A DNA stretch of 26,533 bases. Source: Chthoniobacterales bacterium. Its GTDB lineage: Bacteria; Verrucomicrobiota; Verrucomicrobiia; Chthoniobacterales; UBA10450. Location of the stretch: the NCBI GenBank assembly GCA_049278515.1, contig JBAPMH010000453.1, positions 1 through 26,533 on the forward strand, in the 5' to 3' direction. Made by a program: the position numbers and the translations under genes. Positions 1-26,533 of the stretch are shown here, in pieces. Positions within the stretch are counted from its first letter, which is position 1; each line of letters opens with the position of its first letter. The notes beneath the pieces were generated by a model. That model made no database searches. It was not told the DNA's origin and worked only from the letters and a program-made list of their open reading frames with translations.

Positions 1-385
1 TCGCGAGGACCCATTTCTGGCCAAAAGCGATGCCGAAGGAAGTGTCCATCATCGCGAGCGTCCCGTGGCCGAGGCAGTAAACAATCGAGAGATAAAAGAT
101 GGTGCGGTATTTTCCGAGCCACCCGTCAGAGATGATCGCGCCGAGTATGGGCATCCAGTAAACCGACGAGACGAACTGGTGGAACCAGCCCTGGGCCTCG
201 TTCTCCGGCATGCCGGTCAGAACGCCGGATTTGTTGACGAGAAATTGGGTCATGAACCCAATAAGGATGGTCCGCATCCCGTAGAAGCTGAACCGCTCGG
301 CGCCTTCGTTGCCGATGATGTAGGGCACGCCGGGGGGCATGCCCTTGAGATTGGGGGGCGACGTCGCGTACTTCGGGTTAGCCAT
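1..385 (-). CDS. POT/PTR2-family proton-dependent oligopeptide transporter, N-terminal part (gene runs off the window start)
   Basis: Absent from the ORF track because it is truncated by the window edge. The reverse complement starts with ATG (383..385) and reads MANPKYATSPPNLKGMPPGVPYIIGNEGAERFSFYGMRTILIGFMTQFLVNKSG...WFHQFVSSVYWMPILGAIISDGWLGKYRTIF. GNExxERFSFYGMR is the PTR2/POT signature region, and hydrophobic TM-like segments follow. The listed + ORF 65..568 is its antisense shadow. Confidence 0.8.
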   Translation of the reverse strand, partial: MANPKYATSPPNLKGMPPGVPYIIGNEGAERFSFYGMRTILIGFMTQFLVNKSGVLTGMPENEAQGWFHQFVSSVYWMPILGAIISDGWLGKYRTIFYLSIVYCLGHGTLAMMDTSFGIAFGQKWVLA

Positions 386-667
386 GCGACGTCTCCCGCC
401 TGCTTACGGATTCGGCTTGTCGGGGAAAAAGTTAGCTGGAGTGGAACGGGCCGCAGGCGAGGGAGAGTGATGGGCCGTCGAGCCATGTTCCTCGGCCGGA
501 GCTTTGGTGTGCGATTCCATGGGCAATTCATCGACCCGATGGCGCTCGCAGGAGCAATAGAAGATTAACGACCCGGCCGCCGCCGTAAGACCGGCATTGC
601 GAAGAAATGATCGCATAAAGTCTGGCACACTAACCGCCGAGCGTCGGGGGGCGCAAGGAGGAAGATC

Positions 668-789
668 GTCATCCTGAGCGGAGCGAAGCGGAGTCGAAGG
701 ACCCCGTGGAAATTGAAAGCCGCAGCGCGGAATAGCGGATTACGCCGGCGCGCTCGTCCCCGGGGTCCCTCGACTTCGCTCGGGATGAC
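668..789. repeat. Palindromic intergenic repeat (REP/MITE-like), copy 1
   Basis: Left arm GTCATCCTGAGCGGAGCGAAGCGGAGTCGAAGGACCCC (668..705). Right arm GGGGTCCCTCGACTTCGCTCGGGATGAC (762..789), which is its reverse complement apart from a ~10-nt internal duplication in the left arm. The same termini occur at 6403..6490. Confidence 0.7.
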
Positions 790-844
790 TGAAACATTCG
801 CTTTGAAATTGAAAGGGCCAACCGGCGGACTACTGTGAGCCGCA

Positions 845-3292
845 GTGGCCCGCTCGGTAAAAAACAATGCCTGGAACGAAGTCTTCGCTCTGATTCTCCT
901 CGGCGCCGGCACGCTCCTCTTTCTCGCCCTGATTTCTTACACCCCCAAGGATGTGCCCTCGTGGATCTGGTTTAGCCAGGTCTCGACCCCGAACCGGCCC
1001 GCCCAGAATTTCATTGGGCCGTTCGGCGCGATCATCGCCGGTTTCTCGTACATGATGATGGGGGCGGCTTCTTACCTGCTCGCCGTCGTCCTGCTCGGAT
1101 TCGGCGGCGCGAAACTGTTTCAGTCGAATCTGCGGGTGATACCGCGCCTGGGGTGGATTGTTCTCTTCATCATTTCGGGAGCGTGCCTTCTCCAGTTGCA
1201 AACCCAGCATCTGCAAGGCTGGAAATCGTTTTTCAACATCCAGGGACCGGGCGGATGGCTCGGATACTTCATCGGCCAGAAGATGCTGCTCACCTGGATG
1301 GGCGGAGTCGGATCGATCATTCTTCTCGCGGGCCTGTACGTCACGAGCCTCATTCTCATGACGGGGCTACGCCCAATCCACCTGGTGCGCCAAACGGTGG
1401 TTGGGATCCGCCGGGGCCTGGTTGCATTGCGGGAATGGCAACTGAAGCGCCGGCTCCGGAAATCGGATTTGAAGGGACGGTTGGAGATTAGCCAACAGGA
1501 ATTGGCGAAGCAGCAGCGGGTGATCGAAAAGCAGTTGAAGAAAAAGGGGGCACCCGTGGCCGAGCCGGCAGCGGCAGTGATTCCTCCGGAGGAATTGCTC
1601 AACCGGCCTAAACCGAAGGTGGTGGACACGACGGCGTTGCCGAGCGAACCGCCCCCGAAGAAGAAGCCATCGCTGGCCGAGCTTCGGGGGTCGGAGCAGA
1701 AAGCGAAAACTCCTTCCGGGCTGGCGAGCAAGTCATGGAGCGCGGAGAACTACATCCTGCCGGGGTTCGATTTGCTCGATGTGCACGACACTGAAGGGAG
1801 GACCGCTGCCGATCCGGCCGAGCTGGAACAAATCCAGCAGGTCCTGATTGAAACACTGGGCCAGTTCGGGATCGCGGTAGCGGCGGGCGACATCACCAAA
1901 GGGCCCACCATCACGCGCTATGAAGTTTACCCGGCTAAAGGCGTGCGGGTGGACAAGATTGTTGCGCTCGAGCGCGACCTGGCGCGGGCGACGCGGGCCG
2001 AGCGGATCAATATTCTCGCGCCGATTCCGGGCAAGGACACGGTTGGCATCGAGCTGGCGAACACGCGAAAAGTGAAGGTGACGTTACGCGAGCTGCTCCA
2101 ATCGGCGGATTGGGAAGAAACGCGTGCGAAATCAAGGATCCCGCTCGCGCTCGGGAAAGATGTTTACGGCAAGACGATCATTGCCGACCTGGCGCAAATG
2201 CCGCATCTGCTTGTGGCCGGGACAACAGGCAGCGGCAAAAGCGTCTGCATTAACGCGCTCGTCGCCAGCATGATCTTCCGGTTCACGCCGGAAGAACTGC
2301 GTTTCATCATGATCGATCCCAAGGTCGTGGAGATGCAGATGTTCAATGCGCTGCCGCACCTCGCCTTCCCGGTCGTGACCGATCCCAAAAAAGTGCTGCT
2401 CGCTCTCCGCTGGGTGATCGATGAAATGGAGAAGCGCTACAAAATTTTTGCCGCGGCCGGTGTGCGCAACATCACCAGTTTCAATGGGCGTCCGGCCAAA
2501 AAGACGCAGAAGGAATTGGATGCGGATGTAGAGGCGGGTGTCTCACCCGCGAATCGGCGCGATGCGGTCGCCGCGGCGACCGCCGCTACACCTATCAAGG
2601 TCCCGCGCGAGGGCGACGTCGTGATCCCGGACCGTATGCCCTACATCGTCATCATTATTGATGAGTTAGCGGACTTGATGCAGACGGCCCCCGCGGATGT
2701 GGAAAGCGCCATTGCTCGGATCACTCAAATGGCTCGAGCGGCGGGGATTCATCTCATCGTCGCCACCCAAACCCCGCGCGCTGATGTCATCACCGGCGTG
2801 ATCAAGGCGAACATCCCGAGCCGGATCGCGTTTCAAGTCGCCTCGAAAATCGATAGCCGTGTCATCCTTGATGAAAACGGGGCCGATCGCCTGCTCGGCC
2901 AGGGGGACATGCTTTATCTCCCGCCGAGCACGTCGCGGCTCATTCGCGCCCAGGGCGTTCTCGTGACCGACGAAGAAATCCATCGCCTGGTCGAGTTTGT
3001 TTCGGCCCAAAGCCCGCCGACATTCGACACCTCGATGCAGGACAAGCTCGAATCAACCAGCACGATGGACGAGGAAGAGGTAACCGACGAGGACGAGGAA
3101 CTGGTCGAGAAGTGCCTCGAGATTATCCGGCAGGAAAAACGGGCGTCGACGTCGCTGCTGCAGCGCCGTCTGCGCCTGGGTTATACGCGCGCGGCGCGCA
3201 TCGTTGATATTCTGGAGCAGCGCGGCATATTGGGGCCGGGCGAGGGCGCGAAGCCGCGCGAGATTCTCGTCGACCTCGACGCCGCGGTGTAA
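845..3292 (+). CDS. ftsK: DNA translocase FtsK/SpoIIIE
   Basis: 815-aa ORF with GTG start. It has N-terminal multi-TM region, a Pro/Lys-rich linker, a motor domain with Walker A VAGTTGSGKSV and IIIDELADLM, and a C-terminal gamma winged-helix (LLQRRLRLGYTRAARIVDILEQRGILG). Confidence 0.95.
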   Translation: MARSVKNNAWNEVFALILLGAGTLLFLALISYTPKDVPSWIWFSQVSTPNRPAQNFIGPFGAIIAGFSYMMMGAASYLLAVVLLGFGGAKLFQSNLRVIPRLGWIVLFIISGACLLQLQTQHLQGWKSFFNIQGPGGWLGYFIGQKMLLTWMGGVGSIILLAGLYVTSLILMTGLRPIHLVRQTVVGIRRGLVALREWQLKRRLRKSDLKGRLEISQQELAKQQRVIEKQLKKKGAPVAEPAAAVIPPEELLNRPKPKVVDTTALPSEPPPKKKPSLAELRGSEQKAKTPSGLASKSWSAENYILPGFDLLDVHDTEGRTAADPAELEQIQQVLIETLGQFGIAVAAGDITKGPTITRYEVYPAKGVRVDKIVALERDLARATRAERINILAPIPGKDTVGIELANTRKVKVTLRELLQSADWEETRAKSRIPLALGKDVYGKTIIADLAQMPHLLVAGTTGSGKSVCINALVASMIFRFTPEELRFIMIDPKVVEMQMFNALPHLAFPVVTDPKKVLLALRWVIDEMEKRYKIFAAAGVRNITSFNGRPAKKTQKELDADVEAGVSPANRRDAVAAATAATPIKVPREGDVVIPDRMPYIVIIIDELADLMQTAPADVESAIARITQMARAAGIHLIVATQTPRADVITGVIKANIPSRIAFQVASKIDSRVILDENGADRLLGQGDMLYLPPSTSRLIRAQGVLVTDEEIHRLVEFVSAQSPPTFDTSMQDKLESTSTMDEEEVTDEDEELVEKCLEIIRQEKRASTSLLQRRLRLGYTRAARIVDILEQRGILGPGEGAKPREILVDLDAAV

Positions 3293-3314
3293 CCGGGCAA
3301 CGGACGAATTTTTC

Positions 3315-4085
3315 ATGGAAGGTCTTGGTAAAAAATTAAAAGAAGCGCGTTTAGCGCGAAACCTCACTCTCGAAGAAGCAGGCCGGCTGACCAAAATCAG
3401 GCCGGGCCGGCTCGAAGAAATCGAGAACGAGGATTTCTCGCAATTCGCCAGCCTGGCGTACGCCAAGGGGTTTCTGCTCATCTACGGGAAATTTCTCGAA
3501 GTAGATGTAAGCCCCTATCTGGAGGCGTTCGAAACATCGGAGCACGTCACCGTGGACGGGTATGCTTACCTTCAGGAGACGCCGGAGCCCATGCCCAGCC
3601 GCCCGGTGGTGGTCCGGCGGCCAAGAAGTAGCGGTGAGCGCACGTCGCTTTGGCCATTTGTTATCGGTGTCTTGGTACTGGTCATCGGATTTACGGTCAT
3701 GAAATCGCTCCTCCAGGTGCAGCGGCTCAAGCCGAGACCCTCTCCGACCCCCGGCTTTTCGCCGGCCGCAACCGAGACCGCCTCGGACAAGATTATTGCG
3801 CCTCACGCCCTGCCGGTGGAAAGCACGACCCCGGCGGCGACTGACGTGAGTTCCGCGGCGCCTACACCGCCGCCGACCGTCGCCCCTACGAGCACGCCGC
3901 ACGTGCCCTCGGCCCCGGCTGCTGAGCCTGAAGTGCGCCGGGCGGAACCGGTGCATCCGGATGAGGTGGCGAAACAGCCTCCGGTGACGCCCCGGCCTAC
4001 GGCGTCCCCAAGAAAGTCACCGCGCCGGGTCACACCGACGCCGGCTCCCCGGCCTACCGTGTTGACCACGCCTCGGGCGCGCTAG
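3315..4085 (+). CDS. XRE-type HTH membrane protein, RodZ-like (HTH + one TM + Pro-rich tail)
   Basis: An internal ATG at 3315 gives MEGLGKKLKEARLARNLTLEEAGRLTKIRPGRLEEIENEDF (HTH_25/RodZ-like N-terminus), a TM segment LWPFVIGVLVLVIGFTVM, then a Pro/Thr/Ala-rich tail. It starts 22 nt after the ftsK stop. The ORF-track start at 3204 overlaps ftsK and is unlikely. Confidence 0.7.
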   Translation: MEGLGKKLKEARLARNLTLEEAGRLTKIRPGRLEEIENEDFSQFASLAYAKGFLLIYGKFLEVDVSPYLEAFETSEHVTVDGYAYLQETPEPMPSRPVVVRRPRSSGERTSLWPFVIGVLVLVIGFTVMKSLLQVQRLKPRPSPTPGFSPAATETASDKIIAPHALPVESTTPAATDVSSAAPTPPPTVAPTSTPHVPSAPAAEPEVRRAEPVHPDEVAKQPPVTPRPTASPRKSPRRVTPTPAPRPTVLTTPRAR

Positions 4086-4105
4086 GAGCCCCAACTCTTG
4101 TTGAA

Positions 4106-5476
4106 ATGATCAGCGAAACGGTATCGCCCCCGAAGGTCGGCATGATCAGTCTGGGGTGCGCAAAAAACCTTGTCGATGCGGAGATCATGCTGGGGAGCGT
4201 GTTGGAGCAGGGCATGGAAATCACTTCGAGCGCCGAGGAGGCGGATGTGATCGTGGTGAACACCTGCGCATTTATCGATTCGGCGAAGGAAGAGTCGATC
4301 GAAGCAATTCTCGAGGCGCATCAACAGCGCGGGCTCGGGAAAAAGCCCGGCCAAAAATTGATCGTGAGCGGATGCATGTCGCAGCGTTTTTCGCGTGAGC
4401 TGCGCGAATCTCTCCCCGAGGTGGATGCTTTCGTCGGCCTGGACCAGGTGAGCGAGATGGGAGCGATCGTCCAGCGCGTCCTGAAGGTCGAGAACGATCG
4501 GGGTCATTCCTTTGTCACCGACCGGCCGACTTACATTCCGAATTACGATACGCCACGGTTCCGGCTCACCCCAACGCACAGCGCCTACCTGAAGATCGCG
4601 GAAGGATGCAATCACCCCTGCAGCTTTTGCGTAATCCCGCAGATGCGTGGACGGCACCGCAGCCGCCAGCCCGGTTCGATTCTCGCGGAGATTCGGGCGC
4701 TGATCACCGAAGGGGTGAAAGAGATCAACCTGATCAGCCAGGACACGACTTATTACGGAATGGATTTGTGGGCGGCGAAAGCCGGGCCCCGCCAGCCGGT
4801 CGATTCCTCGAGGGGACCGACTCTTGCCGCGCTGCTTCGAGAGATCCAAACCATCGAAGGCGATTTTTGGGTGCGGCTGCTCTACACGCACCCGGCCCAT
4901 TGGAGCAGGGAATTGATCGAGACGATCGCTCAATGCGACAAGGTTGCGCGCTACATCGACATGCCGCTCCAGCATATTGAGGAAGGCATGCTCGGGCGGA
5001 TGCGCCGCGAAACGAGCCGGGCTCATATCGAGGAGGTCATTGGGGATCTGCGCGCGGGAATTCCGGGGGTCGCGTTGCGGACGACCTTCATTGTTGGTTT
5101 TCCTGGCGAAACCGAGGCGGCATTCGAGTCGCTCCTGGAATTCATCGATCGCACCCGTTTTGAGCGGCTGGGGGTTTTCAAATATTCCCAGGAGGAGGGT
5201 TCCCGCGCCGCCAAGATGCCGGAGCAAATCCCTGCGAAGATCAAGAACGATCGTTATCGTCGTGCCATGAGCGTGCAACAGCGGATTGCTCGCGAGATGG
5301 CCGCCGAAAAGGTCGGGCGCGAGATGCGGTTGCTGGTCGATCAGCCGCTCGTCGCCCGCACGGAAATGGACGCGCCGGACGTGGATGCGCGGGTGATTCT
5401 TTCGCAGCCGGAGATCGTCGGTCAGTTTGTCGAACGACGGATAACGGGCAGTCGCGGCTACGATTTGCTGGCTTAG
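4106..5476 (+). CDS. rimO: Ribosomal protein S12 methylthiotransferase RimO (MiaB-family radical SAM)
   Basis: N-terminal VGMISLGCAKNLVDAEIMLG is typical of RimO UPF0004 domains. It has the radical-SAM motif CNHPCSFC (CxxxCxxC) and a C-terminal TRAM-like segment. The start could instead be the ATG at 4142. Confidence 0.85.
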   Translation: MISETVSPPKVGMISLGCAKNLVDAEIMLGSVLEQGMEITSSAEEADVIVVNTCAFIDSAKEESIEAILEAHQQRGLGKKPGQKLIVSGCMSQRFSRELRESLPEVDAFVGLDQVSEMGAIVQRVLKVENDRGHSFVTDRPTYIPNYDTPRFRLTPTHSAYLKIAEGCNHPCSFCVIPQMRGRHRSRQPGSILAEIRALITEGVKEINLISQDTTYYGMDLWAAKAGPRQPVDSSRGPTLAALLREIQTIEGDFWVRLLYTHPAHWSRELIETIAQCDKVARYIDMPLQHIEEGMLGRMRRETSRAHIEEVIGDLRAGIPGVALRTTFIVGFPGETEAAFESLLEFIDRTRFERLGVFKYSQEEGSRAAKMPEQIPAKIKNDRYRRAMSVQQRIAREMAAEKVGREMRLLVDQPLVARTEMDAPDVDARVILSQPEIVGQFVERRITGSRGYDLLA

Positions 5477-5483
5477 GCGGCGT

Positions 5484-5554
5484 TGTAGCCGGGATCGTTG
5501 ATTCCGGCCTGGATTGCGTAGCGTCTGCCACCGGGATCACCGATCCCGGCTACA
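5484..5554. repeat. 14-bp perfect inverted repeat TGTAGCCGGGATCG / CGATCCCGGCTACA with 43-nt spacer, just after the rimO stop
   Basis: Arms lie at 5484..5497 and 5541..5554. An extra CCGGGATC copy sits at 5531..5538. It may be a terminator or a REP-like structure; there is no T-tract. Confidence 0.4.
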
Positions 5555-5621
5555 GAGCCAAATTAACGAGTGACAACGCCCGGGGGATTATGCGATTTTT
5601 CGCGGACGTCTCGCTCCCCCC

Positions 5622-5867
5622 ATGAGTGAACCACACCAGGATACTGTTCGCATTCCACCCGCCCCCGCGCCGGACCATTTTGTGCCGGGCCCGAAAAAGG
5701 ACACGGCGCGCATCGCAATCCTGCCAAGGGCCACCCCGGCGCCCGTTGTCGCCGCCGCCAGACCGGTCGCCGCCCTCGATTCCATTCCCAAACCGTACTA
5801 CTGGGCAATCTTTGGTTTGGCCGCCCTAATTTTTATCATTCAAATTTGGAATTTCTTTGTATCGTAG
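5622..5867 (+). CDS. Small hypothetical membrane protein (Pro-rich N-terminus, C-terminal TM)
   Basis: 81 aa, ending in YYWAIFGLAALIFIIQIWNFFVS. Its stop is 3 nt before the trxA start, which suggests co-translation with trxA. No recognisable family and no clear SD. Confidence 0.45.
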   Translation: MSEPHQDTVRIPPAPAPDHFVPGPKKDTARIAILPRATPAPVVAAARPVAALDSIPKPYYWAIFGLAALIFIIQIWNFFVS

Positions 5868-5870
5868 GGG

Positions 5871-6200
5871 ATGGACAATTCCGCCGCTATTACACTGGAC
5901 GATTCTAATTTTGACAAGGAAGTGAATCAAAGCGCGCAACCGGTGCTGGTTGATTTTTGGGCCGAATGGTGCGGTCCCTGTAAAATGATCGCGCCGCTGA
6001 TTGACGAGATTGCCAAGGAAAAAGCCGGCTCGGTGAAGGTCGCGAAAGTAAATGTCGACGACAACCAGAGCCTCTCCATGAAGTATAACGTCCGCGCGAT
6101 TCCCGCGCTGCTTTTCTTCAAAGATGGCCAGTTGCGCGATCAGATCGTCGGGATGACGAGCAAGAAGGATTTGCTCGGCAGGCTCGAGGCGCTGGCGTGA
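5871..6200 (+). CDS. trxA: Thioredoxin
   Basis: 109 aa with the active site WAEWCGPCK and typical thioredoxin length and layout (VLVDFWAEWCGPCKMIAP...IPALLFFKDG). Confidence 0.95.
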   Translation: MDNSAAITLDDSNFDKEVNQSAQPVLVDFWAEWCGPCKMIAPLIDEIAKEKAGSVKVAKVNVDDNQSLSMKYNVRAIPALLFFKDGQLRDQIVGMTSKKDLLGRLEALA

Positions 6201-6206
6201 GGCCAC

Positions 6207-6277
6207 TTAACGAATTAGCGACTGAATGATTTAGCGAATTCAGGCAATCGCTAATTCGCTCAATCGCTAAGTCGTTA
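6207..6277. terminator. Long imperfect hairpin between convergent trxA and tRNA-Arg (probable bidirectional terminator)
   Basis: Outer stem TTAACGAATTAGCGA (6207..6221) pairs with TCGCTAAGTCGTTAA (6263..6277), 14/15 positions. Inner stem ATTTAGCGAATT pairs with AATTCGCT. It is built from reiterated TTAGCGA-like ~7-nt units. Confidence 0.5.
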
Positions 6278-6284
6278 AATGAAT

Positions 6285-6358
6285 TGCGCCCGGCGCGGCT
6301 CGAACGCGCAACCTACAGCTTCGGAGGCTGTCACTCTATCCAGTTGAGCTACGGGCGC
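6285..6358 (-). tRNA. tRNA-Arg (anticodon CCG)
   Basis: The reverse complement GCGCCCGTAGCTCAACTGGATAGAGTGACAGCCTCCGAAGCTGTAGGTTGCGCGTTCGAGCCGCGCCGGGCGCA folds as a 74-nt cloverleaf:
- acceptor GCGCCCG/CGGGCGC;
- D stem GCTC/GAGT;
- anticodon stem ACAGC/GCTGT with loop CT-CCG-AA;
- T stem GCGCG/CGCGC with loop TTCGAGC.
CCA is not encoded. Confidence 0.9.
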
Positions 6359-6402
6359 AGCTTTCGCGGATTATAGCGGGGCAACGGGGCGATCACAACC
6401 GT

Positions 6403-6490
6403 CTGTCATCCCGAGCGTAGTCGAGGGATCCCGCCGCGAAACCCCAAAGCCAGCAATTCGGGATCCCTCGACTGGCGCTCGGGATGACAG
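6403..6490. repeat. Palindromic intergenic repeat (REP/MITE-like), copy 2
   Basis: CTGTCATCCCGAGCGTAGTCGAGGGATCCC (6403..6432) and GGGATCCCTCGACTGGCGCTCGGGATGACAG (6460..6490) are inverted repeats around a 27-nt loop. The terminal GTCATCC[C/T]GAGCG motif matches copy 1. Confidence 0.7.
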
Positions 6491-6568
6491 AGGAAGAATG
6501 GCCATTTGCATTTTCGGCCTCCCCGCCTGAAAATGACCGCCCCCCAGCCGACCTGGAGAAAACCCATT

Positions 6569-6910
6569 ATGAGCAGCATTATCGACGCAATTGAGAAGGA
6601 ACAGTTCAAAACCGACGTCACAAAGTTCAAGGTCGGCGACGGTGTCCGTGTTCATACCCGGGTAGTGGAAGGCGACAAGGAACGGATCCAAATCTTCGCC
6701 GGGATCGTGATTGGCCGCAAAGGCCGGGGTCTGAATGAGACCTTCACGGTCCGGCGCATTTCCTACGGCGAAGGGGTCGAGCGCGTTTTTCCGATCCACT
6801 CGCCCCGGATTGCGAAGGTCGAAGTGGAGAAGGAAGGCCGAGCCCGCCGGGCGAAGCTGAACTATCTCCGCAACCGCAAGGGCAAGGAAGCGACCGCGGT
6901 GCGGGAATAG
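6569..6910 (+). CDS. rplS: 50S ribosomal protein L19
   Basis: From the internal ATG at 6569 (GGAG 10 nt upstream) it reads [86 protein letters not shown], a typical L19 sequence. The ORF-track start at 6506 lies inside the repeat element. Confidence 0.95.
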
Positions 6911-6915
6911 GGAAT

Positions 6916-6976
6916 GTGAATAGTGATCAGTGACTGGTGAATGGCATCTATTCACCGATCACCAGTCACCATTCAC
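6916..6976 (+). terminator. rplS terminator: 29-bp imperfect hairpin made of GTGANNN heptads
   Basis: GTGAATAGTGATCAGTGACTGGTGAATGG (6916..6944), loop CAT, then CTATTCACCGATCACCAGTCACCATTCAC (6948..6976). My hand pairing gives 22 Watson-Crick pairs, 3 G-T pairs and 4 mismatches. A T-rich tract ACTTTCGATTTT follows. Confidence 0.6.
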
Positions 6977-7022
6977 ACTTTCGATTTTCCAGTCGGCTTG
7001 GCATTAGCTACGATGTTGATCC

Positions 7023-7733
7023 ATGTACCGACGTTGTGGATTCCGGCATGAGCGAAAACTCCGCGCGCTTGGTATCACCACGATCGCCGGCATCGATGAA
7101 GCCGGCCGCGGCGCTCTCGCCGGTCCGGTCGTGGCGGCGGTTGTTATCCTCCCGGAAAAGTTCCGCCACCGGAAACTGAACGATTCGAAGCAGCTGTTGC
7201 CTGAGAAACGCCAGGAGATCTACCAGGACATCGTTGGGAACGATTCGATCCGCTGGGCGGTCGGAATCGTGGACTCAATCGAAATCGACACGATCAATAT
7301 CCTCCGGGCGACCCACAAGGCGATGCGCCTCGCGCTTTCCGGGCTCGCCCTTCAACCCGAGCACGTCCTCATCGATGGCCTGCCGGTGTTCCCTTTCCCG
7401 CTACCCCAAACTGCCATTATTGACGGCGATTGCTTCAGCCTCAGCATCGCCGCAGCGAGCGTGATCGCGAAGGTGACGCGCGATACGATTATGCGCGACT
7501 TTTGCGCTCGATATCCCGAGTATTGCTTCAGCCAGCACAAAGGCTACGGCACGGAACTACACCTGATTAAACTGCATGAACACGGGCCTTGTCCGATTCA
7601 TCGACGATCTTTCGAACCGGTGGCGCAGCCGGTTTTCGAGTTCGCCTCCCCGGCATCTGCGACTTGGCACGCGGGGGGAGAAACTGGCCGGCAAATTTCT
7701 CCGCCGGAACGGTTACAAAATTCTGTCTCGTAA
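7023..7733 (+). CDS. rnhB: Ribonuclease HII
   Basis: IAGIDEAGRGALAGPVVAAVVIL, NDSKQL and a C-terminal HRRSFEPV are RNase HII hallmarks. The ORF continues ~36 aa past the usual end and overlaps the next gene by 158 nt, so the 3' end is uncertain. Confidence 0.85.
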   Translation: MYRRCGFRHERKLRALGITTIAGIDEAGRGALAGPVVAAVVILPEKFRHRKLNDSKQLLPEKRQEIYQDIVGNDSIRWAVGIVDSIEIDTINILRATHKAMRLALSGLALQPEHVLIDGLPVFPFPLPQTAIIDGDCFSLSIAAASVIAKVTRDTIMRDFCARYPEYCFSQHKGYGTELHLIKLHEHGPCPIHRRSFEPVAQPVFEFASPASATWHAGGETGRQISPPERLQNSVS

Positions 7734-8028
7734 TTTTCGAGGTCGCACCGGTGGGGAGATCGACCTGGTCTGCCGCGATGGCGACACCCTGGTTTTCGTG
7801 GAGGTCAAAACGCGAACGCGGGAAGATTTTGGCCGGCCTCTCGATGCCGTGGATCGGGACAAGCGAAAACGAATTTCTCGCGGAGGCCTGGCCTGGCTGC
7901 GCCTGCTCGGCAATCCCGACATCCTCTTTCGGTTCGATGTCGTGGAAGTAATCATCGCGGAAGACGCCGAGCCGCGGCTGCAACTTCTGCGGAACGCTTT
8001 CTCCCTCCCCGAGCCTTACATTTACTAA
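7576..8028 (+). CDS. YraN-family (UPF0102) endonuclease-like protein
   Basis: LGTRGEKLAGKFLRRNGYKILSRNFRGRTGGEIDLVCRDGDTLVFVEVKTRT matches the YraN/UPF0102 core. The rnhB-yraN order is a commonly conserved pairing. The only canonical in-frame start is the ATG at 7576, which lies inside rnhB. Confidence 0.8.
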   Translation: MNTGLVRFIDDLSNRWRSRFSSSPPRHLRLGTRGEKLAGKFLRRNGYKILSRNFRGRTGGEIDLVCRDGDTLVFVEVKTRTREDFGRPLDAVDRDKRKRISRGGLAWLRLLGNPDILFRFDVVEVIIAEDAEPRLQLLRNAFSLPEPYIY

Positions 8029-8067
8029 ACGAAATGACGTGACCGGGCGTCGTGGCGACCGGGCCCG

Positions 8068-8099
8068 CTACTCGACGGTAACGCTTTTTGCGAGGTTGC
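8068..8099 (-). repeat. glmS 3'-end remnant, copy 1 (last 10 codons, NLAKSVTVE-stop)
   Basis: CTACTCGACGGTAACGCTTTTTGCGAGGTTGC versus the intact end CTACTCGACAGTGACGCTTTTGGCGAGGTTCC at 13523... The encoded peptide is identical with 3 synonymous differences. A few nt beyond the stop (GGGCCCG|CTA versus GCGGCCG|CTA) are also similar. Confidence 0.7.
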
Positions 8100-8262
8100 C
8101 GACCACGGTGGCGTACTTTTTTCACGATTCGCTTGTCAACTCTCAAAAAAAGTTGAACAAGGTGCTTTCTTTTCTGTAGGCGTCCGACCTACACTCGAAA
8201 AAGAAGCTGCGACAAAAGCAGCCTCTCTCAACTCGCCACCCCACCCCTCAAATCCCCAGCCT

Positions 8263-10011
8263 ATGAAAACCAGAGTCTTATCCCGGCTCGCTCGCGTCGC
8301 ATTTGTTCTCGCCTCGACCGCGCCTTTGCCTTTGTCAGCAGCACCCACTGCGACACCAAGTCCGGCTCCAACACCGATCTTCATTAAGCAGGGCGGAAAG
8401 TGGACACCTGACACCCGCAAGGACTTCTACAGCCGGGACCAAGGTTCGCAGATCATGCCGCTAAGATGGATGCAGGCGCTCAAACAGCCGGATGGTCAGC
8501 CCTTCCTGGCCGGCAGTCTTAGCCGATTTGGGTATCTACCGAACGAGGCGAGCGATCCCCCTGGGTTGCCGGTTGGTTTCACCGTCGCCAGCGGAAGCGG
8601 CGTCCGCCAAATCGGGCTGACCTGCTCCGCTTGCCATACACGCCAGATTGAGGTCGCCGGCAATTCCTATCGGATCGATGGCGGTCCGGCAATCGCCGAT
8701 GCCCAGAGCCTTTTCGCCGGCATCGACACCGCGGTGAACGCCGTCTTGAGCAGTGACACGGCATTCACGGATTTCGCTGTTGCGGTTCTCGGCCCGAACC
8801 CACCGCCGGATGAAAAGGCAAAGCTGCGCCAAGAAGTGGCCGCATGGCATTTGCGTTATCACACCCTGATGAAAGATGCATTGCCATCACCGTCTTGGGG
8901 CGTGGGACGGGTCGATGCCGTGGGGATGATTTTCAACCGGCTAACCGGCCTGGATATCGGCCCGCCGCCCACCTATCTTATCCCGGAGAATATCAAACCT
9001 GCGACCGCGCCGGCGCGCTACCCGTTTCTCTGGAATGCGCCGGTGCAGGACAAGACCCAGTGGCCGGGCTTCGCGGACAACGGCAGCAATATTCTGGGGC
9101 TCTCGCGTAATCTCGGCGAAGTCTATGGGGTGTTCGGCGCCTTTTTTCCCACAAAGTCCTGGTGGCGAGTGCTGGGAATCGATTACCTGGCCAATAATTC
9201 CGCTAACTTCGAGGGACTGAATGCCTTGGAGGAGCTGGTTCGCAAGATCGGGCCGCCGCAGTGGGCCTGGGAGGTAAATCAGCCGCTGGCCACCCAAGGC
9301 AAGGAAATTTTTGGGCGTACCACAGTGCAAGGCGGGTGCGTCAGTTGCCATGGGATAAAGCCTGGTGAAACGCGATTCCCCGACTGGAAAACATGGGCGA
9401 CACCGGTTTTGGACGTCGGGACCGACTCGAGGGAATACAGCATTCTTGGCTGGACCGTCAAAACCGGCGTCCTCGAAGGCGCGAAGATTCCCTTTCTGAA
9501 GGAGCGGCTGAAACCGGTCGATACCGCTTTTAATGTTCTGGGGACATCGGTTATTGGGTCCATTCTTCAGCATTATGTTCCGGTTCTGATGGACGAAAAA
9601 GCACAGCCGGAATCCAAGACCACACCACCGTCGCCGTTCACCCCGCAGACGGAGGACCTCAAGGGCGCGTTCAATCAACCAGTGCCGGGCGCTACTCCGT
9701 CCTTTGCCTACGAATCCAGAGTGCTCCAGGGAATTTGGGCCGCTGCACCGTATCTGCACAATGGATCGGTCCCGACTCTGGCCGAATTGCTGAAGCTGGC
9801 CGCCGAAAGGGTCGGTTCATTCAAGGTCGGCCCAGCCTACGACATAGTTAATGTCGGCCTGGCCGCCGAGCAGACCAAGTTCGATTATGTCATGCAGACG
9901 ACGGACTGTAGCGACCGAGATTCCGGAAACAGCCGTTGCGGCCATGAATACGGGACCAAGCTTTCGCCAGACGAGAAGAAGGCATTGCTCGAATACCTTA
10001 AGACGCTTTGA
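8263..10011 (+). CDS. Secreted di-heme cytochrome c peroxidase-like protein (RoxA/CCP-superfamily-like)
   Basis: 582 aa with an N-terminal signal-like peptide (VAFVLASTAPLPLSAAP) and two heme-binding motifs: CSACH (in GLTCSACHTRQ) and CVSCH (in GGCVSCHGIKPG). The PYLHNGSVPTLAELL motif resembles the PY(M/F)HDGS..TL motif of bacterial di-heme peroxidases. Confidence 0.75.
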   Translation: MKTRVLSRLARVAFVLASTAPLPLSAAPTATPSPAPTPIFIKQGGKWTPDTRKDFYSRDQGSQIMPLRWMQALKQPDGQPFLAGSLSRFGYLPNEASDPPGLPVGFTVASGSGVRQIGLTCSACHTRQIEVAGNSYRIDGGPAIADAQSLFAGIDTAVNAVLSSDTAFTDFAVAVLGPNPPPDEKAKLRQEVAAWHLRYHTLMKDALPSPSWGVGRVDAVGMIFNRLTGLDIGPPPTYLIPENIKPATAPARYPFLWNAPVQDKTQWPGFADNGSNILGLSRNLGEVYGVFGAFFPTKSWWRVLGIDYLANNSANFEGLNALEELVRKIGPPQWAWEVNQPLATQGKEIFGRTTVQGGCVSCHGIKPGETRFPDWKTWATPVLDVGTDSREYSILGWTVKTGVLEGAKIPFLKERLKPVDTAFNVLGTSVIGSILQHYVPVLMDEKAQPESKTTPPSPFTPQTEDLKGAFNQPVPGATPSFAYESRVLQGIWAAAPYLHNGSVPTLAELLKLAAERVGSFKVGPAYDIVNVGLAAEQTKFDYVMQTTDCSDRDSGNSRCGHEYGTKLSPDEKKALLEYLKTL

Positions 10012-10026
10012 TTGATCGTCGCCTGA

Positions 10027-10049
10027 CCCGCTTTCATTTACTAAGCGGG
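10027..10049 (+). terminator. Short hairpin after the peroxidase-like gene
   Basis: CCCGCTT (10027..10033) and AAGCGGG (10043..10049) around a 9-nt loop, 16 nt after the stop. GGGGTGTTTT lies further downstream. Confidence 0.35.
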
Positions 10050-10086
10050 GAAATGGCCGCTGGGGGTGTTTTGGCGCCGCGGACTG

Positions 10087-10653
<567 letters not shown>

Positions 10654-11039
10654 TCAAGTTTTGAACCGTTTCACGGATCGCGTCGTCTCGTTTCACGGGA
10701 TATTCGATTTTTCAATGAGGGTCATACCAAATCACGCCACTTCAATCAGGTTTGATTCGGTCCGCAGGGCATCGAGGATACAACCCACACCCGCCTTAGC
10801 GGGGCTCAGGCAATACGCCTTGCCGTAAGTCGAAGTCGCTGCCGCTCTGCAAGATTTCGCGAAATCCCAACTCACACGCTCGCTGCCAGATGCCGATTAC
10901 TTCGACGCATCGACAAAGATAGCAGACGATTTGTCTTGCCACAGTCCGCCGGTCGCTACCAAGATGTCATTTGAGTTTCATAAAGGATAGTTCATTACAA
11001 CGAGGCGAAGCATACCGGCAGCGGTTCACAATTGAAGTT

Positions 11040-11069
11040 TTGAAGAAAGGGACGAGAGTGTTGTGATAT
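11040..11069 (+). promoter_or_regulatory. Candidate sigma70-type promoter for the two-gene operon
   Basis: TTGAAG (11040..11045), an 18-nt spacer, then TGATAT (11064..11069), ~38 nt upstream of the ATG at 11108. This is a pattern match only. Confidence 0.25.
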
Positions 11070-11107
11070 GCTGACCTTCATTAAGCAGTGACAGGAGGAG
11101 GCAGGCG

Positions 11108-11443
11108 ATGGCGTCATTCAGGATTTTCGGGCCTTACGTTTTAGACCTCGGCACTCCAGGGCTTGCACCTGGTCGCCATCAGGACACTTTTTGGCTGGGG
11201 TGGGTTCCCCAACCTCAATTTGGCAAATTCACAGCTACCGTCACGAGCCACCCCGGGCCAGAGGTCCCAGGCTCAGAGGAAAAACTGGCACACAGGTTGT
11301 ACACTTCGACCGTCGTAGAATGGGTCCCAGTGGTTAGTCCGCCCCAAGTACGACTAGATCTCGTCATTCATGCACGGTTGTTCAACACGGGAACAATCCC
11401 GATCAGGACTGTTAATCTTTGTATCACCTTCATTGAGCTTTAA
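11108..11443 (+). CDS. Hypothetical protein (111 aa), first gene of a low-GC two-gene operon
   Basis: A strong SD AGGAGGAGG (11093..11101) lies 6 nt before the ATG. The region is visibly lower in GC than the backbone. I recognise no motif; the sequence looks beta-rich and Pro-rich. Confidence 0.6.
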   Translation: MASFRIFGPYVLDLGTPGLAPGRHQDTFWLGWVPQPQFGKFTATVTSHPGPEVPGSEEKLAHRLYTSTVVEWVPVVSPPQVRLDLVIHARLFNTGTIPIRTVNLCITFIEL

Positions 11444-11461
11444 CTTTTTAAGGAGGCGATT

Positions 11462-11704
11462 ATGCGCTTAACAGTAGTACACGACATTCAAGGCAATATA
11501 GCATCCATAGCTGCATCTCCAAAAGACTCACCGGTCATGTACGTCAAATTGGTGGCCGGGCAGCGCGTTGCTGAAATCGACGCACCGGAGCTGAAGCAAG
11601 ATTACGTCAGTGCGCATCTGAGTGAGTTAATCAAAGATCATCGGGTGGCGATCGAGCCGACTGGGGGCAAGCTTGTCAAGATAGGATCCGGGACAGCGAA
11701 ATAG
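11462..11704 (+). CDS. Hypothetical protein (80 aa), second gene of the operon
   Basis: SD AGGAGG (11451..11456) lies 5 nt before the ATG, and the start is 18 nt after the upstream stop. No recognisable motif. Confidence 0.6.
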   Translation: MRLTVVHDIQGNIASIAASPKDSPVMYVKLVAGQRVAEIDAPELKQDYVSAHLSELIKDHRVAIEPTGGKLVKIGSGTAK

Positions 11705-11889
11705 CCGTTCGCGTCGGAGACGCTCGCGCTGCACGATACTGAAATCTTGCTCGCTGAGCAGGAGGACGAGCATCGCGCACGATCTACGCACGCCACTCAA
11801 GACGGTTTCACTCCTTGTCGATCAACTGAAAGGCGAGTTTGAGGACAAAGGAGGCGCGGACTTAGCCGAAGTTTTCGAGATTGCCATAG

Positions 11890-12150
11890 GCGGTCATTCG
11901 CGCCGCTCGCAAGGCGCTGCGAAAGAGCTTTCCCACCGCCACGGAACTCGCTTGCGACAACTACAATTTCTTTGTGATTGGGTTCGGCCCAACAGAACGC
12001 CCTTCGGACTGTATCGTTTCCATCGCCGCCGTAGCAAATGGGGTCGCTTGGGGTTGCCCTGATTTGACGGACAGTGGGCAAGGGGTCAATCGTGCTTTCG
12101 CGGTACTACACGCGTTTTACGTCAGCATTGCGCCTGATGTTTCGCGATAG
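11890..12150 (+). pseudogene. DUF1801-like gene remnant (no start codon; probably frameshifted)
   Basis: The frame is open from the stop at 11887..11889 to TAG at 12148..12150, with no ATG. It reads AVIRAARKALRKSFPTATELACDNYNFFVIGFGPTERPSDCIVSIAAVANGV... This resembles, from memory, DUF1801/YdhG-like proteins (xxYDNYNxxxIGFxxxExxSDxIxSIA). The upstream part (~11810..11889) reads on in a different frame. The family assignment is tentative. Confidence 0.35.
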
Positions 12151-12166
12151 CGTAATTTGCAAATGT

Positions 12167-12200
12167 GAGATCCCTCGCCGTCGCGCAGCTCGGGATGACA
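12167..12200. repeat. Solo right-arm copy of the GTCATCCCGAGCG palindromic repeat family
   Basis: GAGATCCCTCGCCGTCGCGCAGCTCGGGATGACA resembles the right arms at 762..789 and 6460..6490. No matching left arm is nearby. It lies 24 nt from the stop of glmS remnant copy 3. Confidence 0.5.
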
Positions 12201-12223
12201 CGCAGTTTGGATGCCGCGGTAGC

Positions 12224-12485
12224 TCACTCGACGGTGACGCTTTTGGCAAGATTGCGCGGTTTATCGACGTCCCGGCCCAATTCGACGGCCATATGGTAGG
12301 CCAGAAGCTGGAGCGGGATTACGGTCAGGATCGGGCTCACGTAATCCGGAACGGGGGGGACTGAGATGATGTCGTCGGCGATTTTGGCCAGATGTTCTGA
12401 GCCTTTACCCGAGGTCACGGCAATCACAGGGCCCGGACTTGCTCGATGCTATGCAGGTTTTTAGAGAAGATGGCGTCATCCGATT
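12224..12485 (-). pseudogene. glmS 3'-end remnant, copy 3 (~260 nt, frame broken)
   Basis: The listed 67-aa ORF (GTG start) reads [66 protein letters not shown]. Nucleotide similarity to glmS continues upstream to about 12485, after a ~10-nt deletion near 12431 that shifts the frame. The stop is TGA here and TAG in the intact gene. Confidence 0.9.
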
Positions 12486-12503
12486 CCACGAGGGCCGGTT
12501 GGC

Positions 12504-13490
12504 TCAAGGACCGTTCTTGACCGCCTTGTTTGGTTCGCCTTTTCGTCGCGCTTTCATAATAGGCTCCGGTTTCGCCCATTCGCAGAACTCTGCAGCTGAG
12601 CTTTTCATCACGATAGCTGTAACGCCAGCAGCGAGCAGCGGAATTCCTATTTGGTAGTTACTAAATGCTTGTGAAATAGCCGTGGCGAAATAGGTCAGGC
12701 TGTATATTTCGGGAACCTTAGTCGCCCACATCTGGTAGATCGGACTCTTGGTGTCGCAGACAGTACGCCAACCAATTCTTTTCAGCAGGGCACCGACACG
12801 TCTGCCGAGTCCAAATGGGGATGTCGCTTGGTTCGGCGCAGGTAGGAATAGCCGGTCGCCGGATGAAAGCTGGAGTAATCCGTTGTTGCGAACGTCGTCC
12901 AAAAGATACACTGACTTCGCTGGCACTGCGCTCGCCAAATACTCATAGAGTTCCTCTTCGCTTTTGTTCTTCAATAGGAGAATCGCCGCGTTGTGAATCT
13001 CTTCGGGAATTAGAGGGCCCTCATTAGCCCCGATTAATTCCGTCAAAATAGCTTCCTCCTCAAAACGCTCGAAAATTCGTCTCTGCAGCAAGCGGCGCGT
13101 TTTGCTAGAGGAGATTTTGTTTAGATTCTTCAAAACCGATCGAAAATGGGCCTTCGCATCTGAGGTCTTTCTCTGACGGAGCAGTGCCACGGACAGGAGA
13201 AAGGTTGCTTCAATGCGGAGACGACCTCCGACGGGTGACTTCTCGCGAATGCTTACAAAGCCAGACTCGGCTACGGATACGTGATTGCTATCCAGCAGGC
13301 TTTCAAAATACCAGAGACGAGCCTCTAACATTCGGGGATGTTTCACACCGTAATCTGCTAGCAGTGCGTGAATCTCCTTTAGGGTCGCTTCGGCCTGAAC
13401 AATGTCGTGTCGAGTGCAAGCGTCTTTCAGCGTTCGCTCGAGCGGACGAAGTGATGCTAAATGACTTCTGCTTATGGGCTTTACTGCCAT
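12504..13490 (-). CDS. Orphan hypothetical protein (328 aa), immediately downstream of and co-oriented with glmS
   Basis: A long ORF in a lower-GC block. The ATG is 32 nt after the glmS stop, with no obvious terminator, promoter or SD between them. The N-terminal two thirds look alpha-helical. There is a hydrophobic stretch (IGIPLLAAGVTAIVM) near a basic C-terminus. I recognise no catalytic or family motif. Confidence 0.7.
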   Translation of the reverse strand: MAVKPISRSHLASLRPLERTLKDACTRHDIVQAEATLKEIHALLADYGVKHPRMLEARLWYFESLLDSNHVSVAESGFVSIREKSPVGGRLRIEATFLLSVALLRQRKTSDAKAHFRSVLKNLNKISSSKTRRLLQRRIFERFEEEAILTELIGANEGPLIPEEIHNAAILLLKNKSEEELYEYLASAVPAKSVYLLDDVRNNGLLQLSSGDRLFLPAPNQATSPFGLGRRVGALLKRIGWRTVCDTKSPIYQMWATKVPEIYSLTYFATAISQAFSNYQIGIPLLAAGVTAIVMKSSAAEFCEWAKPEPIMKARRKGEPNKAVKNGP

Positions 13491-13522
13491 TACGCCAAGA
13501 TCAAGGGTATGCGTCGCGGCCG

Positions 13523-15424
13523 CTACTCGACAGTGACGCTTTTGGCGAGGTTCCGCGGTTTGTCGACGTCCCGGCCCAATTCGACGGCCATGTGGTAGGC
13601 CAGAAGCTGGAGCGGGACTACGGTCAGGATCGGGCTGACGTAATCAGGAACGGCGGGGACTGAAATGATGTCGTCGGCGATTTTGGCCAGATGTTCCGAG
13701 CCTTTGCCCGAGGTCACGGCAATGACGGGGCCTTTCCGGGCCCGGACTTGCTCGATGTTGTTCAGATTCTTGGAAAAGACGGCGTCGTCCGGGGCGATAA
13801 ATACCGAAGGCAAGTCCGGCCGGACAAGGGCAATAATGCCGTGCTTGAGCTCGGCACTCGGATGGCCTTCGGCAAAGAGATAGGTGATCTCTTTCAATTT
13901 GAGGGCGGCTTCCACGGCGATCGGGAAGTTGAATTGCCGGCCGAAAAAGAGCATGCCGCTCACCGAGGCGTATTTTTTGGCGATGGCTTTGACTTGATCG
14001 CTCAGCTTGAGGACTTCCTCGATCTGCTCGGGCAACGCTTCCAAGGCGTCGATGATCCTGGTCCCTTCGGAAGTGGAGAGGTGACGCATGCGGCCGAGGA
14101 GCAATCCAACCGCGGCAAGAATGGTCACCTGAGAGGTGAAGGATTTGGTGGCGGCCACGCCGATTTCCGGCCCGGCATGCATGTAAACGCCGCCGTCACT
14201 TTCGCGTCCGACGGTGCTGGCGACGTTGTTGCAAATGCCGAGCGTGCGGTAGCCTTTGCGCTGGCTTTCGCGTAACGCGCCCAGGGTGTCCGCCGTCTCG
14301 CCGCTTTGGCTGATCGCGAAGACCAGCGTATCGCGGGTCATGGGAGTGTTGCGGTGGCGAAATTCGCTGGCGTGTTCTACTTCGGTCGGAATCTGCGCGA
14401 GCGCCTCGATCAGGTATTCCCCAATCATCGCCGCATGCAGGGCGGTCCCGCAGCCGGTCAAAACTACCCGGCCCACGTCGCGTAACTGGGCCGGCGTCAT
14501 GTTCAGGCCCCCGAGCTTGGCGGTGCATTCTTCGTGGCTAAGCCGGCCTCGCATCGCATCGCGGACGGACCCGGGCTGCTCAAAAATCTCCTTGAGCATG
14601 TAATGCGGGTAATCGCCCTTGTTGACGTCTGCGTCCGTGAATTCGACTTTGCTGAGCTGGTAATTGCCCCCCTCGCCGGCGACTGAGCTGATCTCGAATT
14701 TGTCGCGCTCAACCGCCACCACGTCGAAATCGTTCAAATACACCGCGTCCCGGGTGTAAGCGACAATGGCGCTGACGTCGCTCGCGAGGAAATTCTCCTC
14801 TTTGCCAACCCCGAGCACGAGCGGGCTGCCGCGGCGCGCGCCGACAATGAAATCGGGAATATCGCGATGGACGAGCGCAATTCCATAGGTGCCGATGACC
14901 TGGCGCAAGGCGGCGCGGACGGCATCAACGAGGCGTCCCTTCTTATTTGCTAAAACCGCGGCCGACCTGCCGTTCGAGCCCGGCGTAGAATCGGCTGTGA
15001 CCGACGCGTCGTAAAGTTTGCCGATCAGGTGGGCAAGGACTTCGGTATCGGTGTCCGAAGCAAAATTGTGGTCGCCGTCCCGAAGAAGCTGATCTTTTAA
15101 CGCCTGATAATTCTCGATAACGCCGTTGTGGACGAGCGCCAGTTTTCCGCTGGCATCGAAATGAGGATGGGCATTCTGATCGGTGGGCTTGCCATGGGTG
15201 GCCCAGCGGGTGTGGCTGATGCCGTAAGTCCCGGTGGGGGGATTGTCCGCCATGAGTTTCCCGAGGGCAGCGATCCGCCCGGCGCATTTGCGCGTCTCCA
15301 GGCGATCGCCATCCACGATCGCTACTCCCGCGGAATCGTAGCCGCGGTACTCAAGGCGGCGCAGCCCATCGAGCAGAATGGGCGCTGCTTCCGACCGTCC
15401 GACGTAGCCGACGATGCCACACAT
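13523..15424 (-). CDS. glmS: Glutamine--fructose-6-phosphate aminotransferase (isomerizing)
   Basis: From the internal ATG at 15424 it reads MCGIVGYVG (Ntn-Cys amidotransferase start), then two SIS domains and the canonical C-terminus [13 protein letters not shown]. The ORF-track start at 15517 adds 31 non-homologous residues. Confidence 0.95.
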   Translation of the reverse strand: MCGIVGYVGRSEAAPILLDGLRRLEYRGYDSAGVAIVDGDRLETRKCAGRIAALGKLMADNPPTGTYGISHTRWATHGKPTDQNAHPHFDASGKLALVHNGVIENYQALKDQLLRDGDHNFASDTDTEVLAHLIGKLYDASVTADSTPGSNGRSAAVLANKKGRLVDAVRAALRQVIGTYGIALVHRDIPDFIVGARRGSPLVLGVGKEENFLASDVSAIVAYTRDAVYLNDFDVVAVERDKFEISSVAGEGGNYQLSKVEFTDADVNKGDYPHYMLKEIFEQPGSVRDAMRGRLSHEECTAKLGGLNMTPAQLRDVGRVVLTGCGTALHAAMIGEYLIEALAQIPTEVEHASEFRHRNTPMTRDTLVFAISQSGETADTLGALRESQRKGYRTLGICNNVASTVGRESDGGVYMHAGPEIGVAATKSFTSQVTILAAVGLLLGRMRHLSTSEGTRIIDALEALPEQIEEVLKLSDQVKAIAKKYASVSGMLFFGRQFNFPIAVEAALKLKEITYLFAEGHPSAELKHGIIALVRPDLPSVFIAPDDAVFSKNLNNIEQVRARKGPVIAVTSGKGSEHLAKIADDIISVPAVPDYVSPILTVVPLQLLAYHMAVELGRDVDKPRNLAKSVTVE

Positions 15425-15460
15425 GACAGAGCGTGACACTAAGCCGTGACGGGCGCAACC

Positions 15461-15530
15461 GATGTAGAGGCGCTCGCCGCGGCGAGCGCCTGTTGTTCGG
15501 TAAGGCGCCTGGCACACGCGCCTCTACATC
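15461..15530. promoter_or_regulatory. Nested palindromes in the glmS/glgC divergent intergenic region (possible glmS leader structure)
   Basis: A 13-bp perfect inverted repeat, GATGTAGAGGCGC (15461..15473) and GCGCCTCTACATC (15518..15530), encloses a perfect 22-nt palindrome GGCGCTCGCCGCGGCGAGCGCC (15469..15490). The palindrome overlaps the left arm by 5 nt, so the two pairings are mutually exclusive. Confidence 0.3.
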
Positions 15531-15581
15531 AATCGGCGAAAATGTTTGATGGTTGCAGCGGCAATCTGCGTTAATTGATTT

Positions 15582-16934
15582 GTGGAAACGAAAAGCCGCT
15601 CAATTCGCCAGGCGCTTTCCCTGGAATCTGCGTCCGCCCTCTCGACCCCCGCGCTGCCTCCCGGTACGACCCGGCGCACCCTGGCGATCGTGATGGGCGG
15701 CGGCGCCGGAACCCGCCTGTTTCCGCTAACGAAGGACCGATCGAAACCCGCCGTCCCGTTGGGCGGCAAATACCGAATCGTCGATATCTCGATCAGCAAT
15801 TGTCTCAACTCCGGTTTGCGCTCGATCTACGTGCTCACGCAGTTCAACAGCATGTCGCTGCACCGGCACATTCAGGCCAGTTACAAGTTCGATAATTTCT
15901 CCCGCAGCTTCGTGGACATCCTGGCGGCCCAGCAAACGCCGGAAGGCTCCCAGTGGTATCAGGGCACGGCCGACGCCGTCCGCCAAAACATGCGCTACTT
16001 CCTGGAGCACCCTTTCGATTACTACATCATCCTTAGCGGGGATCAGCTTTACCGGATGGATTTTCGCGCGCTCCTGCATCAGCACATCCGCTCCGGGGCT
16101 GACATCACGCTCGCCATAAAACCGGTCCCGCGCGAACAGGCCTCGGAATTCGGGATCATGCTCAGCGACGCGGACCGGCGCGTGACTCGTTTCGTCGAGA
16201 AACCGACGGACCCGAATGTGCTAAGCGAGCTTAAAATGGGAGCGGAGCTTCTCGCATCCGCCGGATCGGCCCCAGACGCGGAGCTCTATCAGGCGTCCAT
16301 GGGGATCTACGTTTTCAATCGAAACGTCCTCGTGGAATGCCTCGACAACGACCTGGTCGATTTCGGGAAGCACATCATCCCCCAGGCGATTCAGGAACGG
16401 CAGGTGAGCGGTTACGTTTTCAACGGCTACTGGGAAGATATTGGAACGATCCGGGCGTTTTACGAAGCCAACCTCGATCTGACGGATCTGCTGCCGCAAT
16501 ACAGTTTTTTCGAGGCCTCAGCCCCGATCTACACCCACCCGCGTTTTTTGCCCGGCAGCAAAATCAACGGAGCGACTCTGCGCCAGGCGATCATCGCGGA
16601 TGGTTGCATAATCTCAGACGCGCACCTCGAGCGGTCGGTTATCGGAGTTCGCAGCATCATTCAGAGCGGGGCCACGATTCGAAACAGCATCGTAATGGGC
16701 GCTGACTATTATGAGACTGATGCCGGCGCGCAACGCGGATCGCCGCCGATCGGGATCGGGCGCAATTGTGTGATCGATCGCGCGATTATCGACAAGAATG
16801 CCCGGATCGCGGATGGAGTCGTGATTACACCGGAGGGAAAACCGGCGGACCTGGATGCCGGCAATTACTTTATCCGGGACGGGATCGTAGTGGTGCCCAA
16901 GAACGCGGTGATTCCGCCCGGATTCTGGATTTAG
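15582..16934 (+). CDS. glgC: Glucose-1-phosphate adenylyltransferase
   Basis: LAIVMGGGAGTRLFPLTKDRSKPAVPLGGKYRIVDISISNCLNSG is the GlgC N-terminal signature. A left-handed beta-helix style C-terminus is present. The GTG start at 15582 is uncertain. Confidence 0.9.
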   Translation: METKSRSIRQALSLESASALSTPALPPGTTRRTLAIVMGGGAGTRLFPLTKDRSKPAVPLGGKYRIVDISISNCLNSGLRSIYVLTQFNSMSLHRHIQASYKFDNFSRSFVDILAAQQTPEGSQWYQGTADAVRQNMRYFLEHPFDYYIILSGDQLYRMDFRALLHQHIRSGADITLAIKPVPREQASEFGIMLSDADRRVTRFVEKPTDPNVLSELKMGAELLASAGSAPDAELYQASMGIYVFNRNVLVECLDNDLVDFGKHIIPQAIQERQVSGYVFNGYWEDIGTIRAFYEANLDLTDLLPQYSFFEASAPIYTHPRFLPGSKINGATLRQAIIADGCIISDAHLERSVIGVRSIIQSGATIRNSIVMGADYYETDAGAQRGSPPIGIGRNCVIDRAIIDKNARIADGVVITPEGKPADLDAGNYFIRDGIVVVPKNAVIPPGFWI

Positions 16935-16943
16935 GGAGCGGGG

Positions 16944-17159
16944 TTACCGGCGTTGCTGATTGAGCATCGCGCCCTGGCCTTCTCGCTCCCACTTTTGCTG
17001 TTCGTTCCAAGGCAGGGACGTTTCATGGCTAGCGGTGGGATCGTTGATGAGGGGAGGCGGTTCCTTGGTTGCGCACGAAGCCAGGGCCCCGGCCGCGGCG
17101 AGAAGGAGCGCCAGTCTGATGAGTCGGAAGCCAGAGAGATCAGGAATTGTTGCCAGCAT
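16944..17159 (-). CDS. Small putative lipoprotein
   Basis: FRLIRLALLLAAAGALASC is a signal peptide with a lipobox (LASC). The ORF overlaps the 3' end of the upstream coiled-coil gene by ~20 nt. The start could be 17159 or 17174. Confidence 0.45.
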   Translation of the reverse strand: MLATIPDLSGFRLIRLALLLAAAGALASCATKEPPPLINDPTASHETSLPWNEQQKWEREGQGAMLNQQRR

Positions 17160-17931
17160 AAATGACAGTATCACCCGGTTGGACCTGGACGCCGCGCGCC
17201 AGGCTACTGGTAATTATATCGCCGATGGCGGTGGCAGGTTCAACTGACGAAATCCGGATCCGGCCAATGAACGAGCCACCCCGCAGAACCAGCATTTCTG
17301 AATTCGCCTCGACCCCCTGCCGGCTCCCGAGGCTCAAGACCACAAAGTTGTAGGCCTGGTTAACGGCGAGAACAGTGCCGCGGATGCCGGGGCTTCCTCC
17401 GCCGGCTGGCCGATGTTTCTTTTCCGCTTCGAGCTGGGCAGCCCGCTCCTGGGTGACTTTCATTTTGTCGGAAAGAAGCGTCTTCTCCAATTCGGCGGCC
17501 TCGAGTCGTTTCTTTGCCTCTTCCAATTGAGCTCGTAACTCCGCCGCGGAGGCAGCGGATGGAGAATCTACTGCGGCTGTTTTCGACTCCTCGACGCGCT
17601 TTCGCAGTTCGGTGGTTTCGCTTTCGTTTTCCCGCAATCTTGCCTGCAAATCGCTCTTTTCGGTCTGCGCTTTGACCAACTCCGCTTCCGTGCTGGCCAC
17701 CCTGTTCTGGCTATCGTCGAGTTTCGCTCTGGCGGCGGCGACGGCGGCTTCGCGCCCTGCGATATCCTTTTCGCGGGTAATGCGAAGTTGTTCCGCGGTT
17801 TGGCGGTCGGCGTTGGCCCGGACCACGTCGGAACGCAGCTCGCGCGTCCTTTTCAGATTCAAGACGCCGAAAATGGCCGAGAGGCTAAGCAGCAAGACGG
17901 CACCAAGTATCAGATTCCTGGAAGTAATCAC
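17140..17931 (-). CDS. Membrane-anchored coiled-coil protein with a small C-terminal beta-rich domain
   Basis: N-terminal TM (LILGAVLLLSLSAIFGVL), then ~150 aa of heptad-rich, charged sequence (AELVKAQTEKSDLQARLRENESETTELRKRVEE...), then GTVLAVNQAYNFVVLSLGSRQGVEANSEMLVLRGGSFIGRIRISSV. The function is not identifiable. Confidence 0.65.
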   Translation of the reverse strand: MITSRNLILGAVLLLSLSAIFGVLNLKRTRELRSDVVRANADRQTAEQLRITREKDIAGREAAVAAARAKLDDSQNRVASTEAELVKAQTEKSDLQARLRENESETTELRKRVEESKTAAVDSPSAASAAELRAQLEEAKKRLEAAELEKTLLSDKMKVTQERAAQLEAEKKHRPAGGGSPGIRGTVLAVNQAYNFVVLSLGSRQGVEANSEMLVLRGGSFIGRIRISSVEPATAIGDIITSSLARGVQVQPGDTVIYAGNNS

Positions 17932-18077
17932 AGCAAGGGGGGCGAAGAATTCGCGGGGGGACTAATTGGTATGAAACAGGGGCGGCGCTGGCAATCCCAT
18001 TCGCGCGGGTGGGCGTTTTATCGGGGCCGCTCGGTTTCACGTTGCGCCGATCCGACTTCCATCCTATAGAACGCGAT

Positions 18078-18230
18078 ATGGGTCAGCAACATCGCGTAAG
18101 GGTCAAGCGCCGGCGGCGCGTGGCCTATTTGGAACGTAAGAAAGCAGCGGCGAAAGTTGCTCCAGTTCGGCGGGAGCCGCCGAAGAAAAAAACCAAGCCG
18201 AAAAAGCAAGCCGCTCCGGCGGAAACTTAG
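18078..18230 (+). CDS. Possible small, highly basic protein
   Basis: MGQQHRVRVKRRRRVAYLERKKAAAKVAPVRREPPKKKTKPKKQAAPAET. It lies just upstream of the NYN gene. Compositional bias makes it uncertain. Confidence 0.3.
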   Translation: MGQQHRVRVKRRRRVAYLERKKAAAKVAPVRREPPKKKTKPKKQAAPAET

Positions 18231-18291
18231 GATCCTCAGCAGCCCAGGGCCCGCAAGGCTTGCCGGCTCGTAAAGGAGCTGAGCAGGCAAA

Positions 18292-18696
18292 GTGCGCGCA
18301 GAGTATCTAATCGTTGATGGCCATAGCGTCATTTTTGCCTGGCCGGAGCTGCGCAAATTGCATGGGCGGCGCACCTCACTGGCGCGCGAAGCGTTGACCA
18401 AGAAACTGCGCGATTACCAGGATTGGACCGGGACGCGAGTCGCCGTGGTTTTCGACGGAAAGGGAACGACCGTCAGCGAAATCTCCGATCCGGGAGAAAT
18501 CCAGATTTTCTATTCGCGCGCCGGACAGACGGCTGACTCGATTGTTGAGCGGCTCGCCAGCAAGTATGGAAAAACCTTCAAGCTTCTGGTGGCGACGGAT
18601 GATGTGCTGGAGAAGGAAACTGCCAGTGCGTCCGGCGCCGAATGCATTTCGGCGGAAGCGCTTCGCTGGCTTCTCGAGGAAGCGTCACCGGCCTGA
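18292..18696 (+). CDS. NYN-domain / YacP-like (Rae1-like) putative ribonuclease
   Basis: EYLIVDGHSVIFAWPELRKL...ALTKKLRDYQDWTGTRVAVVFDG...FYSRAGQTADSIVERL...VATDD matches the YacP/DUF901 layout. GTG start. Confidence 0.75.
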   Translation: MRAEYLIVDGHSVIFAWPELRKLHGRRTSLAREALTKKLRDYQDWTGTRVAVVFDGKGTTVSEISDPGEIQIFYSRAGQTADSIVERLASKYGKTFKLLVATDDVLEKETASASGAECISAEALRWLLEEASPA

Positions 18697-18723
18697 TTGC
18701 CGGCCAAACGGTCAGCGCGCCTT

Positions 18724-19170
18724 TTAGGCCGCGCCAGCGAGGACGTGTTGCGGCCGCGCCAGGGCTTCGCGACGAGCCCGCTGCTGGCAGGTGGCGAGGA
18801 CGCGGGACAGGACGCAATAGAGCTGTTCGATCGGAAGATTTTTGCTCACGTAGCCGTTGGCTCCGGCGCGTAACGCGGCGTGCATCCGCTCTTCGTCGTA
18901 TCCGACGCCGGTAAAAACGATGATCGGGAGGGTTTCGCTCATCTCCCGGATGAATGAGATTAGCGAGATGCCATCCACCTTGGGCATGTTCAGATCGACG
19001 ACCACGACGTCGCACTTGTGATGCTCGAGCCAGGCGGCGGTCTGGAAGCCTTCAGTGAGGAACTCGCAGGTATGACTTTTTTGCTTGAGATAAGTAACGA
19101 GGAACTTGGTGATCGCCGGGTCATCATCGATGAGGAGGAACTCGACAGCATCGCGGTTAAGAATTTTCAT
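18724..19170 (-). CDS. Stand-alone response-regulator receiver (CheY-like)
   Basis: FLLIDDDPAITKFL, VVVVDLNMPKVDGISL, IIVFTG and GANGYVSKNL correspond to the DD, phospho-Asp, T and K positions of REC domains. There is no output domain. Confidence 0.85.
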   Translation of the reverse strand: MKILNRDAVEFLLIDDDPAITKFLVTYLKQKSHTCEFLTEGFQTAAWLEHHKCDVVVVDLNMPKVDGISLISFIREMSETLPIIVFTGVGYDEERMHAALRAGANGYVSKNLPIEQLYCVLSRVLATCQQRARREALARPQHVLAGAA

Positions 19171-19354
19171 GGCTGGCTTTCTTTAGAATTACTATAATTC
19201 CTATAAGCACTATCCTTGCCAACCTGCGGTGCTCTTATTTTTGCCCGTTCCCCCAGCTAAGCGGGCTCAAACCCGCCCGGGGCTCGGTCCCATTACGGAC
19301 TCGCCAGCAGACGGGTCCCGGCCTTCGGAAAGGGCCTGCTGCCGGAACGACCGG

Positions 19355-20308
19355 CTAGCTTTTCAGACTCGCGCGGACCGCGTCCAGCTGGCCGGCTGAG
19401 CCAAGCTTCCCATTTTTGTGGGCAATGAATTTCGCGTATTCCTCGACGAAGATTTTGCCTGGCGGGCGAAAATCGAATTCCGCCGGCTTGTCGCGAAAAT
19501 ATTCCCGATGGACTCGTGTCCAAACGAGGCGCCCATCGGTATCGATGTTTACTTTGGTCACACCGAGCTTGGCGGCCGGAAGATATTCCTCTTCGTTCAC
19601 CCCGCGAGCCGACGGATCAAGTTTGCCGCCGGCGGCGTTGATTCGCTGGACTTCCTCGACCGGAACGCTCGAGCTGCCGTGCATGACAATGGGCAGGCCG
19701 GGAATCAGTTCCTTGATCTCTTCGATCACTTCAAAGTGGAGACTCTGTTGCCCTTTGAACTTGTAGGCGCCATGGCTGGTTCCGATGGCGGCCGCGAGTG
19801 AGTCGCAACCGGTGCGCTTCACGAATTCGACGGCTTCCTTTGGATTGGTGAGAGAAGCGTGTCCTTCATCGACTTTGATGTCCTCCTCCACTCCCCCGAG
19901 TTGGCCGAGCTCCGCTTCGACGCTGATGCCCTTCTCATGGGCCCGATCGACCACCCGCTTCGTGATGGCGATATTTTCTTCGAACGACTCGTGGCTGGCA
20001 TCGATCATCACCGAGCTGTAGAAACCCGACGCGATACAGTCGTAGCAAGTCTCCTCATCGCCGTGGTCGAGATGCACGGCGAAAATCGCCTCGGGAAACA
20101 TTTCTTCGGCCGTGCGAATCATCGCTTCGAGCATTCGCTTATCGGCGTATTTCCGGGCGCCTTTCGAGAGCTGAATAATAAACGGCGCCTTGCTTCGAAC
20201 ATTGCCGCTAAACAGCCCCAGGAGCTGTTCCATGTTGTTGATGTTATAGGCCCCGACGGCAAACTTTCCGTAGGCGACTTTGTAGAGTTGGGCGGTGGTT
20301 ACGATCAT
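19355..20308 (-). CDS. fba: Class II fructose-bisphosphate aldolase
   Basis: FAVGAYNINNMEQ, HLDHG, GTSHGAYKF and IVMHGSSSVP are class II FBA motifs. 317 aa. Confidence 0.9.
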   Translation of the reverse strand: MIVTTAQLYKVAYGKFAVGAYNINNMEQLLGLFSGNVRSKAPFIIQLSKGARKYADKRMLEAMIRTAEEMFPEAIFAVHLDHGDEETCYDCIASGFYSSVMIDASHESFEENIAITKRVVDRAHEKGISVEAELGQLGGVEEDIKVDEGHASLTNPKEAVEFVKRTGCDSLAAAIGTSHGAYKFKGQQSLHFEVIEEIKELIPGLPIVMHGSSSVPVEEVQRINAAGGKLDPSARGVNEEEYLPAAKLGVTKVNIDTDGRLVWTRVHREYFRDKPAEFDFRPPGKIFVEEYAKFIAHKNGKLGSAGQLDAVRASLKS

Positions 20309-20366
20309 ACCGTTTGGATTTGAGATTTGATGGTGGATTCTGGCCGAGCAGGGGACGGAATCCTAG

Positions 20367-20396
20367 ATCGAAAATCGAAAATCGAAAATCGAAAAT
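20367..20396. repeat. Heptanucleotide tandem repeat (ATCGAAA) x4.3
   Basis: GATCGAAAATCGAAAATCGAAAATCGAAAATGG. It lies in the 92-nt gap between the kinase stop (20401) and the fba start (20308). Confidence 0.9.
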
Positions 20397-20400
20397 GGCG

Positions 20401-22398
20401 TCACTCTCCGATCGGAGCGGCCGGGAGCATGACACTGACCGAAGTGCCGTGCGGATTCGAATCGATGTCCACGCGGCCGTTGTGATCGAAAATCGTTCGC
20501 TTCACAATCGGAAGGCCCAGGCCCATTCCGCGTGCCTTGGTGGTGCAGAAAGGTGAGAAAATCTTCTCGCGCAGGTCGGGCGAAATGCCCTTGCCGTTGT
20601 CCTGCACCGTGATGACTACACCGCTGGCGCGATCTCCCTCGCGGATCGATTTAGCGGCCAGGGTGATGCGGGGTTTGCTCTGTCCGGAGGTCGCTTCGGC
20701 GGCGTTGGCTACGAGGTGGGCAAACGCTTCGGTGAGCGCTTCCTCGTCTCCGAGGATTCTCGGGAGGTCGCTCGGCAGGGTTGTGTCGACGGCCACCCCA
20801 TTTTTTGCCACCCGGACCCGCGCCAGTTCGATGGCCTTCCTCACCGAAGAACGGACATCGACCGGCTTCATGACCAATTCGGAGGGATGCGCAAAATTAT
20901 TGATCTGGGTGATGATCTTGTCGAGCCGATCGATCTCCTGGACGACGATCTCGTTGAAATCCTTCCGGAAATCCGGGTCTTCGAAACGCTCCGGAAGCAG
21001 CTGGGCGAAGGTTTTGATGGCCACGAGCGGATTTCGAATTTCGTGCGACATGCTGGCCGCGAGATCTGTCCAGAAGGCGGCGCGGTCCACGAGGTCCTGT
21101 TTCTGGCGGAGATTTTCCTCGGCGGTCAGATCATGGACCACGGCGACGGCCCCGAGCGGTGTTTTTTGGTCGATCAGCCGGCGCGTCTCCACGGAAAGGG
21201 AGCGTCGCGTGTTAGGATCGATCCATTGGCGCGCCGGAAGATTGTCCTTCGCGTCTAACGTCTCCCGCAGGAAGGTCGCAAGGCGCCCGCCGATCGCCTC
21301 GATCGGCTGATTCAAAGCCTCGTGGGCGTCTACGCCGAGGATCTGTTCCGCGGTGGGATTAAACCAGCGGATGTTGGCTTCTTCATCCGTCGCAACAATT
21401 CCGGGCGGGATCGATTTGAGGAGGGTTTCGGCAAGAGTTTTTTGAACAGTGACTTCTTCGTAGAGGAGAGCGTTTTCAAGAACGGTGGAGACGTGCTCGG
21501 CGAGCATCATGAGTCCTTCGAGATCATTGTACTCGAATCGCTGGCCCGTGACGCGGTGGCCGAAAAAAAGCCAGCCGATAATGCGGCCCCGGGCGTGCAT
21601 CGGAACGATTACTTCGGCGCCAAAGGTATCCAAAGCGCGTCGCATCAGGGTACGCTGGGCGGGTTCCACCTGGGGCAGGTTGGCGCGGGAGATCAGGTGG
21701 GCGTGAAGCTCGAACCAGCGCACGAGCGAGTCCCGCTCGCCGTATTCGACCTCGTATGTTTCCGGCAGACAGCGCAGCCCGGCGCGAAGCCGGTAGCGAT
21801 CGCTTTGTCTTATCTTGGAAAAAATGCCTACCCGGCCGACGCCGGTGGCATCAGCAACACTCTCGATCACGCTGGCGAGAAGGGTTTCGACGTTGTCGAA
21901 TCGGCGGAAAACTCGAGGGAAACGCATCAGTGGCATGGATGATTCACGGCGTTCCGGGGCGGGTTCGATCCGCCGCAACGGCTCGGGCACGAACGGGACC
22001 ACTGCGTGCTCTCGCAGGTCGCGGTTTTCTTGTAAAATGCGCAAGTGGTCGAAGCCGCGAGTCACCAGCGCCTGCAATCTGCGCCGGTCGATTTGCAAAT
22101 CCTCGGCCGCATACACGCCGGATTGTTCGACCTCGCGCAGCGGTTCCGAGCGCAGAGTCCCGAGAGCGATCACCAGGATCTCGGGCAGCGCCGCCTGGAC
22201 TTGCTCGAGGAGGTCGCGCGCTTCCTTCGCGCGCAAATCCAAGACCAGAATCGCGGGACTGTTCTGTTGCAGGACGGCGTCCAGCCGATCCGGCGAACTG
22301 ACATGGCGCACCTGCGAGAGCGCGCTGAGAAATGCCTTCACGCGCCGGACAAGGTCTGCATCCTGCGAATAGAGAATGCAAATGGGGCAGGGGTTCAT
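20401..22398 (-). CDS. Cytoplasmic sensor histidine kinase (degenerate receiver-like N-terminus, GAF-like, PAS, HisKA, HATPase_c)
   Basis: H-box [27 protein letters not shown] (NtrB/AtoS-like), plus ATPase boxes VANAAEA, DNGKGI and [11 protein letters not shown]. No TM segments. Its ATG overlaps the stop of the upstream kinase (ATGA at 22395..22398). Confidence 0.85.
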
Positions 22399-24911
22399 GC
22401 CGCGACGACCTCCTCTGCGAACCGAACCAGTGGCAGCAAAATATGAAAGGAGGTGCCTTTCTTGAGTTGGCTTTCCACTTCGATTTGTCCGCCATGCTCC
22501 TGGATGATGCCGTGGACAACGGATAACCCGAGGCCGGTCCCGTAATCCTTGGTGGTGAAGAAAGGATCGAAGACGTGGGGAATGTCTTCGCTCCGAATCC
22601 CCTCGCCATCGTCACGAATCGTAATGCGCAAGACTTCGTGCGAGCCGCCATTAGTCCCCGAAATCGCCGCCACCCATTCGCTGGCGGCGCGGATCTCCGT
22701 CACAACGCTGAGTTCTCCACCTCGGTTCATCGCGTCCATCGCGTTGAGGAAAAAATTAAGGAAAACTTGTTCGAGCTGGTCGGCATCGGCGCGGATAGTA
22801 TCCACATCCGCGTGCCAGGAACGAGTTAATTTGATCTCTTTCTGGTAAAGCCGATGCCCGACGAGCTGGAGCGATTTCTCCAGGACGTCATGGACATGCA
22901 TCGGTTTCAAGACCGGCTTGGCTGGACGCGCGAAGCGCAGCAGCTGATTGACCAGCGAATCGATCCGATCGATCTCGTGGCCGATCAGATTCGAAAAGGT
23001 GTCCCGGAAATCGGAATCCTGATAACGCTCCGGCAAAAGCTGGGCGAACGTTTTGATTGAGACGAGCGGATTCTTGATTTCGTGCGCCATGCCGGCGGAA
23101 AGGGTGCCGAGACTGGCGAGCCGGTCGCTCCGGCGGATCTGCAATTCCAGACGTTTCAGCGCCGTGATGTCGGTCAACACCACAAGTGCGCCGAGCATCT
23201 CGCCTTGTTCGCCGTGGAAGATGGAGCTGCTGGCGCGGACGATGGCGTTATGTTCGCCCAGAGGAAGAACGAGCTCACTGTTTTCCTGCCGGTCTCCCGT
23301 GCGGAGCGTCTCGCACAAAATATCGCGCAGACCCTGCGGCAACCGGTCGAGAGAATGATCGATGATTTTCCCTGGATCGAGTCCGGTGATTTGGCCAGCC
23401 TCATTATTGAATACCGTCACCCGCTCGTCGGCCCCGGCCGCAATTACGCCAGTCGTCAGATTTTCCAGGAGCGTCTCGTTGTAGATCCGGGCGTTCTGAA
23501 CTTCGGTGAACAGTTGCGCATTATCGATCGCGACCGCGAGTTGCCCGCAGAGGACTTGAAGCGCGTTTTGTTCTACTGCGCCATAGATTCGGCCGGAAAG
23601 CCGCGGGCCCAGAAACATGACGCCGGCGAGGTGTTGACGGGAAAAAATCCCCAGCGCCACGGCGGTCTTCGCCTCCTCCATTTGCTCGGCGGCACGTTCC
23701 AGCTCCGGCGTGGTGCGAATGCGGTGCAGCTCGTCGAGCACGAGCACTTCCTGGTTAGCTTCCAGATACGCGATGGTGGGATCGTTTCGGCTCAACCGCA
23801 TCGCCTCGCCGACCGAGTCCGGATGAATCGGCGGATAATGCTGGACATAGGCCTCTTTCTCGGGCAGCAGGATCAAAACGCGATCGGTTCCGACGGCTTC
23901 GCCAATCGTTTTCGCGAAACGATCGAGCAGGTCTTGGAGCGTGGTGACGGATTTCAGAATGCCCGCCGCCTGGTTCATCGTGGATTGGAAATCGATGCCG
24001 CGCGAACCGATGAAAAGCCGGTTCGCAAAGCGTTGCGAGATTCCGCGGGCAGGAGCCATCGCGAAGGCGACCACGAGCGCCGCCGCCAGGTGACCGAACG
24101 TTCGAGCCTCACCGGGAAACAACGGCTTGGAAGCCGTCGAAACGAGCCAGAAGACCAGCGTATAAAGTGCCAGCAAATAAGCTGTCAGAACCGCATAGGA
24201 CGTGACGCGCCGGAAGAAGAAGCCAACATCCATGATCTTCCGGGTCGAGATCCCGTAGGCGATGATCAGGCTGAAGACAACGATCCGAAACGGCGCGAAC
24301 TGAACCGCAATGGCCCGCTCAACGAAGGGGCTGAAAGCGACCAGAATCGCCAGGGCGGTCTCACCCGCAATGACGAACTGGAATTCTACTTTCTGAATTC
24401 CCGAGCTGCGGCGCAGATCGCGAACGCAATAAACGATGACCGCTACGATCGCAGCAATCAGGAAGGCTGCAAAGAACGGGAAGAGCGGCCCGTACTGCGG
24501 AACGGGAATTAATTCGTGACCTGTATCGCCCTGGGGAATTGACGCCGAGCGAAGAAACGATCGGGCATAACAGAGAGCGATGACGGCAAGACTTGGAACC
24601 GCGAGGGTCGCCGAGCGCATTCCAATTTGCTTCCAACCGCCGTCCCGGCACAGAATTCCCAGCCGTAAGAGATTGAACCCATTTACCAAGAGCACGCCGG
24701 TGGCCCATGAGTTCCGGATCCAAAACTCCGCCGCGGGAGCTTCGACGGCGTTGTAGGCAAATTGGAGCGACAAGAGCCACGCGCAGATGAAAAACGAGAC
24801 AACGAAGAAACTTTGATTCGCGTGGTTTTTGGAGTTGGCCCGGAAGACAGCAACGCCGAGCCCGATCTGGATCAGGAGGGCCGCCCAGAGGGAAATGGTG
24901 GCAGCGTTCAT
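22395..24911 (-). CDS. Membrane sensor histidine kinase (~8 TM N-terminal domain, GAF-like, PAS, HisKA, HATPase_c)
   Basis: About 290 aa of hydrophobic helices, then the H-box [27 protein letters not shown] and ATPase boxes NFFLNAMDAM, DDGEGI and GTGLGLSVVHG. The architecture recalls 7TM-type and PrsK-like kinases, but that is a resemblance only. Its ATG overlaps the ketosynthase stop (ATGA at 24908..24911). Confidence 0.85.
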   Translation of the reverse strand: MNAATISLWAALLIQIGLGVAVFRANSKNHANQSFFVVSFFICAWLLSLQFAYNAVEAPAAEFWIRNSWATGVLLVNGFNLLRLGILCRDGGWKQIGMRSATLAVPSLAVIALCYARSFLRSASIPQGDTGHELIPVPQYGPLFPFFAAFLIAAIVAVIVYCVRDLRRSSGIQKVEFQFVIAGETALAILVAFSPFVERAIAVQFAPFRIVVFSLIIAYGISTRKIMDVGFFFRRVTSYAVLTAYLLALYTLVFWLVSTASKPLFPGEARTFGHLAAALVVAFAMAPARGISQRFANRLFIGSRGIDFQSTMNQAAGILKSVTTLQDLLDRFAKTIGEAVGTDRVLILLPEKEAYVQHYPPIHPDSVGEAMRLSRNDPTIAYLEANQEVLVLDELHRIRTTPELERAAEQMEEAKTAVALGIFSRQHLAGVMFLGPRLSGRIYGAVEQNALQVLCGQLAVAIDNAQLFTEVQNARIYNETLLENLTTGVIAAGADERVTVFNNEAGQITGLDPGKIIDHSLDRLPQGLRDILCETLRTGDRQENSELVLPLGEHNAIVRASSSIFHGEQGEMLGALVVLTDITALKRLELQIRRSDRLASLGTLSAGMAHEIKNPLVSIKTFAQLLPERYQDSDFRDTFSNLIGHEIDRIDSLVNQLLRFARPAKPVLKPMHVHDVLEKSLQLVGHRLYQKEIKLTRSWHADVDTIRADADQLEQVFLNFFLNAMDAMNRGGELSVVTEIRAASEWVAAISGTNGGSHEVLRITIRDDGEGIRSEDIPHVFDPFFTTKDYGTGLGLSVVHGIIQEHGGQIEVESQLKKGTSFHILLPLVRFAEEVVAA

Positions 24912-26149
24912 TCGCGAACGCGTTCCACCACCATACTGCTGTTGCCCCCTCCCAGCCCGCGGACGTTAATCAGGGCGCTATTGATCTTGCGGGTTCGCGA
25001 ACGCCCGGGAACATAGTCCAGGTCGCAACGCGGATCCGTTACCTCGTAGTTGGCGGTGGGCGGGATCATCCCGTACTTAAAGCATAAAGCGCACGTGATG
25101 ATCTGATGGGGTCCCGCCGCCGAGAGGGCATTCCCGGTCACGCCCTTGATCGAGCTCATGGGAATGCTGTAAGCCCGGCGGCCGAAGACGCGTTTCACCA
25201 TGTCGGTCTCGATCACGTCGAGAGCTGGATGGCCGGGACCGTAGGCACAAATATAATCGATTTCCTCGGGAGTCTTTCCCGCGTTATCCATTGCCGTTCG
25301 CATGGTTTGTCCCAGCCCAAACAGCTCATCGCTGGCATAGTTGTCACCTTGCGTGCCATAGCCGGTGATTTCAAGATATGGCACCGCGCCGCGCGCTATA
25401 GCCGTCTCGTAATTTTCGAGGACCAACATTCCGGCGCCTTCTGAAATCACGCCAGAATCTCGTAACAAATCGAACGGACGGCTGGCGCGTTCCGGGTCGA
25501 TGTTTCTCGTCGAACTCAAGCCGGCGGCAGAGAAACTGGCCATCGACAACGGAGTGATGGTGGCATCGGTCCCTCCCGCCAGGGCCAGATCGGCTTCTCC
25601 CTGGCGAATCATGGCCGCCGCGGATGCGATTGCGTCCAATCCTGACGGACAGGCGGATGCAATCGTGGTAGCGCGGGAAGAAATCCCAAGCGCCATCGTC
25701 AGCATTTGGGTGGCGGCTTGAGGTTGACAATCGACAACGCCCGCCGTTACCCCACGCGGACCGCGTCGCGACAAGTCGCCCCAACAATCCTCGAGAATGT
25801 CCATCGCCGTGGTGCTTACGCCCAGCATGACGGGGATGGGATGATCGATCGGATGCTTCGAGGGCTCGAAATGCGCGTCAGCTAACGCCATTTTCATCGC
25901 GGCGAAGGCAAACTGGGTGTGACGCGCCATCCGTTTTGGTTTGAATTTCGGGTCGATGTAATCCAGGGGGTCGAAGCCTTTCACCTCGCCGGCGATCCGG
26001 CTTTTGAATGCCGTTGGGTCGAAGCGTGTAATTGTTCCTATGCCGCTGCGGCCCGCGACGAGCGATTCCCAAAAAGCCTCCAGTCCGATCCCATTGGGAG
26101 CGAGGATGCCCATGCCGGTGACGACGACTCTGTTATGTTTTAGCTTCAT
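24908..26149 (-). CDS. FabF-like beta-ketoacyl synthase-fold protein with a non-canonical catalytic triad
   Basis: From the ATG at 26149 (GGAGAG SD upstream) it reads MKLKHNRVVVTGMGILAPNG...RFDP, a typical KAS I/II N-terminus. The active-site Cys context is present (IASACPSGLDAI). The usual AHGT(S/G)T and GHxxGAAG motifs read AYGPGH and GNALSAAG. See findings. Confidence 0.85.
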   Translation of the reverse strand: MKLKHNRVVVTGMGILAPNGIGLEAFWESLVAGRSGIGTITRFDPTAFKSRIAGEVKGFDPLDYIDPKFKPKRMARHTQFAFAAMKMALADAHFEPSKHPIDHPIPVMLGVSTTAMDILEDCWGDLSRRGPRGVTAGVVDCQPQAATQMLTMALGISSRATTIASACPSGLDAIASAAAMIRQGEADLALAGGTDATITPLSMASFSAAGLSSTRNIDPERASRPFDLLRDSGVISEGAGMLVLENYETAIARGAVPYLEITGYGTQGDNYASDELFGLGQTMRTAMDNAGKTPEEIDYICAYGPGHPALDVIETDMVKRVFGRRAYSIPMSSIKGVTGNALSAAGPHQIITCALCFKYGMIPPTANYEVTDPRCDLDYVPGRSRTRKINSALINVRGLGGGNSSMVVERVRE

Positions 26150-26398
26150 GATGACTCTCCTCTCTCTTTGATTCGGATTTGGGCACAAAGGCGTGCATTC
26201 TAATCATTACATTAAATGCAGTCATTATGTTTTTATCGTTGCCCTGTCGAAAGTTATTCACCAAATTTTCGACTTATTCACAAGAAGCATCTTGTGTCGC
26301 CCCGAAAAAGTTCCAGACTCCGAAGACGCCTATTGTGGCGAGGGGTAGCCCAATATACACTCTTTCCGCGGTACGGCCTTAGCTTTCTTCCACCCACC

Positions 26399-26533
26399 AT
26401 GACTGTCGCCTCGGATCTTCCCCAAGTTCTTGTTATCGACGACGAAATGGGTCCCCGCGAAAGTTTGCGGATGCTTTTGAAACCGAACTATCAGGTTCAT
26501 ACGGCCGATTGCGTGGAGGCGGGGATCAAGCTT
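26399..26533 (+). CDS. Response regulator receiver domain, N-terminal part (NtrC-like; runs off the window end)
   Basis: MTVASDLPQVLVIDDEMGPRESLRMLLKPNYQVHTADCVEAGIKL is a typical REC N-terminus (VLVIDDE). It is divergent from the ketosynthase-kinase operon. Confidence 0.7.
   Translation, partial: MTVASDLPQVLVIDDEMGPRESLRMLLKPNYQVHTADCVEAGIKL

What the first reader, a model, noticed from the sequence alone, without database searches (positions are those of the whole stretch)
8051..13790. Serially filled insertion hotspot at the glmS 3' end: three cassette-sized blocks, each capped by a glmS-end remnant, with no recombinase in sight
**What the sequence shows.** The terminal coding sequence of glmS (minus strand, ...NLAKSVTVE-stop, stop at 13523..13525) recurs three more times in the same orientation:
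- 12224..~12485 (~260 nt);
- 10087..~10283 (~197 nt);
- 8068..8099 (last 10 codons only).

Roughly 10-17 nt beyond each stop are also similar (G[C/T]CGCGG plus 3-4 nt before the stop triplet). Between successive copies lie three mutually unrelated blocks of about 1.0, 1.9 and 2.0 kb. They look lower in GC than the flanks, and each holds essentially one transcription unit.

**What established knowledge says.** Direct repeats of a gene's 3' end that bracket foreign DNA are the classic footprint of site-specific integration by elements carrying a replacement gene end, as with tRNA/tmRNA-targeting islands. The glmS terminus is also the well-known attTn7 target.

**What is unusual.**
- I can find no integrase, DDE transposase, TnsA-E or Cas-sized ORF in the 5.4 kb or next to it.
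- The units are integron-cassette-sized.
- Remnant length decreases with distance from glmS (260 > 197 > 32 nt).

**Inference.** These are either recombinase-less cassettes mobilised in trans to the glmS end, or heavily decayed tandem islands. The ancestral state would be yraN converging directly on glmS.
Basis: partly seen in the sequence, partly recalled or inferred. Interest (0 to 1): 0.85.

Follow-up and report, generated by a model that had tools for sequence, protein, structure and literature searches.

The report
Stacked leftover glmS gene ends
Next to the essential gene glmS of a soil Verrucomicrobium lie three leftover copies of that gene's tail, each marking a past import of DNA from a related bacterium; this most likely came from ordinary one-sided recombination rather than a new kind of mobile cassette.

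Summary
The glmS 3' end (minus strand, stop at 13523-13525) recurs collinearly at 12224-12485, 10087-10283 and 8068-8099, and about 19 nt after each stop are also similar. No recombinase is present in the window or, as a pseudogene, in block B.

The interpretation needs revising.
- The copies differ almost only at synonymous sites (78 synonymous against 12 non-synonymous codons, pooled with four related loci). Each copy was therefore once a working glmS end in a separate lineage.
- Remnant lengths vary from 27 to 336 nt across five lineages.
- One junction cuts a LuxR gene in mid-domain.
- Block B is a patchwork that includes pseudogene fragments.
- Block C, the cytochrome gene, is the neighbour of yraN in a syntenic relative and has host-like GC. 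It is doubtful as a foreign cassette.

Best explanation (confidence about 0.55): repeated one-sided recombination. The conserved glmS acts as a homologous anchor for DNA from relatives, and the far end of that DNA joins illegitimately inside or just after the resident glmS tail. The old tail is pushed outward. The same mechanism has been proposed for T6SS, Rhs and CDI orphan arrays.

Decayed integrase islands and cassettes mobilised in trans are less likely. Interest is moderate to low.

The parts
13523..15424 (-). glmS, the working gene. Its last ~270 nt (13523-13791) plus ~19 nt after the stop (13504-13522) form the repeated unit.
   Evidence: Pfam SIS and GATase domains. The catalytic N-terminus MCGIVGY sets the start at 15424. 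glgC-glmS synteny holds in nearly all of the 160 relatives.
12486..13503 (-). Block A, probably the youngest insert. It holds one gene, orf328 (12504..13490), co-oriented with glmS, starting 33 nt after the glmS stop and ending 18 nt before remnant 1. GC is 51.7%.
   Evidence: No Pfam, NCBIfam, PADLOC or PHROG hit. Only 13 homologues in 5.8 billion proteins, none next to glmS where DNA was available. Junctions reproduced in the Logan contig L001.
12224..12485 (-). Remnant 1: a displaced glmS 3' end, 5'-truncated, with a 10-nt deletion that shifts the frame.
   Evidence: 93% identity to the current end. Over the 69 in-frame codons: 14 synonymous and 2 non-synonymous codon differences (P=5e-7 under neutrality).
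10284..12223 (.). Block B, a patchwork. It holds orf111 (11108..11443 +), orf80 (11462..11704 +), a histidine-kinase H-box fragment (~11769-11885 +) and a LuxR-type gene cut after GerE position 38 of 57 (10284..10437 -) and fused in frame to remnant 2. GC is 55.1%.
   Evidence: Pfam on the ORFs and on the six-frame translation. An intact LuxR homologue lies ~2.0-2.3 kb downstream of glmS, in the same orientation, in the closest relative L002, with 74% nt identity to 10286-10526.
10087..10283 (-). Remnant 2: a displaced glmS 3' end of 197 nt.
   Evidence: Last 36 codons against remnant 1: 11 synonymous, 0 non-synonymous. Against the current end: 8 and 1. The 5' part carries two compensating frameshifts.
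10031..10086 (.). Stub of the yraN 3' end (~14-17 nt) plus a copy of the yraN-glmS spacer. This is the right-hand copy of an ~85-nt repeat (10031-10118 against 8015-8099).
   Evidence: Alignment at 76-80% identity. Homology to the cytochrome gene's own 3' flank (L169) ends at 10036, inside a CTT(T/A)CA microhomology.
8100..10030 (+). Block C: a di-haem cytochrome c peroxidase gene (8263..10011) with ~100 nt of its own upstream region. GC is 57.9%, like the host.
   Evidence: NCBIfam CytoC_perox, E=8e-133. L168 is collinear with window 381-10011, with this gene directly after yraN and no glmS there. L169 carries the gene in a defence island.
8068..8099 (-). Remnant 3: the last 10 codons plus stop of a glmS. 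The 39-nt spacer to the yraN stop follows at 8029-8067.
   Evidence: 29/32 identical to remnant 2, and all three differences are synonymous. It is absent from the yraN-cytochrome spacer of L168.
7576..8028 (+). yraN (UPF0102), the conserved left border. It converges on the array.
   Evidence: Pfam PF02021. Synteny with L168.

Best explanation
The array is the footprint of repeated one-sided recombination, also called homology-facilitated illegitimate recombination or 'sequential displacement'.

**Proposed mechanism.**
1. glmS is the last strongly conserved gene before a hypervariable stretch of chromosome in this Chthoniobacterales clade.
2. DNA from a related strain or species, carrying glmS and whatever follows it there, pairs with the resident glmS through homology.
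3. The far, non-homologous end of that DNA joins illegitimately a short way off, inside the last 27-336 nt of the resident glmS or just after it.
4. The cell ends up with a working glmS whose tail comes from the donor, followed by the donor's downstream DNA, followed by the 5'-truncated resident tail, now a dead remnant.
5. Each repeat of the process pushes older blocks and remnants outward. The newest block lies next to glmS.

No dedicated recombinase is needed. Host RecA and end-joining at microhomology suffice.

**Shown.** The remnants exist. They were once working alleles. The junction position is variable. One junction cuts a cargo gene. Recombinase genes are absent. Empty and filled sites exist in relatives.

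**Inferred.** The order of events, the linear-DNA route, and how block C arose. Block C is either an old insertion between convergent yraN and glmS that came with an 85-nt duplication, or the product of two one-sided events.
For: 1. **Synonymous bias.** Current-end and remnant pairs differ overwhelmingly at synonymous sites.
   - Window: 14:2, 11:0 and 3:0.
   - L087 34:6, L112 7:1, L011 6:3, L095 3:0.
   - Pooled 78:12, against a neutral expectation of 26% synonymous; P=4e-33.
   - So both members of each pair were functional glmS tails in different lineages. In-situ duplication followed by decay is excluded.
2. **Junction position is not fixed.** Remnants measure 336, 262, 197, 94, about 50, 32 and 27 nt in five lineages. 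In L002 a 26-nt repeat starts at +18.
3. **Junction B|remnant 2 cuts a LuxR gene at GerE position 38 of 57.** The intact homologue lies about 2 kb downstream of glmS in the closest relative L002. Block B therefore looks like a donor's ordinary glmS-downstream DNA, broken at a random point.
4. **Microhomology.** The junction of the cytochrome 3' flank with the yraN-end stub lies in the microhomology CTT(T/A)CA. The existence of a yraN stub shows that the process is not specific to glmS sequence.
5. **Shared flank tracks relatedness.** The window copies are 7-12% diverged and share about 19 nt after the stop. The more diverged pairs in L087, L095 and L112 share nothing clear after the stop, and L011 at most a weak ~20-nt resemblance. 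Post-stop flanks are species-specific.
6. **No recombinase.** None in the window or in the six frames of block B. None among the 25 commonest Pfam families of 136 and of 26 non-conserved ORFs downstream of glmS in about 160 relatives.
7. **Empty site recovered.** DNA after the L011 remnant matches DNA directly after the glmS stop in L005 and L012.
8. **Precedent.** The same mechanism and the same 'newest proximal, old 3' ends pushed back' pattern were proposed for T6SS effector-immunity arrays and for Rhs/CDI orphans (PMC5361080, read).
Against: - No donor genome was found in which glmS is directly followed by orf328 or by the block B genes. The five orf328 homologue contexts that could be read are away from glmS.
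- The key prediction could not be tested. The donor tract in glmS should extend upstream of each remnant's 5' edge, but the nearest relatives are only about 85% identical.
- Three cargo ORFs end within 0-18 nt of the following remnant (block A, L095, L011). This tidy packing looks cassette-like.
- Cargo in blocks A and B both starts about 19-20 nt after the stop. A recurrent break point at that position would fit a site-specific cut.
- Among 3465 ORF ends, truncated remnants are almost only glmS. A generic process has to explain that by glmS being the border of the variable region.
- Block C is bracketed by an 85-nt repeat holding both gene ends. A single one-sided event does not produce that simply.
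Confidence: 0.55

Rival explanations
1. Tandem, decayed integrase islands. Elements with a tyrosine or serine integrase targeted the glmS 3' end and carried a replacement tail, as e14/phage 21 do at icd, or as ICE/CIME accretion does at fda or tRNA genes. The integrases and most cargo were later deleted.
For: - Direct repeats of a gene's 3' end bracket the foreign DNA.
- The replacement tails are functional alleles with synonymous differences. My recollection, not checked in the paper library, is that element-borne icd ends show the same bias.
- Empty sites exist in relatives.
- Blocks A and B have low GC.
- The junction that cuts LuxR could be a later deletion.
Against: - Seven blocks in five lineages (0.24-2.0 kb) contain no integrase or fragment of one.
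- No recombinase family recurs downstream of glmS in about 160 relatives.
- The repeat's 5' edge, where such elements cross over, sits at seven different positions between -336 and -27. That would need as many integrase specificities.
- A library search found no integrase reported to target the glmS end, only Tn7.
Confidence: 0.15
2. Recombinase-less cassettes that use the glmS tail as an attachment site and are moved in trans by an enzyme encoded elsewhere.
For: - The units are small.
- In block A and in L095, a single co-oriented ORF starts 25-33 nt after the glmS stop and ends 3-18 nt before the remnant.
- Cargo of A and B starts at about +19/20. Short GC palindromes lie at +4..+12.
- Remnants are nearly confined to glmS.
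- All remnants share the last 27 nt of glmS, which could hold a core site.
Against: - The outer edge of the repeat is not fixed.
- Long remnants are real former glmS coding sequence with synonymous-only divergence along their whole length. That is not expected of an element's attachment arm.
- One junction truncates a gene. One insert is 240 nt without an ORF. Block B holds pseudogene debris.
- No hairpin or attC-like fold on either strand (z-scores 0.07 to 1.9).
- Cargo homologues are not linked to glmS elsewhere.
- No IntI, Tns or Xer-type gene is in the window.
Confidence: 0.1
3. Campbell-type insertion of small circles by host RecA. Once a block is flanked by two glmS tails, recombination between the tails excises a circle (1299, 2137 or about 2019 nt). 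That circle can re-insert by a single crossover at the glmS of another cell. This would make the blocks mobile without a site-specific enzyme.
For: - It produces exactly the structure tail-cargo-truncated tail.
- It explains the 85-nt two-gene-end repeat around block C better than a single one-sided event does.
- The flanking repeats of A (262 nt, 93% identical) are long enough for RecA.
- L001 begins and ends in the same 28-mer. That is equally expected from a linear tandem arrangement.
Against: - The 27-50-nt repeats, and the 85-nt repeat at ~80% identity, are too short or too diverged for efficient RecA crossover.
- The truncated LuxR junction and the first formation of each unit still need an illegitimate event.
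- There is no evidence for circles or for the same unit in two genomes.
Confidence: 0.1
4. Assembly artefact: strain variants of the glmS region strung together in a metagenome-assembled contig.
For: The window comes from a MAG contig (named as such). Repeats of 85-93% identity are hard for short-read assemblers.
Against: - A chimeric path would need shared k-mers between the end of each block and an internal glmS position. None exist.
- The remnants carry a frameshift deletion and truncations.
- A second assembler (Logan) gives identical junctions for A and C.
- Analogous structures occur in independent MAGs and metagenomes (L011/L089, L087, L095, L112).
Confidence: 0.03

Closest known systems
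Orphan arrays at T6SS effector-immunity, Rhs and CDI loci ('sequential displacement', with homology-facilitated illegitimate recombination proposed; Kirchberger et al. 2017, PMC5361080)
   Same: - A conserved upstream sequence acts as the anchor.
- An incoming module brings a new 3' end.
- The old 3' end is pushed distally and kept as a 5'-truncated orphan.
- Repeated events build an array with the newest module proximal.
- No recombinase is involved.
   Different: - Here the anchor is a housekeeping enzyme gene, not a polymorphic toxin.
- The displaced tails have no evident function and no immunity partner.
- The cargo is unrelated hypothetical genes and pseudogene debris.
Additive flexible genomic islands marked by recurring repeats of a tRNA gene's last 20 bp (for example fGI-2 of Ca. 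Methylopumilus, PMC10872708), and tycheposon arrays
   Same: - A hotspot beside a conserved gene.
- Serial additions, each marked by a repeat of the gene's 3' end.
- Very variable content, mostly proteins of unknown function.
- Inserts from a few hundred bp upward.
   Different: - Those repeats have a fixed length and sequence, which implies site-specific integration.
- Here the repeat length runs from 27 to 336 nt, the target is a protein-coding gene, and no integrase is seen.
e14 / phage 21 integration into icd, and ICE/CIME accretion at the fda 3' end (from my own knowledge, not checked in the paper library)
   Same: The element supplies a replacement 3' end that differs mainly at synonymous sites. 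The native tail survives as a pseudogene fragment at the far end. Tandem accretion can leave integrase-less units.
   Different: Those systems have an integrase and a fixed crossover point. Neither was found here.
Tn7 at attTn7
   Same: The target is the glmS terminus. The cargo of blocks A and B starts about 19-20 nt after the stop, close to the Tn7 insertion point (about 23-25 bp).
   Different: No Tns genes, no terminal inverted repeats and no 5-bp duplication. Tn7 does not duplicate glmS coding sequence.

Membership tests
Sequential displacement / homology-facilitated illegitimate recombination array | A conserved anchor gene borders a region whose content differs between relatives | tested here: met
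   glgC-glmS is conserved in nearly all of the 160 loci. Downstream content is unique in the closest relatives.
Sequential displacement / homology-facilitated illegitimate recombination array | Displaced former 3' ends, 5'-truncated, lie distal to each new block, and each was once a functional allele | tested here: met
   Three remnants in the window and four in relatives. Pooled synonymous to non-synonymous ratio 78:12, P=4e-33.
Sequential displacement / homology-facilitated illegitimate recombination array | The illegitimate junction varies in position and runs through unrelated sequence, with microhomology | tested here: met
   Junctions at -336, -262, -197, -94, about -50, -32 and -27. LuxR is cut in mid-domain. 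CTT(T/A)CA microhomology at the yraN-stub junction. Microhomology could be judged at only two junctions.
Sequential displacement / homology-facilitated illegitimate recombination array | The donor tract in the anchor gene extends upstream of the junction, with a variable end point | not testable with these tools
   The nearest relatives are only ~85% identical in glmS. Strain-level genomes are needed.
Integrase-mediated island at a gene's 3' end (including CIME-type decayed units) | A tyrosine or serine recombinase gene, or its remnant, in or beside the element | tested here: not met
   Pfam on all window ORFs and on six frames of block B. Inserts of L011, L002, L004, L007 and L003 also checked. 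Not among the 25 commonest families in 162 downstream ORFs of relatives.
Integrase-mediated island at a gene's 3' end (including CIME-type decayed units) | Flanking direct repeats of constant extent, set by a fixed crossover site | tested here: not met
   Repeat lengths of 27-336 nt.
Tn7-like transposon at attTn7 | TnsA/B/C with TnsD/E, terminal inverted repeats with TnsB sites, and a 5-bp duplication ~23 bp after the glmS stop | tested here: not met
   No Tns domains. No inverted repeats bracket any block. The duplications include glmS coding sequence.
Integron cassette array | IntI with attI and Pc next to the array; each cassette ends in a folded attC site | tested here: not met
   No integrase. 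The repeat does not fold better than shuffled sequence on either strand. Block B is not a single-ORF unit.
IMEX (XerCD-dependent elements at dif) | dif-like 28-bp sites flank each unit at the replication terminus | not tested
   No dif motif search was run. Cumulative GC skew rises across most of the window without a clear lasting reversal, so a terminus is unlikely here.
Additive flexible genomic island | Same chromosomal site in relatives, variable additive content, and recurring repeats of the bordering gene's end | tested here: met
   The descriptive category fits. It does not specify a mechanism.

The most novel reading that the evidence does not exclude
The last ~27 nt of glmS plus ~20 nt after the stop is an attachment site for a so far unknown, trans-acting, site-specific system in Chthoniobacterales. 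This system would load small, mostly single-gene units behind glmS so that they are read through from the glmS promoter. It would amount to an integron-like gene-capture platform built on a housekeeping gene and without a linked integrase.
Probability: 0.08. Interest if true: 0.8.

Novelty: new member of a known kind. Interest (0 to 1): 0.35.

Why it matters
If the reading is right, this is a clean natural footprint of one-sided (anchor plus illegitimate) recombination at a housekeeping gene in an uncultivated soil phylum. It shows how conserved genes seed additive gene-gain hotspots without any mobile-element machinery.

It also gives a simple diagnostic. Synonymous-only divergence between a gene's tail and its nearby remnant separates imported alleles from local duplication.

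It is a caution for annotation as well. Gene-end repeats around foreign DNA do not by themselves show integrase activity.

Tried and rejected
- **Exact-protein look-ups** of glmS, yraN and the 582-aa cytochrome found nothing, because gene callers chose other starts. The closest orf328 homologue, P0002 (86% identical), had no DNA available.
- **In-situ duplication with neutral decay** is rejected by the synonymous bias.
- **A Tn7-like origin** is rejected: no Tns genes, no terminal inverted repeats.
- **Integron or HUH-type hairpin sites** are rejected by folding.
- **Phage or satellite origin of the cargo.** No hits in IMG/VR for orf328 or orf111. No meaningful PHROG hit and no PADLOC hit for the window genes.
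- **Rfam** found only tRNA-Arg. The promoter and terminator scan gave nothing above shuffle expectation, except a terminator-like hairpin at 8095-8112.
- **Which allele is native.** I compared the L011 remnant and its current end with sister species. The result is uninformative because the remnant has decayed.
- **Mosaic-tract test in glmS** of L087 and the window failed for lack of close relatives.
- **Flanking repeats around the cytochrome gene** in L168 and L169: none convincing.
- **The 153-nt repeat after glmS in L078, L097 and L098** looks like a dispersed intergenic repeat, not a remnant.


Full report
**1. What is there.**

The window is nearly a whole 26.5-kb contig of a Chthoniobacterales (Verrucomicrobiota) soil MAG.

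glmS lies on the minus strand at 13523..15424. The ORF runs on to 15517, but the catalytic N-terminus MCGIVGY fixes the start.

The repeat search and alignment confirm three further copies of its 3' end, all in the same orientation:
- 12224..12485: 93% over 208 nt, then a 10-nt deletion, then 83% over 54 nt.
- 10087..10283: 166/195 identical, 91/100 over the last 100 nt.
- 8068..8099: 27/30 identical.

About 19 nt after each stop are also similar.

Contigs assembled independently from run SRR28011686 (L001, L167) are identical to the window across the junctions of blocks A and C. An assembly artefact is therefore unlikely.

**2. Content of the blocks.**

- **Block A (12486-13503).** It holds one gene, orf328, co-oriented with glmS and starting 33 nt after the glmS stop. 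It matches no family in Pfam, NCBIfam, PADLOC or PHROGs. It has only 13 homologues in 5.8 billion proteins. The five homologue contexts that could be read are not next to glmS.
- **Block B (10284-12223).** It is a patchwork: two small ORFs, a histidine-kinase H-box fragment (~11769-11885, + strand), and a LuxR-type gene that stops at GerE position 38 of 57, exactly where remnant 2 begins. The closest relative, L002, has the intact LuxR homologue about 2.0-2.3 kb downstream of its glmS in the same orientation.
- **Block C (8100-10030).** It is a di-haem cytochrome c peroxidase gene.

GC content is 51.7% for A, 55.1% for B and 57.9% for C, against 58-60% for the flanks.

No integrase, transposase, Tns or Cas domain occurs in any window ORF or in the six frames of block B.

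**3. The copies were once working gene ends.**

- Current end against remnant 1: 14 synonymous and 2 non-synonymous codons of 69.
- Remnant 1 against remnant 2 (last 36 codons): 11 and 0.
- Remnant 2 against remnant 3: 3 and 0.

Only 26% of random single-base changes in this sequence would be synonymous.

The copies are therefore not a local duplication that drifted. Each evolved under selection as part of a functional glmS in a separate lineage, and they were brought together by gene transfer.

They are closer to each other (roughly 85-93% over the shared stretches) than the long copies are to any of about 160 other glmS ends (about 84% or less over their full length). The donors were therefore close relatives.

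**4. Relatives.**

In 80 species-representative genomes and 80 metagenome contigs:
- glgC-glmS is conserved.
- Most genomes have a pilB-like ATPase gene after glmS.
- The closest relatives each have different, mostly unannotatable genes there.

Remnants of the glmS end occur in four more lineages:

| Locus | Insert | Remnant | Synonymous : non-synonymous |
|---|---|---|---|
| L087 | 0.96 kb | 336 nt, frame intact | 34 : 6 |
| L011 (= L089) | 1.6 kb | 94 nt | 6 : 3 |
| L112 | 0.24 kb, no ORF | about 50 nt | 7 : 1 |
| L095 | 1.03 kb, one ORF starting at +25 | 27 nt | 3 : 0 |

L005 and L012 show the empty site for L011. The DNA after the L011 remnant matches the DNA directly after their glmS stop.

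L002 has a 1.19-kb block bracketed by a 26-nt repeat that starts 18 nt after the stop.

Pooled over all pairs, synonymous to non-synonymous is 78:12 (P=4e-33).

In a scan of 3465 ORF ends in 2.17 Mb of these loci, truncated same-strand remnants were almost only glmS.

No recombinase family was among the 25 commonest Pfam families in the non-conserved ORFs downstream of glmS.

**5. Block C is different.**

A JGI contig (L168) is collinear with window 381-10011: FtsK, MiaB-like, thioredoxin, rplS, rnhB, yraN, then the cytochrome gene. Identity is 76-85% nt, and there is no glmS there. The cytochrome gene is thus the neighbour of yraN in a relative, and it has host-like GC.

Compared with L168, the window has about 120 extra nt between yraN and the cytochrome gene. 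These hold the spacer and the 32-nt glmS stub.

Beyond the cytochrome gene's own 3' flank, which is shared with L169 up to 10036, lies a 14-17-nt stub of the yraN end plus a second copy of the spacer. The join is at the microhomology CTT(T/A)CA.

So block C is bracketed by an ~85-nt repeat (76-80% identical) that contains both convergent gene ends. Two readings fit:
- An old insertion between adjacent yraN and glmS, with divergence similar to that between the window and L168.
- Two one-sided events, one from each side.

I could not decide between these. The yraN stub shows that gene-end remnants here are not confined to glmS sequence.

**6. Mechanism.**

The features fit repeated one-sided recombination. 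These features are:
- imported functional tails;
- outer junctions at many positions (-336 to -27, and +18);
- a junction that truncates a cargo gene;
- cargo that looks like ordinary flanking DNA of relatives, including pseudogene debris;
- shared post-stop flank only when the donor was close;
- no recombinase in seven blocks.

In this model, homologous pairing in the conserved glmS is combined with an illegitimate join of the other end inside or just after the resident tail. That join duplicates the stretch between the join and the stop. This is the mechanism proposed for T6SS effector-immunity arrays and for Rhs/CDI orphan strings (PMC5361080). Descriptively, the locus is an additive flexible genomic island (PMC10872708).

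Four points count against it or remain open:
- No donor arrangement was found.
- The test of where the imported tract starts could not be run.
- Some cargo ORFs are packed tightly between stop and remnant.
- The cargo of both A and B starts about 19-20 nt after the stop.

**7. Rivals.**

- **Decayed integrase islands (0.15).** They explain replacement tails and empty sites. They do not explain seven junction positions or the total lack of integrase traces. The paper library holds no report of an integrase that targets the glmS end.
- **Cassettes mobilised in trans (0.10).** This reading is weakened by the variable junctions, the truncated LuxR, the ORF-less insert, the absence of any hairpin in the repeat and cargo homologues unlinked to glmS.
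- **RecA-driven circles (0.10).** They would fit block C, but they still need a first illegitimate event.
- **Assembly artefact (0.03).** It is contradicted by the second assembly and by the parallel cases in other samples.

**8. Verdict.**

The most likely reading places it in a known class of recombination footprints rather than a new mobile system.

Interest is 0.35. The novel reading (a glmS-based capture platform with a trans-acting enzyme) keeps a probability of about 0.08.

Noticed in passing
window 10087-10437 (-): A 116-codon ORF fuses the N-terminal two-thirds of a LuxR-type HTH in frame to the last ~60 codons of a GlmS tail. It is probably an accidental chimera at a recombination junction.
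   Followed up: partly
window ~11769-11885 (+): A histidine-kinase H-box fragment (SIAHDLRTPL; Pfam HisKA, E=0.005) with no ATPase domain after it. It looks like a pseudogene fragment inside block B.
   Followed up: no
L002 10921-10946 and 12109-12134: A 26-nt direct repeat (96% identical) that starts 18 nt after the glmS stop. It brackets a 1.19-kb block with two small reverse-strand ORFs, a remnant-style insertion that does not include coding sequence.
   Followed up: partly
L078 about 10910-11062 and 12854-13005; also L097, L098: A ~150-nt GC-rich element with internal hairpins occurs just after glmS and again ~1.95 kb downstream, in several species. It looks like a dispersed intergenic repeat.
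   Followed up: no
L169 1-17557: A 79%-identical copy of the cytochrome c peroxidase gene sits inside a defence-type island with TIR, DUF4238, NERD, a CBASS pair (CD-NTase and Cap15) and an AAA_13 ATPase. The gene is itself found in variable regions.
   Followed up: no
window 8095-8122 (+): A terminator-like hairpin with a T-run starts at the edge of the 32-nt glmS stub, in the direction of yraN. The stub boundary may have been shaped by the need to keep it.
   Followed up: no
window 13504-13522, 12205-12223, 10068-10086, 8049-8067: Each copy has a 6-8-nt GC-only palindrome (GCGGCCGC, CCGCGG, CCGCGG, GGGCCC) 4-12 nt after the stop. Its function is unknown. It could be a remnant of a shared terminator or a break-prone site.
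   Followed up: no
window 15425-15517 (-): The glmS ORF has a 31-codon in-frame upstream extension from a GTG. Gene callers may annotate an over-long GlmS.
   Followed up: no
L082 and L084 (homologue contexts of orf328): Homologues of orf328 lie next to DUF2971 and DUF5677 genes and next to an HTH_17 (excisionase-like) gene. This hints that the family belongs to the accessory, possibly defence-related, gene pool.
   Followed up: no

Follow-up and report, generated by a model that had tools for sequence, protein, structure and literature searches.

An apparently foreign gene carried behind glmS in a soil Verrucomicrobium: the case for serial displacement of the glmS 3' end

How does an essential gene come to carry an unrelated gene directly behind its stop codon, followed by a displaced piece of its own 3' end, and what might such a passenger do? 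The question is raised by a 26,533-nucleotide stretch of DNA (hereafter the window) from a soil Verrucomicrobium, a Chthoniobacterales genome, in which glmS is followed on the same strand by the cargo gene ORF328 (Table 1). The arrangement described in the first-pass annotation, a single co-oriented ORF with its ATG 32 nt past the glmS stop, is reproduced upon remeasurement: the TAG of glmS occupies 13523-13525 and the ATG of ORF328 13490-13488, leaving a gap of exactly 32 nt. At its other end the ORF had been placed within about 20 nt of a displaced glmS 3' end, here called remnant 3. The interval between its TGA (12504-12506) and the first glmS homology, at 12482, measures 21 nt, and it is indeed this remnant that bounds the gene distally. 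The glmS gene opens with a conserved MCGIVGY start at 15424; its mechanical ORF extends beyond that start, to 15517.

Table 1. Coordinates of glmS, ORF328 and the displaced glmS pieces in the window
Feature	Position	Strand	Remarks
glmS (glutamine-fructose-6-phosphate aminotransferase)	13523..15424	-	633 aa, intact; Pfam GATase_6/7 + 2x SIS
Live glmS tail	13523..13791	-	last 267 nt + stop codon; copy in remnant 3; direct-repeat families D1/D3
Spacer, glmS stop to ORF328 start	13491..13522	-	32 nt; holds the glmS-proximal insert junction
ORF328	12504..13490	-	328 aa, ATG start; cargo gene behind glmS
ORF328, TPR-like part (model)	13116-13490	-	residues 1-125
ORF328, all-alpha domain (model)	12543-13115	-	residues 126-316
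Cys245 codon	12756..12758	-	TVCDT; invariant in 68 diverse members (alignment)
Hydrophobic helix IGIPLLAAGVTAIVM	12606..12650	-	residues 281-295, conserved; translation
Cys303 codon	12582..12584	-	EFC motif; invariant in 68 diverse members (alignment)
Spacer, ORF328 stop to remnant 3 start	12483..12503	-	21 nt; distal insert junction
glmS remnant 3	12224..12482	-	259 nt, displaced former glmS 3' end; TGA not TAG; 10-nt deletion
glmS remnant 2	10087..10290	-	fused in frame to truncated GerE/LuxR HTH fragment (ORF 10087-10437)
glmS remnant 1	8065..8099	-	oldest; last ~11 codons + stop left; abuts yraN/rnhB

The gap between the two genes is as bare of signals as had been claimed, with neither hairpin, promoter nor Shine-Dalgarno sequence. 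No sigma-70-like promoter was found in 11800-15800 and no terminator-like site in either spacer flanking ORF328, and the spacers fold no better than shuffled sequence (z +0.10 for the 32-nt and z +1.73 for the 21-nt spacer). The search for a Shine-Dalgarno sequence before ORF328 gave no match (duplex -1.5 kcal/mol); because such a sequence is absent from glmS, rnhB, fba and the RoxA-like gene as well, its lack is not a distinctive trait of ORF328. Given that the gene has no signals of its own and that no terminator follows glmS, read-through from glmS would be the simplest route to its expression, and we infer that ORF328 most likely shares a transcript with glmS and is translated, like many genes here, without a Shine-Dalgarno sequence.

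What happened to the 3' end of glmS can be read from a comparison of its copies. Remnant 3 is 93% identical to the live tail over 208 nt ungapped, 87% over 278 nt gapped, and 94.5% over 73 residues at the amino acid level. Across 84 codons, 19 synonymous and 5 non-synonymous changes separate the two (dN/dS 0.07, dS 0.39), a ratio from which it follows that they diverged in separate genomes; the anchor copy and the displaced copy are different alleles, both of which evolved as functional genes. Duplication of the tail in place followed by neutral decay, which predicts 60% non-synonymous differences, is rejected (P = 1e-4). The live tail is thus probably an imported surrogate that came with ORF328. 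Since the identity of the tails to relatives is about 76-84% for all of them, none is singled out as native, and the closest genome in the collection reaches about 84% nucleotide identity at most. Remnant 2 is older than remnant 3, with a decayed 5' half and with 9 synonymous and 1 non-synonymous differences from the live tail in its last 36 codons. The ORF328 block is the newest of three stacked behind glmS; in the other two, blocks A and B, part of the cargo lies in the opposite orientation, and PDB sequence searches with two small ORFs of block B returned no match.

The glmS site of related organisms provides the necessary context. The glmS of the window is 79-93% identical to that of 80 Chthoniobacterales/Verrucomicrobiota genomes, in which the upstream order o263-glgC-glmS is conserved. 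ORF328 is absent from the glmS loci of all 80, and the genes downstream in the window are common to none of these loci. Downstream synteny differs between clades, so that homology is available on one flank only. Inserts of 0.36-1.8 kb lie behind glmS in 6 of about 31 pilB-type relatives, and among phoB-type relatives the closest 7 have their native phoB region beginning +4, +59, +496, +647, +1765, +2337 and +2939 past the glmS stop. These variable inserts, together with the foreign composition of ORF328 described below, bear out the earlier view of the gene as single-gene accessory cargo at an insertion hotspot behind glmS.

A related arrangement is seen in one of these genomes, L046. Here an intact glmS is followed by a 1.6-kb low-GC insert, a 94-nt glmS remnant and then the native phoB promoter region. 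The sequence past the remnant matches the empty sites of two other relatives (L048 and L052), the displaced original 3' end being still joined to native downstream DNA. The cargo ORF is co-oriented and promoterless and ends right at the remnant; the ORFs of the insert, of 265 and 276 aa, do not look recombinase-like. Among the 80 relatives L046 alone holds a further glmS remnant, most blastn matches in that search being the start of the neighbouring gene and no remnants at all.

The explanation of the whole towards which we lean, with moderate confidence, is that the 3' end of glmS was displaced serially and without an integrase, with ORF328 as foreign cargo co-transcribed by read-through. DNA from a related lineage bearing "glmS 3' end + ORF328" would have entered the chromosome by recombination, anchored by homology on one side only, through the conserved glmS sequence, and its other end would have formed an illegitimate joint within the glmS tail of the recipient. 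Because the incoming DNA would have supplied a surrogate tail, the essential glmS would have been kept intact, and the former tail would have been pushed downstream to become remnant 3. Remnants 2 and 1 would have been left by earlier rounds of the same homology-facilitated illegitimate recombination, a "sequential displacement" in which neither an integrase nor an att core would take part. Two features of the data sit less easily with such a process. ORF328 fills its block, with 32 + 21 nt to spare, as the cargo of L046 does, a fit that argues against random donor breakpoints and that a defined cassette unit would predict. A second remnant locus in only 1 of 80 related species genomes, moreover, makes the process rare, and yet it would have occurred three times here, which counts against it.

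By analogy, the insertion mechanism itself has good precedents. Homology-facilitated illegitimate recombination has been put forward to explain the immunity arrays of T6SS as well as Rhs orphans (PMC5361080). As in the Vibrio cholerae T6SS effector-immunity arrays and the Rhs/CDI orphan 3' modules treated in the same work, conserved upstream sequence would serve as the one-sided anchor, and incoming DNA would add genes and push the former 3' end downstream; the displaced 3' fragments lie in tandem with the newest nearest the live gene, and there is neither integrase nor fixed site. Unlike those arrays, the window has as its anchor the housekeeping gene glmS rather than a polymorphic toxin gene, its cargo is unrelated to the anchor, being neither an immunity gene nor an alternative C-terminus, and there is no obvious selection for keeping the displaced pieces.

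Three features are shared with e14 and phage 21, elements that integrate in the 3' end of icd and bring a surrogate 3' end with them: the central gene survives intact thanks to the tail supplied by the insert, its old tail persists distally as a direct repeat, and the copies differ mostly at synonymous positions. Might the blocks behind glmS, then, be stumps of larger integrase-mediated islands, either of the e14/phage 21 type or CIMEs left by ICE accretion, whose attP carried a glmS 3' surrogate and whose integrases, with most of the cargo, have been deleted? A directly repeated target-gene 3' end is the classic hallmark of attL/attR, and such repeats of glmS flank ORF328 (13523-13791 vs 12224-12482, 87-93% identity), comparable to the 163-bp pseudo-icd' that e14 leaves behind (PMC6379469). 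Stacked in tandem, the blocks also look like accretion, and the fusion of remnant 2 to a truncated GerE gene shows that deletions did happen in the array. However, e14 and phage 21 are elements of many kb with a tyrosine integrase and a fixed core, whereas the array here, which starts at glmS, has variable breakpoints and an insert of a single 1-kb gene. No Phage_integrase match and no other recombinase or transposase Pfam family was found among the 21 ORFs scanned in the 26.5-kb window (ORFs 5622-6200 and 18724-19170 being left out), nor is there, by the look of their ORFs, anything recombinase-like in the inserts of relatives L043, L044, L046, L051 and L053. The four breakpoints within glmS (about -267, -205 and -35/-55, with -95 in L046) differ, and the four tail copies have no sequence in common beyond about 15-20 nt after the stop codon, hence no common core. 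A newest block of about 1 kb with one intact ORF would also have needed very precise deletions on both sides, and we consider decayed islands rather unlikely. The close packing of ORF328 between two glmS tails, shared with the cargo of L046, would suit a self-propagating "glmS-homing" cassette, in which ORF328 and a glmS 3' fragment would loop out, by recombination between the two tails, as a circle of ~1.3 kb and re-enter any genome whose glmS is similar by a RecA-dependent single crossover. Such a unit would in effect be an integrase-free analogue of an integron cassette, with the promoter of glmS at its service. At both loci the cargo lies in the orientation of glmS and lacks a promoter, repeats of 95-270 nt suffice for RecA, and relatives of ORF328 travel in other cassette systems. 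On the other hand, there are only two such loci among 81 Chthoniobacterales species representatives, ORF328 homologues elsewhere never adjoin glmS, and nucleotide similarity to L005, the nearest homologue with DNA, is confined to the coding region, which leaves the homing cassette improbable. The likeness to integron cassettes proper lies in a compact, promoterless single ORF behind an external promoter, with the newest nearest that promoter. ORF328 complies with this form; blocks A and B, with their opposite-orientation genes, do not do so throughout, and this counts against homing as well. Unlike integrons, the window holds no attC, attI or IntI, and what is repeated in it is part of a coding gene. 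No attC-type inverted repeat was found at ORF328, remnant 3, like the spacers, folding no better than shuffles (z -0.47). The first-pass characterization of ORF328 as being in the style of a promoterless cassette is literally true for one homologue (L151, below), but fails for the window insofar as attC and integrase are absent.

The remaining alternatives concern the assembly, the site and the gene itself. The window covers practically all of a metagenomic contig of 26,535 nt, and its repeats are conserved-gene sequence common to co-occurring strains, as would be expected of a chimera in which strain variants had been concatenated through a common glmS tail. Such an artefact is nonetheless very unlikely: where cargo meets remnant, glmS is entered at internal points that are not shared, which shared k-mers cannot produce; the copies have diverged by 7-16% and differ in their stops and by one indel; and the independent genome L046 has a like architecture with native downstream DNA. 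Tn7 inserts just past the glmS stop with a 5-bp target duplication, and for the window, too, the region just past this stop would be a safe landing site. Leftovers of Tn7-like insertions at the site equivalent to attTn7 would agree with a proximal junction within 32 nt of the glmS stop, near the Tn7 insertion point (see also PMC11014353), and with the status of the site as a hotspot in relatives; on glmS-tail islands, only Tn7 work was found in the literature. Yet Tn7 genes and ends are absent here (tnsABCD/tniQ-like genes were not found among the ORFs scanned against Pfam), no repeated end sequences bound the ORF328 block, and what is duplicated is 35-267 nt of glmS coding sequence rather than 5 bp, so that a Tn7-like origin would be most surprising. 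Finally, the co-orientation, the 32-nt distance and the lack of a terminator between the genes would suit a native operon in which ORF328 serves glmS as a functional partner, regulating for instance the synthesis of amino sugars or of precursors for the cell wall. Against this stand the absence of ORF328 from 80 related glmS loci, its foreign composition and the displaced glmS tail that separates it from the rest of the chromosome. The first-pass annotation had raised the matter of homologues beside glmS elsewhere, and there are none: glmS was not found near homologues in 12 + 30 + 62 other loci. As no homologue lies near glmS in about 100 other loci, the function of ORF328 appears not to be linked to glmS, and on these genomic comparisons the partner reading, to which we give almost no credence, may be called effectively refuted.

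With serial displacement as the preferred account of how ORF328 arrived, the nature of the gene can be considered. Its GC content, 0.509 with a GC3 of 0.529, is below that of the backbone genes (GC 0.56-0.61, GC3 0.67-0.75), as was visible at first pass. The gene is also patchily distributed and rare, with no conserved neighbour; these facts, the GC3 and its absence from 80 related glmS loci together indicate a foreign, horizontally acquired accessory gene. Two of the possibilities that had been named against this picture fail. That the ORF might be non-coding is contradicted by full-length homologues at 41-86% identity, which form 233 representative clusters at 50% identity, and by pN 0.13-0.14 against pS 0.67-0.75 in the comparison with L005, so that ORF328 is, by its substitution pattern, certainly a coding gene under purifying selection. 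That its homologues might be syntenic core genes is contradicted by their rarity and scatter: the family was met at only 30 loci in 185,579 species genomes, spread over Verrucomicrobiota, beta- and gamma-Proteobacteria, Acidobacteriota, Desulfobulbia and one Asgard MAG. Searches of plasmids and phages by tblastn yielded no homologue, and a first metagenome scan with ORF328 as the single query yielded nothing.

ORF328 thus belongs to an uncharacterised stand-alone family of ~320 aa. Nearly all full-length members are ~310-325 aa long, no domain fusions occur among the 233 clusters, and 10 homologues are annotated at source as "hypothetical protein" only. Across about 98 homologue loci, neighbour clustering and a screen for small upstream ORFs disclosed no conserved neighbour or partner gene. 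When the loci are tested as type II toxin-antitoxin pairs, a conserved small partner is likewise absent, an abutting 65-aa ORF being present in one lineage only (L006-L010); the gene upstream of the L009 homologue had no match in a PDB sequence search. The first-pass statement that the protein belongs to no recognisable family stands after searches of Pfam, NCBIfam, PDB sequences (also with a profile) and PDB folds, PADLOC-DB v2 (0 families at E <= 1) and, for 68 family members, PHROGs.

The model of the protein is somewhat more informative. As had been surmised, ORF328 is alpha-helical: AlphaFold predicts an all-alpha structure for the full-length protein (pLDDT 87, pTM 0.84) and models the C-terminal domain with similar confidence on its own (pLDDT 84, pTM 0.78). 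The N-terminal ~125 residues form, in the model, three helix pairs that superpose on TPR domains. All the top Foldseek matches of the full-length model are TPR proteins, generic ones, at E >= 0.0097 (PDB, BFVD); the YbgF TPR superposes with an rmsd of 3.7-3.8 A over 130 columns at a Foldseek E of ~0.09-0.1, which is below significance. At the level of profiles, ORF328 itself has no Pfam TPR match and only TIGR02795 at E 0.04, and TPR_19 is weakly matched by 32 of 68 family members (best E 9e-6). The separate C-terminal model found no fold match in the PDB (best E 0.89, TM < 0.25). A predicted N-terminal TPR-like domain followed by a C-terminal all-alpha domain without known fold would account for these results. 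The three modelled helix pairs would be as in stand-alone or sensor TPR proteins of the Rap/NprR type, YbgF/CpoB and kinesin light chain. Unlike these, ORF328 continues in a C-terminal stretch of 190 residues that has no counterpart among them, and it is here that both invariant cysteines, Cys245 and Cys303, fall.

What ORF328 does is suggested chiefly by the company that its homologues keep. On either side of the homologue L151 lies an attC-like site; the ends of these sites read RYYYAAC...GTTRRRY, their hairpins score z -10.7 and -9.0, and L151 appears from these features to be a textbook integron cassette. Four other homologues (L019, L025, L138 and L145) are bracketed by inverted copies of a multicopy element. 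Repeats at another locus, L023, were considered as attC sites and rejected, being REP-like palindromes. Integron cassettes are reported to contain many phage-defence genes (bioRxiv 10.1101/2024.07.02.601719; PMC12614218). The neighbours of homologues are mostly ordinary housekeeping genes. Individual homologues do adjoin a TIR gene (L027), a NERD gene with overlapping stop and start (L041) or HEPN+NTase genes (L022), and others lie near DUF6414, DUF2971/DUF5677, and AriA/AbiLi-like and PDC-S06-like ATPases. Guilt by association of this kind, with TIR, NERD, HEPN-NTase, AriA/AbiLi-like and PDC-S06-like genes or with integron cassettes, hints weakly at a defence or abortive-infection role. We would tentatively, and with some doubt, place ORF328 in genetic conflict, be it defence against phages or mobile elements or some allied task in stress or competition; the TPR part would bind or sense, and the Cys-bearing domain would act as effector. 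The protein would act alone and would have been captured repeatedly as cargo by cassette systems.

The boldest combination of these ideas, which we regard as unlikely, would make the ORF328 family a new single-gene conflict or defence protein, a TPR sensor joined to a previously unseen Cys-dependent all-alpha effector fold, and the glmS tails an integrase-free cassette platform. If the former were true, single-gene action would explain capture by three unrelated systems, namely integron attC cassettes, the inverted-repeat cassettes of Gallionellaceae and the glmS-tail blocks. If the latter were true, recombination site and promoter donor would both be provided by an essential gene's 3' end, and homologous recombination would let "cargo + glmS tail" units loop out and insert anew. 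Under serial displacement, the locus would show, cleanly and in datable form, how single genes are added behind an essential gene of a soil bacterium, leaving it unbroken, without obvious mobile-element machinery at the site, the mostly synonymous divergence of live and displaced tails making the import step visible. Were this general, one could predict where foreign genes land in uncultured phyla, namely at conserved essential genes that adjoin breakpoints of synteny. As a well conserved, recurrent cassette passenger with a confidently predicted domain unlike anything solved, ORF328 is in any event a sensible candidate for functional screens.

Two smaller features of the protein noted at first pass, a hydrophobic segment and a basic tail, are both real. 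The segment, IGIPLLAAGVTAIVM, has a 19-residue Kyte-Doolittle maximum of 1.58, borderline for a membrane helix, and is modelled as a 13-residue helix with a pLDDT of about 90; hydropathy reaches 1.6 or more at this position in 49 of 68 family members. In the basic tail, the residues RRK are conserved.

Several lines of sequence evidence show that ORF328, the cargo gene directly behind glmS, is a real gene. Both the ORF list and the raw sequence bear out the first-pass annotation of a 328-aa frame co-oriented with glmS, its ATG exactly 32 nt past the glmS stop; its TGA lies 21 nt from renewed glmS similarity at 12482, where ~20 nt had been estimated. A consensus scan of 11800-15800 finds no sigma-70-like promoter, neither ORF328 spacer holds a terminator-like site or folds better than shuffles (z +0.10 and +1.73), and ORF328 has no Shine-Dalgarno match, all in agreement with the signal-free glmS spacer originally described. 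The missing Shine-Dalgarno match is uninformative on expression, since glmS, rnhB, fba and the RoxA-like gene share it. Because no signals part glmS and ORF328, read-through from glmS would be the simplest expression route. The GC noted as lower than the backbone is indeed so (GC 0.51 and GC3 0.53 vs 0.56-0.61 and 0.67-0.75 for backbone genes).

Twelve relatives come from a word-indexed protein search: a 193-aa fragment and 11 full-length proteins of 315-328 aa that share 41-86% identity with ORF328. A profile search among 1.84 billion representatives yields 233 clusters, 119 at E <= 1e-30; their full-length members, which carry no extra domains, almost all measure ~310-325 aa. Homologue N-termini align from residue 1, and the ATG at 13490 is therefore the true start. 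Measured against the nearest homologue with DNA (L005), ORF328 has diverged by 0.13-0.14 at non-synonymous positions and by 0.67-0.75, a saturated value, at synonymous ones; with these figures and the full-length homologues, the non-coding outcome contemplated at first pass did not occur. The L005 homologue (76-80% aa identity) is split in two overlapping ORFs, and so is a pseudogene with a frameshift or else carries a sequencing error.

The alpha-helical character anticipated from the sequence is borne out by AlphaFold, which models the protein with confidence as all-alpha (pLDDT 87, pTM 0.84), residues 1-125 forming three helix pairs. The top Foldseek matches of this model are all TPR proteins, though even the best (E 0.0097) falls short of significance. 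The superposition with the YbgF TPR is 3.7-3.8 Å over 130 columns, and Pfam TPR_19 is weakly matched by 32 of 68 family members. The remainder past residue 125, modelled separately (pLDDT 84, pTM 0.78), has no PDB fold match (best E 0.89, TM < 0.25) and no BFVD match. Alignment of the 68 members, the most distant at ~20% identity, leaves Cys245 and Cys303 as the sole invariant residues; the nearly invariant positions include E63, R90, E94, R132, R142, E146 and P308. The hydrophobic segment first remarked on, residues 281-295, is conserved in the family, and by hydropathy it falls on the borderline of membrane helices (1.58 in ORF328; at least 1.6 in 49 of 68 members). In the model it forms a helix of 13 residues (pLDDT about 90), and a buried helix is somewhat more likely than a transmembrane one. 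Searches of Pfam, PADLOC, NCBIfam, PHROGs and the PDB (by sequence and by profile) return nothing beyond weak TPR matches, and source annotations give members no name other than 'hypothetical protein'. ORF328 belongs, as the initial lack of a recognizable family had suggested, to an uncharacterised family, one domain of which has no known fold.

Only 30 family loci occur in one-genome-per-species collections (185,579 species), scattered over Verrucomicrobiota, beta- and gamma-Proteobacteria, Acidobacteriota, Desulfobulbia and one Asgard MAG; metagenomes supply 62 more. The Verrucomicrobiota homologues reach at best 54-55% identity over long matches, and a 96-residue fragment (L040) 71%. The plasmid and phage records searched encode no relatives. 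No neighbouring gene is conserved across homologue loci, and these patchy loci do not form the syntenic core that had been named as contrary to an accessory gene; nor, in the survey proposed at first pass, does glmS lie near a homologue anywhere but in the window. The comparison of loci excludes a functional tie between ORF328 and glmS. Homologue neighbours mix housekeeping and island-type genes, among them four integrases, one resolvase, DUF6414, DUF2971 and DUF5677 (the last two at L001), AAA_15/AAA_13/AAA_21 ATPases matching AriA, AbiLi and PDC-S06 models, a TIR protein (L027), a NERD nuclease whose start overlaps the homologue stop (L041) and a HEPN+nucleotidyltransferase protein (L022). 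As to the defence islands also raised at first pass, some homologues adjoin TIR, NERD, HEPN or defence-type ATPase genes, and others housekeeping genes. In one lineage only (L006, L007, L009, L010), a 65-aa ORF abuts the homologue start; it is not conserved in other homologue loci, and it may resemble the C-terminal half of ParD-type antitoxins.

The family also travels in other cassette systems. At L151 the homologue lies between two direct copies of a 115-nt element, the ends of which (ATCTAAC/CCCTAAC ... GTTAGAT/GTTATAT) are of the RYYYAAC...GTTRRRY type. The copies fold as bulged hairpins (dG -50.8 and -46.5 kcal/mol; z -10.7 and -9.0), and the ORF begins 12 nt past the attC-like element; the element has integron attC anatomy, which would make the homologue an integron cassette. 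The 174-nt direct repeats of L027, ending in GTTAGAT 7 nt before the homologue ATG and enclosing the homologue, the TIR protein and two further ORFs, are probably an integron array too. A small CxxC...CxxC protein follows the second repeat copy. At four further loci (L019, L025, L138, L145), two copies of a 100-350-nt element, inverted and convergent, bracket the homologue. This element, of ~210 nt and with the core CCCCTGACCAGCCTGCGCTACTCGG, occurs in many copies in genomes of Gallionellaceae, Sideroxydans and Nitrosomonadales (at least 120 stretches, L185-L304), a convergent inverted (+/-) pair 0.1-2 kb apart surrounding variable cargo in 62 of 120 sampled stretches. Representative loci checked gave no Rfam or tRNA match, and the element looks like an inverted-repeat-bracketed, transposase-less cassette family (MIC-like, or a MITE with passenger). 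The ORF328 family is thus a recurrent single-gene passenger, which argues that it works alone. Because the family is patchy, stand-alone, cassette-borne and sometimes beside TIR/NERD/HEPN/ATPase defence-type genes, and because integron cassettes are reportedly rich in defence genes (bioRxiv 10.1101/2024.07.02.601719; PMC12614218), a conflict-related role is favoured, though as a rather doubtful guess; the TPR domain would bind a partner or trigger, and the domain with the two cysteines would be the acting part.

Coordinates of features in the window and at comparison loci (L-numbers)
Feature	Position	Strand	Remark
glmS	15424 (start, MCGIVGY) to 13523-13525 (TAG stop)	-	co-oriented with ORF328
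ORF328	12504-13490	-	328 codons, ATG start
Remnant 3	12224-12482		glmS 3' end next past ORF328
80-aa ORF	11462-11704	+	middle block
111-aa ORF	11108-11443	+	middle block
Chimeric GerE-glmS ORF	10087-10437	-	
Remnant 2	10087-10290		fused to truncated GerE gene
RoxA-like gene	8263-10011	+	oldest block
Remnant 1	8065-8099		between RoxA-like gene and yraN/rnhB
yraN (UPF0102)	7576-8028	+	mechanical ORF
rnhB (RNase HII)	7023-7733	+	mechanical ORF
tRNA-Arg (CCG)	6284-6359	-	
Second displaced glmS tail	L046:11897-13600		MAG SMAG_U11933, Chthoniobacterales; 1.6-kb insert ending at a glmS remnant
Split homologue	L005:1522-2486		
65-aa ORF	L006:293-490		
115-nt direct copies	L151:233-347, 1310-1424		
174-nt direct repeats	L027:55-228, 3823-3996		
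CxxC...CxxC protein	L027:4015-4578		
Inverted element copies	L019:9564-9913/11001-11346		
Inverted element copies	L025:9688-9788/11114-11215		
Inverted element copies	L138:126-223/1320-1418		
Inverted element copies	L145:862-1067/2198-2406		

The window glmS protein is 79-93% identical to those of 80 species representatives, and relatives keep the order o263-glgC-glmS upstream; the organism belongs to Chthoniobacterales. Downstream of glmS the order breaks: many relatives continue with pilB-pilB-pilC, the closest ones with phoB-phoR-pst and a further clade with serA-permease, and none of yraN, rnhB, the RoxA-like gene and ORF328 lies within 10 kb of glmS in the 80 relatives. In the seven closest phoB-type genomes the phoB promoter region begins +4, +59, +496, +647, +1765, +2337 and +2939 past the glmS stop. 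The phoB-type inserts (L043, L044, L051, L053 among the loci) hold unrelated genes with no mobility function apparent from ORF sizes and N-terminal sequences, the only features judged; 6 of ~31 pilB-type genomes carry 0.36-1.8 kb behind glmS. Inserts just past the glmS stop also occur at L047, L058, L070, L097, L098 and L111, and no insert at any of these named loci contains a glmS remnant or an ORF that looks like a mobility gene. An integration hotspot, as the first-pass annotation proposed, does lie just past the glmS stop: in Chthoniobacterales, inserts of 0.4-2.9 kb bring unrelated genes there, for example those for a 962-aa secreted protein and for small secreted proteins. The first-pass picture of promoterless accessory cargo was largely right (foreign GC3, hotspot in relatives, no promoter found).

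Among the 80 relatives, only L046 has another glmS remnant. Behind its intact glmS lies a 1.6-kb insert (GC 0.52 vs 0.62) with two co-oriented ORFs, one of 265 aa and a membrane-like one of 276 aa. The insert stops exactly at a glmS remnant of 94 nt (the final 30 codons and the stop), after which comes the native phoB promoter, a region that can be aligned with the empty sites in L048 and L052. L046 is a second, independent glmS-tail displacement, its layout implying that new tail and cargo come with the incoming DNA and that the old tail keeps the old downstream DNA. Copying in place followed by drift predicts about 60% non-synonymous differences. The live tail of the intact gene differs from remnant 3 by 19 synonymous and 5 non-synonymous changes over 84 alignable codons (dS 0.39, dN/dS 0.07), and in-place duplication is rejected for remnant 3 (5 of 24, P = 1e-4). 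Remnant 2 is decayed in its 5' half, but its final 36 codons repeat the pattern, with 9 synonymous changes and 1 non-synonymous. The tail copies are 84-93% identical mutually vs at most 84% to any genome in the collection, which points to close relatives as donors. We infer that the glmS tails were imported.

Away from glmS the order is ORF328, remnant 3, the small-ORF/GerE/remnant 2 block, the RoxA-like gene, remnant 1 and yraN/rnhB. The glmS breakpoints vary (about -267, -205 and -35/-55; -95 in L046), no common core follows the four glmS stop codons beyond about 15-20 nt, and no recombinase is found among the window ORFs scanned against Pfam. Since downstream synteny differs among lineages, a donor fragment would often be homologous only at its glmS end. 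All this is consistent with homology-facilitated illegitimate recombination, in which a homologous anchor on one side would be paired with an illegitimate joint on the other. A joint inside the recipient glmS tail would be harmless, the donor tail completing the gene, and would also spare a closely following downstream promoter, which would explain why such joints survive. The same mechanism has been proposed to explain how T6SS immunity genes and Rhs orphans come to lie in 'sequential displacement' arrays (PMC5361080).

An integrase could instead bring a surrogate tail, as e14 does in icd with its 163-bp pseudo-icd' (PMC6379469), a reading weakened here by the variable breakpoints, a block of only 1 kb and a scan of the window ORFs that found no integrase. 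Neither the integrase model nor illegitimate recombination fits well with the exactness of block filling: ORF328 fills its block almost exactly, and the L046 cargo ORF likewise ends at the remnant. This near-exact filling at both loci keeps alive a defined 'cargo + glmS tail' unit moving by homologous recombination. The architecture is a variation on known displacement and 3'-end-replacement phenomena, in this case at a housekeeping gene.

In the chimeric ORF, the first ~52 residues, of GerE/LuxR HTH type (Pfam GerE positions 2-38 of 57), are in frame with the last 64 glmS codons, which shows that this block boundary arose by deletion or an illegitimate joint. The adjacent 111-aa and 80-aa ORFs, opposite to glmS, have strong Shine-Dalgarno sites (-12.2 and -11.5 kcal/mol), low GC3 (0.54 and 0.56) and no match in Pfam or PDB, and may be a foreign two-gene module. 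The RoxA-like gene (GC3 0.67, backbone-like) encodes a di-haem cytochrome c/peroxidase-type protein with a signal peptide. The tRNA-Arg, of which no repeat was seen, lies about 1.7 kb past remnant 1, between a 194-aa ORF and small ORFs. The rnhB and yraN ORFs overlap by about 158 nt, so yraN probably starts further downstream; its end lies 37 nt short of remnant 1, and it is convergent to the glmS array.

Follow-up and report, generated by a model that had tools for sequence, protein, structure and literature searches.

A ketosynthase-like (KS) protein in which both catalytic histidines are replaced is encoded at the head of a set of overlapping histidine kinase genes in the window, the 26,533-nt stretch of a Chthoniobacterales MAG analysed here, and the arrangement recurs in relatives. 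We tentatively propose, at somewhat less than even confidence, that this locus is a type A member of a signalling module conserved in Verrucomicrobiota, Kiritimatiellae and Planctomycetota, working as a lipid-signal circuit in which the KS would make or handle an acyl-derived ligand. The core of the module comprises the FabF-derived KS-like protein, the kinases HK1 and HK2 (the latter of REC-like-GAF-PAS type) and a soluble REC-HK.

The overlapping genes and their surroundings

The KS gene (24908..26149), HK1 (22395..24911) and HK2 (20401..22398) lie on the minus strand and are joined by ATGA stop/start overlaps, as originally predicted; both junctions were read directly from the DNA, at 24908-24911 (...GAATGAAC) and at 22395-22398 (...GCATGAAC), and GAGGAGG stands ahead of HK2. 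The 4-nt overlap is kept in 71 of 96 related loci for KS/HK1 and in 65 of 66 for HK1/HK2, a recurrence which indicates that the overlaps are not due to chance. Translational coupling of the three genes is conserved, and they would be carried by a single mRNA. The annotated ORFs of the window include no ACP, KR, DH or AT gene, which corroborates the view of a lone condensing-enzyme homologue within a kinase operon.

HK1 is a multi-pass membrane histidine kinase of 838 aa, with about 8-9 hydrophobic segments by hydropathy and the Pfam domains HisKA_7TM, GAF, PAS, HisKA and HATPase_c. HK2 is a soluble kinase of 665 aa (GAF, PAS, HisKA and HATPase_c), whose N-terminus is a receiver-like domain with invariant Asp13 and Asp54 and without the conserved Lys. 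The H-boxes predicted for both kinases were found as MAHEIKNPL and MSHEIRNPL, and the best NCBIfam match of both is AtoS, far under the cut-off (336.7 vs 646).

The gene diverging from the operon had been described as an NtrC-like regulator, an identity that we rejected. The window holds only its first 45 codons, encoding receiver sequence (26399..26533, plus strand, cut by the window end), which match the N-terminus of a 382-aa protein in locus L001; the full-length orthologues (382-384 aa) are REC-HisKA-HATPase_c hybrid kinases by Pfam and NCBIfam, and a sigma54 AAA+ or HTH domain is absent from them in every orthologous locus. The type B loci described below do have an NtrC-type regulator as a module member, but it is encoded downstream of HK2. 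Beyond position 26533, where sigma54 AAA+ or exosortase genes had been thought possible, the orthologous loci carry, after REC-HK, a LanB-N-like protein and then a ParA-like ATPase.

The 249-nt intergenic region (26150-26398) is AT-rich as predicted, with 45% GC compared to 58% for the window. It contains on the minus strand a direct repeat (26254..26281) of GTGAATAA, at 26274-26281 and 26254-26261, 20 nt apart, which is a possible operator of the divergent promoter region. Of 79 type A intergenic regions, 52 have two exact copies in the same orientation, 20-21 nt apart, and 75 have one copy or more. A putative sigma70-like promoter of the KS operon, named by its consensus match in a scan, lies at 26197..26225 on the minus strand (-35 ATGACT, 17-nt spacer, -10 TAGAAT), and its hexamers keep a fixed distance from the GTGAATAA repeats in orthologous loci.

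Directly after the HK2 stop codon, Tandem Repeats Finder identified four perfect tandem heptads (20367..20396, minus strand; ATTTTCG on the coding strand; period 7, 4.3 copies, 100% match), and imperfect heptad arrays occupy the equivalent place in many orthologous loci. A class II fructose-bisphosphate aldolase (19355..20308, minus strand; Pfam, NCBIfam and synteny) follows 92 nt downstream of HK2, a position kept in most type A loci, and its membership in the operon is uncertain. A stand-alone receiver protein of 148 aa (18724..19170, minus strand; Pfam Response_reg, 86.8 bits, and synteny) is also kept near the module in type A loci and is a candidate phosphorelay partner or phosphate sink.

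The ketosynthase-like protein

The KS (413 aa, ATG start) matches the database protein P0001 exactly in both length and sequence and contains the N- and C-terminal ketoacyl-synt domains (PF00109 and PF02801). It shares fold and length with FabF/KAS II and is ~40% identical to solved FabFs (E = 5e-86); its gene, however, lies outside a fab cluster, and its score with the fabF model TIGR03150 (359 bits) is below the cut-off of 493.75. Residue-level alignment to the solved FabF 4ls5 placed Cys167, Tyr303 and Asn340 in the active site instead of Cys-His-His. In FabF numbering, the replacements comprise His303 to Tyr, His340 to Asn, Thr305 to Pro, Thr307 to His and the gate residue Phe400 to Leu, together with a deletion of four residues in the loop 268-271, whereas the nucleophilic Cys (FabF Cys163), Lys335, Asp311/Glu314 and the basic residues at 65, 68, 69 and 127 are retained. 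Because of the Tyr at 303, the Asn at 340 and the Leu at the gate, the protein is, judging from its residues, not a canonical condensing enzyme.

Column counts were taken over 120 orthologues. The nucleophilic Cys is present in 120/120 and 22/22 KS sequences, and Lys335, Asp311, Glu314 and Asn340 are invariant; position 303 is Tyr in 111 of the 120 and swaps between His and Tyr in close relatives (L012 vs L013). Such strict constraint on catalytic-type residues speaks for a Cys that still performs chemistry and against a decayed relic. The identity of the KS within the order is 75-95%, the sensor parts of HK1 being less conserved.

Conservation of the module in relatives

The KS belongs to a large clade in which the second His (His340) is absent. 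Our survey covered 101 loci with a KS of this kind, which group into 58 clusters at 90% identity and 12 at 70%. Because the metagenome loci were collected by clade-defining patterns and soil Verrucomicrobiota predominate among them, these raw counts overstate the breadth. In this clade HK1 comes next after the KS in 83/83 loci, HK2 next after HK1 in 50/51 and REC-HK lies upstream in 47/48, and three additional divergent loci show matching linkage. The KS-kinase linkage is therefore essentially obligate in the clade and is not confined to this genome, all surveyed relatives with the same motif changes sharing it. The module is kept in each of the soil and aquatic Verrucomicrobia-type relatives surveyed and reaches Kiritimatiellae and Planctomycetota.

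Two architectures surround the core. Type A, to which the window belongs, lacks the FadL, methyltransferase and NtrC genes and has no gene for a thioesterase, an exporter or a tailoring enzyme. Type B, found in Kiritimatiellae and other groups, has in addition a FadL outer-membrane channel (FadL/TodX in L033, L037, L038, L042, L059, L062 and L120-L122), three unrelated families of methyltransferase (Methyltransf_2, class I and ICMT/PEMT) and an NtrC/sigma54 regulator, and an FAD oxidase also occurs. In those type B loci that contain NtrC, the FadL-REC-HK operon is the apparent target of TGTACA-N4-TGTACA dyads and sigma54-like -24/-12 boxes, a pattern consistent with autoregulated uptake or sensing. 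The Planctomycetota locus L033 has four components in common with the module and, in addition, a REC-HD-domain (Pfam HD_5) regulator. In none of the architectures is the KS, the module's only conserved metabolic gene, accompanied by an ACP, a reductase, a dehydratase or a CoA ligase. In the literature searched we found no description of a KS-kinase module, in line with the original remark that such an arrangement is not known to have been described.

Proposed circuit, alternatives and known systems

From the sequence data we infer that the KS and the kinases are functionally linked, that the ligand is a lipid, and which way phosphotransfer runs. In the proposed circuit the KS would use the Cys and the basic ACP-docking residues that it has kept to tap the cellular pool of acyl-ACP, and would release or modify a fatty-acyl-derived molecule, the chains not being elongated. 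The HK1 membrane domain, and possibly also the HK2 PAS or GAF domain, would perceive the hydrophobic ligand, and the three kinases with the single-domain receiver would form a phosphorelay. The type B output would be the NtrC/sigma54 regulator, probably driving the FadL-REC-HK operon; in type A, the output might lie with the LanB-N-like/ParA-like genes, which are co-oriented, or with the 148-aa receiver. The FadL channel, methyltransferases and FAD oxidase of type B are of the kind expected for a hydrophobic small molecule, and this support comes from the relatives and not from the window locus, since type A has Tyr303 and is without FadL, methyltransferase and NtrC.

The two functions originally suggested for the KS, a maker or modifier of a signal and a non-catalytic sensor subunit, are still the leading pair of hypotheses. 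The latter is the main rival, which we hold possible at clearly less than even chances: the KS would be a pseudoenzyme input subunit that docks acyl-ACP, may be acylated on Cys167 and reports the status of fatty-acid or membrane-lipid synthesis to HK1/HK2 by contact. The lost residues (303, 340, 305, 307, 400 and 268-271) are tied to the malonyl-decarboxylation half-reaction and to gating, while Cys163 and the basic residues of FabF are kept. In the non-elongating KS0 of trans-AT PKSs, a kept Cys with a lost His goes with acceptance or transfer of acyl groups in the absence of decarboxylative condensation, and the KS shows this pattern with the loss of the HGTGT-motif His; KS0, however, are megasynthase domains beside ACPs, whereas the KS is free-standing in a signalling operon. 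The His/Tyr interchange at 303 implies that a base at this position is dispensable, the 4-nt KS/HK1 overlap would suit stoichiometric co-production, and the HK1 DHp domain, 94-100% identical within type A, suggests many fixed partners. With the KS very highly conserved, and more so than the HK1 sensor parts, a protein bound to several macromolecular partners is no worse a fit than a signal synthase. On the other hand, the type B channels and methyltransferases speak for a small molecule that is extracellular or tailored more than for an internal acyl-ACP read-out. Moreover, a Cys-His-Asn triad is competent for decarboxylation in KAS III/CHS enzymes, and since Asn340 is invariant the type B proteins may be fully catalytic.

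An unlikely alternative is that the KS is an ordinary though atypical lipid-metabolic enzyme simply co-expressed with the regulators, remodelling or degrading an imported hydrophobic substrate outside the sensing, in the way that catabolic genes are found beside AtoSC or TodST. AtoSC regulates an operon including a thiolase, both kinase cores match AtoS best, and FadL/TodX together with an NtrC-type sigma54 regulator is a textbook arrangement for uptake systems induced by their substrate. Nevertheless, that match is far under the cut-off, the KS stands first and coupled in the sensor operon, not in the putatively regulated FadL operon, and it is the sole conserved metabolic gene of the module; in the AtoS/AtoC and TodX/TodS/TodT systems, there is one kinase instead of three, and the window is without NtrC and FadL. 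It is very improbable that the adjacency is functionally meaningless synteny inherited in one bacterial lineage. The surveyed loci are indeed mostly related soil Verrucomicrobiota, and housekeeping neighbours such as the aldolase are syntenic too, but the core and its 4-nt overlaps are kept while the flanks are entirely different in type A, type B and the Planctomycetota locus, and among canonical Cys-His-His KS loci of other phyla 14 of 16 have no kinase match, the other two having a downstream, non-adjacent kinase.

By analogy, the best reading of the proposed lipid-signal module would be a layout like that of Ralstonia Phc or Xanthomonas Rpf. Phc is a quorum-sensing system whose signal is a methyl 3-hydroxy fatty acid. 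Its operon encodes the signal enzyme PhcB, the sensor kinase PhcS, the soluble REC+kinase PhcR, a receiver-histidine kinase type without a DNA-binding domain, and the single-receiver PhcQ (PMC8578825). The KS, HK1, REC-HK and the 148-aa receiver of the window parallel these parts in layout, and several type B relatives have a methyltransferase; here, however, the enzyme is a FabF-fold KS and not a methyltransferase, there is an extra REC-like-GAF-PAS kinase and REC-HK is divergently transcribed. In the Rpf system, DSF is made from acyl-ACP and RpfG is a REC-HD-GYP protein, to which the REC-HD-domain regulator of L033 can be compared. The fatty-acid signal DSF is made by RpfF and perceived by RpfC, the PAS-domain histidine kinase RpfS being a second sensor (PMC4159695). 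This pairing of a membrane sensor with a PAS-domain kinase for one fatty-acid signal is a precedent for HK1 and HK2. RpfF, however, is a crotonase instead of a KS, the kinases differ in domain architecture, and we do not claim homology. Taken as a whole, a KS without both catalytic histidines at the head of a conserved set of three kinases points to an undescribed lipid-linked sensing circuit.

Operon structure and the ketosynthase-like protein

Three consecutive ORFs occupy the minus strand between 20401 and 26149, and both the ORF reading and the Pfam matches agree with the original prediction that a ketosynthase-like gene is followed there by two histidine kinases. The first ORF runs from the ATG at 26149 to 24908 and encodes the ketosynthase-like protein KS (413 aa, ketoacyl-synt N- and C-terminal domains), the second (22395-24911) encodes the membrane kinase HK1 (838 aa; HisKA_7TM, GAF, PAS, HisKA and HATPase_c) and the third (20401-22398) the soluble kinase HK2 (665 aa; GAF, PAS, HisKA and HATPase_c). 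The predicted ATGA stop/start overlaps are present at both junctions, which read GAATGAAC (KS/HK1, 24908-24911) and GCATGAAC (HK1/HK2, 22395-22398), the latter preceded in the window by GAGGAGG. A 4-nt overlap is found at the KS/HK1 junction in 71 of 96 loci and at the HK1/HK2 junction in 65 of 66. The 249-nt region between KS and the divergent gene is AT-rich, as predicted, with 45% GC vs 58% for the window.

Directly after HK2, a class II fructose-bisphosphate aldolase gene (19355-20308) is found in most loci with the architecture of the window (type A), even where the rest of the flanks varies; co-transcription of this gene with the kinases is possible, and no obvious terminator was seen in the aldolase/HK2 spacer of the window. 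Four perfect ATTTTCG tandem heptads (20367-20396, minus strand) lie between the HK2 stop, which they follow directly, and the aldolase start. Many orthologous loci whose KS is only about 60% identical have imperfect GATTTYC-type repeats at this position. These repeats may represent a promoter element of the aldolase gene or an array of binding sites. Otherwise, positions 1-18700 carry housekeeping genes, comprising FtsK (845-3292), a MiaB-like radical-SAM enzyme (4106-5476), tRNA-Arg(CCG) (6284-6359), a RoxA-like cytochrome c (8263-10011), GlmS (13523-15517), GlgC (15582-16934), an NYN/YacP protein (18292-18693), an HTH_25 protein and RNase HII. The stretch 10000-12500 has a GC fraction of 0.53-0.54 vs 0.58 and contains only short ORFs (at most 111 aa), with no Rfam or tRNA match.

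The amino-acid sequence of KS is identical to the database protein P0001, named by NCBI beta-ketoacyl-ACP synthase family protein. Its Pfam scores (PF00109, 158.9 bits; PF02801, 81.5 bits) place it among the thiolase-fold ketosynthases, and its best solved relatives are FabFs (4ls5, E = 5e-86 over residues 4-410). Nevertheless, KS scores 359.3 bits against the fabF equivalog TIGR03150, below the cut-off of 493.75, and is also below the cut-off of every other curated ketosynthase model. In the clade alignment, the comparison of scores with cut-offs refers to one member, P0121, which is below the listed cut-off in all 13 ketosynthase families reported at E ≤ 1e-30, and the remaining 21 members hit these 13 families by E-value.

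Residue-level alignment to solved FabF showed that the nucleophilic Cys is retained in KS (ASAC), that the first catalytic His is replaced by Tyr (AYGPGH vs FabF AHGTST) and that the second is replaced by Asn (VTGNAL vs FabF MTGHLL). Residue numbers follow E. coli FabF, and the PDB alignment to 4ls5 supports this numbering. Across 120 orthologue clusters (74-100% identity), Cys163 is Cys, His340 is Asn and Thr307 is His in all 120, while position 303 is Tyr in 111 and His in nine; Lys335, Asp311 and Glu314 are invariant. The gate residue Phe400 is replaced by Leu in 117 clusters and by Met in three, and a four-residue deletion removes positions 268-271, the second gating loop, in every cluster. 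The clade lacks both the Cys-His-His triad (E. coli C163/H303/H340) and the FabF gating elements (Phe400 and loop 265-275). Positions 65, 68, 69 and 127, which we take to be ACP contacts, remain basic. The residues that KS has lost serve the malonyl-decarboxylation half-reaction, and those for ACP docking and acyl acceptance remain. From its sequence, KS is FabF-derived, yet non-canonical as a condensing enzyme.

No fab genes (acpP, fabG, fabD or others) were found, either in the window or next to the related loci that were annotated or typed by tblastn, with flanks of 7-10 kb or to the contig end. A housekeeping FabF is ruled out by the model cut-off, the triad and the gene context. In chain-length factors the active-site Cys has given way to another residue, usually Gln, and the gene adjoins that of a KS-alpha partner; KS was rejected as a chain-length factor (KS-beta) or type II PKS partner, since its Cys is invariant and no second ketosynthase gene was seen in any module locus typed. 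Membership of the KAS III/chalcone-synthase family was likewise rejected, as only KAS I/II-type Pfam domains were matched. The KAS III triad, Cys-His-Asn, does occur on the FabF scaffold of the KS from type B loci (the architecture of Kiritimatiellae and others), but the family differs. As FabF, chain-length factors and KAS III are defined, KS falls outside all three.

Kinases and the divergent gene

An H-box DHp domain and a GHKL ATPase domain, which define class I histidine kinases, are present in HK1 (HisKA 50.5 bits, HATPase_c 86 bits, H-box HEIKNPL), in HK2 (HisKA 52.6 bits, HATPase_c 80.8 bits, H-box HEIRNPL) and in orthologues of the divergent gene product REC-HK (H-box FVHDLGNPL, HATPase_c 98.8 bits). 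The H-boxes of HK1 and HK2 are those announced by the original prediction as HEI[KR]NPL. HK1 and HK2 score 336.7 and 251.2 against AtoS (NF008468, cut-off 646) and 138 and 109 against NtrB (NF008293, cut-off 240). PrsK/PrsR (TIGR02916) was rejected with 81 and 105 bits vs a cut-off of 300, and the hint at a PEP-CTERM/exosortase system was not sustained, these sub-threshold matches covering only the kinase core; no exosortase genes were seen in the loci examined. The two proteins are ordinary class I histidine kinases and, by the curated cut-offs, neither AtoS, NtrB nor PrsK.

The divergent gene, which starts at 26399 on the plus strand, had been described as NtrC-like. Only 45 of its codons lie in the window and its domain content was taken from full-length orthologues, which are proteins of 382-384 aa composed of REC, HisKA and HATPase_c, and which do not show the REC, Sigma54_activat AAA+ and HTH_8 combination of NtrC; the description had to be abandoned. 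True NtrC-type genes are found in type B loci only, downstream of HK2.

In alignments, the first approximately 165 residues of HK2 resemble a receiver domain, in which the acidic-pocket Asp13 and Asp54, at the phospho-acceptor position, are invariant. The conserved receiver Lys is absent from HK2 in Verrucomicrobiota and present in the Planctomycetota homologue, which Pfam calls Response_reg. Within HK1, the transmembrane part is the fastest-evolving region (22-64% identity) and the DHp domain shows 94-100% identity within type A and 81-84% identity to type B. Besides HK1, the gene set encodes two soluble kinases, each with a receiver domain, and one single-domain receiver.

Distribution, architectures and regulatory DNA

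A GTDB scan with one genome per species gave 12 loci, all from Chthoniobacterales or Verrucomicrobiota, at a KS identity of 59-89%, below which identity falls to at most 43%, with canonical ketosynthases of other phyla. The nearest relatives of KS among 1.84 billion cluster representatives (42-55% identity) nearly all carry Cys-His-Pro-(Asp/His)-Lys-Asn and, on this motif, appear to form a large FabF-like clade without the second His. Divergent members (six and three more) all have KS, HK1 and HK2 in this order, with the REC-kinase upstream. A further 80 loci came from metagenomes scanned with two peptide patterns specific to the clade. In the pooled set of 101 loci with no second His in KS, HK1 lies immediately downstream of KS in 83/83 loci with at least 1 kb available, HK1 and then HK2 follow KS in 50/51 with at least 3.6 kb, and the REC-kinase is upstream in 47/48 with at least 4.5 kb. 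The KS sequences, including that of the window, fall into 58 clusters at 90% identity, 25 at 80% and 12 at 70%. Canonical Cys-His-His ketosynthase loci from other phyla served as a rough control, and 14 of the 16 had no nearby kinase match; in one exception, a deltaproteobacterial MAG (L020), a HisKA_7TM-GAF kinase gene lies 400 nt downstream of the ketosynthase gene and is followed by an NtrC gene. Since the metagenome loci were recruited through the clade's own motifs and are mostly from soil Verrucomicrobiota, the result is that the kinase linkage is obligate within the KS clade, and not widespread across bacteria.

The order of type A loci was obtained by tblastn typing of long-contig orthologues. 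Leftwards from the divergent spacer are transcribed the REC-kinase, a protein of about 800 aa and a ParA-like ATPase, and rightwards KS, HK1, HK2, the class II aldolase and a 148-aa receiver, towards which an NYN gene converges; in some loci LpxD lies between the aldolase and the receiver. This type carries ParA-like, LanB-N-like and aldolase genes together with that of the 148-aa receiver, and Tyr303 is present in every type A locus except L012. The approximately 800-aa protein (L001, 6118-8541) matches only the family of the N-terminal (glutamylation) domain of lantibiotic dehydratases (Lant_dehydr_N, 66.7 bits, above the Pfam cut-off), and neither NCBIfam nor the PDB sequences gave a match. 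Its gene, which lies downstream of the REC-kinase and in orthologous loci a short way past the point matching the window end, is in several loci translationally coupled to that of the ParA/MinD-like ATPase (L001, 5187-6164), and no RiPP precursor peptide or elimination domain was seen with it. This protein might be a tRNA-dependent ligase-like enzyme, or unrelated to RiPPs.

Type B comprises the Kiritimatiellae MAG locus L038 together with L037, L042, L055, L059, L062 and L120-L122. Here KS retains His303 (Cys-His-Asn), the divergent side encodes a FadL/TodX outer-membrane channel and a REC-kinase, and an NtrC-type sigma54 regulator usually follows HK2. In five loci a methyltransferase of one of three unrelated families adjoins the module (Methyltransf_2 in L037, L059 and L062; class I in L121; ICMT/PEMT in L122), and two loci (L037, L120) have a FAD_binding_4 oxidase. 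Polysaccharide synthesis and export genes (Poly_export, Wzz/GNVR, Bac_transf, chitin-synthase-like GT2, polysaccharide deacetylase) recur in the flanks of L036, L037, L120 and L121, a weak hint at surface polysaccharide as a possible regulated output. An anti-phage defence system was considered and rejected, with no meaningful PADLOC match.

A third arrangement, in the Planctomycetota MAG locus L033, has four components in common with the module. FadL and a REC-HD (HD_5) gene are divergent from genes for a REC-GAF-PAS protein, a B12-binding radical-SAM enzyme, KS (triad Cys-His-Gln) and a HisKA_7TM-GAF-PAS kinase. The B12-binding radical-SAM gene (L033, 8169-9992) shares 4 nt with the start of KS, and another radical-SAM gene, of the SPASM kind, is close by; together they suggest alkyl-chain modification chemistry in that lineage. 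Across the groups the KS triad degenerates stepwise, from Cys-His-His in the loosely linked deltaproteobacterial locus through Cys-His-Asn in type B to Cys-Tyr-Asn in type A, and the more degenerate form accompanies the loss of FadL, methyltransferase and NtrC.

The regulatory DNA of the two types was inspected in the divergent spacers. In type A, GTGAATAA occurs twice, 20-21 nt apart and in the same orientation, in 52 of 79 loci, and at least one copy is found in 75 of 79. In the window the direct repeat GTGAATAA-N12-GTGAATAA (26274-26281 and 26254-26261), conserved in type A, is accompanied at a fixed distance by a conserved promoter-like element, ATGACT-17-TAGAAT (26197-26225). No DNA-binding response regulator is encoded near the type A module, and a sigma54 promoter in the window's divergent spacer was rejected, with only an off-spacing GG...GC match. 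In type B, TGTACA-N4-TGTACA dyads were found in the FadL/KS spacer of all four NtrC-bearing loci inspected (L037, L038, L121, L122), and a good sigma54 -24/-12 box (e.g. TGGCAT-N5-TTGCT) faces the FadL-REC-kinase operon in L038 and L121. L120, which is without NtrC, has neither. The presence of dyads and boxes only where NtrC is encoded suggests, from consensus matches, that the type B module may control its own uptake and relay operon.

Possible functions of the module

All functional readings of the module are inferred from sequence and context. Our preference, a tentative one, goes to a lipid-signal circuit, in which KS would draw on the cellular acyl-ACP pool and release or modify a fatty-acyl-derived molecule, which would then be perceived by HK1 and possibly by HK2. 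A hydrophobic, possibly methyl-esterified, ligand would be in keeping with the FadL channels and methyltransferases found in type B. The chief alternative makes KS a non-condensing acyl-ACP co-sensor to which the kinases are bound; the choice of residues that KS has lost or retained, the interchange of His and Tyr at position 303, the tight KS-kinase coupling and the very high conservation of KS all speak for it, and it may apply especially to type A. We hold this co-sensor role to be possible, though rather doubtful. That KS is instead a co-expressed metabolic enzyme, in a substrate regulon of the Ato/Tod kind, is improbable, and that its adjacency to the kinases is meaningless synteny is very improbable indeed. 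Cutting across the lipid-signal and co-sensor readings is a more general proposal, which we regard as speculative, that a FabF-fold protein has moved past elongation to become the obligate input of three kinases, as either a covalent acyl-chain sensor or a lipid-autoinducer synthase.

Two-component systems with an accessory enzyme or a signal synthase are already known. The phc operon of Ralstonia encodes an enzyme, a sensor kinase, a soluble protein with REC and kinase domains and a single receiver (PMC8578825), and the window-type module matches this architecture because KS, HK1, REC-HK and the 148-aa receiver fill the four roles, an analogy of layout only. The layout also recalls the Xanthomonas DSF system, which has the membrane sensor RpfC and the PAS-domain kinase RpfS (PMC4159695). 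Among 8 million full texts we found no described KS-kinase module or HisKA_7TM function, nothing relevant on FabF-type Cys-His-Asn enzymes and no paper on lipid signals, autoinducers or quorum sensing in Verrucomicrobiota, Kiritimatiellae or Planctomycetota. What is new, and undescribed in the literature searched, is a KS-fold enzyme as a fixed, translationally coupled part of a multi-kinase module.

Soil Verrucomicrobiota carry the module in abundance, and it occurs also in Kiritimatiellae and in one Planctomycetota MAG, groups that are ecologically important and genetically little studied. If KS makes a signal, the module would provide a new autoinducer family together with its receptor and, if this signal is a lipid autoinducer, a form of cell-cell signalling undescribed in the three groups as far as the literature was searched. 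If KS senses acyl-ACP, a core metabolic fold would have been recruited as a kinase input and, if it does so as a covalent acyl-chain sensor, two-component systems would gain a new class of input module, one that reads acyl-ACP status. The gradation of active sites is a natural experiment in how enzymes evolve into regulators.
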